From an uncultured virus (IMG/VR IMGVR_UViG_3300044635_001663) (Duplodnaviria; Heunggongvirae; Uroviricota; Caudoviricetes): a stretch of 64,000 bases of DNA. Positions 1-64,000 of this stretch are shown here, piece after piece; position 1 is the first letter of the stretch, and each line of letters begins with the position of its first letter. Below the pieces are notes generated by a model. The model searched no databases. It was not told the origin of the DNA and saw only the letters and a program-made list of their open reading frames with translations. The translations under genes and the position numbers were made by a program. The stretch spans positions 1 to 64,000 of the IMG/VR virus record IMGVR_UViG_3300044635_001663; one strand, given 5' to 3'.

Positions 1-272
1 GCTACGAGTATGACGATCTTGAAGATTTTTATGGTATCGATGCTGATGATCGTACTAATGACTACTGGGCTGGAGATGATGACCTGGAGAATGATTCTGA
101 TGATTCGTTTGATGATAGTATGGATGGTGATGCTGAGTCTGCGTTGGCTTCCGCTGGATGGGGAACCGACGAAGATTACGGTTACTATGGTGACGATGGA
201 ATAGAAGATTTCCACGCCGATGAGGCTGTGGGTTTTGTGGATTACAATGAAGATGGTCCGTATGACGATTGA
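1..272 (+). CDS. 5'-truncated, very acidic phage protein (..SMDGDAESALASAGWGTDEDYGYY..)
   Basis: Open frame from position 3 to TGA at 270-272, manually translated. D/E/Y-rich; not in the ORF track because the start lies outside the window. Confidence 0.75.
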   Translation, partial: YEYDDLEDFYGIDADDRTNDYWAGDDDLENDSDDSFDDSMDGDAESALASAGWGTDEDYGYYGDDGIEDFHADEAVGFVDYNEDGPYDD

Positions 273-280
273 GCACTCGC

Positions 281-362
281 CCTAAACCCTTTGTGCGTAA
301 GCACTTAGGGCTGGCGGGGCGGCACGAATTTGATCTAAGTCCTTATGCTACAATACTTTACG
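281..362. repeat. Paired 29-bp palindrome element, copy 1
   Basis: CCTAAACCCTT-N7-AAGCACTTAGG (281-309), 24-bp GC linker, TCTAAGTCCTT-N7-AATACTTTACG (334-362). Confidence 0.9.
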
Positions 363-1027
363 TCAACCTTACGAAATTGTAAGAAAACTTCCTGCTTGAC
401 ATCTAAAGTTTCTATGCTATACTTGTCGATATAAGAGATAGAGAAAGAGAGCGAATGATGAAAAGTGAAGAAGAAAAGCGTATCGAAGAGTATAACCGAT
501 TCATGGATGAATGGGAAAAGCGTCCTAAGAATCGTGATCTGTATGGCAATAATTGCTATCGCCCCGATGAGGTGGCGTTAACTGATGAAGAGTATGAGAT
601 GTTTGGCTAGGAGTATAAAAATGAGAAAGCTAACTCAGAGAGAAGTTGACGATCTAGAATTTGATGCTGGACTTATGGGTTTTCGAGTGGTCTACATTCC
701 GAAACCTCTCGACTGGAATCATTTCGTTCTGTATTATCTTCAACCAGAATTGACCTATGTTGGTCACTATCGTGGTTTGAATGAAGTCAAAATGGGTATG
801 CAAAAACACTACAGACCAGTAGAAACTAGGCTTGACAGCTAAGATTTTTGTGATAGAATGTCGATATAAGAAGAAGAGAAAAAGAGAATGAAAACGAAAA
901 AGAAAGTATTGACAGCACACCAGAAAGCAGTTATGCTTATGGATCGTGAGACGAATCGTGCAGTGAATCGTGTGAAGATGTTGGAACAGTTGTATCTTGA
1001 AACCATGAAAGCAAAGGAACTTGTTAA

Positions 1028-1258
1028 ATGAAGTGCGTTGTTACCCATACGGATACTTTTGGTGGCGAAGCTAACTATGGTTGGGTGAATCGATATGAGT
1101 TCATCCCAAAAAAGAATGCTTCTCAGCGTAGCGTTGTTCGTAAGGCTAAGGCTCTTGCTGGTATGACAGCTGTCAAGGCTGACACTCATGATTATGGTGA
1201 TGGCTATACTGTGAAGCCTCGCGGATATTCTCAAATCATCTTTGTTGATTTTGAGTAA
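1028..1258 (+). CDS. hypothetical phage protein
   Basis: ORF track; ends just before repeat copy 2. Confidence 0.6.
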   Translation: MKCVVTHTDTFGGEANYGWVNRYEFIPKKNASQRSVVRKAKALAGMTAVKADTHDYGDGYTVKPRGYSQIIFVDFE

Positions 1259-1278
1259 ACATTCTCCTATCCTCTCGT

Positions 1279-1360
1279 CGTAAACCCTTTGTGTTCAAGC
1301 ACTTAGGGCCGACGGGGCGGGCCGGGTTTGTTGTAAGTCCTTATCTGCCAACACTTTACG
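1279..1360. repeat. Paired palindrome element, copy 2
   Basis: Sites 1279-1307 and 1332-1360, offset 53 bp. Confidence 0.9.
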
Positions 1361-1456
1361 AGAATCCTTACAATCTCGTAAGATTCAAGTTTACCCCTTG
1401 CAATAGACGATAATAGATAGTAGAATACGATATAGAAGAAAGGCAAGGGTAAAGAC

Positions 1457-1720
1457 ATGAGTCCCGATGGAACATATAACGGTTATGCGAACTACCAAAC
1501 ATGGAATGTTTGCTTGTGGATTAGCAATGATGAAATGTTGAATGGTCTGGCTGATCAGTGCATCTCTTACGATCATTTCAAGCTTTTGCTTCGTGATGTT
1601 TTTGAGACTCATCCTGTGCGATATGAAACGCCCGATGGAGTCTCTTGGAATGATAGCGGTATCAACCTTGCGGAAATGAAAGAGTATTGGGAAGAAAATT
1701 TTTCTAAAGTTCCCGCTTGA
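1457..1720 (+). CDS. conserved-type small phage protein (YNGYANYQTWNVCLWISND motif)
   Basis: ORF with upstream promoter; N-terminal motif is typical of a widespread phage hypothetical family. Confidence 0.65.
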   Translation: MSPDGTYNGYANYQTWNVCLWISNDEMLNGLADQCISYDHFKLLLRDVFETHPVRYETPDGVSWNDSGINLAEMKEYWEENFSKVPA

Positions 1721-1790
1721 CAAATGACGATAATTAGTGTAGACTTGGCGTATGAATGGTGTGATTGGTTTTCTAACTGAAAGGGTTCTT

Positions 1791-2204
1791 ATGAACGATG
1801 TAGTTTTGTTTGGTTCGATTCTTGCGGCTGTTGCCGCTGCTGTTGTGGGTTTCGTCTTCTATTCGGTCTACGGTGGATCGAAGGCTAGCTTGGCGAATGC
1901 TCAAGAGGGTCAGGTTTTCAATTTTGAATATGAACAGCCTTTGCATGGGGAACCGAAGCGTTTCCTTGCTAAGGTGATTGAGCCTGTCTATACTCTGAGC
2001 GATTCATCTATCAAGGCTTTGAATCGCCGTAGTCGATATCGTAAGAATGACCCTGTGTTTCAGCGTACTAACCATCTGGTGACTTGCCAGACTCCTGACG
2101 GTAAGATTCGACAGTTCTATGCTGAGAGAGTGAAGAATTGCCGAAAGCCGTTGCTTGCTGGTGCTCTGTTCAAGAGCGGTGTGTCCAACCTGTTTGTGTT
2201 CTAA
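1791..2204 (+). CDS. membrane-anchored hypothetical protein
   Basis: N-terminal hydrophobic helix; promoter TTGACA(1717)-17-TAGACT upstream. Confidence 0.6.
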   Translation: MNDVVLFGSILAAVAAAVVGFVFYSVYGGSKASLANAQEGQVFNFEYEQPLHGEPKRFLAKVIEPVYTLSDSSIKALNRRSRYRKNDPVFQRTNHLVTCQTPDGKIRQFYAERVKNCRKPLLAGALFKSGVSNLFVF

Positions 2205-2238
2205 AAATAGGCAGTCTCTGCCTACTAACTGACCAACC

Positions 2239-2320
2239 CCTAAGTTGTTGCTACGGCAGCACTTAGGGCGAGGTCGGCCCGCCACGCGAGTCGTAAGTCT
2301 TTATCCCCCAACACTTTACG
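2239..2320. repeat. Paired palindrome element, copy 3
   Basis: Sites 2239-2267 and 2292-2320. Confidence 0.9.
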
Positions 2321-2349
2321 ACAATCTTTTTTTGCTCAAGTTTTTCCTC

Positions 2350-2378
2350 TTGACAGGCCGATAATAGTAGTGTAGAAT
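2350..2378 (+). promoter_or_regulatory. sigma70-like promoter with CGAT in spacer (representative)
   Basis: TTGACA-ggccgataatagtagtg-TAGAAT, 17-bp spacer, AGGAG RBS downstream. Confidence 0.8.
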
Positions 2379-2402
2379 ACAGAGAATCAAAAGGAGAAAA
2401 AG

Positions 2403-2666
2403 ATGCTGTTTACGCCATATGCTTTGACTGATTCTGTGACTCGTACTGTGAGTGATGAAAACATGGTTACTTTTAGTGGACTTTCCACTGGTGGTCGTGA
2501 GTTTTCCATAGTCACGCATCTTGATGATGCCAATCGTTGGATCAATGGAGAGTTGATTCAAGTTGCTTTCCCATATCTCAATGCTGATCAGCGTGAGGTT
2601 TTGAAGACAGGAATCGATAGTCAGAGTTGGGAAGAAATGTTTGCTGGATCGGAGGATGAAGAATGA
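2403..2666 (+). CDS. hypothetical phage protein
   Basis: AGGAG RBS; ORF track. Confidence 0.65.
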   Translation: MLFTPYALTDSVTRTVSDENMVTFSGLSTGGREFSIVTHLDDANRWINGELIQVAFPYLNADQREVLKTGIDSQSWEEMFAGSEDEE

Positions 2667-2801
2667 GTACCGATACCTATATAGTAATGAAGGGTAATAA
2701 GGTGGTAGGCTATGTTCAAGCGTACAGTACCTATCATGCTTTGTGTCAGGCTGAGAAACTTTATGGGAAGAATTTGCTGATCGAGCGAATCTCTCATAGT
2801 T

Positions 2802-2847
2802 GTCCCACCTAACCCTAGCGGGTCGGGCTGAGTGGGTATAGTCAGCC
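2802..2847. repeat. 46-bp bipartite repeat, copy A
   Basis: GTCCCACCTAA-N28-GTCAGCC. Confidence 0.75.
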
Positions 2848-3113
2848 AATAGTCGGGGCTTGACAAAGAGTCTTTAATAGAGTATATTGAGCAGAAAAGG
2901 GGAGTTTTATGTTGACAGATGACGAGCGTATGGCTGTTTGTGATTGTGTGGCCGATTTTTCTGTTCGTCTGTTTAGTGCTGCTAGGGTTGATGAGCGGGC
3001 TATACATGATGAGTTGGATATTTTCTTTGAGTTCTTTTGTAGGGCTCTTGAGATTGCCAAGAGTGAAGGTGCGGTTAGGGTTCGTGAGTCTATTGGGGCT
3101 AGTAATAACTAAT

Positions 3114-3195
3114 CGTAAGTCCTTATCCTTAAACAACTTAGGGATAGGGCGGGCGGCCGAACTTGATGTAAGTGCTTGTGTATCATAGGGTTACG
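3114..3195. repeat. Paired palindrome element, copy 4
   Basis: Sites 3114-3142 and 3167-3195. Confidence 0.9.
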
Positions 3196-3234
3196 TCAAT
3201 GCTAAAAAATTTTTGGAATTCCTACAGAAGCCTC

Positions 3235-3263
3235 TTGACAAGTGACGATAATAGATGTATACT
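3235..3263 (+). promoter_or_regulatory. sigma70-like promoter upstream of the non-coding RNA block
   Basis: TTGACA-agtgacgataatagatg-TATACT. Confidence 0.8.
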
Positions 3264-3271
3264 TAGCACAT

Positions 3272-3835
3272 AAGCAGATGAGGGCCGCTGGCAGAATGAT
3301 ATCAAAGTAGCCACGGTTAAATGGCTGTCGAGTATGGCTCAACCCTATCTGCTTTACAATACAAAACTCGTGGGTCCATGCCTTGGACTAGGTTGGGTAA
3401 CTCATTACGATAAGCATCGCATGTCGCGGCAGCGATGATGCTGACGGTGCCGGTTACGCACTGGATAGTAGTGCCAATCTATGGGGGATCGCGTCCTCAC
3501 CACGTTATAATACAATCAGTAATCGTTCCCAAGAGCCAGACAGATTGCTTCATGAACAATCTCAGGGAGGTTTCCGTGGACGGTTTCCACTAGTGTTTAC
3601 CTGGCCCAAGGGTTAAAAATATCGGGTATTAGTGGAGTATAGAACCGGAGTCGTAAATGGTTCGCTGATTACAAACAGGGGTCGGATAGAAACCAAGTTT
3701 ACTGGCTGGGTTGGATAATGCGTGATACCGGACATTATTCGTAAAACTATCGCTGGATGTAACTCAAATGGCAGAGTTCCACACTATATGTGGCGGTGTT
3801 GCGGGTTCGAGTCCCGTCATCTGGTAAGTCGATCC
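3272..3835 (+). ncRNA. putative multi-domain structured ncRNA block
   Basis: No ORF of 60 aa or more; four segments each closed by a long-range stem and separated by A-rich linkers. Confidence 0.55.
3753..3825 (+). tRNA. degenerate tRNA-like element (anticodon arm CCACA-CTATA-TGTGG)
   Basis: Acceptor CTGGATG/CATCTGG, D-arm ACTC/GAGT, T-arm GCGGG-TTCGAGT-CCCGT; non-canonical anticodon loop. Confidence 0.6.
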
Positions 3836-4527
3836 ATTAACAGCCGGTATAATAATACAAAGGAGAAAGATGAATAAAAACGAGGCGATAATTAAGGTTC
3901 TTAGGGTTTTAAGGAGCCAATCGGCTGCTGTAAATAAACCCAATCGAGAAGAGGCATTGACTTTAGCAGAAGAGCATGGTATAACTGCTAAGGAGTTGAT
4001 TGACGCTTGGGTTGAAATTTGTAGGAATATATGATCTACTTAAATATTAACGAGATCGAACGTTTGGCCGAAATTGTGGCTGAACTGGTTAAGCTGGATA
4101 TGTGTGTGATTGCTGAGTTGAAGGGGACTAGGTGGAGTATTGAGGTAACTAAATAATGGAATGGATTAGTTTTTTTGAACGACAGCCAGAAGACGGACAG
4201 GGTATTTGGTATTATGGTGAACATATTGGTGTGTGGGCTGGAGAGTATTCTTATTCTCCGAATGACCCTTTTAGTCCTCATCTTATATTTTGTCATGAAT
4301 CTCCCGGTCTGGTTGACCGAATGGATGCTCCGTGGTGGATGCTAGATGATGGAGTGATGAACAGGCCAATTAAACCGGCAAAAGATTATCCAGACGATTA
4401 TCCTAGTGGTTGAGATTATGAAAACTTTTAGTGATATGTGTGATTGTGGCAACTGTAATGAAAGTATGTATACTGTTGATAAGTATGGTCTTGTTTGGAG
4501 TTTATGCGGAGATTGTGGTTGGTGGTA

Positions 4528-4609
4528 CATAAGTTACCGCTACATAACGACTTAGAGCAAATCGGGCGGGCCGGTTTCGACGTAAGTCCTTACCACTAAA
4601 GACTTTACG
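4528..4609. repeat. Paired palindrome element, copy 5
   Basis: Sites 4528-4556 and 4581-4609. Confidence 0.9.
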
Positions 4610-4929
4610 ATTAGCAATATTTTTTCAAGATTCCCTCTTGACTTGTCGATAATAGTAGTGTAAGATACTAGCAACACGAAAGGGAAAATGATGACTGTTG
4701 CTGAATTGATCGAAGAACTGAACAAGCTGCCCCAAGATATGCTTGTGCTTGTGCCGGGTTATGAGGGTGGATACGACAATATCGAAGTTCAGAGGAATGG
4801 GGCTGTTGTTCTGGACGATAATTGGGATGGACAAGAAAAGTTTTATTGGTATAATGGGCGACACGCCTCATACTACAAGGATATGGAAGGCGACGAGCCT
4901 ACGTCATGCGTTGTTATCGGGAGAGGTAA

Positions 4930-5439
4930 ATGAAAACGGTCGAAAAACACGCCGAAGTACGATTCCATCTGCTCAATGGGCAGAATTATCGGAAGTGGCA
5001 AGTAAATATTATGCAGGGTAAGAAAAGGGTTGACCAATTTTATGTAGATCCTACAGAATACCAGTTAGAGATGCGTGGTTGCAAGCTGGTAAACAAAGTA
5101 GCTAGGGCGAAATGGGTCAACAAGAAACAGAAAAAGAATGTGAGTGGATGGGTTCAGTGTGAAGAAGTTATGCTTCGCAAGGATTTTTATCCATCTTTGC
5201 CTATTGACAATCTTGAGAAGTTGTATTATAATCCCATTCGTGATGTTCACTGGCGACGAGAGAGTGATGGTGGTGAATTTGTTTGGGATAACAGTGAGTA
5301 TGACACCTTAGTTACCGATGGGCGACAGGTTCATATTCTGGAAGAACGTAACGGAAATTTTGACGGTATTTACGAGATAGACCCTAAGTATACAGAAAGT
5401 TTTGGAATTTATGATCAAAATCGAACTGAGCGTGCGTGA
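4930..5439 (+). CDS. hypothetical phage protein
   Basis: GAGG RBS; ORF track. Confidence 0.65.
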   Translation: MKTVEKHAEVRFHLLNGQNYRKWQVNIMQGKKRVDQFYVDPTEYQLEMRGCKLVNKVARAKWVNKKQKKNVSGWVQCEEVMLRKDFYPSLPIDNLEKLYYNPIRDVHWRRESDGGEFVWDNSEYDTLVTDGRQVHILEERNGNFDGIYEIDPKYTESFGIYDQNRTERA

Positions 5440-5785
5440 GTCCCTGAACATGATTGCAAACGGTTGCAGTCTTGATATGTTCGACAAGATTGTGTGTGCG
5501 TTGGAAGTGGCACTGGGTGTGAACCAGCGTCGTATGGTAACGATTACCGGAGGTCTGACTCTGGACAATCGTATCCATTCCATCAAGGCTATTCGGCTTC
5601 ATACCGGATGGGGCTTGAAGGAAGCCAAGGATTGGAGTGACTATCTGGTTGGTGGCTGGCATTACGACAAGTTCGTTCCTGCCAAGTCCGGGGCCAAGCA
5701 GAGTATCACTCTGAAAACACCCGAAGCGGCAGAGGCACTGCTGCGTGATCTGGTGGGTTTGGGTTGTGAGGGTTATCTCTCATGA
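5411..5785 (+). CDS. protein with ribosomal protein L7/L12 C-terminal-like domain
   Basis: IKAIRLHTGWGLKEAKDW resembles the bL12 CTD motif IKxVRxxTGLGLKEAKD. Confidence 0.65.
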   Translation: MIKIELSVRESLNMIANGCSLDMFDKIVCALEVALGVNQRRMVTITGGLTLDNRIHSIKAIRLHTGWGLKEAKDWSDYLVGGWHYDKFVPAKSGAKQSITLKTPEAAEALLRDLVGLGCEGYLS

Positions 5786-5867
5786 CCTAAAGCCTTGTCC
5801 CTAAAGAACTTAGGACGAGGCGGGGCGGCCGAATTTGACGTAAGTCCTTGCTACCAAACAGCTTAGG
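5786..5867. repeat. Paired palindrome element, copy 6
   Basis: Sites 5786-5814 and 5839-5867; begins immediately after a stop codon. Confidence 0.9.
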
Positions 5868-6070
5868 ACAAAATCAAAAATCTTTGAGAGACACTCAAGT
5901 TCGCCCTTGACAATGACGATACTATACTGTAGAATGAGAGTATCACAAGTCAAGACTCCTCGATGATGCCAACAAGAAAAACCATCACGACGGACTTGAC
6001 AAGTGGGTAACAGTAACGTATACTGGTACTAGAACGATTTGGAAACTATAACAATTTTGGAGAAGATAAG

Positions 6071-6328
6071 ATGAAGAAGTTTACTTTTGCTGTTGACGTT
6101 GTGGCTGATGAGCTTGATCGTGATTCTGTGGTTGATTCGATTCGTGATTGCCTGAGTACCAGCCTTCCCGGCGATGTTCATGCTAATGTCAAGGCCGGTG
6201 AGGTCAAGGCGTTCAGTGAGCAGGGATATAAGGTGTGGCGAGCTAGGGTTACGGGTGTTACTGCCGAGCAGGCCGGTGATGCCCATGATGGTAAGGTAGA
6301 AAAGGAAGCTACCGAAGCGGTTGCATGA
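6071..6328 (+). CDS. hypothetical protein
   Basis: GGAG RBS; ORF track. Confidence 0.65.
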   Translation: MKKFTFAVDVVADELDRDSVVDSIRDCLSTSLPGDVHANVKAGEVKAFSEQGYKVWRARVTGVTAEQAGDAHDGKVEKEATEAVA

Positions 6329-6350
6329 TCGACCGTAAGGAGTTATAATG

Positions 6351-6388
6351 GCTGCGAGCCTCCACGGGACGCCGTGGGGGCTTGCGGT
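6351..6388 (+). other. 17-bp GC-rich hairpin before the tRNA pair
   Basis: GCTGCGAGCCTCCACGG-GACG-CCGTGGGGGCTTGCGGT. Confidence 0.6.
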
Positions 6389-6394
6389 ATTGAC

Positions 6395-6466
6395 GGCCCC
6401 ATAGTTAAATGGATATAATAAGTGACTTCTAATCTCTAGTTGCAGGTTCGATTCCTGCTGGGGCTA
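6395..6466 (+). tRNA. tRNA-Arg(TCT)
   Basis: Cloverleaf; anticodon loop CTTCTAA; GGTTCGATTCC T-arm. Confidence 0.85.
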
Positions 6467-6471
6467 TTGTT

Positions 6472-6545
6472 GGGGGTGTAGATCAATTGGTTAGATCGCT
6501 AGCTTGTCACGCTAGAGGTTGCGGGTTCGAGTCCCGTCACTCTCG
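6472..6545 (+). tRNA. tRNA-Asp(GTC)
   Basis: CTAGC-TTGTCAC-GCTAG anticodon arm. Confidence 0.9.
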
Positions 6546-6550
6546 TTTGT

Positions 6551-6632
6551 CGTAAACCCTTTGAGCATAAGCACTTAGGGCAGGCCCGGCCGCCCCGGTT
6601 CATCGTAAGTCCTTATACCACAACAACTTGCA
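6551..6632. repeat. Paired palindrome element, copy 7
   Basis: Sites 6551-6579 and 6604-6632, directly after tRNA-Asp. Confidence 0.9.
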
Positions 6633-6710
6633 TCAAGAATAATTTTTTGAAGTTTTTAGCTTGACTATGCCGATACTATAGTGTAGAATCGGTAGACACA
6701 GGAGAAGAAC

Positions 6711-7415
6711 ATGAAAACTGCTGACGGTAATGATAAGTTGGGTAAGGGTTGCATTGTGGTTAGTCGTCCGGTTGGCGATACTTGCCCGCCCGATTGCGAC
6801 TATCTCGGAAACGGCTGCTATGCCGAAGCTACTGAAAATCAGTATAAAAATGCCCGTACTGCCGGTTTTGCTAATGTCATAACGGAAAAGAATAAAATCC
6901 GTGCTATGATTCTGGAAGCAAAACGTCGTGAGAAGTCTATTCGCTGGCATGAGCGTGGCGACTGGTTTCTCAATGGCGAACTTGACCTAGACTATGTTGC
7001 TAATGTAACGTGGGCTTGTGAGAGTATTCTTGCCGATGGTGATACGTTGCCCGATATGTGGTTTTATACTCATATCTACGATTCTCGGCTTGTGAGTCTG
7101 GAAAAGTATATGAATGTGTACGCTAGTGTGCATGACGATAACGATATGGGCGAAGCACTGGCACAGGGGTTCAAGCTGTTCGCATGGTGTGACAGCGACA
7201 TGAAGATTGCTCCGAAGCGTCCTAAGAGCAAAGCAAAAGCCGAAGCATGGCGACAAGCACTGCCGAAGCTGGTGGTTCTCAATGCCACAAAGTTTGTGGT
7301 ATGTCCAGAAATCCGTCGTGGTAGGTCAGAAATCACTTGCACCGGCACTAAAGATAGTATATCATGTGACTTGTGTGTTCGTGGTTTGGCTAATGTCTTG
7401 TTTCCAGCCCATTGA
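6711..7415 (+). CDS. Gp88-like Cys-rich phage protein
   Basis: TCPxxC..CYA, IRWHERGDW, WFYTH and C-terminal CxxC motifs resemble the phage Gp88-like family. Confidence 0.55.
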   Translation: MKTADGNDKLGKGCIVVSRPVGDTCPPDCDYLGNGCYAEATENQYKNARTAGFANVITEKNKIRAMILEAKRREKSIRWHERGDWFLNGELDLDYVANVTWACESILADGDTLPDMWFYTHIYDSRLVSLEKYMNVYASVHDDNDMGEALAQGFKLFAWCDSDMKIAPKRPKSKAKAEAWRQALPKLVVLNATKFVVCPEIRRGRSEITCTGTKDSISCDLCVRGLANVLFPAH

Positions 7416-7426
7416 AAGGAATAAAA

Positions 7427-7996
7427 ATGAGCTACGTTGGATTGTATGATGATGCAGGAAGTAAAAATGCTTTCTATATTGTCAAAGATAAAAAGATTGG
7501 CCGGAAGCGCGTGGGCTTCAAAGAGTTTGAGAACGAACAAGAGGCACAGTTTGCCCATCGTGTTCAGTCTCATTTGGCACAGTTTGATTTGGCCCCTATG
7601 GTATATGGGGATGTTGGTTTTATTCGTAGGCATGATGGTGAAATGACTTGTTATGGTTATTTGACCGAAGTTGCTCGGCCTATGCCAGAATGTCATGATG
7701 ACGAATATTGTGATGGTGAATGTTTTCAGAGTTGCTGTAAGAATGGTATCGCTATCATGCAAGTGGTGTCTTATTTGAGCGAATATGGTTTGGATTATAA
7801 CGATGCCCATAGGGGTAACTTTGGTTTTGTTCGACGCAAAGGATACTGGATTCCAGTTGTAATTGACGTAGGTATTGAGAGTTTTAGCGATTGGGATGAA
7901 AATATTTATGGACAGTTTGATTATGCTGCTGACGAGTTTGATGAATACGGGCGATGTAATTGTGTTCAATGCAAAAAGTTCCGAGAGGAAGAATAA
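7427..7996 (+). CDS. small protein-kinase-like (PKL fold) protein
   Basis: FKEF lysine, LAPMVY, DAHRGN catalytic loop, VIDVG (DFG-equivalent); paralog at 48587. Confidence 0.6.
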   Translation: MSYVGLYDDAGSKNAFYIVKDKKIGRKRVGFKEFENEQEAQFAHRVQSHLAQFDLAPMVYGDVGFIRRHDGEMTCYGYLTEVARPMPECHDDEYCDGECFQSCCKNGIAIMQVVSYLSEYGLDYNDAHRGNFGFVRRKGYWIPVVIDVGIESFSDWDENIYGQFDYAADEFDEYGRCNCVQCKKFREEE

Positions 7997-8233
7997 TGAG
8001 CAAATACTATATCAAATGTGGGACACTAGAACTAATTTATTCCTGCAATAAATGTCCACGGGATGCTGCGATGGATGCTATATGGGAAACAAATGAAAAT
8101 GATACACTAGATGAGCATATCTATCTTGATGAACGTGGATATAAAGACTATACAAATGCTGATGGATTAACTTGCGTATTACATACTAGCCATATTCTAA
8201 AAGATGCCGGATGGACTTTAGAGTAAGACTAGC

Positions 8234-8315
8234 CGCAAACCCTTACTGCGACAGCACTTAGGGCGAGCGTGGCCGCCCGGCTTTGACGTAAGTCCTTATC
8301 CCACAACGCTTTAGA
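8234..8315. repeat. Paired palindrome element, copy 8
   Basis: Sites 8234-8262 and 8287-8315. Confidence 0.9.
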
Positions 8316-8815
8316 GCAAATCTAAAAATCTTCTAAAGTTTCTACGCTGGATTGGTCGATAATGTAGATATGAGAACGAGACGAGAATCAACAAGGGGTG
8401 AGAGAATGATCCAGTGGGTTGGGATTGTGATTACGATTTTAGGTTTGGCATATACGGGAATCAAGGACTACCAGAAAGGGGACATAAAATTTCCCAAGAT
8501 GCCTCAAAAACAGGTCTTGACAAAGGTAGTTTATCCGATACAATACTGTCTGATGGCTTACGACCCTAACATTGATAGAATTTTTTACCTACACGAAAAT
8601 GGAATCTGGTATGATTACCCTCCACAACAACGACGATATTCGACCACGCCGCAACCATATCAAGCTCAAGGTCAGGCCGCAGTGGCAAGTCCCTACGGGA
8701 CACAAGGAGCATCGGTATACCGTTATGGACAATCGCCCCAAGCGTCAACGAACCCGATCCGCTGAAAATCGCAGGGCTTGCGACAACGGAGACTATTGAG
8801 TATAATAGTAGGATT

Positions 8816-8888
8816 GCCGATGTAACTCAGTTGGTAGAGTAGCAGTTTTGTAAACTGCCTGTCATCAGTTCGATTCTGATCATCGGCT
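8816..8888 (+). tRNA. tRNA-Thr(TGT)
   Basis: GCAGT-TTTGTAA-ACTGC. Confidence 0.9.
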
Positions 8889-8889
8889 C

Positions 8890-8960
8890 TCCGGGATGGT
8901 GAAACGGTATCACAAAGGATTTTGGTTCCTTTTTTCTACGTTCGAATCGTAGTCCCGGAA
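8890..8960 (+). tRNA. tRNA-Gln(TTG)
   Basis: AAGGA-TTTTGGT-TCCTT. Confidence 0.85.
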
Positions 8961-8965
8961 TTTAT

Positions 8966-9037
8966 TGGCTCGTAGCTCAATGGTCGAGCTGGCGGCTGTT
9001 AACCGCCCGGTTGTAGGTTCGAGTCCTACCGAGCCAG
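8966..9037 (+). tRNA. tRNA-Asn(GTT)
   Basis: GGCGG-CTGTTAA-CCGCC. Confidence 0.9.
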
Positions 9038-9039
9038 TT

Positions 9040-9126
9040 GGAATCTTGGCCGAGTGGTTTAAGGCAGCGGTTTACTAAACCGCCGAGGGTTAAAATCCTC
9101 CGTGGGTTCGAATCCCTCAGATTCCG
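9040..9126 (+). tRNA. tRNA-Ser(ACT), long variable arm
   Basis: GCGGT-TTACTAA-ACCGC; long variable arm GAGG..CCTC; G discriminator. Confidence 0.85.
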
Positions 9127-9177
9127 CTAAAGATTCTCTTGACAACAGACGATAACTATGGTATGATCAAACAACAC

Positions 9178-9253
9178 GGGGCGTAAGGTAAGCCGGTTGC
9201 ATCCGACACTCTTATAAGGTGTTCATAGGTCTGTTCGACTCAGACACGCCCTA
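9178..9253 (+). tRNA. tRNA-Ile(TAT), atypical D-arm
   Basis: ACACT-CTTATAA-GGTGT; T-arm GTCTG-TTCGACT-CAGAC; acceptor GGGGCGT/ACGCCCT. Confidence 0.75.
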
Positions 9254-9284
9254 TTCGGAGGCTGACGATTGAGTTACGATGGCT

Positions 9285-9356
9285 GGCCCTATAGTCTAAC
9301 GGCTAGGACGACAGCCTTTCACGCTGTAGATTGGAGTTCGATTCTCCATAGGGTCA
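9285..9356 (+). tRNA. tRNA-Glu(TTC)
   Basis: ACAGC-CTTTCAC-GCTGT. Confidence 0.9.
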
Positions 9357-9359
9357 TTA

Positions 9360-9405
9360 GTTTCTGCTAATCCTTCGGATTTGGAAGTTTTGGGAGTAGT
9401 CAGCC
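9360..9405. repeat. 46-bp bipartite repeat, copy B
   Basis: GTTTCTGCTAA-N28-GTCAGCC with internal AATCC-TTC-GGATT. Confidence 0.65.
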
Positions 9406-9664
9406 AGAATTTCTAAGCCTTGACCACTTGACAAGTCGATATTGATATGGTAGACTATTGGAACAAGAAAGGAAACCTGAGATGAAGAATCTTCGTATCT
9501 ATGATATTGTGACTGAGGACGGTAAGACCCTGGCCGACATTCAATTGTCCGTGCAAGAGGATTTTGATTGGGTCGATGTATTTGATAAGCTGTATGATAT
9601 GACCAGTGAGAATGTAGAAAGCTATTCTTACGAGGAGACTACAGTAAATCCCGAATAGTTTGAT

Positions 9665-9737
9665 GGGCCTTTAGCTCAATTGGCAGAGCAAGGAGCTTTT
9701 AACTCTTAGGTTCGGGGTTCGAGTCCCCGAGGGCCCA
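9665..9737 (+). tRNA. tRNA-Lys(TTT)
   Basis: AGGAG-CTTTTAA-CTCTT. Confidence 0.9.
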
Positions 9738-9789
9738 CTTGACAGAGACAATTGTTGGTGTAGAATACAGGTAAGAAAGGGAGTAAATT

Positions 9790-9969
9790 ATGAGATATGA
9801 AGATCACTACGACGGCTACAATTATGACTATGATGATCTTCTAGAAAATACTGAGGATCTTGGTCTAGAAGAAGAACCTTGGATGCAAGACATTGAGGAG
9901 GATGATGATCAGGTTCCATCTTATGGAAAAAATTATTATCCAAACATTTCAGAAGAAGATGACGATTAA
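9790..9969 (+). CDS. 59-aa very acidic protein (MRYEDHYDGYNYDYDDLLE..SEEDDD)
   Basis: Own promoter and GGAG RBS; manually translated, below the ORF-track cutoff. Confidence 0.7.
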   Translation: MRYEDHYDGYNYDYDDLLENTEDLGLEEEPWMQDIEEDDDQVPSYGKNYYPNISEEDDD

Positions 9970-10064
9970 TATTGTGGATGCTTCTAGGTGGGACTAGAAT
10001 CTTTTCTATTATTTCTTTCTTTTCTTGATAAAGTACGTTCGAATCGTACCATCCACTCTTTTTT

Positions 10065-10568
10065 ATGAACACTTTCCAGCAAGAACTTGATGATTTTCGT
10101 CGTACCCCTGACGGAAAGATTATCCAAGGCGCTGCCCATACCAGCAGAGTATTGAATCACAAATATCGAAATAGTGTGATTATCAAGGCTATCTGTTCTC
10201 TGCGTAAGATTGAGAATAATTTTGATAGTATTGCTTGCTGTGGAGTAAGTGGCTTGATGGTGGTACCACAGATTGCAGAGATTCTTAATAAGAATATTAT
10301 TGTTATTCGTAAGGGTGAGCGACGGTATAGTGAATTCTTTATCGAAGGCGTTGCTCCATCTAATTATGTTATTGTGGATGATTTGATTTGTTCGGGAAGC
10401 ACAGTTAAACGCATTATGAACAATATTCATGATGATGTTCCACGAGCAAAATGTATTGGTGCATATTTTTATATGGGAGAAGAGTGCGCCTATAATGCTT
10501 CCAATTCTAAACTTTTTGAGAAGCAGTTTGGAACGATCATCCTAAACCCTTACCAGCCAAAGACTTAG
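10065..10568 (+). CDS. type I phosphoribosyltransferase
   Basis: PRPP-binding motif VIVDDLICSGST. Confidence 0.8.
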   Translation: MNTFQQELDDFRRTPDGKIIQGAAHTSRVLNHKYRNSVIIKAICSLRKIENNFDSIACCGVSGLMVVPQIAEILNKNIIVIRKGERRYSEFFIEGVAPSNYVIVDDLICSGSTVKRIMNNIHDDVPRAKCIGAYFYMGEECAYNASNSKLFEKQFGTIILNPYQPKT

Positions 10569-10622
10569 AACAAAGCTGGCCCGCCCCGGCCTCCGTAAGT
10601 GCTTACGCAGCAACGACTTACG
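10541..10622. repeat. Paired palindrome element, copy 9
   Basis: Sites 10541-10569 and 10594-10622; supplies the PRTase stop codon. Confidence 0.9.
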
Positions 10623-10720
10623 ACACGAAATTTTTTCCAAAGTTTTTGCTTGACAGTGACGATAACATACTGTAGAATGAGTGAAGTAGAACGATTGAAC
10701 ACAACACGAAAGGGATGATT

Positions 10721-11671
10721 ATGGCTCATGCAGTTGAACAGATGATGTTTGTTGGTGCGACCCCGTGGCATGGTCTTGGTAACCAGCTTGACGAAGCTCC
10801 CACAGTTTCGGAGGCGATGACTGCCGCCGGTTTGGATTGGGAAGTTGGTCTGAAGGATTTAGTCACGGTGGACGGTCAACCCGTTCCGGCCCGTGCTACC
10901 TATCGCAAGACCGACGATAGTATTCTGGGCGTTGTCGGCCCGCGATACACTCCGCTGCAAAATAGCGAAGCGTTCGATTGGTTCCAGCCATTTCTGGACG
11001 CTGGCGAGTGTGCATTGCATACTGCCGGTTCTCTCCATAGTGGTCAGAAAGTTTGGGTTCTGGCCCAACTGAACCGCGACAATAGCGAGATCGTGAAGGG
11101 CGACGAGGTTGGGAAGTTTATTCTTCTCAGCAATTCGCACGATGGCACGACCGCTATCCGGGTTGGCTATACGCCGATCCGCGTTGTGTGTGCAAACACT
11201 ATGGCGATGGCCCATAGCAAGAGCAGTGGCTCCAAGTTGATTCGTATTCGTCACACACGTTCCAGCAAGACCAATCTGGAAAACGTGCGAGATATTATGG
11301 ATAACATTAACATGGAGTTTGAAGCGACTGCGGAGCAGTTCAAGTTCCTCGCATCGAAGAACTTCAATCAGGCCGACGTTCGCCGGTATGTCAAGGTGAT
11401 GCTCGACATCGACGGTACGCCGGACGATCAGATCAAGACTCGTACCAGAAATATCATGGACGAGATTCTGGCTCTGGTCGAAGGCCCGAAGCAGAGTGCA
11501 ACGGGGGTTCGTGGAACGTGGTGGGCCGCGTACAACGGCTACAACGAGTATCTGAATTACAACAAGGGTCGCACCGAAGATAATCGGCTCGACAGCCTGT
11601 GGTTTGGACTCAACGCGAACGACAATACCAAGGCTTTGGAAAAGGCTATGGACTTCGCCCAAGCACTCTAA
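10721..11671 (+). CDS. DUF932-family phage/plasmid protein
   Basis: PWHGLG, AGLDWEV, YTPLQN, LLSNSHDG, TPIRVVCANT motifs. Confidence 0.85.
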   Translation: MAHAVEQMMFVGATPWHGLGNQLDEAPTVSEAMTAAGLDWEVGLKDLVTVDGQPVPARATYRKTDDSILGVVGPRYTPLQNSEAFDWFQPFLDAGECALHTAGSLHSGQKVWVLAQLNRDNSEIVKGDEVGKFILLSNSHDGTTAIRVGYTPIRVVCANTMAMAHSKSSGSKLIRIRHTRSSKTNLENVRDIMDNINMEFEATAEQFKFLASKNFNQADVRRYVKVMLDIDGTPDDQIKTRTRNIMDEILALVEGPKQSATGVRGTWWAAYNGYNEYLNYNKGRTEDNRLDSLWFGLNANDNTKALEKAMDFAQAL

Positions 11672-11697
11672 TCTCCTTCGCCATGGGGGTTGCACGG

Positions 11698-11733
11698 GAG
11701 CCGCCACTCAGCAATGGGTGGCGGTTCTTTTTT
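11698..11733 (+). terminator. intrinsic terminator
   Basis: GAGCCGCCACTCA-GCAA-TGGGTGGCGGTTC followed by T6. Confidence 0.85.
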
Positions 11734-11750
11734 GTAGATGTTCTGCTTGA

Positions 11751-11932
11751 CGTAAACCCTTACCAGTAAAAGACTTACGTCGAAAGCGGCCCGCGAATTT
11801 AGTCCTAAGTTCAATACTGGCAAGGACTTACGAAAAGTTTGTCAAAGAATCTCACAAGTTCCCTATTGGCAATGGGTTACGATGTCGATATACTGTATAG
11901 TGATGTAAGGTGTTATCTGGCAAAGGGTTAGG
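11751..11932. repeat. Paired palindrome element copy 10 plus two further sites
   Basis: Sites 11751-11779, 11804-11832, 11853-11881, 11904-11932. Confidence 0.85.
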
Positions 11933-11987
11933 TTAAAATAGTAATAGAATTGTAATAAGCTATTGGATATTTTTCCAACCTTTATTT

Positions 11988-12033
11988 GTCTCGCCTAATC
12001 CAACGGATTCGCTGACGTTGCTGATAGTCAGCC
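11988..12033. repeat. 46-bp bipartite repeat, copy C
   Basis: GTCTCGCCTAA-N28-GTCAGCC with internal AATCC-AAC-GGATT. Confidence 0.75.
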
Positions 12034-12065
12034 GGAATATCGTAGTAGTAACAAGCTGCTCTTAT

Positions 12066-12094
12066 TCTAAGTTCTTATGTTTCAACCACTTGCG
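12066..12094. repeat. single 11-7-11 palindrome site
   Basis: TCTAAGTTCTT-ATGTTTC-AACCACTTGCG. Confidence 0.65.
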
Positions 12095-12674
12095 ACAAGT
12101 CTTAGAGTGTGGTATAATGAAAAGAGTAACAACGATAGTAACAAACTGATCAATAGTTGAGACTTATTCTCAATAGATAAAGATGGTTAGATATTGTTGT
12201 CTAATCTCATAGTCAGGAAAAAACCGGGAGCCCTTGTGATGCAGAAGGAAAGAATTATTGTGACCGATGAAAATCGACAGGATATTACTAGTATTTATTG
12301 CCACAGACTTTTGGATGATATGGACTTTGATACCCTCTATAGTTTTGCTTATGATATGTTGAAAGATAACAAGGAAGGATTGACTAATGAAATGTTGACC
12401 AATCAAATTATTGACTATTACCCTGATATTCTGGAGAACTAATGCCTATTCTTGCAATTCTGGTGATTTTATACGTTGTTATTGATGGAGCTATTAAATT
12501 TTATGCAGATAGATATTAGTAAACAAGAAGCATGGAAACTAATGGATGCTATTAGTGCCTACATGAAAGATTATACTGTTACCGGTCCTGTTCATAAAAC
12601 GTTCGACAATATTACTAAAAAACTAAAGGAGGTTGTCAAAGAATAGTAACTGGTGGTGAGAGACCGGTTAGTAT

Positions 12675-12703
12675 TGTAAGTTGTTTGCTCTTAAGGATTT
12701 GCG
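12675..12703. repeat. single 11-7-11 palindrome site
   Basis: TGTAAGTTGTT-TGCTCTT-AAGGATTTGCG. Confidence 0.6.
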
Positions 12704-14209
12704 TCAAAAGTGACGATATGGTACAATGGAGCTAACGGATACGATATCGTAGCTTGATAGTTGTTTGCTTGTTCTTATTATCTCTTCCTAATTTTATAAA
12801 GGAATCTATATTGGCCATTCTGCTGCTAGTCTTCATCCTGTTTTTTACCAAGTGAGTCATACAAACATTATATAGGTCAAAGCCTGAAAAAGCAAGGTCT
12901 GACACACCATTCCTTAACCCTTATAGGCTGAATTCTTAGAAGAGTAATGATACAGAAGAAGATTGATTAAACACTGTTTTGTACTTCAAACTTATTCTTT
13001 CTTACCCAGCTGTATAATACATAAAAAAACCTTATGGTACTGTCAAGCTAAAAAATTTTTTATCACCAATCGCAAGGAGTTTATCTATAGCTTAAAGCAT
13101 CTTCTGCTATAACCATTAATGTTGGTTACGCACAGGGTTGATCTGTTCTGGAAGTCGGCCAAAGAAGTCGATAGAACCATCAGGGAGGTCTTGTGGCCGT
13201 CATTTTTTAATAGCATGTGAAACGAGAGCAACACCATCCTTTAATTGATTCTGCGAGGCCCAAGGATAAATTAATCTTACAATATACCATTAGTATCTCA
13301 AGACGAATCAGCGAACGCTGAAGTTAAGAGATTCCAGATAAAAAAAGATTAATAAAATCTCTTTGTGCTATTAGGCCGCTTTCGGTATAATAACCAGAGT
13401 CAACGGAGCCAATGGTCAAGCACTTGGTGAGACAAATGCGGGACTGATGGAATCATGGGCAAAGAGTTGTTTTTTAACTTTTAACCATGAGGTGTATTAT
13501 GCGTGCTAGATATGTTAGTCAGATTAATCGTAAGGAAATTCAGAGAAAGTATATTGATCAGATATTAGGAGAATTAGATTTCATGCAGATTAAGGATAGA
13601 CTAAGAGACTACCTTGAGCATGAAAAAGATAAAGAATCTAATTATGCCTTAGAAGCTGAGATACGGAAAGAAGCACCAGATGTTTTGGTAGAAAATTGGG
13701 AAGATTTTAATGGTCCTGCTACTCTCACAGAAGAGGAGCATCATCATGCCTAAGAAATTTCACAGAATAATTTCTTTTGAAGTAGAGGGTGAAATTTATG
13801 ATCATTCTACTACTCCAGAAGATATTCTAAAAAGTTATGACTGGCATTTTAAGGGTTTTCATGATAACCATGAAGACAAATGCTTCTTAGAATCTTCTCA
13901 TGATGATCGTCGTGGACGTATTACTAAAGTTATTCGAAAGAATAAGATTAGTAAAACCGATAAGGCAGATACAGAAACTTTTACAATTAACCAATGAGGT
14001 GCTTTATGAATTATACATTAGTTTATTGGAGTGTTGGAACAATCGTGACATTGTTAGCATTAGTATCGTTATATTATTACTCATGTCATTGTTCTCCTCC
14101 AGCGATTAAATAATAAGTTCTACTTGAGGATCAAAGCCCCAGGTATACTATAAATAGGGGATCAGTCAGGAATGATTGGTCTCCTATTTTTATTTAAATT
14201 GGTGGGTCT

Positions 14210-14255
14210 GTCTCACCTAAATATATAGGGTTGGTTTTTATGGCTATAGTCAGTC
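14210..14255. repeat. 46-bp bipartite repeat, copy D
   Basis: GTCTCACCTAA-N28-GTCAGTC. Confidence 0.75.
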
Positions 14256-14481
14256 GGAATATGGTATCCATTTCTTTGAATAAGAATTTGGATTGTAATG
14301 ATTTGTGTGGGAAAATTCAAAATCTCATTAATAGTTATTCCAAACAAAATCCCCAATCTCATGATACTTTGTTACGAATAGAAGTAGTTCCTATCAATGA
14401 TTCTATAGAATGTTTATTACCAAAATTAGAATTTAAAAAATGATATTGACATATCTATAAAAAATTTTACTATAACTAATA

Positions 14482-14527
14482 GTCTCACCTAATCATCTGG
14501 ATTTGGTTTTTATGGTAACAGTCAGCC
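14482..14527. repeat. 46-bp bipartite repeat, copy E
   Basis: GTCTCACCTAA-N28-GTCAGCC; shares TTGGTTTTTATGG with copy D. Confidence 0.75.
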
Positions 14528-16060
14528 GATCATAAGGATAAAAACAATGTCAAAAAAGAAAGCTACTCCCAAAAAGAAAACTTGTTCCAAGAAAGTTTGT
14601 AAGAAGAATTGTGTTACTGAAAGTTGTGACAAAGTTGAGCAGGTTGAACCAAAAATTGTAACCAAATCAGGATATTTTCTGGGCTTGATTAAAAAAGTTT
14701 TTGGTTATGAATGAAATATTTAGTAACTTAGGATTCTTCATGTTGGGATTGATTCTAGTAGAATCAGTAGTATATGTTGGAGGTTTATATTTTGTCTCTT
14801 ATCTTTCTAGGAAAGACGACAATGATAGTTCAAATAATTTCCACAGTTAGTAAACCAATTTGTCCAACCTTTATACATGATGATCCCACAAGAATATTCA
14901 TCCTCCTCATAGGACTATTACTCCTGTTAGCCATAACGGCCAAAATCTTGAGATATTTTAATGACACATAATGACCCCTTGATCAAATATGGACACCTTA
15001 TTATTTTCTTCTGCATCATCGCACACGGGGCTTTAGTAGCATATTTAGAAGAATACTTATATGAGGATGATAATTATGATGAGTAAATCAAAATTTAAAG
15101 AATTTCACGTTCCTTTTATCAAAAGCTTACTATTTGTTGCTGTAGTAACGGTAGCATCTATGGTTTCTGTACATTATTATCTTAAAAAACCATTATCACC
15201 CATATCAAAAACCCCCACTTATACCTCTCAAGAATCCCAGTATGAGTCCAAATAGGACTTTGTTTAGCTAATACGCTCTATTTACTGGCTAATTGTATAT
15301 TAATTCACTTATTATCTTAGCCCGTGATGGAATTGATGGGATAACAGGCTAATTGTAGCACTTCTGATTAAAGTTGTCAATACCCCTTTGTCGATACTTG
15401 ACGAGAACGATTCTTTGTTGTATACTGCTATGATGGATACTGGTAGTAAAAGTAATAATACAGGGGAAATTTGAGGTTTTAGGATGTATAAGACGATTCA
15501 ATTGACTGATAAGGAACTAGAACTTTTAGCCTCTATGATCCAGTATTATATTGACCAAAAGAAGGATAAACCGGGCTTTGAAATCAATAACTCCCACATT
15601 CTGCTTCGTCATATCTGTGGGATAAAGTCCCGCAAAGGGTCTAATCAAATAGTAATCAGTGGGAAATGAACCCATAAATGAAAAAGAAATCAAATGAAAT
15701 CAGATTTTGCCAATTTGCATGATGATTTTGTTGAGATTCTTCACAATCCTCATTTGAAGAATAAGTGTTATATGGTGAGATTAACTAATTATGCTAATGA
15801 ACGATATACAATGATGGTGAATAAAGAAGATTTGGGGAAACTGGCTAATCTAATCAATAGCTTTATGGAGAATAATTAATGGATGATAAGACCAGACTAG
15901 CGGCTATTGTTAGTGAATATGAGAAAGCTCAAAAGAATATTCAGCCAGTATGGATTGGTGAAGGATGGTACAAGGGTACTCCTAATTCTTTTAACTATTT
16001 CTCTTCTGGATTTGAGGCAGGAATAGAATTTTATAAGCAACAAAACATTGGAGATAAATA

Positions 16061-16324
16061 ATGAGTAGCGTTGTAATCAAAGATAGTTATAAGGCTGATG
16101 TTTTCAATTTCGATATGGAATGTTGGAAACAAGAAATTCCTAATGAGATACTGTTTAATGAAGATGGAACAGTTAAGGACGGGCCTTGTACTAAATGAGC
16201 TGAACTATATAATCTGACTATTAATAATGTGATCAGTTGGGAATGGACTAAGATGAAGTTAACTAGGGATGAAATTCGGGGATTAGCCAATTTTCTTAAC
16301 CAATTTGTGGAGGATAACCCATGA
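16061..16324 (+). pseudogene. small phage gene interrupted by an in-frame TGA at 16196
   Basis: Frame continues past the TGA into a C-terminus similar to neighbouring genes (TRDEIRGLANFLNQFVEDN). Confidence 0.55.
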
Positions 16325-18001
16325 GCGATAAACTACAAAGTAATATCAAGAACTTTATTGTGGATTATGATAATACTGAGAATGATTTTAATATAACCGA
16401 TTATGATTTGTGGCTTGAGACTGCCGTTAATCTTTTAAGGGAAGTTTTGGATAATCAATAATGACCAAGAAACTTAAGAAAAACATAATCAAGTTTTTAA
16501 AAAATTGGGATAATAATACTCCTGACGGATATGAATTCTCTCTGTGGGATTATTGTAAAATTATGGATATGACAATTACATTATTGAGAGAGAGTGTTGC
16601 AGATGAGTATGGATTCAAACCTAAGACATTTTTGGAGAGCATAACTGATGACCGAAAATCCGCTACAACTAGCAACTAAAAATTGGATAGAAGCAGTTCA
16701 GAAGTATTATGAGAATACTCGTAGTAATGAATTGACCCAAATACATATGAGGGGGTATTTTAGTGGTTGGAGCGAAAGAGAGATAGTGAATTTAGCGAAC
16801 AAATTGGCTAAAAATGAAAATGATTATCCTTTGTGGAGAGATAAGGAGAACAAATAATGAAAACTGAATCTCTCAAGGGTAAAGACTTTATCTTGCATAT
16901 TTGTAAAGGAAGATCAACACACCCAGATCATCCTTATCAAATAGTATTGAGTAGTCAATATGTTTGGCCTAATCTTAGTAAAGATGAACTAAAAGACATG
17001 GCTGATTTTATTAATGAATTTGTGGAGAATAACTAATGGCTGGACTTGTATTATTTGGTATACTAGGATATATGGCTTGTGTACGAATTTATGATTGGTG
17101 GAATGGATATGGAGAGTTATTTTAATGGAAGTTAATATCAAACAAGAACTATCTAAACTTGATCGTAATGATTTTATGGCAGTTGTTGATCTGGTTGATA
17201 AGATAGTATATGATCTTAGCGATCTTCTTATTGATGTGGGTGATGAAATTATGTTGGCCGCTGCAAAAGACTATATGATTGATCTTATTAATCCTGCCCT
17301 ATTGGATTTTGATAATGAACAATCAGAGCAAATGGAAATTGCTAGAGAGGTTATGAAACAAGATATTGAGTGTCTTAGGAATTTAAGTAAAAATAATGAT
17401 GACCTTACTAAGAACTCTGAATCTTGAATATGATATTGTTGAGATTCATTACAATAAACTTTTAAAGAACAAACCTTACTTGATCAGGGTTTTTAGTTAT
17501 AATAATAGTGATCCTACTGAACTAAGATTGGATGAGGAACAGGTGAATAATTTGTATCAAACTCTTAAAGAATACTACCTATTATGAAAATTCAAAATAA
17601 GAAAGAAATCGTACTCAGCGTCCAAGATGTTCAAGATATTCTTTTTGACCATTTGACCAAAGAGCATAGTTTGAACGGGGACTTTAATTTTGATTTTGTT
17701 GTTGTCAATAAACCATTTCGTAGTGGTATTCATGATTCTTGTGATCGTCATGAATTTGATGGGGTAAAGATTGTGGTGACTCATGATTGATCAAGAAGTT
17801 TTAAACAAAATTAAAGAACAATATGAAAAAGCTAAAGCTCTAGCTAAAGAAGTTTGGGATGATGGAGATCATGAGGGAAATACTAATGATTTTTATTATT
17901 TCCAATGTGGATTTGCGGCGGGTTTGAACTATCAGCGACTACAAGCACTAAATAAATTGAGCCAACTTGATCAAGAACTAGGACTAGATTAACATAAAAA
18001 T

Positions 18002-18087
18002 GTTAACCCTGTTCCCGTCGAATGTTTACGCTTAGTGCGTAGATCAACTAGGCTAATTGCCGACAGAGTAGGCGGGGCGGGGTTAAC
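18002..18087 (+). ncRNA. putative small structured RNA
   Basis: 17-bp closing stem with G-U pairs and two inner hairpins; GC-rich island in an AT-rich context. Confidence 0.5.
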
Positions 18088-18328
18088 TATAGGAATATTA
18101 CAAGTAGTATGAGAATCATTAACGAAAGACGATCTCAAATAGATGGCAATACCCTAATATCTTGTATATTAGAATATAATGGTAAATTGTTTAAGATTTC
18201 TGATTGTCCAACTAAATTATTTATATGGTCAGAATTGAATGGATGGCTATTTATAGATTATGGAGACACAAAAGAAACTACACAAAAAAGTATAGAACAA
18301 TTTTTGTCGATAATGAAAGTATACACAA

Positions 18329-18514
18329 ATGAAAACATCGGATGAACTTAAAGAAAGATTAAAAACAATAATACAAGAAGAATTTATTAACTCTTGGTTA
18401 GATGCTCCTAATCCGGCATTTAATAATAAAACCCCACGACAAATGATTATAGAACAAAATACTGATCAAATTAAAATGATGCTATATAGATTAGGAAGCG
18501 GAGAACCCACATGA
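18329..18514 (+). CDS. MbcA/ParS/Xre antitoxin C-terminal-like domain protein
   Basis: WLDAPNPAFNNKTPRQMI matches the WLxxPxxxLxGxxP motif. Confidence 0.65.
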   Translation: MKTSDELKERLKTIIQEEFINSWLDAPNPAFNNKTPRQMIIEQNTDQIKMMLYRLGSGEPT

Positions 18515-19940
18515 AACTTAAAGACATAGTACCATATTGTTTAGATTCTTCCAGCTATACAAGTAAATACTATTGGCTTATAAGCGGTCTAATGTATAGC
18601 ATTGATTCCCTAGAGAGATATAGCCCAACACAATCTCTGTGTAATCATTATGATGATCCATATTTTAGTTTTTTTCATCATGACAATCAACTATGCGACT
18701 ATATCAAGTTAAATAGATACAATTTATCTAATGATAAAAAAGATAAGTATCCCAATTATCTATCATTAAATCTTAATCATGAGATTACTATTTTTAAGAA
18801 CTTTATCATGGTTCATAAAACAGACCATACCACAAATAACGACGAGAATAATATTTTTGAAAGAATGAATTATTTTGTGGCAAATGGGCATGAATGTAAT
18901 GCTCATCACTATACAATAGGTTTGTTTGCTAATGACTCGTTAGGAGGCATAGCAACTAATTTGCAAGATTTATTTAAAGACTTGATAAACCCGCCCGTCC
19001 AACCTAAACCAGCGGATTTGACGCTTGATGAGAAGCTAGATGATCTTATTGATGAGCTTATGAAAAATAGTAGAACTATGGCTGTTAAGAAATTGAAAAG
19101 GATGTTAAATGAACGACTATAATAAGTTAAGTTATGATGAATTATTTCAAATAAATGATGAGCTAAGATATATAATAGCTAATCTTAAAAAAGAAAAAGA
19201 AGAATATGAAAAATGTACAGCAAGAGTTTATTCTCCCAACAAAAGCTATAAAGAACTAGAACAAAAACTTGCAGAGACAGAAGAAAAAAGACAAAAAGAT
19301 ATTGACGAATTATGGGAAACACGAATTACTCCATTACAAAATGAAGTTAAAGATAAAAAGATACAACTAGAATCAGCATACAAATCTAGTGAATCTCAAA
19401 AAGATAGAATTAAAGCATTAGAAATGTCTATTACTGCCCTTAAAAGTAAAATAGATTATGCTATTGGTTACATTAGTGCTACTCCATATATGAGAGATAA
19501 GCATCCAGACGAAGTTAAACGATGGCTATTTAAGGAGTTTGAATGACAAATCAATTTAATATATCGAAAGATAATGATATTTATCTACAATCCCCAACTC
19601 TAAAAGAAGTATTAAGAGCTGGTGAGGATTTGTGTCATCACTTAAAAGTTTCTTATGATCCTTACAAGATTAGAATAACTAGTGATTATGGAACCAAAGT
19701 AGTAATTTACTACAAGGAAAATGACAACGACTAAAGATTTTCAAAAACAATTACTATATCTTATCACTAAAATAGAAAAGATAGAAGATTTATGCAAAGA
19801 AGAGGCTGCTGAACCATTCGGGCCTTATGTTGATACTATAGACTTTATGAAGGTGCTTGAAGGTAGTAAAAAATTAACATATTCAGAAGGATTAGAGGCG
19901 GGAATATCTCATATGGCAAGTAAAATATTAAGGATTCTTT

Positions 19941-20396
19941 ATGAACGAAACTAATTTTGATATTAAACCAACAATAATAGTATTAGGAACAGTTATAGGG
20001 CTATTATTCTCTATTTTTGTTCTTAATCCTATCCATAAAAAGAAAGTACAAAAACTATCAGAGCCACCGCTGATAACTTGTAATCAATGTAAAGGCTCTG
20101 GAGAATATCCAACAGATGTTAATAAGCTTATGATGGATGCTAGTTTGGCATTATTCATAAATCATCATCTTATGGTTGACAAGTGTGAAAAGTGTGTTAG
20201 ACTACCCTATGGTGATGGTTACGATTATTGCGACATTGTTCAGAACAAATACAAGATTTTGCTTCAAGAATATGGTGCTGCTGGGCCGAAAATAGATATG
20301 GCAGCTTGTGAAAAATGTATGGGAATGGGCCAATTTACTTCCAGAAAAAAAGATGGGTCTTATATGACTCAGGAAGAATATAATGAAACCCATTGA
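19941..20396 (+). CDS. membrane protein with DnaJ-type CxxCxGxG zinc-finger repeats
   Basis: N-terminal TM; CNQCKGSG and CEKCMGMG. Confidence 0.55.
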   Translation: MNETNFDIKPTIIVLGTVIGLLFSIFVLNPIHKKKVQKLSEPPLITCNQCKGSGEYPTDVNKLMMDASLALFINHHLMVDKCEKCVRLPYGDGYDYCDIVQNKYKILLQEYGAAGPKIDMAACEKCMGMGQFTSRKKDGSYMTQEEYNETH

Positions 20397-20642
20397 AGTT
20401 GGATTTGATGGAACTATACAGATTTATAATGGAACTAGCAGTCCATATAAGATCATATTTGCACGATCAACACATGATGATATGGGGCCAGATGTTTGGT
20501 CAGCTAGTTGGAATCCGAACATAAATAACAAAATTAAGAATACATTTATTTGGTGGGCAAAGAAAGATGGGCCAGAATTATTTTATCGAAATACAGATGG
20601 TAAGCTGTTTACTGTAAATTTTGAGATTTTTAAGGAGTAGTC

Positions 20643-21578
20643 ATGATGGCTAAAGGTTTTTTTAAAAAGAAAAATAATATATCACTATTACCATATGTAA
20701 GAGAGGATGTATACGGATTATCTGTAGATGATCCACAATCTCAAGGATGGGAACTTAGAAAATTTAATATTCCCAATTTATGGAAGGAATCTAAAGGAGA
20801 AGGAGTAGTAGTTGCTGTAATAGATACGGGCTGTGACCTGAACCACAAAGACCTAGTAGATAATCTATTACCCGGTAAAAATTTTATTGATCAAAATAAA
20901 GACCCTGTAGATGGTGCTGGTCATGGAACGCATGTATCATCAACAATAGCAGCGTCAGACAATGGATTTGGAATGGTTGGAGTAGCTCCTATGACTAAGA
21001 TTGTTCCGGTTAAATCTCTCGGAGACAATGGAACAGGATCAATGACTGCTGTAGCAGACGGAATACACTGGGCCGCAAATCAATCTGTGGATTTTATTAC
21101 CATGAGTCTTGGTTCGCCAGCCCCCTCAAAGCTTATAGAAGAGGCCATAACTTATGCTAATAGTAAAGGATGTATCGTTTTTTGTGCGGCCGGTAATAGT
21201 GGTGAAGATTCTGAAATAATGTATCCTGCTAGGTATAAAAATACCATATCTATAGGAGCAATAGACGAAAACATGAATAGAACCTCATTTACTTGTAGTG
21301 GAGACGATTTAGACTTTTTAGCTCCTGGACATAATATTATTGGATGTGTTCCAGGAAATAAATACGCTAGTATGAGTGGAACGAGCATGAGTAATCCTTT
21401 TGTTGTTGGTTGTGCTTCGTTGCTATTAAGCTATAATAATAAAAATAAAAAATATAGACTAAAAACATTTGAAGATTATATAGAAGTGTTCAAACTACAC
21501 GCTATATCTTTAAACAATCCTAAGTATAAAGGAATAAGAAAATATCAGGGTTATGGAATTATTAATCCAGTGTTTTAA
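20643..21578 (+). CDS. subtilisin-like serine peptidase (S8)
   Basis: VAVIDTG, HGTHV, AAGN, SGTSMS catalytic motifs. Confidence 0.95.
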   Translation: MMAKGFFKKKNNISLLPYVREDVYGLSVDDPQSQGWELRKFNIPNLWKESKGEGVVVAVIDTGCDLNHKDLVDNLLPGKNFIDQNKDPVDGAGHGTHVSSTIAASDNGFGMVGVAPMTKIVPVKSLGDNGTGSMTAVADGIHWAANQSVDFITMSLGSPAPSKLIEEAITYANSKGCIVFCAAGNSGEDSEIMYPARYKNTISIGAIDENMNRTSFTCSGDDLDFLAPGHNIIGCVPGNKYASMSGTSMSNPFVVGCASLLLSYNNKNKKYRLKTFEDYIEVFKLHAISLNNPKYKGIRKYQGYGIINPVF

Positions 21579-22012
21579 TTTCTAATATCTCTCACGAAAA
21601 TCGTGTTGGCCTTTCAGCTAAACGTGGTATAATTTACACAAAGAACTGTCTTTTGGAGAAAAAAATGAGATGGGTTTTTATTATAGCAAGAAACAGCACC
21701 ATAGAGAAAGTTAAAGTCTTTGATGACTATTTTGTTGGAGAGGTTTATGCTAATGAATATCTTAGAATAGAATTCGGGGTTAATGAAGTTGATTTCCCAG
21801 AATATCGTAAGGGAGAGTATTATCAAAGTGCTGATTCTGGAGTGAGTATTGGTCTTTATAAGGACAATACTTAAAACTCAATCCTCCAGCTTGACATAAT
21901 ATAGCAGACATAATATTATTATGGTGTTAATCGTGTTGATTAACGATTAGTGCCATTTATGGACTAATTTTTACTATTAAACTATGACTATAGTTTGTAA
22001 TGGAGGTTTATT

Positions 22013-22507
22013 ATGAATCTTTCTATTTCTAGAAACGGCTATTTAGCCCCTCGCAGAGTTGATCTATTTTCTGAGGTTAGTAAAGAGTTAGACCAAGCTA
22101 TGAATAATATTTTTGGTCATGACTTTTTTACTGGATTGAGTAAAAAGGGGAGAGGTTATCCGTTGATGGACGCTATACGCACAGAAAATAAATTAATCTT
22201 GCAATATACTGTGCCAGGAGTTAAGTTGGATGATCTAATAGTAGAATTGTCTGAGGATGGTGAAGGAAGATTGTTGACTGTTGGTGGATTTTTGCATGAG
22301 GATTATTTGGCAAAAAACGAACAATATCAGATTAAAGAATTGAGCAGTCAAGAATTTAGGAGAGTTATACGATTACCTTCAGACTTGAGTGAAAAAGAAC
22401 CATTAGCGAACTTGAAAGATGGTATTTTGACACTAAGTTTTGATTTGATTAAATCTACTTCAGAAACTAATACTAAAACTAAAAAGTTGAAAATTACAGA
22501 AGGTTGA
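22013..22507 (+). CDS. Hsp20/alpha-crystallin small heat-shock protein
   Basis: YPLMD..VPGV..FRRVIRLP..ANLKDGILTL. Confidence 0.9.
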   Translation: MNLSISRNGYLAPRRVDLFSEVSKELDQAMNNIFGHDFFTGLSKKGRGYPLMDAIRTENKLILQYTVPGVKLDDLIVELSEDGEGRLLTVGGFLHEDYLAKNEQYQIKELSSQEFRRVIRLPSDLSEKEPLANLKDGILTLSFDLIKSTSETNTKTKKLKITEG

Positions 22508-22530
22508 TCTTTTTTGTATCTAAACGAGAG

Positions 22531-22560
22531 CGGGGGCGTAACTGCCCCCGTGTCTTTTTT
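22531..22560 (+). terminator. intrinsic terminator
   Basis: CGGGGGC-GTAACT-GCCCCCG followed by a T-run. Confidence 0.8.
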
Positions 22561-23663
22561 CTCAAGGCTACTATTGACAAATGCCGATACTGTAGTATAC
22601 TTGGGTATCCTTTGGAGAAAGTTTATGAGTCCAACAGTTCAACAAAAAGTTCAAGATTTACTTGACAAGTATTTTATTGGTCAGAGTAATGGTGAGTTGG
22701 TAATTAAGCAAGATCATCTGAATAGTTTTTTGTCAGAATACAATACTATTATTATCAGTCGTACAGTGGAAGTTTGTGGTTTACACTAATATTGGAGAAA
22801 ATATGACAGTTCAACAGCTTCGTAATGATGGATATAAGGTCAGGGTTCTTCATAATCGACTTTACAACGGCTACTATAAATGGCAAGTAGGCAGCAAGCC
22901 CAGTGGTGATCGTGGTTATGGGCCTATTGATCCAGATACTAAAGGTGGATCAACTCAAATTGTAATTGATAGTCCATCTGGTGATCATTACGAGGGACTC
23001 GCTATTTGCAGTAAAAAAGAGAACTATAATAAAAAGCTGGGCGTTAGAATTGCTCTTGGACGTTGCAATATTAAACAACCAGCATATATTCCAGTAGAGG
23101 TAGAAAATGACTGATGAAGAAAAACTAGAACAAATAAAAAAACTTTGCAACTCTATTATATTTCAATGGACAACAGGAATTATTGAAAACGATCCCTATG
23201 AAGGAGGCAAGATAGTAGGAAGATCAGTATTAGCAGAAACTATTCTAGAAATTACTAACTAGGTTAGTTTATGTTTTATCTGATAGAATAGAATGTTGTG
23301 ACAAACACAATGAAATCCTTATAATTATAAAAGATCGACAAACTTACCCCACAGGGATGTAATTATGTATAAATATATCTTACTATTTTGTATTTTCTTT
23401 GTTAATAATCTAGCATTTGCAGATAACTGGATACCATATCAAGGACAGAATAATACTATTATCCAAACACAAACAACTACTATATCTCAACCAGTTACTC
23501 CAACGTATGTTGTTTTACAGCAACCAATAATCGTATATCGTGCTGTTCCTTATGTCTGGTACAATAACTATGTAGTAGAGCAAAGATGCTTATTTCATAA
23601 AACACAAAGGATTGTTTCTGAACCAGTGGTACAATGGCTATATCAACCATATACTATTTATAG

Positions 23664-24116
23664 ATGAATTCAAATATAAAATACACATGGGATCTATTTG
23701 ATCAAGATATTAAAAGTATTATTGACCAAATCCATTTCAGTGAATGGATTCCCGATTATATAGTTGGAGTTAAACGAGGAGGTTTAATTCCAGCAATAAA
23801 ATTAAGTCATTCTCTTAATAAGCCCATGATTATGATGAGCTGTCAACTAAGAGACAGTCAAGATAATGAAGTTAGACTCTATGAAGTGGAAGAAATATCC
23901 AAAGACAAAAATATTCTCATTGTAGATGATATATGCGACAGTGGGATCACTTTATCACAGATTATACTTAAATTTATAGCCAATGGATTTGATATAAATA
24001 GTTTAAAAACTTGTGCTATATTCTATAATAGCGAACAGAATTTTACTGTTGATTATTTTACTAGAAAATTGAAGAGATCTGTTAATACAGAATGGATTCA
24101 TTTTCCATGGGAATAA
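23664..24116 (+). CDS. purine phosphoribosyltransferase-like protein
   Basis: VGVKRGGLIPA, ILIVDDICDSGIT, WIHFPWE. Confidence 0.85.
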   Translation: MNSNIKYTWDLFDQDIKSIIDQIHFSEWIPDYIVGVKRGGLIPAIKLSHSLNKPMIMMSCQLRDSQDNEVRLYEVEEISKDKNILIVDDICDSGITLSQIILKFIANGFDINSLKTCAIFYNSEQNFTVDYFTRKLKRSVNTEWIHFPWE

Positions 24117-24877
24117 AATATGAAAAAGAAAATTATAGTTATGGCTACTATTACCATAGAAGGTGATAATTTAACCAAAAATTTTATTTCAATTATATTG
24201 ACTAAAATTCAAAAATATTTTCTTTATAAATTTAGATTTCAAGAATCCTTGTCTGAAATTGTCAGATTTGAATTATCTGATAATTTTGTAGAAATTAGTA
24301 GCCAATAAACAGTCTGATTTGGAATAAATTCAAGTTTTCGTGTTTGACAAGACGATACAGACATGATATACTGAGTGTCGTTAGGGTTTAGCATCTTATA
24401 TTTACTCTCTATTTTTTAAGAAAGAAAAATGAATACTCAAATTGAATATCACGTTAAGCAATTAAATAATAAGTTTGTTGTGACCAAAAACAACGAGCCT
24501 ATTACACTATCTTCTAATAGTAATCAAGGAATTGTCACAGAATTTGATTCCAAAGAAGATGCTGAGAAGTATTTGTCTATTCTGAAAACTTTGGCAAAAA
24601 AGTCTAAGTAACACTAATCATCTTAAAGATTTATCTATAATTAAATGCGAAAGAGGTTACACATGAACGAAAAAGCCAATGAACTGGTATGTGATTTCTA
24701 TAATAGCGTTTGGGAGTACATGAAACAGGAATATAATCCCAAGTGGCCTAAAATCTATAATAGTGATCAGATATTAAATGATATGATCTACCTAACAGGA
24801 CAATATTATTTTGGTGGCAATAGCGTACCTTTTACCGCTGGACAAATCGTAGATTTACTGAAAAGTAAATATGGAAA

Positions 24878-25252
24878 ATGAAAATTTCACTAGAACACGA
24901 TCTATTAAAGACAGAATATATTCGTACAAAATGTAGGGAAAGAGATGCCTATGCTCAAAACTTATATGCAGCCCTATGTAATAATCGTTTTTTTAAATAC
25001 GACGAAGAATGGACTTGCTCATGGAGATACGCAGGAGGATTAGTTGCTGAACTTATTCGTAATAATGATAATATCAATACCGTCAGAGATTCTATGGATT
25101 ACATGGATTGGTATTGTTCTGGTATTGGTGCAGATAACTGCAAAGGATATGTAGCAGAAAGCTGTGTTACTTCGGAAATAGAAAACGATCTTCTAAATTT
25201 AGGATGGATTATTAAACCATACCCAGAATATGAGATTTTTAAACAAATATGA
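24878..25252 (+). CDS. conserved-type phage hypothetical protein
   Basis: AQNLYAALCNN..SWRYAGG..YMDWYCSG motif. Confidence 0.65.
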   Translation: MKISLEHDLLKTEYIRTKCRERDAYAQNLYAALCNNRFFKYDEEWTCSWRYAGGLVAELIRNNDNINTVRDSMDYMDWYCSGIGADNCKGYVAESCVTSEIENDLLNLGWIIKPYPEYEIFKQI

Positions 25253-25789
25253 AAACACACAAAGAAAAACTATATAAAGTTGGACATTCAACACTAGCAG
25301 AAACTATTCTGGAGATTATCAATAATGGCTAAGAGTTTTGAAGATTTGTTGAAGAAAACTTGTTCCAAAGATGTTATTATTGATGGATATAAGAAAACGA
25401 TGAATTATTTTGCAGAATATATTGGGATGTCCCCCAAACAAGCCAATGTATTGCCAGATGATTTTTCAACGCTTAGAATTAAAGGGAAACAATTCAAGAG
25501 GCGTGACCCGTCACGAAGATGGTGATGAGAACATATAAAGAAGAAATAAGAAAAGTCCTTGATGATGTAAACTGTGATATTTGTGGAAAAAGTACCACTA
25601 ACTATCCAGATGTCGGGCCAGATTATGCCACTCTTGAATCTTGTTGGGGATATGGCTCAAAAAATGATGGATCAAGATTTGAGGTTGATCTGTGCGAGTC
25701 TTGTTTTAATGATGTAATTGATTTACTGAAAGAAACAAGAAAGAGAATCTTGGGGCCGTTTAGTTATCCTTATGAAAACGATCCTTTAA

Positions 25790-26407
25790 ATGGATATGAA
25801 TAATTCAATAACTCTAATTGGTGATGTCCACGGTAAATACAAAAGATACCATGAAATTATCAGAGAAAAAGATCGTCATCCATATACTATCCAATTAGGA
25901 GATTTCGGGTTCGACTATGGTACAGTATTTAATGTGGACGATCAGAAACACAAGATCATAGGGGGTAATCATGACCATTATGATAGGATTATTCATATTC
26001 CTCATTACTTGGGAGATTATGGTTTCACCACATTGAATGGAATATCATTCTTTTTTTATCGTGGTGCTTATAGTATTGATCGTCAGTATAGAACAGTTGG
26101 GATAGATTGGTGGGAGCAAGAACAGGTTACTATTGATCAATTCATGAAGGCCAGAGAGCTTTATAGACAGATCAAGCCTGATATTGTTTTAACTCATGAT
26201 TGTCCAGACGAGGTTAGTTTAAAGATATTAGATGCTAACCAAAGAAAATATGAGAACCTAACAGGGTGGGCTTTGCAAGAGCTATTTAATATTCATCAAC
26301 CTAAGAAGTGGCGATTCGGTCATTATCATAAGAGTTGGAATATGAATATAAGTGGCACTGACTTTAGATGTTTAAATGAATTGGAAACGGAACTATTGAC
26401 AGTCTAG
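25790..26407 (+). CDS. calcineurin-like metallophosphoesterase
   Basis: GDVHG, QLGD, GNHD, THD, FGHYH. Confidence 0.9.
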   Translation: MDMNNSITLIGDVHGKYKRYHEIIREKDRHPYTIQLGDFGFDYGTVFNVDDQKHKIIGGNHDHYDRIIHIPHYLGDYGFTTLNGISFFFYRGAYSIDRQYRTVGIDWWEQEQVTIDQFMKARELYRQIKPDIVLTHDCPDEVSLKILDANQRKYENLTGWALQELFNIHQPKKWRFGHYHKSWNMNISGTDFRCLNELETELLTV

Positions 26408-26429
26408 TATCGGGTAGTATAATTAAAAT

Positions 26430-26521
26430 GTTGATGCCGAAAGGTAGGGGTCGCGGGTATCCCCACAATCAACTTCCGTAGACTCTTAGCGGGATTCTGT
26501 GTAATACTGAGAAATACCGCT
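26430..26521 (+). ncRNA. putative structured leader or small RNA
   Basis: Follows promoter TTGACA(26396)/TATAAT(26418); three-way junction with a GAAA tetraloop plus a second hairpin. Confidence 0.4.
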
Positions 26522-27360
26522 CTATTATTAAACGAGAATGATAATGACAACTTTTGAAGATTGGCTAAATACAATAGAAGGATTCTCGTTACGCTCTGAA
26601 AGAGCATACGATGACCTAGTTAAAAACCCAAAAGACCCTGTAGACAACTGGCAAGAAATTAAAACATGGCTTGAGGCAGCATACCATCAAGGCTGGGATG
26701 ATGCCAAGGTTGCGATAAGAGAAAGTTTGAAATAATGACATATCCAAATTCTATTACCTCGTCAAAATTCGACCCTCTTCATTTGGAATGGATGAGCGAT
26801 ATACATTATAAGTGTCAATATGGATATTTCTTGATGAAAGAAAACCAAAATTGGGTATTTTTACCATTTGAGCATGAATTTGATACTAGCTTATTGTTAG
26901 ATATAATTGATGCATTAAACAATCTAAATGAAAGTATAACAAATGAGTTATGAAGAATTTATTAAGTTAGTTGATAGTACAAGCACTAACTTTAATTGGA
27001 GATATGGTCAAGCTTTAATGAATGTCCTTCACGGAATCCATCCTGAAAAATATAGAGAGATTGTAGAATCAGATCATGATCCATATTATATAGAAGATAA
27101 TGTTTCCAAAACCCTAAAGAAACTACAAGAGGATTGGAAAAATAAGTTATGATTGACATTAAAAAAGAATTGGCAAATTTAGATAAAAGTGATTTTATTA
27201 AGGTTTGTGATTTGGTAGACAAAATTATAACAGATATTTGGATAACAGCAAAACAAGAAAAGAACGAAAAATGGAGAGATGAACTAAAGATTGCTATAAC
27301 AAAAGACTATATGATTGATCTACTTAATCCAAACCTATTAGACTTTGACAAAGAGGAACC

Positions 27361-27714
27361 ATGAAAGGCCCATTGATTTATTACGAAATTAAAGATATGT
27401 ACGGTAGTGACCTGAGTAGCACTAAACTTGCTACAGAATTGCGTAAGTCTGTACTTGAAGAAATTGAATTAGGCTTTAATGTAGATATTGATTTCAAGGA
27501 CGTTCGTAATGTAACCAATGGATGGGGTAGGAATTTTATTGGCAAAATCGCTAAAGATAAAGGTATAAGCTTTATTAAGCAACACATCACTCTGTCTAAT
27601 ATGAATTATAGCGTGAAGCAAAGTTTATTGGAAGGTATTTCTGATGCAGAGTTTGAAGCTTTATACTTAAACAAAGATAAACAGGATATCATATTGAACG
27701 AGATACTACAATGA
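27361..27714 (+). CDS. STAS-like (DUF4325-type) protein
   Basis: L-SS..A..LR..VDIDFKDV..VT pattern. Confidence 0.55.
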   Translation: MKGPLIYYEIKDMYGSDLSSTKLATELRKSVLEEIELGFNVDIDFKDVRNVTNGWGRNFIGKIAKDKGISFIKQHITLSNMNYSVKQSLLEGISDAEFEALYLNKDKQDIILNEILQ

Positions 27715-28277
27715 TTTATTTTACTAGTGATACTCATTTCGGGCATTCCAACATAATCAAACATTGTGATCGTCCATTTGATAATGTCCATATAATGGAT
27801 CAAATAATTTTCGACAATATAAATGAAGTTGTTGGACATGATGATACTTTGTATATACTAGGAGATTTTTGTTTTAAAGGAAAGAAACCAATAGACTACA
27901 GATTGCGTATAAACTGTAGGGATGTTCATTTAATTTTTGGTAATCATGATAAAAACACAGACTATTATTTAGACGAAATCACCAAAGATATGAACGGCTT
28001 TACCTCAACATATGATGTTAAAGAAATAATTTACTGTAATCAAAGAATATATTTAAGTCATTATCCTCATCGTTCATGGCCCGCTAGTCATAAGGGGTCT
28101 TGGATGCTTTACGGTCATGTACACTCTCGCTTAAACAATGAAGATAAGACTTCTGAAAGATTAACACTAGATGTTGGAGTAGATAATACGGTCAACTACA
28201 ACAAGCCCTTTGGGCAACCGTGGAGTTTCAAAGAACTACAAAAACTATTTACTCAAAAGATCAAAACCCAATCGTAA
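27711..28277 (+). CDS. metallophosphoesterase
   Basis: FTSDTHFGH, LGD, GNHD, HYP, GHVH. Confidence 0.9.
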   Translation: MIYFTSDTHFGHSNIIKHCDRPFDNVHIMDQIIFDNINEVVGHDDTLYILGDFCFKGKKPIDYRLRINCRDVHLIFGNHDKNTDYYLDEITKDMNGFTSTYDVKEIIYCNQRIYLSHYPHRSWPASHKGSWMLYGHVHSRLNNEDKTSERLTLDVGVDNTVNYNKPFGQPWSFKELQKLFTQKIKTQS

Positions 28278-28591
28278 GGGGTATTATTATAATAGACTCT
28301 TATCAATGAGGTTGTTATGATTATCCGCACTAATATAGATAGTGATTGCGAAGACAGAATGTACTATACCTACAAAAGCATGGGTAAAGAACAAAAAGAA
28401 TATATCCCTAAGTACAAAACCAGACTCAGCGAATATGAAGCAGAGAGATTAATAGAAAGATTGCAACAAGACCCTACGATAGATAAAATCTATCTATACA
28501 AAATCAAATATAATGATGGCAGAATATCTTTATTTGCTAACCCAAATCACCCAATAGGAAAATTGAGTTGCGAAGATAATGAATGAAAAAT

Positions 28592-28663
28592 GCGAGAGTA
28601 GCTCAATGGCAGAGCGTTAGGTTTCCAACCTAAATGTTGAGGGTTCAAGTCCCTTCTCTCGCT
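28592..28663 (+). tRNA. tRNA-Gly(TCC)
   Basis: TTAGG-TTTCCAA-CCTAA. Confidence 0.9.
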
Positions 28664-31178
28664 TTTAGTTAAAGAGGTTGACAACGCATGGTCGATATGG
28701 TATGATTACGGTAGTATGTCTCAACAAACATTTGATTTTTCATGGATTATTGATATCTGTATGGTATTAATTGTATATCTGCTTGTTTACTGGTATTTAG
28801 TTTAATGCTTACTATCGAATCAGCACCATATAATTCTTTTAGAATACAAGCAGTATCCAATGTAGAACTAGCATCTGCTTTTCTAAGACTACAAGAGCAT
28901 TATGAAAGTCCAAATAATGATTTTAGATGCAGACCATTTACAAGAGGAGAGTATCAACAATGGTACACTCAAAGGCGTGGAGCATTTACATACTATTCTG
29001 ATTGGACTGGATTTAATATACCAAGTAGGATCATAACCCCATTTATAAATGGACTGTTTGATCCTCTTACAACACTAGAGCAAGAATTAATAGAATTTTT
29101 TCGTTATTCTCCTAAAACTGATCCTTTCTATATTATAGGAGCAAATAGTGACGACGTTCTACATCATGAACTAAATCATGCTCTATTCGATTATAGTAAA
29201 CCTTACAAAACTGCTATAACTAAATTATTTGACTCTCAACTAGAACACATAAAGTATGCTATGCAGTACCTAATCAATAAAGACTATCATACTTATATGT
29301 TGTACGACGAACTTCAGGCGTATATTCTGGATAAAGATACAGATGTTACTAATTTAATTACTAATTCTAATATAATCTTAAGCGTAATAGAACATTATCA
29401 TCAGTACGGAGAAAATCATTATGAGAATAGATCTGGTTGAAAGTATTAAAGTAGGAGATACAATATACAATTGTTTTTTGGATAACTTAGTTGTCTCATC
29501 AATTTTTAAAGATATTGAGAATAATCGTATAGTTTTTGGAACTATAGACACTAGGCTGAATAAAGCCAGCTACGATCCTACTGATGTTTATTTTGAAGAT
29601 TTATACGGAGAGAGTGATGATGAAAAATCTTGGGTAGAATGGGCTAAGAACAACAGAGATTTTTTATATGATTTTGACCATATTGAAACCGTAAAAGAAA
29701 TTTACAAGACGGCATTTTGCAAAGGGTTTGAACACAAAAACAAAATAACCTATGAGGAGATGATGCAGAAATGAGTTGGGACGGAACCTTCAAATATGAT
29801 CCTGTAGATATTTCTAAAGTTAATAATATATTGACTCAATACAAAGGCCAGCCGGTATTAGACTACATTATCGAGCTGTATAAACTTATCGAATATCAAA
29901 GACAAAGATTGTCAGAACAAGAAAAACAACTGGTTGCTATTAAACATAGCGAAGCTTGGAAACATTACGACAAACCTTTTGAGAATTATGATTCTTCTAT
30001 TCGTAAGTTTGTTGACAAACCACCCAAATCTGGTAATATGAGTTGCTAACATGATGATCTCTGAAATTAAAAAGTGGGCTAAAACAAAAGGCTATGAAGT
30101 AATTAAAGACAAAGAAGATGGTCTTTATTATTGGGCTAAGTTAGATGCTGGGCCAGATGCTAGTGGAGTGGCTAAAAGCGTTAGTAAAGTAGCTACTGCC
30201 ATCTTTAATCATATTACGGATAATAAATGGACAGATCATCAAAAAGAATTTCAAGACAATAAACAAGAAACTAAACAAATAACAATATCGGATTACTCAT
30301 GAGCAATTATCTTAATATTGATATCCCAACATTCTGCTCATACCTAGATACTTCATTTCTATATGATAAATTACCAGATATCAATGCCAGTAGAATTCCT
30401 GTAGAGGTTTTTTCTTTTACAAGTATTCCTCAAAGGTGTGGTTTATTTTCTATAATGACAGAATATGGCAGTCAACATGCCAGAGTTCCTATTCATTATT
30501 TAAGAACAAAAAATGTTGGAGGAACTGATTATCCTCTGGACTGGATTCAACTATGGGATAGTATTAGTTACTATTGCTCTATGAGTATAAATTCTTATAC
30601 GAAGAACAGGGCTGCTAAAATTATGTTAAAAGATCAGGCTTTTGAAAAAGTAAAATATCTCTTTACTATTGATTGGTGTTTAGGGTCGCAGTATGAATTG
30701 GGTTATGGAGAAATGGCTGCTGGTCATAAATGCGGTCATGTATTTGAAGGAAATGGTCAATATTTTATTCAACCAAATAATAGGGTATTATGGATGGATG
30801 GCGGAAGTTGGATAGCAAAAACATTTGACAAGAAACCAGATTGGAAAGTTTTTAGTAAAGAATTTAGTTGTGAGCATACTGGTAGTAGGTGGGTAAGTAA
30901 ATCAGAAGAAGAAGAATACTTTTATGAATTTAAAGAGGCAAAAGAATAATGTATGTCAAATTTGTGTCTAAATCAGACGAATGGTTTGATACTGGAACAG
31001 AAGTTTTTGATGCTACAATATGCGATTGGGGAAGAACTTTAAAGAGAATGGCTGTTGATGACTATGCCGTTTGGCTAAAAGCTGGACATATTCTTGGTAG
31101 AGGACTAAAGAATGGATTTTGGGATGAGGAACTTTGTCCATTAGAAGAGTTTGAAATATCATATACAGAGGATCAAGT

Positions 31179-31826
31179 ATGAGTGTAAAACTAATTTCAG
31201 TGACTCCAGACGCAGAAAAGTTAATGGCATATTGTGCCAGAGTAAGTAATCCAAGTAATCAAGACAACGACAATTATTCAAAGCTATTGGCTTATTGCAT
31301 TAAGCATCAGCACTGGAGTATTTTTGAACAAGCTTTTATGACCGTTGAAATCAACACCACAAGAGGATTAGCTGCTCAAATTCTCAGACATAGAAGTTTT
31401 ACTTTTCAGGAATTTAGTCAAAGATATGCTGATACTACATTACTAGCTGAAGATATTCCAACTTTTGAATTGCGAAGACAAGACAATAAAAATAGACAGA
31501 ATAGTATTGATGATATATCTGATGAGACTAAAGTAAAATGGAATACTAAAATTCGTGAACATTTTGCAAAAGCTAAGTCTATCTATGATGGTATGATAGC
31601 TGACGGCATAGCTAAAGAATGTGCTAGATTTGTTTTGCCATTAGCAACTCCCACTAGACTTTATATGAGTGGTTCTATTCGTAGTTGGATTCACTATATT
31701 GAATTACGATCCTCAAATGGAACTCAAAAAGAACATAGACTTATTGTAGAAGAAATCAAGAAAGTTTTTTCAGAACAATTCCCCACAGTTTCAGAAGCAC
31801 TAGGATGGAATAATGGAAATGTATAA
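31179..31826 (+). CDS. thyX: FAD-dependent thymidylate synthase
   Basis: [34 protein letters not shown]. Confidence 0.97.
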
Positions 31827-31984
31827 TATCACAGCACAGGTGTATGAATTACATGACACTTCTAAGCAACATCTTTTAATTAATCAAGTTATAGATGCTG
31901 ATTCAGAAGAGGATGCTATTTTTCAATTTAAGAATCAATATCGTATTAAATTTCAGGTAGTTAAAATCCATTCAGTAGAACAGT

Positions 31985-32626
31985 TTGAATATGGAAACCA
32001 AACCTAACTTAACTCTTAAAATTGTTAGAGAATTACTTGATCATGGATTCTCTGTACTATTATATAACGTAGAACAACTACCAGATGCTTGTGGTGGATG
32101 GTGTTCTATTGATGAAAATGAGAGAGAATTTGTGGTGGCTATGAAGCATCACATGGGCTTTGAGATTCTGATTCATGAATATTGTCATTTCTTACAATGG
32201 AAAACTGATCGTAAATTATGGGATAAAAGTATGTCTACTTATGATATTCTTTTTGACTGGATTAGTTTCCCCTCACTGGTTCATAATGCTTTTATTAAGG
32301 ATAATAAGTTTACTCAACAAGAACTAGATCAAAGTTTGCATGATATTCTAGAGATAGAACATGATTGTGAAAAAAGAGTTCTGAAATTAGTTAAGAATTG
32401 TCCTATTGAGGATTTTGATACTGATAAGTATATTCGTGCTGCCAATGCTTATTTGTGGTCTTATCATTTAAATAGAGAATTAAGAATGAGACCTAAGAAT
32501 CCTATTTATTCAGAAAGAGTGCTGGAGCATATGCCGAATACTTTTAATTCCGATCTATCTTTTTATCTAGATCGTTATAATCTTACAGATACTATTCGTC
32601 AAGCATTGCTGGCTGAATACGAATAA
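31985..32626 (+). CDS. HExxH zinc-metallopeptidase-like protein
   Basis: LIHEYCH with a downstream E (EIEHDCE). Confidence 0.5.
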   Translation: MNMETKPNLTLKIVRELLDHGFSVLLYNVEQLPDACGGWCSIDENEREFVVAMKHHMGFEILIHEYCHFLQWKTDRKLWDKSMSTYDILFDWISFPSLVHNAFIKDNKFTQQELDQSLHDILEIEHDCEKRVLKLVKNCPIEDFDTDKYIRAANAYLWSYHLNRELRMRPKNPIYSERVLEHMPNTFNSDLSFYLDRYNLTDTIRQALLAEYE

Positions 32627-32631
32627 AATAA

Positions 32632-33222
32632 TTAGTATTTATTACTCTTAGAGAGATTCTCTTTAGCCCATAAAGGTTGCAAATTTGTATAATGAAAACA
32701 TTCTTTTTGTCGTTCTAAATCAGTTAAATCAAAACTAGAACAAGGTTTAACATGATCAATATGCCATTGTCCCATATTTTCCCATGTCATTCCATCTGTA
32801 AATTTAGATTCCAAATATATTTTTAATTCATTCCAGTTATTGCATCCAGTTAGACTTAAAGAACTACTAGCCTTATATCCATTTTTAATTGCATTTCTAA
32901 TTCTATTTCTACAATAGCAGGCTATTCTTGCTGATGGGTTTTTATCTCTATATTCTCTATGATACTGAGAACGATCATTAATTTTTCTCCAATCTTTATT
33001 CCATTGTTGAAACTTGTCTTTATTTTTTTCATAATATGTTTTTCTATATTCTGTCCTATCTCTAGTATCTTTATGAGTCGCTCTCCATTCTTGACTTATT
33101 TTTCTACAGCAAGATTTGCATTTAGCTATAATCCCTTTTTTACTGTTTGGTCTATGATCAGCATGATATTGACTTACTGGTTTTCTTATATTGCATTTAC
33201 TACATATTTGTGTTTTAGTCAT
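32632..33222 (-). CDS. HNH-type homing endonuclease
   Basis: N-terminal CxxC; WHIDHVKPC..CFHYTNLQPLW..NLSK; the only convincing minus-strand gene. Confidence 0.8.
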   Translation of the reverse strand: MTKTQICSKCNIRKPVSQYHADHRPNSKKGIIAKCKSCCRKISQEWRATHKDTRDRTEYRKTYYEKNKDKFQQWNKDWRKINDRSQYHREYRDKNPSARIACYCRNRIRNAIKNGYKASSSLSLTGCNNWNELKIYLESKFTDGMTWENMGQWHIDHVKPCSSFDLTDLERQKECFHYTNLQPLWAKENLSKSNKY

Positions 33223-33346
33223 ATTATTCTCCTAACACAGTCCGATACTCATTATTACACCAATCGTCCACGATAGAGAAAAAATAAAGATTGACACGCA
33301 GGTTTGTCGATGATACAATACGAGCATCAAACAAGGAGTTATGTGA

Positions 33347-34261
33347 ATGGGTAAAATTGGCCTTTGTTGTATCTCTCTCAAACTTAAAGAACAAGGTTTT
33401 GGTCATCAGACCATGACATTCAAGCGTTTTAACTCTTTGCCGCGAGAAGAAGCACTAGAAATTCTTGGATCACGAATCCAAAACAATTTGATGGTTACTG
33501 ATAAGACTATTCAGTTTTGTGCAGAAAATAATTATGTTTATCGTGTTAGTAGCGATATTTTTCCACTAATTACTTATGATGAAGCCAATGTATCTCTTGA
33601 AGATTTACCCAATCACGACCTTATTCAAGACGAGTTTGATAATATTGCACAAACTATTACCAATACTAATGTTCGTGTTTCTTGTCATCCTAGTGAATTT
33701 AATAGTTTATCAAGCCTCAATCCACAAGTTGTCGAAAAAACAATTACGGAACTCAACTTCTACAGTAGTTTCTTTGACAGAATTGGACTTCCGGCAGATC
33801 GTAGATCGCCCATGAATTTTCATGTTCACAATAATAATGGAACTAGAGAAGAAATTGCTCACAGATTTTATGAAAACTTTAAAAAACTGGACGAAAACTG
33901 CCAAGCCCGTATCACAATCGAAAATGACGACAAACTTAATTGCTGGAGCGTTAAAGAATTGGTAGATATTTTTCATCCAATTACAAGAATCCCAATCTGC
34001 TTCGATTATCTTCATCACAAATGTCATTCTAATAATTTGACAGAATGTGAAGCTATTAATATGTGCTGGGATACTTGGCAAACCACTCCTCTATTTCATT
34101 ACAGTGAGAGTCGCCCAGGTAATAATCCACGAGCACATTGTGATGTTCCTACTCAGCCTTTTGATACTTATGGTCTAGAATTTGACGTTGATTTTGAGGT
34201 CAAAGGTAAAGATTTAGCTATTGCCGAATATAATGAAACTTTAACTACACTTTATAAATAA
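33347..34261 (+). CDS. uvsE: UV DNA damage endonuclease
   Basis: YRVSSDIFP, SCHP, IENDDK, PICFDYLHH, FHYSES, AH-D, EVKGKDLA. Confidence 0.92.
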   Translation: MGKIGLCCISLKLKEQGFGHQTMTFKRFNSLPREEALEILGSRIQNNLMVTDKTIQFCAENNYVYRVSSDIFPLITYDEANVSLEDLPNHDLIQDEFDNIAQTITNTNVRVSCHPSEFNSLSSLNPQVVEKTITELNFYSSFFDRIGLPADRRSPMNFHVHNNNGTREEIAHRFYENFKKLDENCQARITIENDDKLNCWSVKELVDIFHPITRIPICFDYLHHKCHSNNLTECEAINMCWDTWQTTPLFHYSESRPGNNPRAHCDVPTQPFDTYGLEFDVDFEVKGKDLAIAEYNETLTTLYK

Positions 34262-34737
34262 GGAGATACAAGATGGCCCAAATCGGTGCAATTTCTATTA
34301 GTCCAAATGTTAATACTCAAGCAATGATCAGCTTGCTTAAAGAAGATAAGAAGATTACTATTGGTCAGGAACAGACTGCTGCTGATGGTACTAAATATAT
34401 TCCAATAGAGAAAAATTAAAATGTCAGCTAACCTTATTCTTATCACTGGCTTGATTTATCTTTATATAGCCGTGGAACAAGGTTATCTACACAATAACTA
34501 TGGTATGTTTATAGCTTATCTTGGTTATGCAGCAGCTAATGTTGGATTATATATGTTAGCTTCAAAATAAAGATATATTTATGAAAGAACCCAAAAGAAT
34601 TAAACTTAATCCAGAAACTCCAGTATCCAAAGAAATAACTAAATATAGACTAGAGCCATCTTCTGGTCAAGATAATGATGATATTTATACTCCTATTGAC
34701 TTGAGAAAAATAAACGAAACTTTGGATAACGCTGCAA

Positions 34738-35238
34738 ATGAAGATTTTGAAAACAGCAATTAAATTATCTTATGAGAGGTTTATACCTAACACCTTTCAA
34801 AGACGATATCATTTTGCTATAGCTTTCGATGGAAATAAACCCTTTTGTCTCAGCCAAAACAACCCGATAAAGGTTAATGCTAAGGCTTTTAGAATGGGAC
34901 AAAAGTTTAATATTCAAACATACAAGGAGTTCCCATATAGCCATGCTGAGTCTCATCTTGTTTCTCAATTACTTGATAGGTATAATTCCATTGATCCTAA
35001 TTGGTCAATTGTTGTTGTGCGAATTGGCAGAGATGGAAGAATGAGATTAAGTAAGCCTTGCGAGAATTGTGCAAAGATATTGGGCGCTGTTGGTTTAAAT
35101 GATGTTTATTGGAGTATTGGAGATAATCATTTTGAAGACAGTGACGATACTCAAATTACTATAGATAGTGATTACTTTTTTAAATACGCTAAGGGTAAGT
35201 TCTATGCTAAGAACAAGAGTTCATTACTGGTCATCTAG
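34738..35238 (+). CDS. zinc-dependent deaminase-fold protein
   Basis: HAE..SKPCENC motifs. Confidence 0.75.
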   Translation: MKILKTAIKLSYERFIPNTFQRRYHFAIAFDGNKPFCLSQNNPIKVNAKAFRMGQKFNIQTYKEFPYSHAESHLVSQLLDRYNSIDPNWSIVVVRIGRDGRMRLSKPCENCAKILGAVGLNDVYWSIGDNHFEDSDDTQITIDSDYFFKYAKGKFYAKNKSSLLVI

Positions 35239-36339
35239 TAAGTTCGCTGACTGGATTAGGGGTGAAAAAAAACCATTTGCTCTAGAATGGGGAGAATGGG
35301 ATAAATATTATAATGATCTAAAAAAGAGAAAACCATTTAGGTATTGGTTTACAGAAAAATTTTTACGCAGTTTACAAAATACTATTAATTTTCCATTAGA
35401 CGTTTACAAAGAAATCAGGTACTATATTTGTAATCGCTATATAGATAAAACCCACTATCTCAAAACAGGCTTAAATCCTGGACATTACTATGAATTTGAT
35501 TATCGTTTGATACATGGTCTTTTTAATGAACTGGTTGATTTTGTAGAGATTGAACTGGCCCATAGTATGACTTGGCAAAATAAAAATAAATACAAATTCA
35601 CAAACAGTCGTTGCGTTGATGCTGCTTATGATTATTTTAAGTGGGCAAATAACTTGAAGGTAAAAAGCGAAACAGGTAAAAGAGTTTTGAGTGACCAAGC
35701 AAAAGCTAGTCGTAAAATTAAAAAACTTTATGAATGGTGGAAATATCAAAGACCCAATAGACTTAGCCCAATGGAAAAAAGCGGTTGGAATAAAATATAT
35801 GATACTATGGAGTTAAATAATTTTAAAGATAAAGCTCCTAAAAATGCCCACAGAAACTATATGAAACTTGTCAAAATAGAAGAGGCATATGATCAAGAAG
35901 ATGAAGATATGATGGTTGAACTTATTAAACTCCGTAGGCATTTATGGACATAATATATGTTTGAACCAGAATGGATGGAATATTTTCAAAGAGAAGCTCC
36001 GTTTTCATATTACTGTATAATATTCCTTTCGTTCTTAGTAAGAATTCTATGGTATTTTTCTTATCTAATACTAATATTATTTATGGTTGTTCCTATCTTT
36101 ATGGTATACTCTGGCACAAAAGCCATAAAAATTAAATTGGTAGAAGATAAAAAACATAAAAAGTTACGCAAAGAAAAAGAGAAGCAGGAACAGCTTCATC
36201 AAAACCTATATTTAGATCATCTAGATAGAAATATAAAAAAGAAAAAGAAACACAAATAGTTTTTCAAGTCTGACAGTTGACAACTCCGATACCTATGGTA
36301 TAAAAGAAGCGTTATCGCTACCAGAGTTTTGGAGAAATT

Positions 36340-36558
36340 ATGAACTGCATATACTGTAAAAATTGTGTTGGTATTGAACGATATGAATTCCTTATCGAAA
36401 CTAATAGAAATATTGTTTGTAAAGAATGTTCAGCAGAAAAGAAAGCTGTAGGATTTATGGACTGGGGACATAAGACTGCACCAAGTTTGGTTATGGTTCC
36501 TAGTAACGCTAAAGAAACTATTCGTATTCTTGATAGAGCAAACAGGAGAGCTAGATGA
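36340..36558 (+). CDS. TraR/DksA-like C4 zinc-finger protein
   Basis: CIYC..ERYEFL..CKEC. Confidence 0.5.
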   Translation: MNCIYCKNCVGIERYEFLIETNRNIVCKECSAEKKAVGFMDWGHKTAPSLVMVPSNAKETIRILDRANRRAR

Positions 36559-39493
36559 ATAATATAACTTGGCTTGATCTATACAATTTCCTCTATAAAC
36601 AAACTCATGATCTCGATAATCTTGGTAAGTTTAATTGGAATGATCCAGTAATTATTCACGACGCTTCTACTGGAGAAGAACATTCATGTGATACATATTT
36701 TATTAGTGACGATAACAATAGAGAGTATCCTGTTCTCTCAATAAATATGGATAGTATTTTTACTGAAAACAAGAAGGGTAGGTTTTAATGGATTTTGAGA
36801 TCGAAAGACTACTATTTAGGCAAGTAGAAAAACCTAAATATCATTTAATGACCAAAATTATTAATGTATTTCATGATTATTATCGTATCAATGTTTACAC
36901 CCAGATTGAAGAAGAAGGTTTGTTAAAGAAAAAGATTGCACAAAGTTATATGACTACCTTTAGGAATAACACCCTAACTATTATTCCTGATCCAGATAAA
37001 AAGCCAGATGATCTTAAAAAGAAAAGGTGAGTTATGCCGATAGCAACTTTAAAATTTAAACTACCAGAAGAACAATACGAGTTTGATACTGCTATTCAAG
37101 CTGGTGATGCTAAAAGAATGTTGTGGGATTTTTCTCAACAACTACGATCTTGGCAGAAATACAGCAATGATTTTACCGACGCGGGCGATGCTCTTGACAA
37201 GATTAGATCAGAATTTCACAGATTAGTTACAGAATATAATATCAACATAGACTAAGGAGATTATTATGCCACTATTTGAAGTTAATACCGTTTCTTTGTT
37301 TCGTCATAAGTATGTTATTGAGGCTAAGAGTCTTGAACACGCATATGATACTGTATTGATTGATAAGCCAGAAGAATTGACCCAAAAACATCTTGAAGAA
37401 ACTATTCTTGATGGTCGAAAGATTGGTCGAAAAGAATTTGAAAGACTTTGCGATGAATCTCTTAACGATAGTACAGAATTGAGTAATGCTCATCTTGGAA
37501 CACGAATTATACACAAGGTAGACTATAATGAGTCCTGAACTAACAGCTAAATTAATTTCAGCCTATCCTGAACAGTTTAAAAATCTTACATGGATAGAAT
37601 GTGGGGATGGTTGGTTTAATATCCTATCCAGGCTATGTTATATTGTAGATAATCGTCTTCATTACAAGCAAAAGATTAATGAGCCTCTAGATTTTTTTTA
37701 TTGGAGTCAGATTAAAGAAAAGTTTGGCGGGCTAAGAGCCTATGCTTATGGTGCTGATGAGTTTATTAGAGGAGCAATAGAAATGGCAGAAAGTATGAGC
37801 TATATAACTTGTGAAGTTACTGGAGAAAGAGGAAAGCTTCGTAAACAAAGAAGAGACGATGAAGGAGAGCCGGTTATGGCATGGATAAAAACCCTTTGTG
37901 ATAGTGAAGCAGAAAAAGAGGGCTATATCGTCTAAAATTAGTGACTAAAAAGAAAAATTCGTGAACATTCTAAAGATTCTCTCTTGACAGTGCCGATAAT
38001 TGAGTTATACTTAGGGTGTAACGTCAACAAACACAGGAGAAAAAGAAAATGGGTAAGGGTCAAAAAACTTGTGAAAAATGTGGAGCTACCACAGGCCCGC
38101 GAGCTTATATGTGTCCTAAGTGCAATGCTCCTTTCGTTTTTAAGGCAAAGAGCAAAGAAGCAAAGAACACAAAGATCATTCGTGACTTTAATTGGAAAGA
38201 ACTTGTAAAAGGAGATAGAATCAGAGTGGGTGGAGGCCCATACTTTGTGAGAGGTGCAGACTTCATCCCTATGGGATATAGGGGTCGTTTTGTTGTGGAA
38301 GGAATTGATCAGCATGGAATTAAAGCATGGGGGCTGGACAAACACCAAGGCTTTTGTCACATCTATATGGGGCCAGACATTCAGAACAAAGAAACCCATG
38401 TTTGGAAAATTAAGCATAAGCTTATGAAACTCAAACCGAAGGTTGAGGCTTAGTATGATTCTTACTCAAGAACAAAAAGATCAAGTTAATAATCTCGTGA
38501 ATTGTCGAGATCAAATTACTAACAAAGTATTGGAAATTGAAAATATTCTGAAGGCTTATTTTCCAGAAGAACTTGAACGAGCCAACCAGTTTTATCTACC
38601 TCAAATTATTACTGCTCTTTATGAGCATAAAAAGTTGCTAAGTAGAGGAGAGTATAGTTTACAGAACACCATTGATAAACTACTGGAACTGTCGAGAAAC
38701 TCTGAACAAGATACTGGAGTAAAAAAGTTTTTTTAAATTTTGGGGTATTACATATTATGTCTGAAGATACATATTCGATAATGGATTTGCAAGGGTATGC
38801 TGATTCTATAAGAAAGGCTGCCGCAGAATCTTTTGTTGATTATAATGATAACGACAATTTGAATGACTATATAACCATTAATCAAACAATTAATATTATT
38901 GTTGGTTATAGTTTGGGACAAGACGAAGAAGGAAATTATTTGGTTAATGAAGAAGTATTTAATGATACTTTTGAAGATATTAGAGATTGGATTTTTCATA
39001 CAGGATTGTCAAAATTAGCAGCAAAAGATTTAATCGAATGTGCGTGGGACGATAATTCAAATGAAATGATTTTCTGGTTAAATAAAGATGAAAAACAACC
39101 AAAACCATCAGATAACAGAAATTAAACTAGAAATAGATCACATCAAAGAATATCTACAAACAGAGGTTTGTAAAAAATGCGAAGAAATGTCTCTAAAACT
39201 TAATGAGTGTGAAATATTACTAGAAAAAATATTACAAAATCAATGAAAAACATACAACCTCTTACAATCATTTTTTTAGGTCTTTTCTTATGCTCTCTGG
39301 GATTTAATATAGTATATCACAAAGACAACCAAAGACTGATTTATCAAATACAAAAAATGGAAGCAGGACCGGCAAGGGGTTTGTTTTTAGAACCAAATGT
39401 TCCCAAACCTAAAATCTCTGATGAGGAGCTAAACGAGTTAATGAAACAGATTATTAAAAAATTTACCAAAGAACGAACGGTGTAAATATTTAC

Positions 39494-39840
39494 GGGCTAG
39501 TAAAGGTATCGACAGGTAAAATAGGTATAGATAGCATCGACTGGTTAATCGACCGGCCAGTTTAAAAGTCGATTAAATTTGTTAATTGGCAAGACAACTC
39601 TTGCCCTCGCTGCCTAATTAGGTGACGAGTGGGGCGGCATGAGCCTTATTACCAAATCATGCTGACTCCGATAATCGGATATGGTAGTCCTACCAGACAT
39701 AAATGGGAATGATGATTGTACTCAATCTGACACAGATAATTCTGATAGCTTTGTTGGTAGTGTGATAACAACCAACTAACGATGTAGAAATTTATATTGA
39801 TGTTTATTCTGGACGCGAGTTCGACTCTCGCCTAGTCCAC
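39494..39840 (+). ncRNA. ssrA: tmRNA, tag (A)GKTTLALAA
   Basis: Acceptor GGGCTAG/CTAGTCC with G3-U70, T-arm GCGAG-TTCGACT-CTCGC, tag reading frame 39588-39617 ending LALAA*. Confidence 0.92.
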
Positions 39841-40407
39841 TTATATTATGATAAATTCTAATGACGTAATTTCACATACTGTAAATACAGAATTTACACA
39901 GTTGATAATATCTAATGCTAAAAAAGCAGAGATTGGAGGAAAGTCTCAAATTAGAGACTCTAATAAAAGAGCATCTAATTTAGCAGAAGATCAATTGGTT
40001 GGACAAATATCGACCTATTGTGCGTCGATGATCCTTACTGGTTCTTCAGAGGGATATATTCAAGCAAGAGAAAAAGCAAATGCTAATCCTCTCACTGGAG
40101 ACAATGGAGTAGATATAGTTGGATTACCTAATGTGGATATTAAAGGTAGTCTGATGAGATATTCTAATAATCCTCTTAACTATAGATTATTAGTTCGACC
40201 AAAAGAAAGACACAAAAATTGGATTTATGTATTGGCATTAGTTCCAAAAGAAAGACCATATAAAACATATCTTGTTGGCTGGGCCAATGATAATGATCTG
40301 CCATCAAAACCTTATGATGGAGAAATAATATCTTTACATGGGGCATATGTTATTGAGGCTAAAAATTTAAGGAAAATTGAAGAATTAATTTCTCTTCAAA
40401 TATAATT

Positions 40408-40752
40408 ATGTCTAGAAAAATTTGTTCATACTGTGGTAAGCGTAAAAATAAAGGAAGCTTTCCTAAACACAGTATGTACAAAGATAATTTAGATAGTAGG
40501 TGTAGAAAATGTGTTAAGAAACATTCTAAAATTAGAGTCAAGCTTCATAAAAAAGCTCCACCAAAACCAGACGTTTGTGAGTGCTGTAAAAAAATTCCTT
40601 ACAAATGGTGCTTAGATCATGATCATGATGATAATAGTTTTAGAGGATGGTTATGTGAGCCATGCAATACTGGAATAGGAAAACTTGGTGATGATATAGC
40701 TGGAATTACCAATGCTATGAATTATTTTCTTTCAAGACCAAATCGCAAATAG
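40408..40752 (+). CDS. recombination endonuclease VII family protein
   Basis: LDHDH..RGWLCEPCNTGIGKLGDD. Confidence 0.85.
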   Translation: MSRKICSYCGKRKNKGSFPKHSMYKDNLDSRCRKCVKKHSKIRVKLHKKAPPKPDVCECCKKIPYKWCLDHDHDDNSFRGWLCEPCNTGIGKLGDDIAGITNAMNYFLSRPNRK

Positions 40753-40813
40753 ACGATACTTGACAAGAGGACTTCCGTATGGTAGAATTGGAACAACACA
40801 GGAGAAAATAAAA

Positions 40814-42115
40814 ATGTCGTTTGAGCATCTTAATGGTTTTGTTCGTGATCTGAAAGCAACTAGTAGTACACTTGATAAGGTTGGCATTATTGAGGATTAT
40901 ACTTCCTCTAATGAGAGTGGAGCAAATTTTCTTAAAAAGATTCTGCTCTATACTTATCATCCTCTTTGGCAGTATAATGTGACTAGTGATAATCTTAAAA
41001 AGAAAAGTCATCTGCGTGGTAAAGTATACAAGTCTATATTTGACCTATTGGATGCTTTGAAGAATAGAGAAATTACAGGTCATGATGCCATTGGAGCAGT
41101 TAATAGCTTTATTGACAACCAAAGAGAATACGAAGAACTTGTTCATTGCATCATTGACAAGGATTTGAAAACCCGTGCTGGAGATAAGCTAATTAACAAG
41201 GCTATTCCAGATCATATCCCAACATTTAGTGTTGCTCTAGCGGACAAGTATGTTCCTAAAATTGTAGACTGGAAGGATGGATGGTATGTTAGCAGGAAGA
41301 TCGACGGTGCTAGATGTATTGCTATTGTTGATAGTAATGGCAATACTACCTTTTATTCCCGCACGGGAAAAATCTTTGATACTCTTGATATTGTTAGCGG
41401 TGGGATTAAAGCTTTGGGACTTACTAATGTAGTTCTTGATGGAGAGCTTTGTCTGGTTGATGAAGATGGTAATGAGGATTTTCAAGGAGTAATGAAAGAA
41501 CTTCGCAAGAAAGATCATACTATTCCTAATCCTTCCTATAAGATTTTTGATATGATTACTCATGATGAGTTTTATAGCCAGAAGGGAGAGAAGAATAGAC
41601 CATTTAGTATCAGACTCAAGAATCTTACAGAAGTAATGAAAAAGAATGAATGTCCTTGCTTGACACTGTTGGAACAATCTTTGGTGAAGGATGAGAGTCA
41701 CTTTCAAGAGTTTGTGACCGAATCCAATCAGAATGGATATGAGGGGCTTATGCTTCGATCTGACGCTCCATATAAAGGTAAACGATCCAAAGACCTATTG
41801 AAGTATAAAGCGTTCTCAGATGACGAATACGAAGTTCTAGATACCGAAATGGGGCCATTCCGTTATGTTAAGGATGGTGCAGAATGTGAGGAGACTATGT
41901 TGAGTTGTGTTATGATTCAGCATAAGGGTCATACTGTAAGAGTAGGGTCTGGTTTTAGTATTGAACAAAGACAAGAGTTTTATAAGAATCCAAAGAAGAT
42001 TCTTGGAAAGCAAATAACTGTCCAGTATTTTGAAGAGACAGAGAATGAAAAGGGCGGTATTAGTCTACGATTCCCTACTTTTAAGATTCTTCATGGAGAA
42101 GAAAGAGACATATAG
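40814..42115 (+). CDS. ATP-dependent DNA ligase
   Basis: KIDGAR motif I, LDGEL, EGLMLR, LLKYK, VGSGF, SLRFPTF. Confidence 0.95.
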   Translation: MSFEHLNGFVRDLKATSSTLDKVGIIEDYTSSNESGANFLKKILLYTYHPLWQYNVTSDNLKKKSHLRGKVYKSIFDLLDALKNREITGHDAIGAVNSFIDNQREYEELVHCIIDKDLKTRAGDKLINKAIPDHIPTFSVALADKYVPKIVDWKDGWYVSRKIDGARCIAIVDSNGNTTFYSRTGKIFDTLDIVSGGIKALGLTNVVLDGELCLVDEDGNEDFQGVMKELRKKDHTIPNPSYKIFDMITHDEFYSQKGEKNRPFSIRLKNLTEVMKKNECPCLTLLEQSLVKDESHFQEFVTESNQNGYEGLMLRSDAPYKGKRSKDLLKYKAFSDDEYEVLDTEMGPFRYVKDGAECEETMLSCVMIQHKGHTVRVGSGFSIEQRQEFYKNPKKILGKQITVQYFEETENEKGGISLRFPTFKILHGEERDI

Positions 42116-42119
42116 AATT

Positions 42120-43115
42120 ATGCCACCAGCATGGAAAGAGCTAGGTTTTAGAACTTATGATGCCTATATAAAGTCTAGGCTCTGGTGGAATATAAGGCAA
42201 CTAGTCTTAGAACGAGATGGTAGATGTTGTCAGGTTTGTGGTACTCCTTCTAAAACCATTCATCATATAGACTATACTAAGACAGTGATGCTTGGACAAG
42301 GAGATCAGCATCAGCTAATTACTTTATGTGAACCTTGTCATGTTTTTGTAGAACAAGATAAGAATCTCTTGCAAAAAAGATATCTTCTCAATAAATTATT
42401 TACAGAAAATAGTAGTACAACATTAGACGGATGGCAAGTATGGGCTGAACAATTTAATACAGACATAGGGTACGATAAAAACAGACTATTTGAATCAAAA
42501 CGTAAAAAAGAGAAATACAAAAAACATAAAACAAAAAAACAAGAACAACAACCAAAAGTTATTGAAACAAAACCAATAGCATTAAACCTCAGAGATGAAA
42601 TCGACCAATTTATTAAAGGTCATAAAAAGAAAAAACAAAAGAGAGAAGAACATCATAAAACCCTTCGTCCTGCTACTGAAGAAAGCAAGAAAGAATTTAT
42701 TACCAATACTGTTCGCAAATACAGTAGAAAAAGCAAAAAAAATATTAGGAGATATTTAGATAATCATAGACCGCTAATAGAATTACTGTTTAATCATCCT
42801 GAGGCAAGTGATAAGCTAAAAAAAACTATTGCTGAACATCCATATTTCATTAAAGAATCAAGAAAAAATAATGACACAGAGGAACAAAAAAGACAACGCA
42901 GAGACGAAGAATATCGAAAGAAAAAACAAATAGAACAGGAAGAAATTGTTCAGATTCTTCACCAACAAGAATACCAAAAACAAAAATCAAAGAAAAAAAG
43001 AGTAGCTTTGTTTGGTAAACTACCATTATGGGAAGGAAATCATAAGACTATCATACCCGAACAAAAAAATCCATTAATGAAATATGTCAAGGAAGTAAAG
43101 GATAAAACTAATTGA
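42120..43115 (+). CDS. HNH endonuclease with basic C-terminal extension
   Basis: VLERDGRCCQVC..HHIDY..LITLCEPCH. Confidence 0.8.
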   Translation: MPPAWKELGFRTYDAYIKSRLWWNIRQLVLERDGRCCQVCGTPSKTIHHIDYTKTVMLGQGDQHQLITLCEPCHVFVEQDKNLLQKRYLLNKLFTENSSTTLDGWQVWAEQFNTDIGYDKNRLFESKRKKEKYKKHKTKKQEQQPKVIETKPIALNLRDEIDQFIKGHKKKKQKREEHHKTLRPATEESKKEFITNTVRKYSRKSKKNIRRYLDNHRPLIELLFNHPEASDKLKKTIAEHPYFIKESRKNNDTEEQKRQRRDEEYRKKKQIEQEEIVQILHQQEYQKQKSKKKRVALFGKLPLWEGNHKTIIPEQKNPLMKYVKEVKDKTN

Positions 43116-43651
43116 CCAGTTTCCGGTATGGTGTATAAAAATATCCCACCTTACTGGAGACATTAAATGATTAAAGTTGTTCTTCGCTCTCTCATATATC
43201 CATGGTTTATATTATTCACAGGATTCTCTATAGGTTTTATATGTAATTCTGAATGGGTAGGAACAAAATATGTTATTGTAGAAAGATCTATCAGGAACAT
43301 CTTTTTTCCTTTGGAATATAATCCAGAAATAGAGGGTCACATAAAACAAATTGGAGCTATGAGAGTATGGTCAGAATTAGAGTGTCCATCAGAATTTGAA
43401 ATTCTTGAAGATGTAGTAAAAGGAGAAGAATTTTATTGGGCAATATGTCAATACAAAGACAAAAATGGTAAAATCATAAAAACCATACGAAGCACCAGAG
43501 TAAAATGGAAAACCTGGGAATATTACTACAAGCTTGATGAAATTTTAGGAGAAAAAAAGAAATAAGCGAACTCAAGAATCGTGACTTGACAAGCCGATAG
43601 GACTAGTGTAGAATCTCAGTATACACTTTGGAACTAACTTTTGAGGACATT

Positions 43652-44350
43652 ATGACAGACATTGTTGTTGAGAAAAAGCCAGTTGTGATGAGTACCAGTA
43701 AGGCCGACGAGTTTTTTAAGAATTTTCCAAAGGATAAAGTAGTAGCCTACAAGGACTATTGGGAAACTGTTCGACCCAAGACTGACGAAGATATTTTTCG
43801 TCGCTATCTCTTTGCGTATTGCAGTGTTCACACAACTTGGCAGGGCAATGTCAAGGGATATAACGCTATCAAGAATTTTAGCGAATGGGTAGATAGTAAG
43901 GAAGTTCTTTTGGAAAAACTCCACAAGAGCGGCGTTGGTTTGCACAATAATCGTACCACTTATATTTGGGATTTTAGCACCAAGTTTTGGGCTAATCCTA
44001 AAGATTTTTATCTGACAACAAAGAAGTACCACGTTAAGAAACGAGATAGTATTCTGAATAAGATTAGTGGTATTGGACTGGCTAAGATTAGCTTTGCTCT
44101 GGAGATGATTCATCCTAATGAGGCTAGGGTACTCTGCGGAGATATTCATCAACTGAGGCTTTACGATGTTGAGGCTCTTAAATACAATAAGAGTAAGGTT
44201 GGGTCACAGATTTATAAAAAGATGGAGCGTCACTGGATGGTTAACTGTGGTAAATTGAAAGTCCCATCTTATGTAGCAAGGTCGATCTATTGGGATGATT
44301 TGCAAAAGAAAGAAGATAGTCGCTACTGGAGCTATGTACTAGAATCATGA
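43652..44350 (+). CDS. HhH-GPD DNA glycosylase (8-oxoG glycosylase/lyase-like)
   Basis: ISGIGLAKISF helix-hairpin-helix followed by DIHQLR. Confidence 0.65.
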   Translation: MTDIVVEKKPVVMSTSKADEFFKNFPKDKVVAYKDYWETVRPKTDEDIFRRYLFAYCSVHTTWQGNVKGYNAIKNFSEWVDSKEVLLEKLHKSGVGLHNNRTTYIWDFSTKFWANPKDFYLTTKKYHVKKRDSILNKISGIGLAKISFALEMIHPNEARVLCGDIHQLRLYDVEALKYNKSKVGSQIYKKMERHWMVNCGKLKVPSYVARSIYWDDLQKKEDSRYWSYVLES

Positions 44351-44560
44351 GTCCTATAAGATTTCCTAGAGTTGCTATTCTGAAAGATAGTGAGATTATA
44401 GAATATGGATATCTCAATAAAGATATGCCTCAAAATGATGGGTCGTATTTGTATGAAATTTATGGGGATTCTGCAAGGACTTATCTCCTAAAAGGAGAAG
44501 AGTTTTTATATGTTAGAGAAACGGAATCCGATTCAAAATAATTCAAAAGGAAAAATATTT

Positions 44561-45097
44561 ATGGAAGATTTACTACATTCATTTTTAGAAAAACACGTTC
44601 AACAGTATAATGTCCAAAAGTATCTAGAGATAGGAACTAGAGAAGGAGATTCTTTAAGAAGGGTAGTTTTCAATAATCCTAATCTTACAGATGTTTTTGT
44701 TGCTGATATGTGGGGAGGTCTTTATGGTGGAACAGCAAGAAACTCCAATAATCATATCAATAGCCTACTGCAATATCTTGGTTATAATAACTCAGTGACA
44801 TTTCTAGATGGAGATAGTAAAGAAACTATACCTCCACTTTCAGATAGTCATAAGGATTTCTTTGATCTGATTTTGGTTGACGGAGATCATTCTTATGAAG
44901 GAGGTATGATTGACCTAGTTAATGTGCTTCCATTATGCAAGTCTGGAGGGTTCATACTATTTCATGACATAATTCATCACGCCCATCTATATCTAGAACA
45001 GTGTTTTGATGAGTTTGTGGAGAACCACAAAGACAATATCAAGTATGCTGCAAAAATTAAAGAGCATTTAGGTATTGGAGTTATTATCAAACAATGA
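44561..45097 (+). CDS. class I SAM-dependent methyltransferase (Methyltransf_24-like)
   Basis: LEIGT..G.S, DLILVDGDHSYEG, GGFILFHD. Confidence 0.85.
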   Translation: MEDLLHSFLEKHVQQYNVQKYLEIGTREGDSLRRVVFNNPNLTDVFVADMWGGLYGGTARNSNNHINSLLQYLGYNNSVTFLDGDSKETIPPLSDSHKDFFDLILVDGDHSYEGGMIDLVNVLPLCKSGGFILFHDIIHHAHLYLEQCFDEFVENHKDNIKYAAKIKEHLGIGVIIKQ

Positions 45098-46085
45098 TAC
45101 AAAATGGGAAGGGATCTAAAAGAAGAATTAGTTTAGTTTCTCAAGAGACTTGGGATAAAAACTACGAAAGAATTTTTAGAAAGAAAAAAGATGGGAAATG
45201 TAACAAATCTAAAGGAAAATAAAACATTATTCATCCCTTGTTCTTGCAAGAGCGAAATTTTAGTGATCGAATATGATCATGAAATTCAATTGGCTGATTT
45301 GGCAATATTTGAACATTACACAAACTATAGTCATAAGATGTCATTATGGCAGAGATTAAGGTATTGTTTTAAGGTATTGTTTGAAAAAAAGCCATATGCC
45401 GATCAGATGGTGCTTGACAATAAACAGCTTAAAGATTTGCAAAAATTCCTAAATGGACTTAACCTGTAAGGTGTATAATATAGGGTTATCAAACTCATAT
45501 CAAGGAGGCTAATCATGGTTGTCAGAACAGCAACAGAGTACATGAACGATCAATTAGCTAATAGAGTTAAGTCTCTTCAGAAAGCTTTAAATCAAGCTGA
45601 AAAAATAATGAATACCCTTGAGAAAGAAAATCAAAGACTAAAAGACGTTCTTGCTAACCTAACGTCAGAAAATAATCAAGGTTATATACTCGATAGTGAG
45701 GCTTTTAATGAGCCAGTGCTTACAGTCTAAGAACAAGAACAAAAGAATAATAACACAAATTGGTGAGCATGAATATCTAATTGAGGGAGCAAGCGATTGG
45801 GCAAAATTTGGTTGTCAGTCAGATATTTCAATAATAACTTCAGCTAATTTAGACGGTGGCCCATTTTTATTGGTGGGTGATTCTTTTTTGGGTAAAGGCA
45901 AAATATCCTCAATACAAAATATTGACAGTGGGAGAGATGGGTATATAATAATTAAGGTTACTCTATACTCACCAAAGGAAAAATCATGATATCAGAACTT
46001 ATTCCAGTTGTAGGATATTATCAAGCAATGCTAATATCTGGTTATTCAGACTACCAGATTCAACAAATAATTAAGGGGTCTAGCC

Positions 46086-46271
46086 ATGAATCATTTCCAC
46101 AAAAGCAATAAGAATAGAGTTTTCTTTGGTGTTTGTGGAGGACTAGCAGAAAGTCTAGGATTAGATGTTTCTGTAGTAAGATTAGGCTTTGTTGCTGGTG
46201 CAATTTTTACCGGAAGTATTCTTTTCTGGGCATATTTACTCATGGCACTGGTTTTACCAACAGAGGATTAA
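46086..46271 (+). CDS. pspC: PspC domain protein
   Basis: RVFFGVCGGLAESLGLDVSVVRL..AYLLMALVLP. Confidence 0.85.
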   Translation: MNHFHKSNKNRVFFGVCGGLAESLGLDVSVVRLGFVAGAIFTGSILFWAYLLMALVLPTED

Positions 46272-46920
46272 TCTAACGGATAGCGTACACGTTCACAGGA
46301 AACTTCATCGTGAGGACGTTGTTTCTAGTAGTTTTACGCTTGATGTGAGCGTTGATAATAAAGTGAGTGGGCTACCGACTCCTTGAGGCTTTAAACACGT
46401 TCAACAGCAATTTCTTGCAAGAACGAAAAATTTTTCAAGGTCGCCCATTGACAACGCCGATAACAAGTTGTAGAATAAGGTAATCAATGCGAGGTAACAT
46501 CAGTCGAGTGACTGAGCTTCAAATTGAGACAGTTTGGTTTAAGATTTGGAGGTTGATTATGACTGAAGTTATTACTAGTGAGAAGCAGAGTCGTGTTCGT
46601 TGCTCTGACGATAAGTTTCTAGAGGCAGTTTTTTCTTCCAAGACTTATGCGGAGATTGCCGCTAAGACTGGACAGAAGATTGCCAGCACTATGGCTCGTT
46701 ATGCCCGTACTAAGGCAGGTCTTGCTAAGAAGGGTATTGATCTCCCAGCTATGGAAAGAGCAAAGCCTGTTAGGACAGTAGATAATCTTGAGGCTATGGC
46801 AGCGACAGTTCGTAGACTGAAGGAAAAGGCTCATAGTTGATTTAAATAATCATTACATTAATTACAATAGAGATCTACAAAAAGACATAAAAATCAATAT
46901 TGCTTAATGTAATGATTTAT

Positions 46921-46993
46921 GGGAGCGTAGTCCAAAGGCAGAGACAGTGGACTTAAAATCCATCCAGTGTGAGTTCGATTCTCACCGCTCCTA
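46921..46993 (+). tRNA. tRNA-Leu(TAA) with short variable loop
   Basis: GTGGA-CTTAAAA-TCCAT; A discriminator; no long variable arm. Confidence 0.8.
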
Positions 46994-47105
46994 CTGCATA
47001 CAATTTTGTATGTTGACAGTTGATACTGACCGGACTATGATACTCAGGTAACTGAGTCGAATGGATTTGACCTTTTATTTTTTTAAACACCAAGGAGATT
47101 TTAAG

Positions 47106-47324
47106 ATGAAAAATATTGTTCTGTTGCTAGTTATTGCTCTTTCGATTCCGGTAACATCTTTTGCTGGAGATTGCTCGTCAGGTAATTGTGCGGTTGTTCG
47201 CGGTCGAAAAGTTGTAACTGTTACAAAGAATATTGTTCGTGAGACAGTTGTTTTTCCAAGGAGAATTGTTTCCGCTTGTGCTAATGGTGTTTGTCGCACC
47301 CGTAATGTAACTGTTATCCGATAA
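47106..47324 (+). CDS. small secreted Cys-motif protein
   Basis: Signal peptide; CSSGNC and CANGVC motifs. Confidence 0.65.
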   Translation: MKNIVLLLVIALSIPVTSFAGDCSSGNCAVVRGRKVVTVTKNIVRETVVFPRRIVSACANGVCRTRNVTVIR

Positions 47325-47413
47325 TTTTTTTATGAAAGAAACCCCCGATGCCTCTTAATAATGCACACTTCGGGGGATCTTTTATCCCATCTATAACTTT
47401 CAAGGAGGAAATT

Positions 47414-47713
47414 ATGAAGAAGGTTTTTATTATTGGTCTATTCTTGATCTGTCCCGTAGTTGCTAATGCTCAAAATGTAAATAAAACATATACATATACA
47501 ACATCATCAGCACAAGGGGTTGCAAATATTCAGTCTCAAAGAAATTCTATGGGTCATTGTGGTGGAAATAGAGGCTATGAAGGGGTGGGTTTTTCTTCTA
47601 TTAGTGCGGATCATGCTATTAAAAATTGTTGTTATTGGGGACAAAAGACTCCAGTAGAAATTGGGGTTGCCAGAGGAGCTAGAGGATGGTATGCTTGTGT
47701 TAGATATCGCTAG
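47414..47713 (+). CDS. secreted CAP/SCP-like small protein
   Basis: Signal peptide; MGH..EGVG..CCYWG..GVARG..GWYAC. Confidence 0.55.
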   Translation: MKKVFIIGLFLICPVVANAQNVNKTYTYTTSSAQGVANIQSQRNSMGHCGGNRGYEGVGFSSISADHAIKNCCYWGQKTPVEIGVARGARGWYACVRYR

Positions 47714-48586
47714 AAATACAAAGGAGACATATGAGTAATATGAGTAAGAATACTATAGAATTATATAAGATTGGTAGCCAAGTAAAGTTGGCGGAAGATG
47801 TGTTTGGAACAATAGTTGGAATAAATATTGGTTCTAATAATACTGTTATTTATGAGTGTGGTTGGTGGAGTGGTCGTTCATATACCAAAGATCACTTTAA
47901 TCCTGATCAGATAGAATCAACAGTTGTGGATAAGGTTCGTATCGGATTTGCATGATAGAAGAACATGAAAACTGGGAAGATGGTATAAGAAGGACTTTTA
48001 TAGAACTGGCAACTTATATGGAAAAACACGCTAATCCTCTTGAAAGTATTATTGATTTTGCTTGGGCAAGTGGGGCTGATCTTTTCTTCGTTCAAAACGC
48101 TAAGGATGAACTTAAAAGGCTAAAGATGCAATCTTTAAAAGATTCTCTTGAAAGTCCTGTTGCTTGGGCTAGAACTAATGATCGTGGCGATTTGTTTGAC
48201 TTGAGAACTCAAAACAATCCCTATATTGATCAAAATACTGTAGTCCCTCTTTATAGGAAAAATCATGGGTAATACCTTATGTAATGGTAGAATTAAGAAC
48301 AACAACCCCAAGTCTCCTATAGAATATTTCTTACTTGTAACAGTAAGAGAGTATAGTGATTATGAGGGAGGTACTTATATAGATGAAGTCAGAACTGCCG
48401 CAGAATTCTTAGAAAAAGAAAAAGATGCTTATGACGATCCATTCTATCAGATATATGGATCAATAATATATGATCCAAATGGAGTACCAGGAACAGTTTT
48501 TCTTGGTGAGTTTTACTCTATAGATAAAGCAAAAACCTTTTTGTATCATCTTACGGGTGAAGTTCCCCAGATTATTTCTTACTAAT

Positions 48587-49105
48587 ATGATAAATTCTAA
48601 ATATCTAATTGATCTTTCTCTTGGGATGAATGATGGTGGTTATTGTGCTCTCTTTAAGATTAGAGATGAGCCGCTTTTGGGTTTCAAAGAATTTATATCA
48701 AAACCTAGAGCTAAATATTCTAGAAAAATTCAGTTAAAATTAAGCAGACTTAATCTAGCCCCAAGGATATATTCTGTAATATGTAGACTAAAATATCATG
48801 AATTATTTCCTAATCAGACAAGCGGCTGGGGGTATTTAACAGAGATAGCTAGACCAATAGATAAGAAAGGCATCGTCTCTCCTAAACGGATACAAGATTT
48901 AGTAGATGAGATATTTACTAAAACCCAATTAAAGTTTTGGGATTGTCATTTTTCTAATATAGGATTAGTTAATAGACAAGGGAAAAAGAAGTTGGTTTGT
49001 ATAGACACTGGAAAAGAAAGTTTTGATGGTTATGCAAATGCTTGGGGAAATCCAGACCCAGGCCCATTATGTTCATATTGTTTAGACTATTATTGTCATT
49101 GCTAG
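48587..49105 (+). CDS. small protein-kinase-like protein (paralog of 7427)
   Basis: FKEF, LAPRIY, GYLTEIA, DCHFSN, CIDTGKESF. Confidence 0.6.
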   Translation: MINSKYLIDLSLGMNDGGYCALFKIRDEPLLGFKEFISKPRAKYSRKIQLKLSRLNLAPRIYSVICRLKYHELFPNQTSGWGYLTEIARPIDKKGIVSPKRIQDLVDEIFTKTQLKFWDCHFSNIGLVNRQGKKKLVCIDTGKESFDGYANAWGNPDPGPLCSYCLDYYCHC

Positions 49106-50094
49106 GATTTAAAAATTATGCCATATATTAAAGAAGAAAACAGAACTAATTTAGATAGTTGTATTGACAGTATGGTGACTTGTTTAAAAACGAATATACC
49201 AAACTCCAATCCTCAAAATAGAAGTATTTCTAACCAAGAATTTTTACAAATTTGTGGAGATATTAACTATGTTTTTTCTCGTATTTTAGGCGGTATTATG
49301 GGAGAGGTTTCGTATTCTAAAATTGCTATGATTACTGGTGTATTAGAGAATATTAAGCAAGAATTTTATCGTCGAATAGCAACACCATACGAAGACTTAA
49401 AAATTATTGAAAATGGCGATATAAAGGAGTATAAAAACTAAACCCATAATACGGCAAATAATTCTTATGAATAAAGACTACAACGACATACTTAAAGAAA
49501 TTCATAAAATCTCTAAAACTGTAGACAGTTTAGATAATCGTATTAGTAAAGAATTACAAGACGTTAAGAAATATATTAAACAGATCAATAGCAAGATACT
49601 AACTGTCTTAGATAAGATTCAAGAATTTGAAATTATTATGGATGCTGCGGAAATTCTTGAGGATCATATACAAGAAGAAGAAGACAAATATAACACAGAG
49701 TGGAGTCCATACGACGATGATCATGAACCAGAGGATTACGAAGGATACGATAATGACATAGAGGAGGATGAAAGCTAGTGGCTAGTTTAGTTCTACTAGT
49801 AACAATAATTTTTTTCTCTGTGCTCATTATTGGGCCATTAAGTTATATCTTATCTTTATTTGATTGGATGCCAAAGATTGTTATATGGATAATGGGACTT
49901 CTCTGTATATTGGTTGGTGGTTTGACATTCACTTTGCCTGTGGTCTTTTTAAAAGTTATGGGTCTGATAGACATAGCCATCGGCTTTAAAATAATCTCAG
50001 ACAGACAACAAAAGAAAAGTGATGCTTGACAAGACGGTTTGCCGATGATATACTTGAGCCATCACAGGAACGATAACACTTTTGGAGAAATAAG

Positions 50095-52770
50095 ATGAAG
50101 TTGGCAGATAGGACGATTGAGACTCACAGCGTTGGCGTTGCAAGCAGGAATCAGTTTAATATTGCTCAGACGAGCAAAATGTTTAAAATCCTTTCAGACT
50201 CCCTTTATTCTGATAAGGTTATGGCTGCGATTCGTGAGCTTTCTACTAATGCTTATGATAGTCATATCTCTGCCGGGAATAAGAATCCCTTCAAGGTTAC
50301 TTTGCCCACTGCTGCTAATCCCACTTTTGTTGTGAGAGATTATGGTACTGGTCTTAGTCAGGAAGATATGGAGGACTTGTATACAACCTACGGAGCATCC
50401 AACAAGAATGATAGCAATGATTTTGTTGGTTGTCTTGGTCTAGGGTCTAAGAGTCCCTTCGCATATACCAAGAGTTTTACTACTGCATCATACTTCAACG
50501 GAAAGAAGTATACTTACATTGCAGCGATTGACGAGAGTGGTGTTCCTACTCTGAATCTTTTTAATACTTCTACTACATCTGAGCCTAATGGTCTTGAGAT
50601 TAGTTTTGCTGTTAAGCAGCATGACTTTCAAGAGTTTACTGATAAGGCTAAGAGAATCTTCCATTATTTTCGCATGAAACCCATCCTTGAAGGTGGTATC
50701 GGGAATAATCTGCAAGATCATAAGTACAGCAACACCAATATCATTATCAGTGGTGAAGGTTGGAGAGTTTGCCGTCTTAATAATGACAACAGTTATTTCC
50801 CCAGCAATTATCATCGAATTGATAGTGGTATCGTAGCTATCATGGGTAATATTGCCTATCCTGTTCAGACCGCACAGATTGTTGGTCAAGAAAAGGAAGA
50901 AATGCCCGATCATATTCAGAAGTGGAATAGAGCTTTCCAGAAAGCAGATATTGATTCTTGGAAGAGCTTTGTGGGAGAGATTCTTAATTCTGGCCTATAT
51001 CTTGAGCTTGATTTTGGTATCGGTGAACTGGAAATGGATGTTTCCCGTGAAGGTTTGCAGTATACTAAGGACGTAATTAAGACTCTGCGTAAAAAGACCC
51101 AAGAAATTTATATGGAGATGAAGGAAGAATTCTCCAAGAAAATTCAAGCGTCCAAGAACAAAGTAGAAGCAATTACTTCATATTATACTATGAATGAATT
51201 GGCTGGCGGCTGGGGTGTTGGTGCAACTTGGACTGATCCCAAGGGTAAAGATCATCCTATCAACTCTGGCAATGACTTGGAATATAAAATTCCTGCCGGT
51301 AAGAGTCTGTACGTTTTTAATTACAAGACTGCTGGCTATCGTTCTCGTCGCCAAGTTGCTCTGACAGATAGAATCCATCACGAAACTCTTACTGGTAAAG
51401 GTTCCTATTATTGGAATAACCAGAAGAAAAAGGGTACAATGGCTTTCTTTGTGTGCGACGTTGCTAGTGAAGAAAGTGCCAAGAAAATTCTCACAAGATA
51501 TTGCAATGCTAACGATTGCTTTGCTTATCTGATGATCGACACTAAGGATCATACAAAAAGCAATGAAGGTTTTGATCAACTGATCGAAGATGTTGGGGCT
51601 GAAAATTTGCTCAAGGTTTCAGACTATAAGCATCTGACACAAAGTTCTGGCCCAAGAAAGTCTTACAATAGAAATTCTAACGGTAGTGTCAGCGACCAAG
51701 ACGTATTCTTTATTCACGGCTATGATAAGGATAGTAAGCAGATTACTAATCCTTATAATGATGCTACGCATCTAAGAATTCTTTCAGAAGAACAACTAGA
51801 AAACTTTCTGGAACAAGATGAGATTATTTATGTTCCCATGTTGAGGTATGGAACTGAACCTGAGTCTGGTTGTCCAGAAATCAATAGTATTAGTAGAACT
51901 CTTCAAGAGGATACGTTAAAGAGCATAGTCAAGGACTTGATTGGCAATAGTAAGATTTATGCTATCAAAACAGCTTTCGTTAAAAAGCTTGAGAAAGATA
52001 ACTACAATCTTATTAACTTCAATGTTTTTCTGAAGCGTCAACTCAAAGTTGTAGCACAAAAACACTTTAAGAATCTTGCTTCTATTAACAAGCTTGTTGA
52101 ATATTGCAAGAAGGATTACGCAGAAGAGGAGAGGAGTACCGGAGGATACAGATATTATCAACACGGAACAACAGATAAGCAGTTTATGTTTCATATTCTG
52201 AATATCTTTGGTCTGGATTATGATAAGTTTATTAATAACAAAACTCTTGTGGATTGCTTGAATAAGACCATGCTCACAGAGTTCTTTGCTAATACTGTTC
52301 ATGTGAGTCCTTTTAATATTCCAAGGTTTAATCAAACAGAATATCTTTCCCATATCTCTAAGCTTATGAAAGAGGTTGGTATTGATAATGTTGATGGCAA
52401 GGAGATTCGTAATGCTAATTTGGCCTACAACACCTTGACAAAAATGATTGTTAATTACTTGTATGCTGGTGATAGTAAGTCAGATGCTTATCTAAAGATT
52501 ATCCGTGGAACTTCTACGGAAGATTTGAAGAGATGGAGAATCTCTGAGATTAGGGAAAAGATTAAAACTGAGGTAGACAAGAATCCTATGCTCAAGGTTA
52601 TTATGGGAAATCATCAAGTCTCTGGTAATCTGGTAGACCTTAAATCTAATCAGAATCCTATTATTGAAGATCGCTCATATTATGGAAAGCAGAGCAGGGA
52701 TTGGGTTGAGCAGATGAGTCAGGAGAATATTGACCTATTTAAGATTCAGTTGAGTAGTTTGATCAAGTAG
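50095..52770 (+). CDS. rIIA: rIIA-like protein (N-terminal GHKL ATPase)
   Basis: LYSDK..IRELSTNAYDSH, RDYGTGL, GLGSKSPFAY, SRE-L-Y; adjacent to rIIB-like gene. Confidence 0.85.
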   Translation: MKLADRTIETHSVGVASRNQFNIAQTSKMFKILSDSLYSDKVMAAIRELSTNAYDSHISAGNKNPFKVTLPTAANPTFVVRDYGTGLSQEDMEDLYTTYGASNKNDSNDFVGCLGLGSKSPFAYTKSFTTASYFNGKKYTYIAAIDESGVPTLNLFNTSTTSEPNGLEISFAVKQHDFQEFTDKAKRIFHYFRMKPILEGGIGNNLQDHKYSNTNIIISGEGWRVCRLNNDNSYFPSNYHRIDSGIVAIMGNIAYPVQTAQIVGQEKEEMPDHIQKWNRAFQKADIDSWKSFVGEILNSGLYLELDFGIGELEMDVSREGLQYTKDVIKTLRKKTQEIYMEMKEEFSKKIQASKNKVEAITSYYTMNELAGGWGVGATWTDPKGKDHPINSGNDLEYKIPAGKSLYVFNYKTAGYRSRRQVALTDRIHHETLTGKGSYYWNNQKKKGTMAFFVCDVASEESAKKILTRYCNANDCFAYLMIDTKDHTKSNEGFDQLIEDVGAENLLKVSDYKHLTQSSGPRKSYNRNSNGSVSDQDVFFIHGYDKDSKQITNPYNDATHLRILSEEQLENFLEQDEIIYVPMLRYGTEPESGCPEINSISRTLQEDTLKSIVKDLIGNSKIYAIKTAFVKKLEKDNYNLINFNVFLKRQLKVVAQKHFKNLASINKLVEYCKKDYAEEERSTGGYRYYQHGTTDKQFMFHILNIFGLDYDKFINNKTLVDCLNKTMLTEFFANTVHVSPFNIPRFNQTEYLSHISKLMKEVGIDNVDGKEIRNANLAYNTLTKMIVNYLYAGDSKSDAYLKIIRGTSTEDLKRWRISEIREKIKTEVDKNPMLKVIMGNHQVSGNLVDLKSNQNPIIEDRSYYGKQSRDWVEQMSQENIDLFKIQLSSLIK

Positions 52771-52866
52771 TCAGAAATTTCTCAAGACCCCTTGACAAGC
52801 TTGTCGATTAGTGTAAAATGACAGTATCACAGGTATCGTAACTACAAAGTATTAGGAGTTTGGATT

Positions 52867-53736
52867 ATGGCTGTTCCGTTTATGTTTGTGGATGGTAATT
52901 TGACGCTGGTTCTTAATAACCAGAGTTATCAGGTTTTGCCGGATCATATCAACTATAAGTTGATTCTGGAAAGACTTCCTACTGCTACGGCAGAGGAACT
53001 GTTGGAAGTTGTTGATATTCAAAAGGCTGTTGCTACTTTTAGTGATGGTCTTGTAGAGATCAAGAATGGACAGGTTCTCTACGAGGGTGAGGAAGTTCAT
53101 GGTAGTATTAGTAAGCGTATTCTGGAGTTTATGAGCAAGGGATTGCCGTTTCAGCCCCTTGTTAATTTCCTGAATAATCTCATGGAAAATCCAAGTATGC
53201 AGAGTCAGAAGGAACTGTATGATTTCTTGGAGCATGAGCATCTGCCTATCACTGAGGATGGTTTCTTCCTCGCTTATAAGGCTGTTCGTTCAGACTTTAA
53301 GGATAAGTATAGGGGAGTTTTTGATAACAGGGTTGGTCAGGTCTGCCAAATGCAACGAGCAAAGGTAGACGATGATCGTGGTCGTGGTTGTTCTAATGGG
53401 CTTCATGCTGGAGCATTGAATTATGTTGCTGGTTATGGTAGTCTTGAGGCTGGCGACCGCATTGTGATCGTCAAGATTAATCCCAAGGATGTTGTCAGTG
53501 TCCCTAGTGATTGCAACTATGAAAAGCTTCGCACTTGTCGCTACGAAGTAGTTGGTGAGTATGAGGGCGAATTGCTCAAGCCTCTTTACAAGGCTGATTT
53601 TAGTCAGGATGATTACGAGGACGATGAGGAAGATTATCTGAATGATTATGACGAGAGTTATTGGGATCAGTTTGACGAAGAAGATGATGACGAGGATGAG
53701 GATGAAGATTATGACGATGAGGATGATCAGTATTGA
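52867..53736 (+). CDS. rIIB: rIIB-like protein with acidic tail
   Basis: NPS..ELYDFL..ITEDG.FLAYKAV, CSNGLH, VKINPKDVVSVP.D..KLRTCRYEV. Confidence 0.88.
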   Translation: MAVPFMFVDGNLTLVLNNQSYQVLPDHINYKLILERLPTATAEELLEVVDIQKAVATFSDGLVEIKNGQVLYEGEEVHGSISKRILEFMSKGLPFQPLVNFLNNLMENPSMQSQKELYDFLEHEHLPITEDGFFLAYKAVRSDFKDKYRGVFDNRVGQVCQMQRAKVDDDRGRGCSNGLHAGALNYVAGYGSLEAGDRIVIVKINPKDVVSVPSDCNYEKLRTCRYEVVGEYEGELLKPLYKADFSQDDYEDDEEDYLNDYDESYWDQFDEEDDDEDEDEDYDDEDDQY

Positions 53737-53748
53737 TTCTTGATAGTC

Positions 53749-53832
53749 AAGGTGGTGTTTGGTAACTTGTAAGATAGCACCTATATAGTTTCTGCTATCG
53801 TACAATAACGGTTCGATTCCGTTACCATCTTT
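53749..53832 (+). ncRNA. tRNA-like RNA lacking a normal D-stem and anticodon arm
   Basis: AAGGTGG/CCATCTT acceptor-like stem; T-arm AACGG-TTCGATT-CCGTT; long central hairpin. Confidence 0.5.
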
Positions 53833-53909
53833 TAAGATATTGCTTTTGACGGTAGTGTTTACTGTCCCAATATCAAAATTGTAGGTAGGAAGTGGAAAAA
53901 GGAAAACAA

Positions 53910-55049
53910 ATGTTTAGTGATACTTTGGCTTTTAATCCGTTCGATAAGACTCATAGTGCTATTGGAACAAGAGATCAGATTACTTTGCGAAATAAGTTTT
54001 TTGATTCTTTTGGTGGTCAGCAGATTTTCTGCTACAATGGTGATCCTCGTAAGAAGATCAGTAGTATGAATCATACAGATCATCTTACCACTGTTGCTAT
54101 TGCCAACGATAGTCAAGGTGCTGATGCTTACTTCTATGTTAATGGTGGACGTAAGCAGTATGCTATTAGTAGAATTCGTGCTTGTTTTGTTGATATGGAC
54201 GCTGGGCGAGATGATCAAGGTCGTTATTTTAAGCCTAGTATTGTCATGCAAAAGAAAAAGGAATTCTTGAACCAGATTAATAACTTTCCAGTAAAGCCAA
54301 GTTGGGTTGTTGATACTCGTAATGGTTATCAGTGCTATTGGATTCTCAACCAAAACAATATTAATCCTCACAAGACTTATTGGAATGGTATTCAAAAGAA
54401 GCTTGTAAATCACTTTGGTGGTGATGCCCGAGCTATAAAAATCAATCAGATTTATAGAATCCCTTATACTTGGTGGAGGAAGGGTTGGGAAGGAAAGCAA
54501 CCTTATTTTACCAGTATTCTGTCGGGATCAACTGGTAATCCGGTAAATATTGAACAGCTTAAAGAAGCTCTTGATGGAGTGTCTGCTGTTGTTAATATTG
54601 TTGCAAATAAGACTAGCGACGAATGGTTTAAAGAATATGCCAAGGCTTATAAAAGGTCTGATATTACTGGAGTTCCAGTAGCAGTTAATATTGCCACAAA
54701 TATTGCAAATCAGATGAAGTCTTTAAGTCTTGAAACATATACTAACAGTACTGATAATATCAAGCCTGTTTATGGTCATCCTTTCTGTGGGGGTTTTCAG
54801 AAGGCTTATGGTGATCCTACTCCAGTATCCCCTGTAACGCAGGACGATACGGACACTCTTGAGTCTCTTCCTATTGACGCTGGGGGCGAAGATTTAGATC
54901 TTGACGGTTCCCAGACCAAGCTTTTAAAAACGGTCGTGGAGTTCCTTAATCAAGTCTCAACGCCTCTCTACTTTAGCAATAACAGATTCTTGTCTAATGC
55001 TGCTAAAGACCTAGCCTCACAAATCAGTGACAAGTTTTGTATAGGATAA
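53910..55049 (+). CDS. RepB-type DNA primase-like protein
   Basis: ACFVDMD, PSWVVDTRNGYQCYW, GGD, RIP motifs. Confidence 0.65.
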   Translation: MFSDTLAFNPFDKTHSAIGTRDQITLRNKFFDSFGGQQIFCYNGDPRKKISSMNHTDHLTTVAIANDSQGADAYFYVNGGRKQYAISRIRACFVDMDAGRDDQGRYFKPSIVMQKKKEFLNQINNFPVKPSWVVDTRNGYQCYWILNQNNINPHKTYWNGIQKKLVNHFGGDARAIKINQIYRIPYTWWRKGWEGKQPYFTSILSGSTGNPVNIEQLKEALDGVSAVVNIVANKTSDEWFKEYAKAYKRSDITGVPVAVNIATNIANQMKSLSLETYTNSTDNIKPVYGHPFCGGFQKAYGDPTPVSPVTQDDTDTLESLPIDAGGEDLDLDGSQTKLLKTVVEFLNQVSTPLYFSNNRFLSNAAKDLASQISDKFCIG

Positions 55050-55868
55050 TACTATGCATGAAGATTATAGCTATAATGATGACGATGAACATGATTATGA
55101 CGATGTACCAAAAAACTATAAATATTACTTTAAGTTTGATCCAGCAGCGTGGGATGTTTGGGGAAAATGGCTATACGATGCGTTAAACGAAATAGTTGAT
55201 TCTTCGCCAAACACATGGTATACTATGCCGGATGTGTACGGTTTTCCATACAAATCGGTTCCTGTGAATAGTTACTTCTCCAATACTGGTAAGGGTGATA
55301 CCTTCCAGTATTTGGGGAATAACTATCAGGGTCAACCTATATGGAAAAATAAATACTTTGTATCAGATCCTGTTAATATGATATATAGAAAACATATAGA
55401 AAGTCATCCAGTATACTTTTTACAACAACCTCACTATTACAAAGGATTGTTCGATATACTGAACTAAATTTATGCAAAAAGATGAATGGTATATCATAGA
55501 TGATTTAAAAAAGTTTATAGAGTCAACCAGAGTATTAGTTTTTGATATTTTTGGAAATACAAATCAACAAGATATAGACGAATTATCTCTTTTACTATCA
55601 GACTTATCTGAAGAAGAAAAGCAAGAAATAGACACAGTATTGAGTCAACAAGAATGTGAGGTGTTAGCTAAAGATTTTATTACGACAGAAGTTAATAAGA
55701 AAACAAAAAAATATAGATACATATTATCTAACAAGAAATATATGGAGATGATAGAATGTTTTAATAGTAGAATGATTAGCAATATGCTAAATACATTAGT
55801 AAATAAAGGCTTATTGGAAACAGCTTATGATAACGAATCGAACGACTTTATATTTTGGGTAAAAAATA

Positions 55869-56273
55869 ATGAAACATCGCAAGAAAAACCTGAAACCGAT
55901 TGATTATGATGTACACTTTATATATGAATGTACAGAATGTCAAATTAAACACTGGCTTTCATTAAAAGAAAGTCAAACTCCAAATTTTAAAATTGTGTGT
56001 GATTGTGGGAGTATTTACAAACCCAAACCTATTGAGGGTATAAAAATCATCTATGTACAGCTACAAAATAAACACCCCACACAGAAAGTATCCTCTAAGA
56101 AGAGTATTCCTACGAACTTAAAAACAAATGCTGTTCATATACTATCTCAATACGGTTTCTCAGAATCAGAAGCGATATCTCTGATAGAAAAAAGTTTTGA
56201 AGAAACACAGGAAATTGATTGCGTCAAACTTATTAAACATTGTTTATCTAACTTTGGAAGTGCTGCTATATGA
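55869..56273 (+). CDS. Zn-ribbon protein with RuvA domain III-like C-terminus
   Basis: CTEC..CDCG; AVHILSQYGFSESEA..LIKHCL; overlaps the ruvB start. Confidence 0.55.
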   Translation: MKHRKKNLKPIDYDVHFIYECTECQIKHWLSLKESQTPNFKIVCDCGSIYKPKPIEGIKIIYVQLQNKHPTQKVSSKKSIPTNLKTNAVHILSQYGFSESEAISLIEKSFEETQEIDCVKLIKHCLSNFGSAAI

Positions 56274-57187
56274 ATACTATTAGACCTTCTCGTTTTGAAG
56301 ATATTATTGGTCAGGACGATGTTATCAGTAGACTAAAAATAGTTTCTAGTGCATTTAAAGGATCTGATGCTAGTGGGGTTATGCCTCATGTTTTAATAGA
56401 TGGGCCTCCAGGTCTTGGTAAAACAACCATAGCGAGTGCTATAGCAACAGAACTAAATGTAAATCTTTACACAGTCAATGGGGCTAATATTAGAAGCATT
56501 AAAAATCTATTACCATATTTAATGGGGATAGCTCCAAGATCAGTATTGTTTATAGATGAAATTCATAGATTGCCAAAAATTGTTGAAGAATTTCTATATC
56601 CTATTATGGAAGATTTTGTATTATCTTTAGTTATCGAAAATAAACCAGAAACTATTGATCTTCCAATGTTTACTATTATTGGAGCAACTACGAGTGGAGG
56701 TAGTCTGAGTCAACCATTCTATGATAGATTTACTATGAAAGAACATTTGTCATTTTATAGTGACAGTGATCTAGCTAAACTAGCAAGATTGAATGCGAAT
56801 AAACTAGGTATTATCATCTCTGATGATGATCTTTTAGAGATTGCAAAACGAAGTAAAGGTACTCCTCGTATTTTAAATGCCCGCCTACAATGGTATAAGA
56901 GCTATGTAACATACCATATTAATAATAAGCCATCTGTGGATGAGATTTTTAATACACAAGGCATAGATCATCGAGGACTAGATGTGTATGATAGGTTATA
57001 TTTAGATATATTATCTAAAAACAAACTAAATCCAATTGGATTAAAGAGTATGTCTTCTCTAACAGGTATTGCGATAGAGACTATCGAAAATAGTATTGAG
57101 CCTTTTATGGTCAGAATGGGGTATGTTATTAAGACCCAAAAAGGAAGAATACTAGGCAATGTCAAATCTCAAATATCTAGTACATAG
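56270..57187 (+). CDS. ruvB: Holliday junction branch migration ATPase RuvB
   Basis: IRPSRFEDIIGQ, GPPGLGKTT, FIDEIHR, GATT, DRF, GTPR, IEPF. Confidence 0.95.
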   Translation: MNTIRPSRFEDIIGQDDVISRLKIVSSAFKGSDASGVMPHVLIDGPPGLGKTTIASAIATELNVNLYTVNGANIRSIKNLLPYLMGIAPRSVLFIDEIHRLPKIVEEFLYPIMEDFVLSLVIENKPETIDLPMFTIIGATTSGGSLSQPFYDRFTMKEHLSFYSDSDLAKLARLNANKLGIIISDDDLLEIAKRSKGTPRILNARLQWYKSYVTYHINNKPSVDEIFNTQGIDHRGLDVYDRLYLDILSKNKLNPIGLKSMSSLTGIAIETIENSIEPFMVRMGYVIKTQKGRILGNVKSQISST

Positions 57188-57560
57188 CATTATTATATTC
57201 TGTATATTACTATTAAGTAGTCAGACTTTATTTGCGGCCCCTCCTATTTTTGTAAAAACAGCAGAAGATAGTATCCTTTTAGCAATAGATACAGAATTAC
57301 CTTTGTTGTGGATTTTTACAGCAGATTGGTGCGGAGCCTGTAATATTTTGAAACAAGATATTCATAATGATTTAACTTTAATAGAGAACAGCATCATATG
57401 CTATATAGATTATGACAAAAGAAAAGATCTTACACAAGAGTATAAAGTAAAAGCAATACCTGATCAAATTTTGTTTCATAAAAACAAAGAAATAAAAAGA
57501 AGAGTAGGATACAATAAAAACAAAACAGAGTTGAAAGAATGGATAAAGTCTAAACCATAA
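57159..57560 (+). CDS. exported thioredoxin-family protein
   Basis: Signal-like N-terminus; FTADWCGAC; cis-Pro AIP. Confidence 0.8.
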   Translation: MSNLKYLVHSIIIFCILLLSSQTLFAAPPIFVKTAEDSILLAIDTELPLLWIFTADWCGACNILKQDIHNDLTLIENSIICYIDYDKRKDLTQEYKVKAIPDQILFHKNKEIKRRVGYNKNKTELKEWIKSKP

Positions 57561-57872
57561 ATGTTAAATTTTTTTTCATCAAGAAAACTTAGATATGCGA
57601 TTAGGTCTCCAAAATGGAGTACTATTCGTAAGGAACACCTTAAAAAGTATCCGACATGCACAGCTTGTGGATCTTCTAAAAATCTTGAAGTACATCACAT
57701 CGTACCTGTTCATATTGATCCATCAAAAGAACTAGATATAGATAATCTGATTACTTTATGTTCAGAGAATTGTCATATTCTTTTTGGACATCTAATGTAT
57801 TTTAAAAGTTGGAATAAAAATGTTGTCAATGATTGTGCTAATATGAATCAAAAAATTATTACCAGACCATAA
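57561..57872 (+). CDS. HNH endonuclease
   Basis: CTAC..EVHHIVP..NLITLC..CH. Confidence 0.85.
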   Translation: MLNFFSSRKLRYAIRSPKWSTIRKEHLKKYPTCTACGSSKNLEVHHIVPVHIDPSKELDIDNLITLCSENCHILFGHLMYFKSWNKNVVNDCANMNQKIITRP

Positions 57873-57923
57873 AATATCGGTTAATAGTGTATAATTATAT
57901 TACCAATATTGTTAAGGTGATAT

Positions 57924-59072
57924 ATGAAAAATGTCTGTGTTTTATTAATAATAATTTTATCTACTACTATATTTAGTTATAGTCAGGCAGGAACTATTGA
58001 TCCTTCGGTATCAGATGCTTCTTATGTCACATATGGTCAAAAATTTAAATGCGTAGTGCATATTTGTGGTCAAACTTTTGATAAAAAAACATACTGTGCT
58101 TCGGCCGTTGTCATTAAAAAGAACTGGATTATTACAGCAGCACATGTTGTTGAGTCGTGTGAAAAAGTCAAGGTTGTTGTCGAGGATAAAGAATATTGTG
58201 TCGATCAAATGTTTATTCATAAAGATTTTAACGATAATCAATTTGGCACAGCAGATATTGCATTGGGATATATAAAAGAAGATATAAATTTAGACTTTTA
58301 TCCAGAACTATATACAGAAAATAATGAAGTAGGAAAAATTTGTTGCATATCTGGATTTGGTATTACTGGCACCTTTAATACAGGATCTGTCAAATCAGAT
58401 CACCTCAGAAGAGCGGGGTCTAATTATATTGATAAGATAGATAGAGATTTATTAATATGTACACCTTCATTTAAAGGAAGCACAAGACACACAGTTTTAG
58501 AATTTATCATATCTCATGGAGATAGTGGAGGAGGTCTATTTATAGATAAAAAATTAGCTGGAATCAATTCTTGTGTTATAGCAGAAGATAAAAATCCTAA
58601 CTCTAATTATGGAGATGAAGCTGGACACACTAGGGTTTCTAAATTTAGTTCATGGATCAACGAAGTTATATCCAGCATAGAGAAACCCAAAACACCAGTA
58701 GAGACAAACTCATTTAGTAAAACTAAACAGATTACAACAGCCAATGAATTATCTAATACAAATCATATTAATATAATTATATACATATCATGTTTGATTA
58801 ATGTGGTTTGCATAGCGATTGGTTATTGCCTTGGCAAACTACAAAATTATCATAGAGTGTCGGAAGACAACAATTATGTTGTCCATAACAGAAAAAATGT
58901 CAAACAACATAGTTCAACTAGTCAGACACCTATTTCAATAGATAGCAGTAAGGTAGTTGTTGATATAAATACAGAAGGACTAGAAAAAAAATACAATAAA
59001 TTAGGAGATATTAAAAAGTCACAAGATAATATTTCCAACTCTATTAATAAACTTAAAAATATGAAAGGTTAA
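57924..59072 (+). CDS. trypsin-like serine protease (S1) with signal peptide and TM
   Basis: ITAAHV, DIAL, GDSGGG. Confidence 0.9.
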   Translation: MKNVCVLLIIILSTTIFSYSQAGTIDPSVSDASYVTYGQKFKCVVHICGQTFDKKTYCASAVVIKKNWIITAAHVVESCEKVKVVVEDKEYCVDQMFIHKDFNDNQFGTADIALGYIKEDINLDFYPELYTENNEVGKICCISGFGITGTFNTGSVKSDHLRRAGSNYIDKIDRDLLICTPSFKGSTRHTVLEFIISHGDSGGGLFIDKKLAGINSCVIAEDKNPNSNYGDEAGHTRVSKFSSWINEVISSIEKPKTPVETNSFSKTKQITTANELSNTNHINIIIYISCLINVVCIAIGYCLGKLQNYHRVSEDNNYVVHNRKNVKQHSSTSQTPISIDSSKVVVDINTEGLEKKYNKLGDIKKSQDNISNSINKLKNMKG

Positions 59073-59074
59073 TT

Positions 59075-60076
59075 ATGGCTGCTGGTTTAGATGTAGGAAC
59101 AAGTTATATCGTATTGTCTAAAGAAATAGACAACAATATTGTTTATAAAGACTTTAGAGACGCTTTTTATATTATCAAGCCAACAACCCCAGTTGCTACC
59201 AAAATGATAGAGAAGGGATTATCTGGTAAGACTTTTATCAAAGATACTGATGGAGCTTTTATTCTTTTGGGTAAAGACGCTATAGAAAAAGCTATAGAAC
59301 GTAATGATACAGCAAAAAGACCAATGTATAGGGGCGTAGTTTCTGCCAAAGAAAAAGACGCAAAAAGAATTTTGGCTTTTATTTTAAAAGAAGTGGCTGG
59401 ACAAGCACAAGAAGAAAATGAAAAATTAGTATTTTGTATTCCGGCACAACCAGTAGACCAAGAAGACGATGATTTTGATGTAGGGTATCATGAAGATGTA
59501 GTAAAAAATATTTTAGCAGAGTGCGGGTATTCTCCTCGTTCAATTAATGAAGCAGAAGCACTATGTTATGCCGAACTTGAATCTGATGATTATACTGGAA
59601 TAGGCATCAGTTGTGGAGCAGGAATGACCAACGTATGTGTTATGTTAAATGGAGAACCAACAGTTGTTTTTAGCACTACTAAATCTGGTGATTGGATAGA
59701 CCGAATGAGCGCTATAGCAACAGGAGAACCAGACAGTGTTGTTCAAGTTGAAAAAGAAGGAGGTAATTTTGAAATAGGTGTTGCAAACGAAAACACAATT
59801 CTAGCAGCTGTGTCGGTATATTATGAAAGACTTATAGAATATACTGCTAAAAATTTAGCACACGCATTAAAAAATCATAAAGCTTTACCAAAATTTAAAA
59901 ACCCATTGACCATAGTTGTGGCCGGAGGAACTTCTCAAGCCAAAGGGTACATAGAACAACTAAGTAAGCAACTACTGAATAATGATTTCCCGGTGGAAAT
60001 TAAAGAGGTCAGACACTCCACAGACCCCTTACATGCGGTAGCCAAAGGGTGTTTGATAGCAGCTAATATATTATAA
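59075..60076 (+). CDS. actin-like ATPase (MreB/FtsA/ParM superfamily)
   Basis: GLDVGTS, INEAEA, GISCGAGMTNV, VVAGGTS, AVAKG. Confidence 0.8.
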   Translation: MAAGLDVGTSYIVLSKEIDNNIVYKDFRDAFYIIKPTTPVATKMIEKGLSGKTFIKDTDGAFILLGKDAIEKAIERNDTAKRPMYRGVVSAKEKDAKRILAFILKEVAGQAQEENEKLVFCIPAQPVDQEDDDFDVGYHEDVVKNILAECGYSPRSINEAEALCYAELESDDYTGIGISCGAGMTNVCVMLNGEPTVVFSTTKSGDWIDRMSAIATGEPDSVVQVEKEGGNFEIGVANENTILAAVSVYYERLIEYTAKNLAHALKNHKALPKFKNPLTIVVAGGTSQAKGYIEQLSKQLLNNDFPVEIKEVRHSTDPLHAVAKGCLIAANIL

Positions 60077-60373
60077 ATAGATACGACACCCGACCACTTG
60101 ACTATACTATTTTTTAACGTATAATACGAATATGAGCACAGACAATAACAAGCCTCAACACAAAATCAAATCGAAAAAAATCCATTTTTCTGATAAGCAC
60201 GGCGAAGATAAAGATGTTCGCAAAAGCAAAAATCAGTTTAAGCAGAGAAAATTGGAGTTGTACGAGGAAGAATTAACAGACGAGATGTTAAAAGATTGGG
60301 ATCAGTATATGTAAGATCTCTAAGGTTTTATTTTAGAGGTATAGTTTAGGACAAATTATATTTTAGGAAAATT

Positions 60374-60916
60374 ATGCTTAAAGAAGACACAAATAAGTCA
60401 TATAATCTATATAGGTTATATAGAGAAGACATTTTACAGAGCGCCCGAGCCGCCATTTCTGCTAAAAATAGTAAAACTTCTATTTTGATTCTTAATCCTT
60501 GTAGTAATACTAGCTTTGTTTGTTCCTCATTTTCAAATGTTCTATCATCAGTATATCCTCAACTATTACCAAATTTTCAGATGTTGAGTAAGAACCAGAT
60601 GAGATTGGGACACGTACAATACGTAGAAGTAGAATCAGTTAACTATAATAAAATTATTATTGCTAACATGATATGTCACGATGGATCTAAGAGTAAGACA
60701 AACCCAAGACCGTTTCATTATGTAGGATTATCTTTTTGCTTAACAGATATTCGCAACTACTGTAACAGATTCGTGTCTAGTAAAGATGGTGTTGGTATGG
60801 ATATATATTGTCCCAAATTGGGTTCCGTATCATCAGGTGCCAACTGGCTATTTATTCAAGATATATTTCATGACGTTTTTGGAACAACGTCTTTACGCTT
60901 TTTTATTAAACCATAA
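60374..60916 (+). CDS. macro-domain-like protein (divergent)
   Basis: IIIANM..CPKLGSVSSGANWLFI resembles the macro P(R/K)IGxGxxGxxW motif. Confidence 0.5.
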   Translation: MLKEDTNKSYNLYRLYREDILQSARAAISAKNSKTSILILNPCSNTSFVCSSFSNVLSSVYPQLLPNFQMLSKNQMRLGHVQYVEVESVNYNKIIIANMICHDGSKSKTNPRPFHYVGLSFCLTDIRNYCNRFVSSKDGVGMDIYCPKLGSVSSGANWLFIQDIFHDVFGTTSLRFFIKP

Positions 60917-61275
60917 AGGAAAAAGATAATTATGTTAGATCTACCTCACGAGATGATTAGTAATTTTAATCTAGGCAGCATGACAGTAAAGGTTTACACA
61001 AAAAAAACTCCGACAGCAGACGATCCTAGTGGAATGGGAGTATATTTTGATAATATCAACAATATTGTTAAGGGTTTTACAAATCCAGGACCACAAGACA
61101 TTCCCAAAATTGTTAATGAGTTATACGAAGTAGATGATATAACAAGGGTAGAAATTTTAAATCCTATGAACAATAACGGAGTAGTAGTATATATGGATCC
61201 TGCTTATAAGCTGTAATCACATGAATATCATATATTATTATGCACTAATAATTAGTATTATTTTAGGATTTTTAC

Positions 61276-61830
61276 ATGGACTCTATAAAGCCAACTCTTA
61301 ATAGACTGAATGGTCAAAGATGTTATTTAGCAGGAGCGATGGATCGTGTGAAGGATAGGGGTGCTACGTGGAGAGATAATATTACTCCGATTTTAGAAAA
61401 TTTTGGAGTATCCGTATTTAATCCACTTAAAAAACCAACAGATGTTGGCCTAGAAACACCAGATATTATCCAGTATAAACAACAATTAAAATCAAATGGT
61501 CAGTATGATGAATTGACTAAATTAATGAAAACCATTAGATCTGTTGATCTTAGAATGGTTGATATTTGTGATTTTTTAGTTGTAAATCTTGATATAGACA
61601 CACATCCGTGCGGAACATTAGAAGAAATTTTTTTGGCAAACAGACAGAAGAAACCTATAATAATTCACATAGAACAAGGTAAAAAGCTTACCCCTGACTG
61701 GCTGTTTGGAACCATACCTCATTGTCTATTCTTTTCTAGTTGGCCAGAACTGCATGAGTATTTAAAACATATCAATAGTGATCAAAATATAAACACCCTT
61801 AATAGATGGTACTTCTTTAAAAATGTCTGA
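61276..61830 (+). CDS. nucleoside 2-deoxyribosyltransferase-like protein
   Basis: YLAGAM, WR, VFNP, DLRMVDICD, GTLEE. Confidence 0.75.
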   Translation: MDSIKPTLNRLNGQRCYLAGAMDRVKDRGATWRDNITPILENFGVSVFNPLKKPTDVGLETPDIIQYKQQLKSNGQYDELTKLMKTIRSVDLRMVDICDFLVVNLDIDTHPCGTLEEIFLANRQKKPIIIHIEQGKKLTPDWLFGTIPHCLFFSSWPELHEYLKHINSDQNINTLNRWYFFKNV

Positions 61831-62356
61831 AACACAAAAAAATATTCAAGATAATCATTATGAGTTGCCCCCGAACCCAGATTCATCACCGTCGATAGAA
61901 TATGTGTCCTCAAATACATTAATTACAAATCCTCCGTATGAGTTTATTGACATCCATAAAACCAAATTGGGACACTCTACTATTGGAGGAATAGGAGTCT
62001 ATGCAACAGAAAATATTAAACAGTTTGAACTTATAGAGCGTTGCCCACTTGTTCCTCTAGAATTTAGATCTAAATATATAGGGGACAGAGCTATATGGAA
62101 ATACTGTTATAGCAAACCATTGTGTGATTGTGCAGACTGTAAGAGTCACGGATTCGTTATGTATATGGTACTTGGTCACGGAATGATTTATAATCATCAG
62201 GATCAAAATAATGCCGAAATGAAATTTAATCATAAAGATTTATATGTAGACATTGTAGCCTCTGTAGATATATCTGCTAATCAAGAAATTTTTACTAATT
62301 ATGGATCTAGATATTTTGCTGGTATGACAAAAAAAGTAATTAGAGATCAGCAATGA
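61823..62356 (+). CDS. SET-domain protein
   Basis: GIGVYA..I, IYNH, EIFTNYG. Confidence 0.85.
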   Translation: MSETQKNIQDNHYELPPNPDSSPSIEYVSSNTLITNPPYEFIDIHKTKLGHSTIGGIGVYATENIKQFELIERCPLVPLEFRSKYIGDRAIWKYCYSKPLCDCADCKSHGFVMYMVLGHGMIYNHQDQNNAEMKFNHKDLYVDIVASVDISANQEIFTNYGSRYFAGMTKKVIRDQQ

Positions 62357-63063
62357 CCAACACAGCTATAACAATGACAGCTTTTAAAAGAACGAACTAT
62401 TTTAAAACTGTTCTGAATTCTATAAAAAATAGTATGGATTATTGTAGAACTTATCTTCCGATTTATATATCTATAGACTATTACTCTGAAGAAATTCCAA
62501 CTTTAGTGAAATCTATAGATTGGACCGAAATTCATATGCTAATAAACAATCCTTCTGTAGGATGCAATCAAAACACTAGGAACGCAATATCTTATGGACT
62601 ATCTATCAAAGATTCCGTGATACATATCGAAGATGATACTGTCATGTCAAAGGACGCTATTAAATTCTTTGTAGATATGTTAAAAATGTTTCATGATGAT
62701 AGTTCAATAGTGTCTGTTACAGGATATAACAGAACAATCTCCTTAGACTTAGATAATAAATCAGATTTTTCTAAGATAGAACAACAAAATCATTTTACGT
62801 GTTGGGGTGCTGCTTTCTGGAAACATAAAGCAGATATATTATTAGATAATTGGATTCAAACTTGCAATAAAGAAAATAGTTCTATATCTTGGGATAGTCA
62901 TATTAATGATAATATTTTTATTCCAAATAAATTATATCAGGTTAAACCTATGATATCTCGTATACAAAATATAGGGGCGGAAGACGGCACATGGGTTCCT
63001 TCGGCTGGATGGCATTATGATAATCATAGATCTCCATTCACATCAGATGATTTATTATCATGA
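62353..63063 (+). CDS. GT-A fold glycosyltransferase
   Basis: AFKR, HIEDD, CWGAAFW, SWD, SRIQNIG. Confidence 0.75.
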   Translation: MTNTAITMTAFKRTNYFKTVLNSIKNSMDYCRTYLPIYISIDYYSEEIPTLVKSIDWTEIHMLINNPSVGCNQNTRNAISYGLSIKDSVIHIEDDTVMSKDAIKFFVDMLKMFHDDSSIVSVTGYNRTISLDLDNKSDFSKIEQQNHFTCWGAAFWKHKADILLDNWIQTCNKENSSISWDSHINDNIFIPNKLYQVKPMISRIQNIGAEDGTWVPSAGWHYDNHRSPFTSDDLLS

Positions 63064-63689
63064 TTAAATTAATTATTTTTGATATGGATGGAGTGTTAGT
63101 CGATCTATGGGATGATAAAGACAAGCCTTTATTAGGACGTTTTTATAGTGCTCATTTTGCTTTTACTGTTGGGCAATTCTGTAAAGAAGTTACACATGAT
63201 CCCAACTACTATTTCCACGGTGAAGAAATTAGCATAGCAGCTAGAGCTTATACTCACGGTTATGATATTTATCACCCGCACAAGGTAGTGTGCTGGCATG
63301 AATATACTAGAAAAGGCCGATCAAAACAATGGGACGATGATCCTGTATGGGGCAATCCTAACAATGAGTGCCATCTTCGTAATCGCAAACTATTTGAAAT
63401 GTACGGAGGAAAAAGAGATATAGATTTTGGTCCTTATGGTTTTGGAACAGAAAGGACTTTAAGGGACTATGAGAAATATGCAGGTATTAGTTTTGGAAAA
63501 AGAGCAATACAAAAAAGTGTAACAGAACGCAAAGCTCCTCCAGATGCTATGCAATTTAGCACAGACCAAGAATTCGATGATGCTTTGCTTAGAATTTTTA
63601 AACACTGTATTGATATAGGATACGACAGAGTAAAAGAAACAGACTATGATTTTTCGGTTGTAGCATTCCATGATGAAGGAGATCTATGA
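63060..63689 (+). CDS. chimeric ORF: HAD motif I joined to a GT60-like GlcNAc-transferase fragment
   Basis: IIFDMDGVLVD followed abruptly by SAHFAF..HDP..FHGEEISIAARAYTHGYD. Confidence 0.55.
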   Translation: MIKLIIFDMDGVLVDLWDDKDKPLLGRFYSAHFAFTVGQFCKEVTHDPNYYFHGEEISIAARAYTHGYDIYHPHKVVCWHEYTRKGRSKQWDDDPVWGNPNNECHLRNRKLFEMYGGKRDIDFGPYGFGTERTLRDYEKYAGISFGKRAIQKSVTERKAPPDAMQFSTDQEFDDALLRIFKHCIDIGYDRVKETDYDFSVVAFHDEGDL

Positions 63690-63730
63690 TGTCTAATTTA
63701 GGGGATATCAAATCACAAAAACTAGGAAAC

Positions 63731-64000
63731 ATGATACTTGAAGGTCATTTAGGAGGATTTTTTGATCAAGGAGATGGTGGAACTTATTATCCAAACATGT
63801 GGTCATATCTGGTAAATAAATATGATATAAAAACTGTTTTGGATATAGGATGTGGTAGGGGTTTTTCTTCTTTATACTTCAAGAGTATTGGATGTGAAAT
63901 AACGGGAGTTGACGGAAGCGTAAATGCTGCTCAATCATCATTAATTCCAGAAAACTTAATTACTCACGATTATTCAAGAGGCATGACCAATATAGATAAA
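63731..64000 (+). CDS. class I SAM-dependent methyltransferase (3'-truncated)
   Basis: Manually translated: GHLGG..VLDIGCGRG..GVDGS. Confidence 0.8.
   Translation, partial: MILEGHLGGFFDQGDGGTYYPNMWSYLVNKYDIKTVLDIGCGRGFSSLYFKSIGCEITGVDGSVNAAQSSLIPENLITHDYSRGMTNIDK

Follow-up and report, generated by a model that had tools for sequence, protein, structure and literature searches.

Paired 82-bp palindromic elements upstream of early promoters in an uncultured lake phage most likely dock a DNA-bending protein and mark sites of gene cassette gain and loss

The window analyzed here, a 64,000-nucleotide stretch of DNA from an uncultured lake phage, opens with a GC-richer early region (positions 1..12000, cut at the contig start) that carries small genes on the + strand, 10 tRNA genes, and all copies of an 82-bp unit separating the small early genes. 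The GC content of these element-bearing 12 kb was 42-46% compared to approximately 33% for the rest of the contig. An earlier note on this DNA had described ten such elements starting at 281, 1279, 2239, 3114, 4528, 5786, 6551, 8234, 10541, and 11751, each consisting of two 29-bp palindromes (11-bp arm, 7-bp core, 11-bp arm) that begin 53 bp apart. All ten were recovered at these positions with the 53-bp offset exact in 10/10 copies and with 20 different cores among the 20 palindromes, as the note had reported. Its placement of the elements after a stop codon, terminator, or tRNA agreed with the coordinates of every copy, and nine of the ten were followed by a promoter-like site with a -35 box starting 27-39 bp beyond the element, in line with its claim that most precede a promoter.

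Elements 1, 2, 3, 4, 6, and 8 begin 1-35 bp past a stop codon. Element 1 (281..362; palindromes 281-309 and 334-362 around a GC-rich linker; scores 31.8 and 23.1) lies 8 bp past the ORF 3-272 stop codon and is followed by a promoter at 396..423 (TTGACA-16-TATACT, 11/12 matches; this and all promoters below are on the + strand). Element 2 (1279..1360; 31.8 and 26.0), which has an orthologue in the relative G001, follows the stop of ORF 1028-1258 and precedes a promoter at 1398..1426 (TTGCAA-17-TAGAAT, 9/12), while element 3 (2239..2320; 27.5 and 25.7) follows ORF 1791-2204 with a promoter at 2350..2378 (11/12). Element 4 (3114..3195; 32.6 and 19.1) starts 1 bp past the ORF 2909-3112 stop codon and has a promoter at 3235..3263 (11/12); its second palindrome (P2, at 3167) resembles an inverted unit of the first (P1) type and is one of the two weak units, the other being the degenerate P1 of element 5 (4528..4609; 12.8 and 31.0; promoter 4638..4666, 9/12). 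This P1, at 4528, extends over the end of ORF 4418-4555, whose stop codon it provides, a feature missing from the earlier note. Element 6 (5786..5867; 31.0 and 32.0) directly follows the stop of ORF 5402-5785, keeps the core GTCCCTA in its orthologues, and precedes a promoter at 5907..5935 (11/12). Element 7 (6551..6632; 31.8 and 26.5) begins 5 bp past tRNA-Asp with a promoter at 6661..6689 (10/12). Element 8 (8234..8315; 25.7 and 28.0) is the copy without a good promoter downstream, as no + strand promoter-like site with at least 9/12 matches was identified between 8316 and 8516.

By an 82-bp profile, two copies, elements 9 and 10, run opposite to the direction of transcription, in contrast to elements 1-8. 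Element 9 (10541..10622; 27.0 and 32.7; profile 48 forward vs 65 reverse) supplies the stop codon of ORF 10065-10568, as previously noted, and precedes a promoter at 10650..10678 (11/12). Element 10 (11751..11832; 30.2 and 25.4; profile 39 forward vs 50 reverse), the last pair, is preceded by the sole good intrinsic terminator (11696-11729) and followed by a promoter at 11866..11894 (10/12).

A half-site weight matrix built from the 40 half-sites of the ten elements was used to scan the whole 126,336-bp contig and identified 23 palindromes with a 7-bp core, all within 281-12703, comprising the 20 known units and single palindromes at 11904, 12066, and 12675. The remaining 113 kb contained none, and core lengths other than 7 bp gave no more than a handful of off-register echoes. 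Circularity of the matrix affects its 20 training sites but neither the three singles nor the absence elsewhere. Each single coincides with a boundary promoter, either covering its -35 box or lying at +3; all three placements are shared by this phage, G001, and G002, and two of them by G003 as well. The first (11904..11932; score 20.1) begins at about +3 of promoter 11866-11894 and is placed identically in G001 and G002. The right arm of the second (12066..12094; 24.6) provides, as CTTGCG, the -35 box of the promoter at 12090..12118 (10/12, with TG before the -10 box), and the right arm of the third (12675..12703; 24.5), ATTTGCG, runs into the -35-like TTGCGT (12698-12703) with TG-TACAAT 17 bp on; both placements recur in G001, G002, and G003. 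The promoter at the third single was read by eye and is absent from the computed promoter list.

The elements are restricted to early regions. The strict pattern STAA-N4-TT-N7-AA-N4-TTAS had 15 matches in the window compared to 0.06 +/- 0.24 expected from 100 shuffles, all within 282-11931. The 27 strict matches in G001, whose early region spans approximately 23 kb, were all in 625-14291 or 222093-227989 of 228,972 bp; the 19 in G005 were all in 10-8294; and 15/17 in G000 were in 282-11931. G004 is 100% identical and reaches 2,290 bp further upstream, adding two pairs, and at least 119 further 53-bp pairs were found in uncultured viral contigs. Related lineages have a spacing of 42, 48, 49, 50, or 52 bp instead of 53. 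The suggestion that 53 bp places both sites on one helical face stands for this lineage but does not extend to its relatives, and the lineages with 48-50 bp are out of helical phase, which counts against a docking model. Confinement to the region likely to enter the cell first and to be expressed first would also suit signals for handling the incoming or replicating genome, such as programmed nicks, injection pauses, or packaging marks. This reading is very improbable: in the assembled contigs, the sole data covered, molecule ends do not accumulate at any position, assembly is itself expected to break contigs at repeats, and the coupling to promoters would be left unexplained.

Conservation and folding bear on the choice between a DNA-level and an RNA-level role. 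Across 119 unique pairs from viral contigs, TAA, TT, AA, and TTA were either invariant or conserved at more than 90% in each of the four half-sites. For 129 aligned elements (125 distinct), arm pairing was 74.6% compared to 75.4% with shuffled partners (495/500 shuffles at least as high), whole-element hairpin pairing was 65.8% compared to 66.3%, and compensatory change was absent in the 22 or 39 tested pairs. The central linker folded no better than shuffles (mean z -0.04), and none of the elements had an intrinsic terminator score or a U-tract. The lack of arm covariation together with a center that folds like shuffled sequence points to probable double-stranded protein sites rather than hairpins or terminators. 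Transcribed palindromes acting as RNase III-type processing sites, stabilizers, or factor-dependent terminators are scarcely credible: the elements do lie just past stop codons, would be transcribed by read-through, and fold somewhat better than shuffles as a whole (mean z -2.3), but any palindrome does so, the P1 arms of the window copies carry 3-4 fixed mismatches, and the missing compensatory change and U-tract and the two inverted copies all argue against it.

Among 74 elements with known gene direction, 47 had a downstream promoter (38 forward, 4 reverse, and 32 ambiguous in orientation among the 74). The distance from element end to -35 box peaked at 17-19, 28-29, and 39 bp, corresponding to a 10.5-11 bp period (R 0.45-0.48 on 93 families) that was not significant in a random-position control (n=25), and the 52-bp lineage repeats the phase at 29, 39-40, and 49 bp (n=9). 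Distances of 33 bp, off the periodic peaks, occur too, including two in this window, and the periodicity could reflect unit-length changes in phased A/T tracts of homologous modules rather than selection.

Comparison of the relatives revealed gain and loss of gene cassettes at the elements. The module at window-equivalent position -428 is chimeric, joining parts of two G001 modules with a switch at the -35 box and spacer, and it removes a 907-bp unit. A 155-bp element-plus-promoter separates two G001 ORFs that abut in the window and in G002, while G001 homology starts inside element 5, where G001 has 1.8 kb more. Breakpoints were located in modules in 69/218 cases, with modules covering 17-22% of the regions, an enrichment that is confounded as conserved modules stay alignable while cassettes diverge and as the comparisons share events. 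The relatives are therefore not collinear with breakpoints unrelated to the sites, since cassettes come and go at the elements, and this part of the cassette-shuffling array proposed in the earlier note is real.

Its integron- or pdif-like mechanism was not supported. Integron attC, dif/pdif, and Tn3/gamma-delta res arrays have inverted 11-13 bp arms around a 6-8 bp core, and the 11-7-11 layout is similar; two dimer sites 53 bp, about five turns, apart are reminiscent of the Tn3/gamma-delta res sites I and II. A site-specific array in which a tyrosine or serine recombinase cuts the 7-bp cores would also account for cassette turnover at the elements. For tyrosine recombinases, differing cores block strand exchange between copies, and unlike in such arrays no core is shared among the 20 in the window. 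Breakpoints would be expected within the cores under this model, yet the sole mappable cassette deletion crossed over in the promoter. The note had found no recombinase gene in the window, and the wider search agreed, with tyrosine and serine recombinases and Y1 transposases (PF00589, PF00239, and PF01797) detected in 0/5 genomes, three of them rated 100% complete. The strict paired pattern was present in MAG contigs only and absent from isolate bacterial genomes. Site-specific recombination is thus close to refuted. Bacterial BIME/RIP and REPIN repeats are likewise extragenic, lie just past stop codons, and consist of a linker flanked by a pair of palindromic units in inverted orientation; some of them are bound by IHF or gyrase. 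REP units form hairpins and are mobilized by RAYT (Y1) transposases, in contrast to the elements described here with neither hairpin covariation nor, in the five genomes, a Y1 transposase; the IHF site of BIME-1 is in its linker whereas the IHF-like sites here are the flanks.

A closer parallel is provided by the promoter-early stem-loops (PeSLs) of the T4-type phages RB49/phi1, T4/PST, and KVP40/nt-1 (PMC2839356, PMC4122927). The PeSL order is stop codon, G/C-rich motif, AT-rich stretch, sigma-70-type promoter, Shine-Dalgarno, and ORFan (PMC2839356). Both systems place small repeated regulatory cassettes with the same order of parts, including a strong promoter, between the ORFans of a hyperplastic early region, and in both recombination between copies yields chimeric cassettes as well as cassette indels. 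PeSLs are characterized by a stable, transcription-terminating stem-loop (PMC2839356, PMC4122927), while the present elements lack a stem-loop or terminator signal, carry paired 29-bp mirror-site palindromes that are set a fixed 53 bp apart and lie upstream of the AT-rich stretch, and belong to a phage that is not T4-type and has a DnaE-type split polymerase. Plain PeSL-type repeats, serving as promoter-upstream or terminator sequence and homology patches with no specific protein reader, would fit the shared layout from stop codon to ORFan, the chimeric module, and the unit indels. This is nonetheless an improbable account, as stem-loop and terminator signals are missing and homology alone leaves unexplained why distant phages keep TAA/TT/AA/TTA invariant in all four mirror half-sites even as the cores drift and why singles lie over promoter cores.

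A protein reader is instead suggested by the sites themselves, with IHF as the closest match. Of the half-sites, 91-97% contained AA-N4-TTR, and 54-66% of the outer halves contained CAA-N4-TTR. The full IHF consensus WATCAANNNNTTR, confirmed in a published account (10.1101/382655), was found in register in 17/30 palindromes of sister lineages with 50-bp spacing and 5/11 of those with 42-bp spacing. The window had the full consensus in 0/23 palindromes and CAA-N4-TTR in 15/23, on one strand each. Inner halves also conserve the N4 bases (GGAC) and the outer CG at 0.8-0.9, neither of which the IHF consensus predicts. The same account locates WATCAR between the two IHF kinks (10.1101/382655), so that a protein centered on the palindrome dyad would be out of register, and each palindrome would be better read as a pair of IHF sites that overlap and exclude one another, an odd design. 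The HU/IHF family (PF00216) was identified in 0/5 genomes; with no phage gene and sites that must act at time zero, a host factor is favored as the putative binder, with IHF as a candidate if the host possesses it.

The extra conservation could alternatively indicate operators of a dedicated sequence-specific regulator, phage-encoded or injected, that switches the whole early regulon, with pairs upstream of approximately 25 early promoters and, at three boundary promoters, singles over the -35/+1 that would serve shut-off or class-II-type activation. The 11-12 well-conserved bases per half-site, some of them free in the IHF consensus, the singles kept over core promoter elements in four genomes, the helically periodic -35 distance, and the confinement to one regulon-like region are consistent with such a regulator. 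Pfam and PHROGs searches of early-region ORFs and selected ORFs of at least 60 aa on the rest of the contig found no HTH regulator except a sigma-like protein and one antitoxin-like domain. In addition, G000 and G005 have little in common beyond the replication module and a few early cassettes, none of the ORF families near the elements occurs in more than 11/32 contigs, and phages sharing few genes have an almost identical site consensus, which a conserved host factor fits better than a phage-borne, co-evolving one. A dedicated regulator is therefore unlikely, though a serious candidate.

IHF sites upstream of phage early promoters occur at Mu Pe and lambda PL. The predicted arrangement resembles these in a bending-protein site approximately 70-90 bp upstream of a strong early promoter, in helical-face dependence, and in the exact consensus carried by sister lineages. 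It differs in that the sites are palindromic double sites, paired, and approximately 25 per genome, and the window has lost the WAT part (0/23) and conserves extra positions. The earlier note's alternative of a platform for two cooperating dimers fits the independently conserved half-sites, the periodic promoter distance, and the singles overlapping boundary promoters. Near-consensus promoters with UP-like spacers should need no activator, which counts against docking.

The best explanation, held tentatively at somewhat short of an even chance, is a composite early-promoter module with predicted IHF-type docking and cassette exchange by homologous recombination. The 82-bp element forms the upstream half of this approximately 155-bp module, ordered as palindrome, GC-rich 14-bp center, palindrome, UP-element-like A/T-tract spacer, and near-consensus sigma-70-type promoter. 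A protein, with a host IHF-type DNA-bending protein as best candidate, would read the two mirror half-sites of each double-stranded docking site, and two bound proteins flanking the stiff GC-rich segment may fold the promoter-upstream DNA on one constant helical face. As the module recurs approximately every kb, ordinary homologous recombination between copies could delete, insert, or swap cassettes as in PeSLs. The elements would therefore represent a protein-docking variant of PeSL-type early cassettes, most likely docking a DNA-bending protein and marking where relatives gain or lose genes, in which folding may tune, insulate, or protect approximately 25 strong tandem early transcription units upon entry of the DNA into the cell.

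Ten 82-bp elements (copies 1-10, from 281 to 11751) were located in the window exactly where, and built exactly as, the earlier note had claimed, each with two 29-bp palindromic units (11-bp arm, 7-bp core, and 11-bp arm) separated by a 24-bp linker, so that their starts lie 53 bp apart. All 20 seven-bp cores were distinct and two of the ten copies were inverted relative to transcription. The strict motif gave 15 matches in the window compared to 0.06 expected from shuffles, and the weight-matrix scan that the note had proposed, run with a half-site matrix over the entire 126,336-bp contig, identified 23 palindromes with a 7-bp core that all fell within 281-12703: the 20 paired units plus three singles (11904, 12066, and 12675), with zero palindromes across the other 113 kb. 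The placement claimed for the elements likewise held, as they are preceded by a stop codon, a tRNA, or the sole good intrinsic terminator, and copy 9 does provide the stop codon of its upstream ORF, as does copy 5. A promoter-like -35 box lay 27-39 bp downstream of nine of the ten copies, in agreement with the claim that most precede a promoter.

The element family is real and widespread. One palindrome pattern occurred at no fewer than 164 loci in a collection of viral contigs, and among the matches listed neighboring palindromes were spaced by 53 bp 163 times (a count over overlapping loci that was not deduplicated), along with spacings of 50 bp (24), 52 bp (15), 42 bp (9), 49 bp (8), and 48 bp (4); some contigs carried single palindromes. 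Deduplication left at least 119 unique pairs at 53-bp spacing in viral contigs whose flanks were complete. Lake metagenomes under 24 study codes contained the elements, which lay in the early region of the complete relatives compared, including all 27 strict-motif matches in the close relative G001 (within 625-14291 or 222093-227989) and all 19 in a further viral genome, G005 (within 10-8294). The strict paired pattern also matched 22 loci in a bacterial genome collection, all of them on MAG contigs from several phyla and none in an isolate genome. These loci are most likely mis-binned phage DNA and therefore no host can be named from them.

The elements were confined to a GC-richer block, with 42-46% GC in the first 12 kb compared to approximately 33% in the remainder of the contig. 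The step is sharp (1-12000 vs. 12001-64000 of the window) and recurs on both flanks of the GC-richer early region of approximately 23 kb in G001, where a scanned stretch of approximately 28 kb around it held 22 pairs and six singles; one might guess at counter-silencing or a host-like composition as its cause. The block contains small plus-strand ORFs, mostly without assigned function, ten tRNA genes, and 58 promoter-like sites (26 in shuffles), many of them near-consensus sigma-70-type. Two more tRNAs lie beyond it at 28592 and 46921. Approximately 490 nt without an ORF (3264-3751) separate the strong promoter at 3235-3263 from a tRNA-Ile(tat) gene and are conserved in part in G001 and in a third contig, G003; this stretch had no Rfam match and its fold (3270-3750) was no better than shuffles (z -0.33). 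A further stretch at 9974-10062 appears tRNA-like by eye and was called by neither ARAGORN nor Rfam: its ends might form an acceptor stem, it carries the T-loop motif GTTCGAATC, and it contains approximately 30 nt of inserted AT-rich sequence.

The contig comes from lake-water metagenomes as a virus record and has no close relative among GenBank phages, against which window 1-12000 gave zero megablast matches. It encodes a split DnaE-type polymerase, DnaB, primase, a UvsX-like recombinase, rIIA/rIIB-like proteins, a sigma-like factor, a tmRNA, and many sugar-modifying enzymes; no virion genes were recognized on it. The polymerase is split into two ORFs of 624 and 520 aa (115819-120129 of the contig; L167:11819-16129) with a 230-aa RNase_T-type exonuclease ORF between them, and both halves and the exonuclease (63% identity) also occur in G005. 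The phage-borne tmRNA gene (39494-39842; Rfam 96.7 bits) carries the tag peptide GKTTLALAA. Other genes in the window include a Volactin-family actin-like protein (59075-60076; Pfam 1.3e-63) and a nearby ORF (55472-55903) with a weak F-actin-capping-like match. Despite a CheckV completeness of 91%, the contig may be just part of a genome, since it begins inside the early region and G001 is a closed assembly of 228,972 bp. Reading the "direct terminal repeat" of G001 as a long terminal redundancy was rejected, as it represents a 123-bp assembly overlap. A second relative, G004, is 100% identical across window 1-13000 and extends 2,290 bp further upstream with two additional pairs.

Alignment of 129 oriented elements (125 distinct) showed that TAA, TT, AA, and TTA are invariant or near-invariant in all four half-sites and that the 7-bp cores drift. 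Two inverted units around a GC-rich linker (87% GC, columns 35-48) might be imagined as a folded strand, in the form of two local hairpins, one long hairpin, or a terminator. However, the arms of the two local hairpins were 74.6% paired compared to 75.4% with shuffled partners (495 of 500 shuffles at or above the observed value) and those of the long hairpin 65.8% compared to 66.3%, the linker folded no better than shuffles (mean z -0.04), and an intrinsic terminator scan called no element. With no compensatory arm change, a linker fold at shuffle level, and no terminator call, the hairpin and terminator readings were dropped. Rfam searches of the window at the gathering score, and of 3200-10100 with E values of up to 0.1 allowed, gave nothing over any element; the matches found were tRNAs, the tmRNA, and a DUF3800-VIII RNA, the last (18003-18086) barely above its gathering score (40.7 vs. 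40.2 bits). The elements are best read as double-stranded sites with four mirror half-sites each constrained separately, and such independent constraint would be a signature of protein recognition. The docking platform that the earlier note had offered as one of two models gains indirect support from this sequence pattern.

Coupling to promoters was seen beyond the window. Gene direction was assignable for 74 of the 119 elements, 47 of which had a stringent promoter downstream; relative to it, 38 of the 74 elements were oriented forward, four reverse, and 32 ambiguously. The distance from the element end to the -35 box clustered at 17-19, 28-29, and 39 bp with a few cases near 50 bp (101 unique cases, 93 once near-identical ones were merged), giving a Rayleigh R of 0.45-0.48 at a period of 10.5-11 bp among modules that are homologous and hence not independent cases. 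Promoters after random positions (n = 25) showed no periodicity. The sister lineage with 52-bp spacing was in the same phase (29, 39-40, and 49 bp; n = 9), single palindromes followed it weakly (R 0.28; n = 42), and an off-phase class at 33 bp included two window copies. The one-turn ladder could alternatively have arisen from unit-length changes in A/T tracts. The spacers between element and promoter consist of phased A/T tracts (e.g., ACAAAAATAATTTTTC..AAG) and resemble a full UP element. The promoter spacers themselves share a CGATAAT/CGATACT block and a TG ahead of the -10 box, distant contigs included (examples at 2350-2378, 3235-3263, 5907-5935, and 10650-10678), and this block is conserved beyond the need of a plain sigma-70 spacer.

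The three singles that follow the last pair stand in the same order in the contig, G001, and another relative, G002, and two of the three also occur in G003. The first (11904) begins at approximately +3 of the promoter at 11866-11894. In the second (12066) and third (12675), the right arm is altered from CTTACG to CTTGCG or ATTTGCG and also serves as a -35 box (TTGCGA at 12090 and TTGCGT at 12698, respectively) with a TG-extended -10 box 17 bp further on. Single sites thus overlie core promoter elements and look operator-like, suggesting that the reader of the palindromes may act directly on transcription.

A host integration host factor (IHF) is one candidate for this reader. The published IHF consensus is WATCAANNNNTTR, and WATCAR lies between the two IHF kinks (10.1101/382655), such that a palindrome would read as two overlapping sites and not as one centered site. 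AA-N4-TTR was present in 91-97% of half-sites and CAA-N4-TTR in 54% and 66% of the outer halves and 14-16% of the inner halves, with full WATCAA rare (at most 8%). The match was closest in sister lineages, where a core of GATAATC or similar gives the palindrome a complete WATCAANNNNTTR, often on both strands: it was perfect in 17 of 30 palindromes of the 50-bp lineage (CAA-N4-TTR in 29 of 30), in five of 11 of the 42-bp lineage, and, by eye, in 13 of the 14 palindromes listed for viral contig G008. The 53-bp lineage had 16 perfect matches among 231 palindromes (CAA-N4-TTR on one strand in 170), and the window none among 23 (CAA-N4-TTR in 15). Conservation of the "free" N4 bases and the overlapping, off-center reading that the kink positions impose both argue against IHF, and the host may have no IHF. 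No HU/IHF-family gene was detected in the five genomes searched and therefore an IHF-type reader would be that of the host.

A dedicated phage factor is the other candidate. Pfam and PHROGs searches of early-region ORFs and of selected ORFs of at least 60 aa between 12 kb and the contig end yielded no candidate reader (the Pfam scans covered all selected ORFs except 63686-64324, 83994-85082, and 102852-105107), and neither did the genes common to the contig and G005 nor the families of ORFs neighboring the elements of 32 contigs. A far-reaching version, considered doubtful, holds that the palindromes are operators of a global early-gene switch common to hundreds of uncultured aquatic phages and read by one dimeric non-IHF protein at approximately 50 sites per genome. 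Each early promoter would have a pair upstream of it in a fixed helical phase, and singles would cover the -35 box or the +1 of three promoters opening the next gene block, so that one factor would time the whole early-to-middle transition, with the same modules serving as cassette-exchange points.

The other model of the earlier note, in which recombinase sites form a cassette-shuffling array, was not supported. A search for a phage-encoded tyrosine recombinase recovered PF00589 in none of the five genomes, of which three were rated complete (control 14 of 14), and the serine resolvase/invertase PF00239 and the Y1/RAYT transposase PF01797 were also absent from all five. Breakpoints had been expected in the 7-bp cores; the one junction resolved, a single event, falls in a promoter, at its -35 box and spacer. 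A tyrosine-recombinase array of integron or dif/pdif type gained no support given the lack of PF00589 in the five genomes, the 20 of 20 differing window cores, and the junction outside the cores, and neither did a serine-resolvase res-type site given the lack of PF00239 in five of five genomes.

Cassettes nevertheless turn over at the modules (element, spacer, and promoter). Comparison of the window region with G001 revealed unit indels in register with them. The module at window-equivalent -428 corresponds to the G001 module at 8335 across the element and to that at 9243 from the -35 box on, with a 907-bp unit removed; the switch at the -35 box places the crossover inside the promoter. At another site, a 155-bp element-plus-promoter stands between two G001 ORFs that abut in the contig and G002; in G003 an unrelated 245 bp takes its place. 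Six pairwise comparisons placed 69 of 218 breakpoints inside modules covering 17-22% of the regions, an enrichment inflated because conserved modules stay alignable as cassettes diverge and because events are common to several comparisons. Apart from the replication module, the contig and G005 have little in common. Window 455-842 and G005 2478-2840 nevertheless both encode two small early proteins (51 and 73 aa) that are approximately 80% identical between them, which hints at recent cassette exchange between phages. Matching Logan contigs of four lake-water runs to 1-13000 gave joints that were mostly tRNA-to-tRNA or element-to-element matches from relatives, and unitigs tended to break at elements. 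No site with many molecule starts or ends was found in these contigs, which cannot show ends or rare junctions, so that circles and nicks are unaffected by this result.

The closest described system is the promoter-early stem-loop (PeSL) of T4-type phages, which lies between ORFans, joins a strong sigma-70-type promoter to an AT-rich stretch upstream of it and to a G/C-rich stem-loop acting as a terminator, and recombines between copies, so that cassettes are shuffled and mini-circles form (PMC2839356; PMC4122927). Shared features include a strong sigma-70-type early promoter inside the repeat (nine of ten window elements and 47 of 74 across viral contigs), an AT-rich stretch (here the A/T-tract spacers), and a variable ORFan setting with recombination between copies (here the 907-bp unit indel with its chimera and the 155-bp module indel). 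In contrast, the stable stem-loop terminator/attenuator that is the PeSL hallmark was absent in the sequence tests, which gave a shuffle-level linker fold and no arm covariation, and PeSL hosts are T4-type phages, whereas the present virus has the split DnaE-type polymerase, though with rIIA/rIIB-like and UvsX-like genes. The elements also differ from REPIN/BIME, in which a REP pair forms a hairpin with a RAYT transposase, as neither long-hairpin covariation nor PF01797 (none of five genomes) was detected. What sets the family apart from PeSL is its two mirror-site palindromes, rigidly spaced on either side of a GC clamp, an arrangement for which no description was found in the full text of open-access papers and preprints.

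Outside T4, T7, T5, and SPO1, little is known about the ways in which large lytic phages arrange, time, and insulate their dozens of very strong early promoters or keep exchanging small host-takeover genes. The element family provides a sharply defined and abundant DNA module with a testable geometry of 53-bp pair, GC clamp, and 10.5-bp ladder of promoter distances, which synthetic biology could use as a compact, portable promoter-insulator part. With a host bending protein as the reader, the module would show phage recruitment of nucleoid proteins at entry, and with a dedicated factor it would constitute a new regulon; under either reader, the modules are natural breakpoints for early-gene cassettes.
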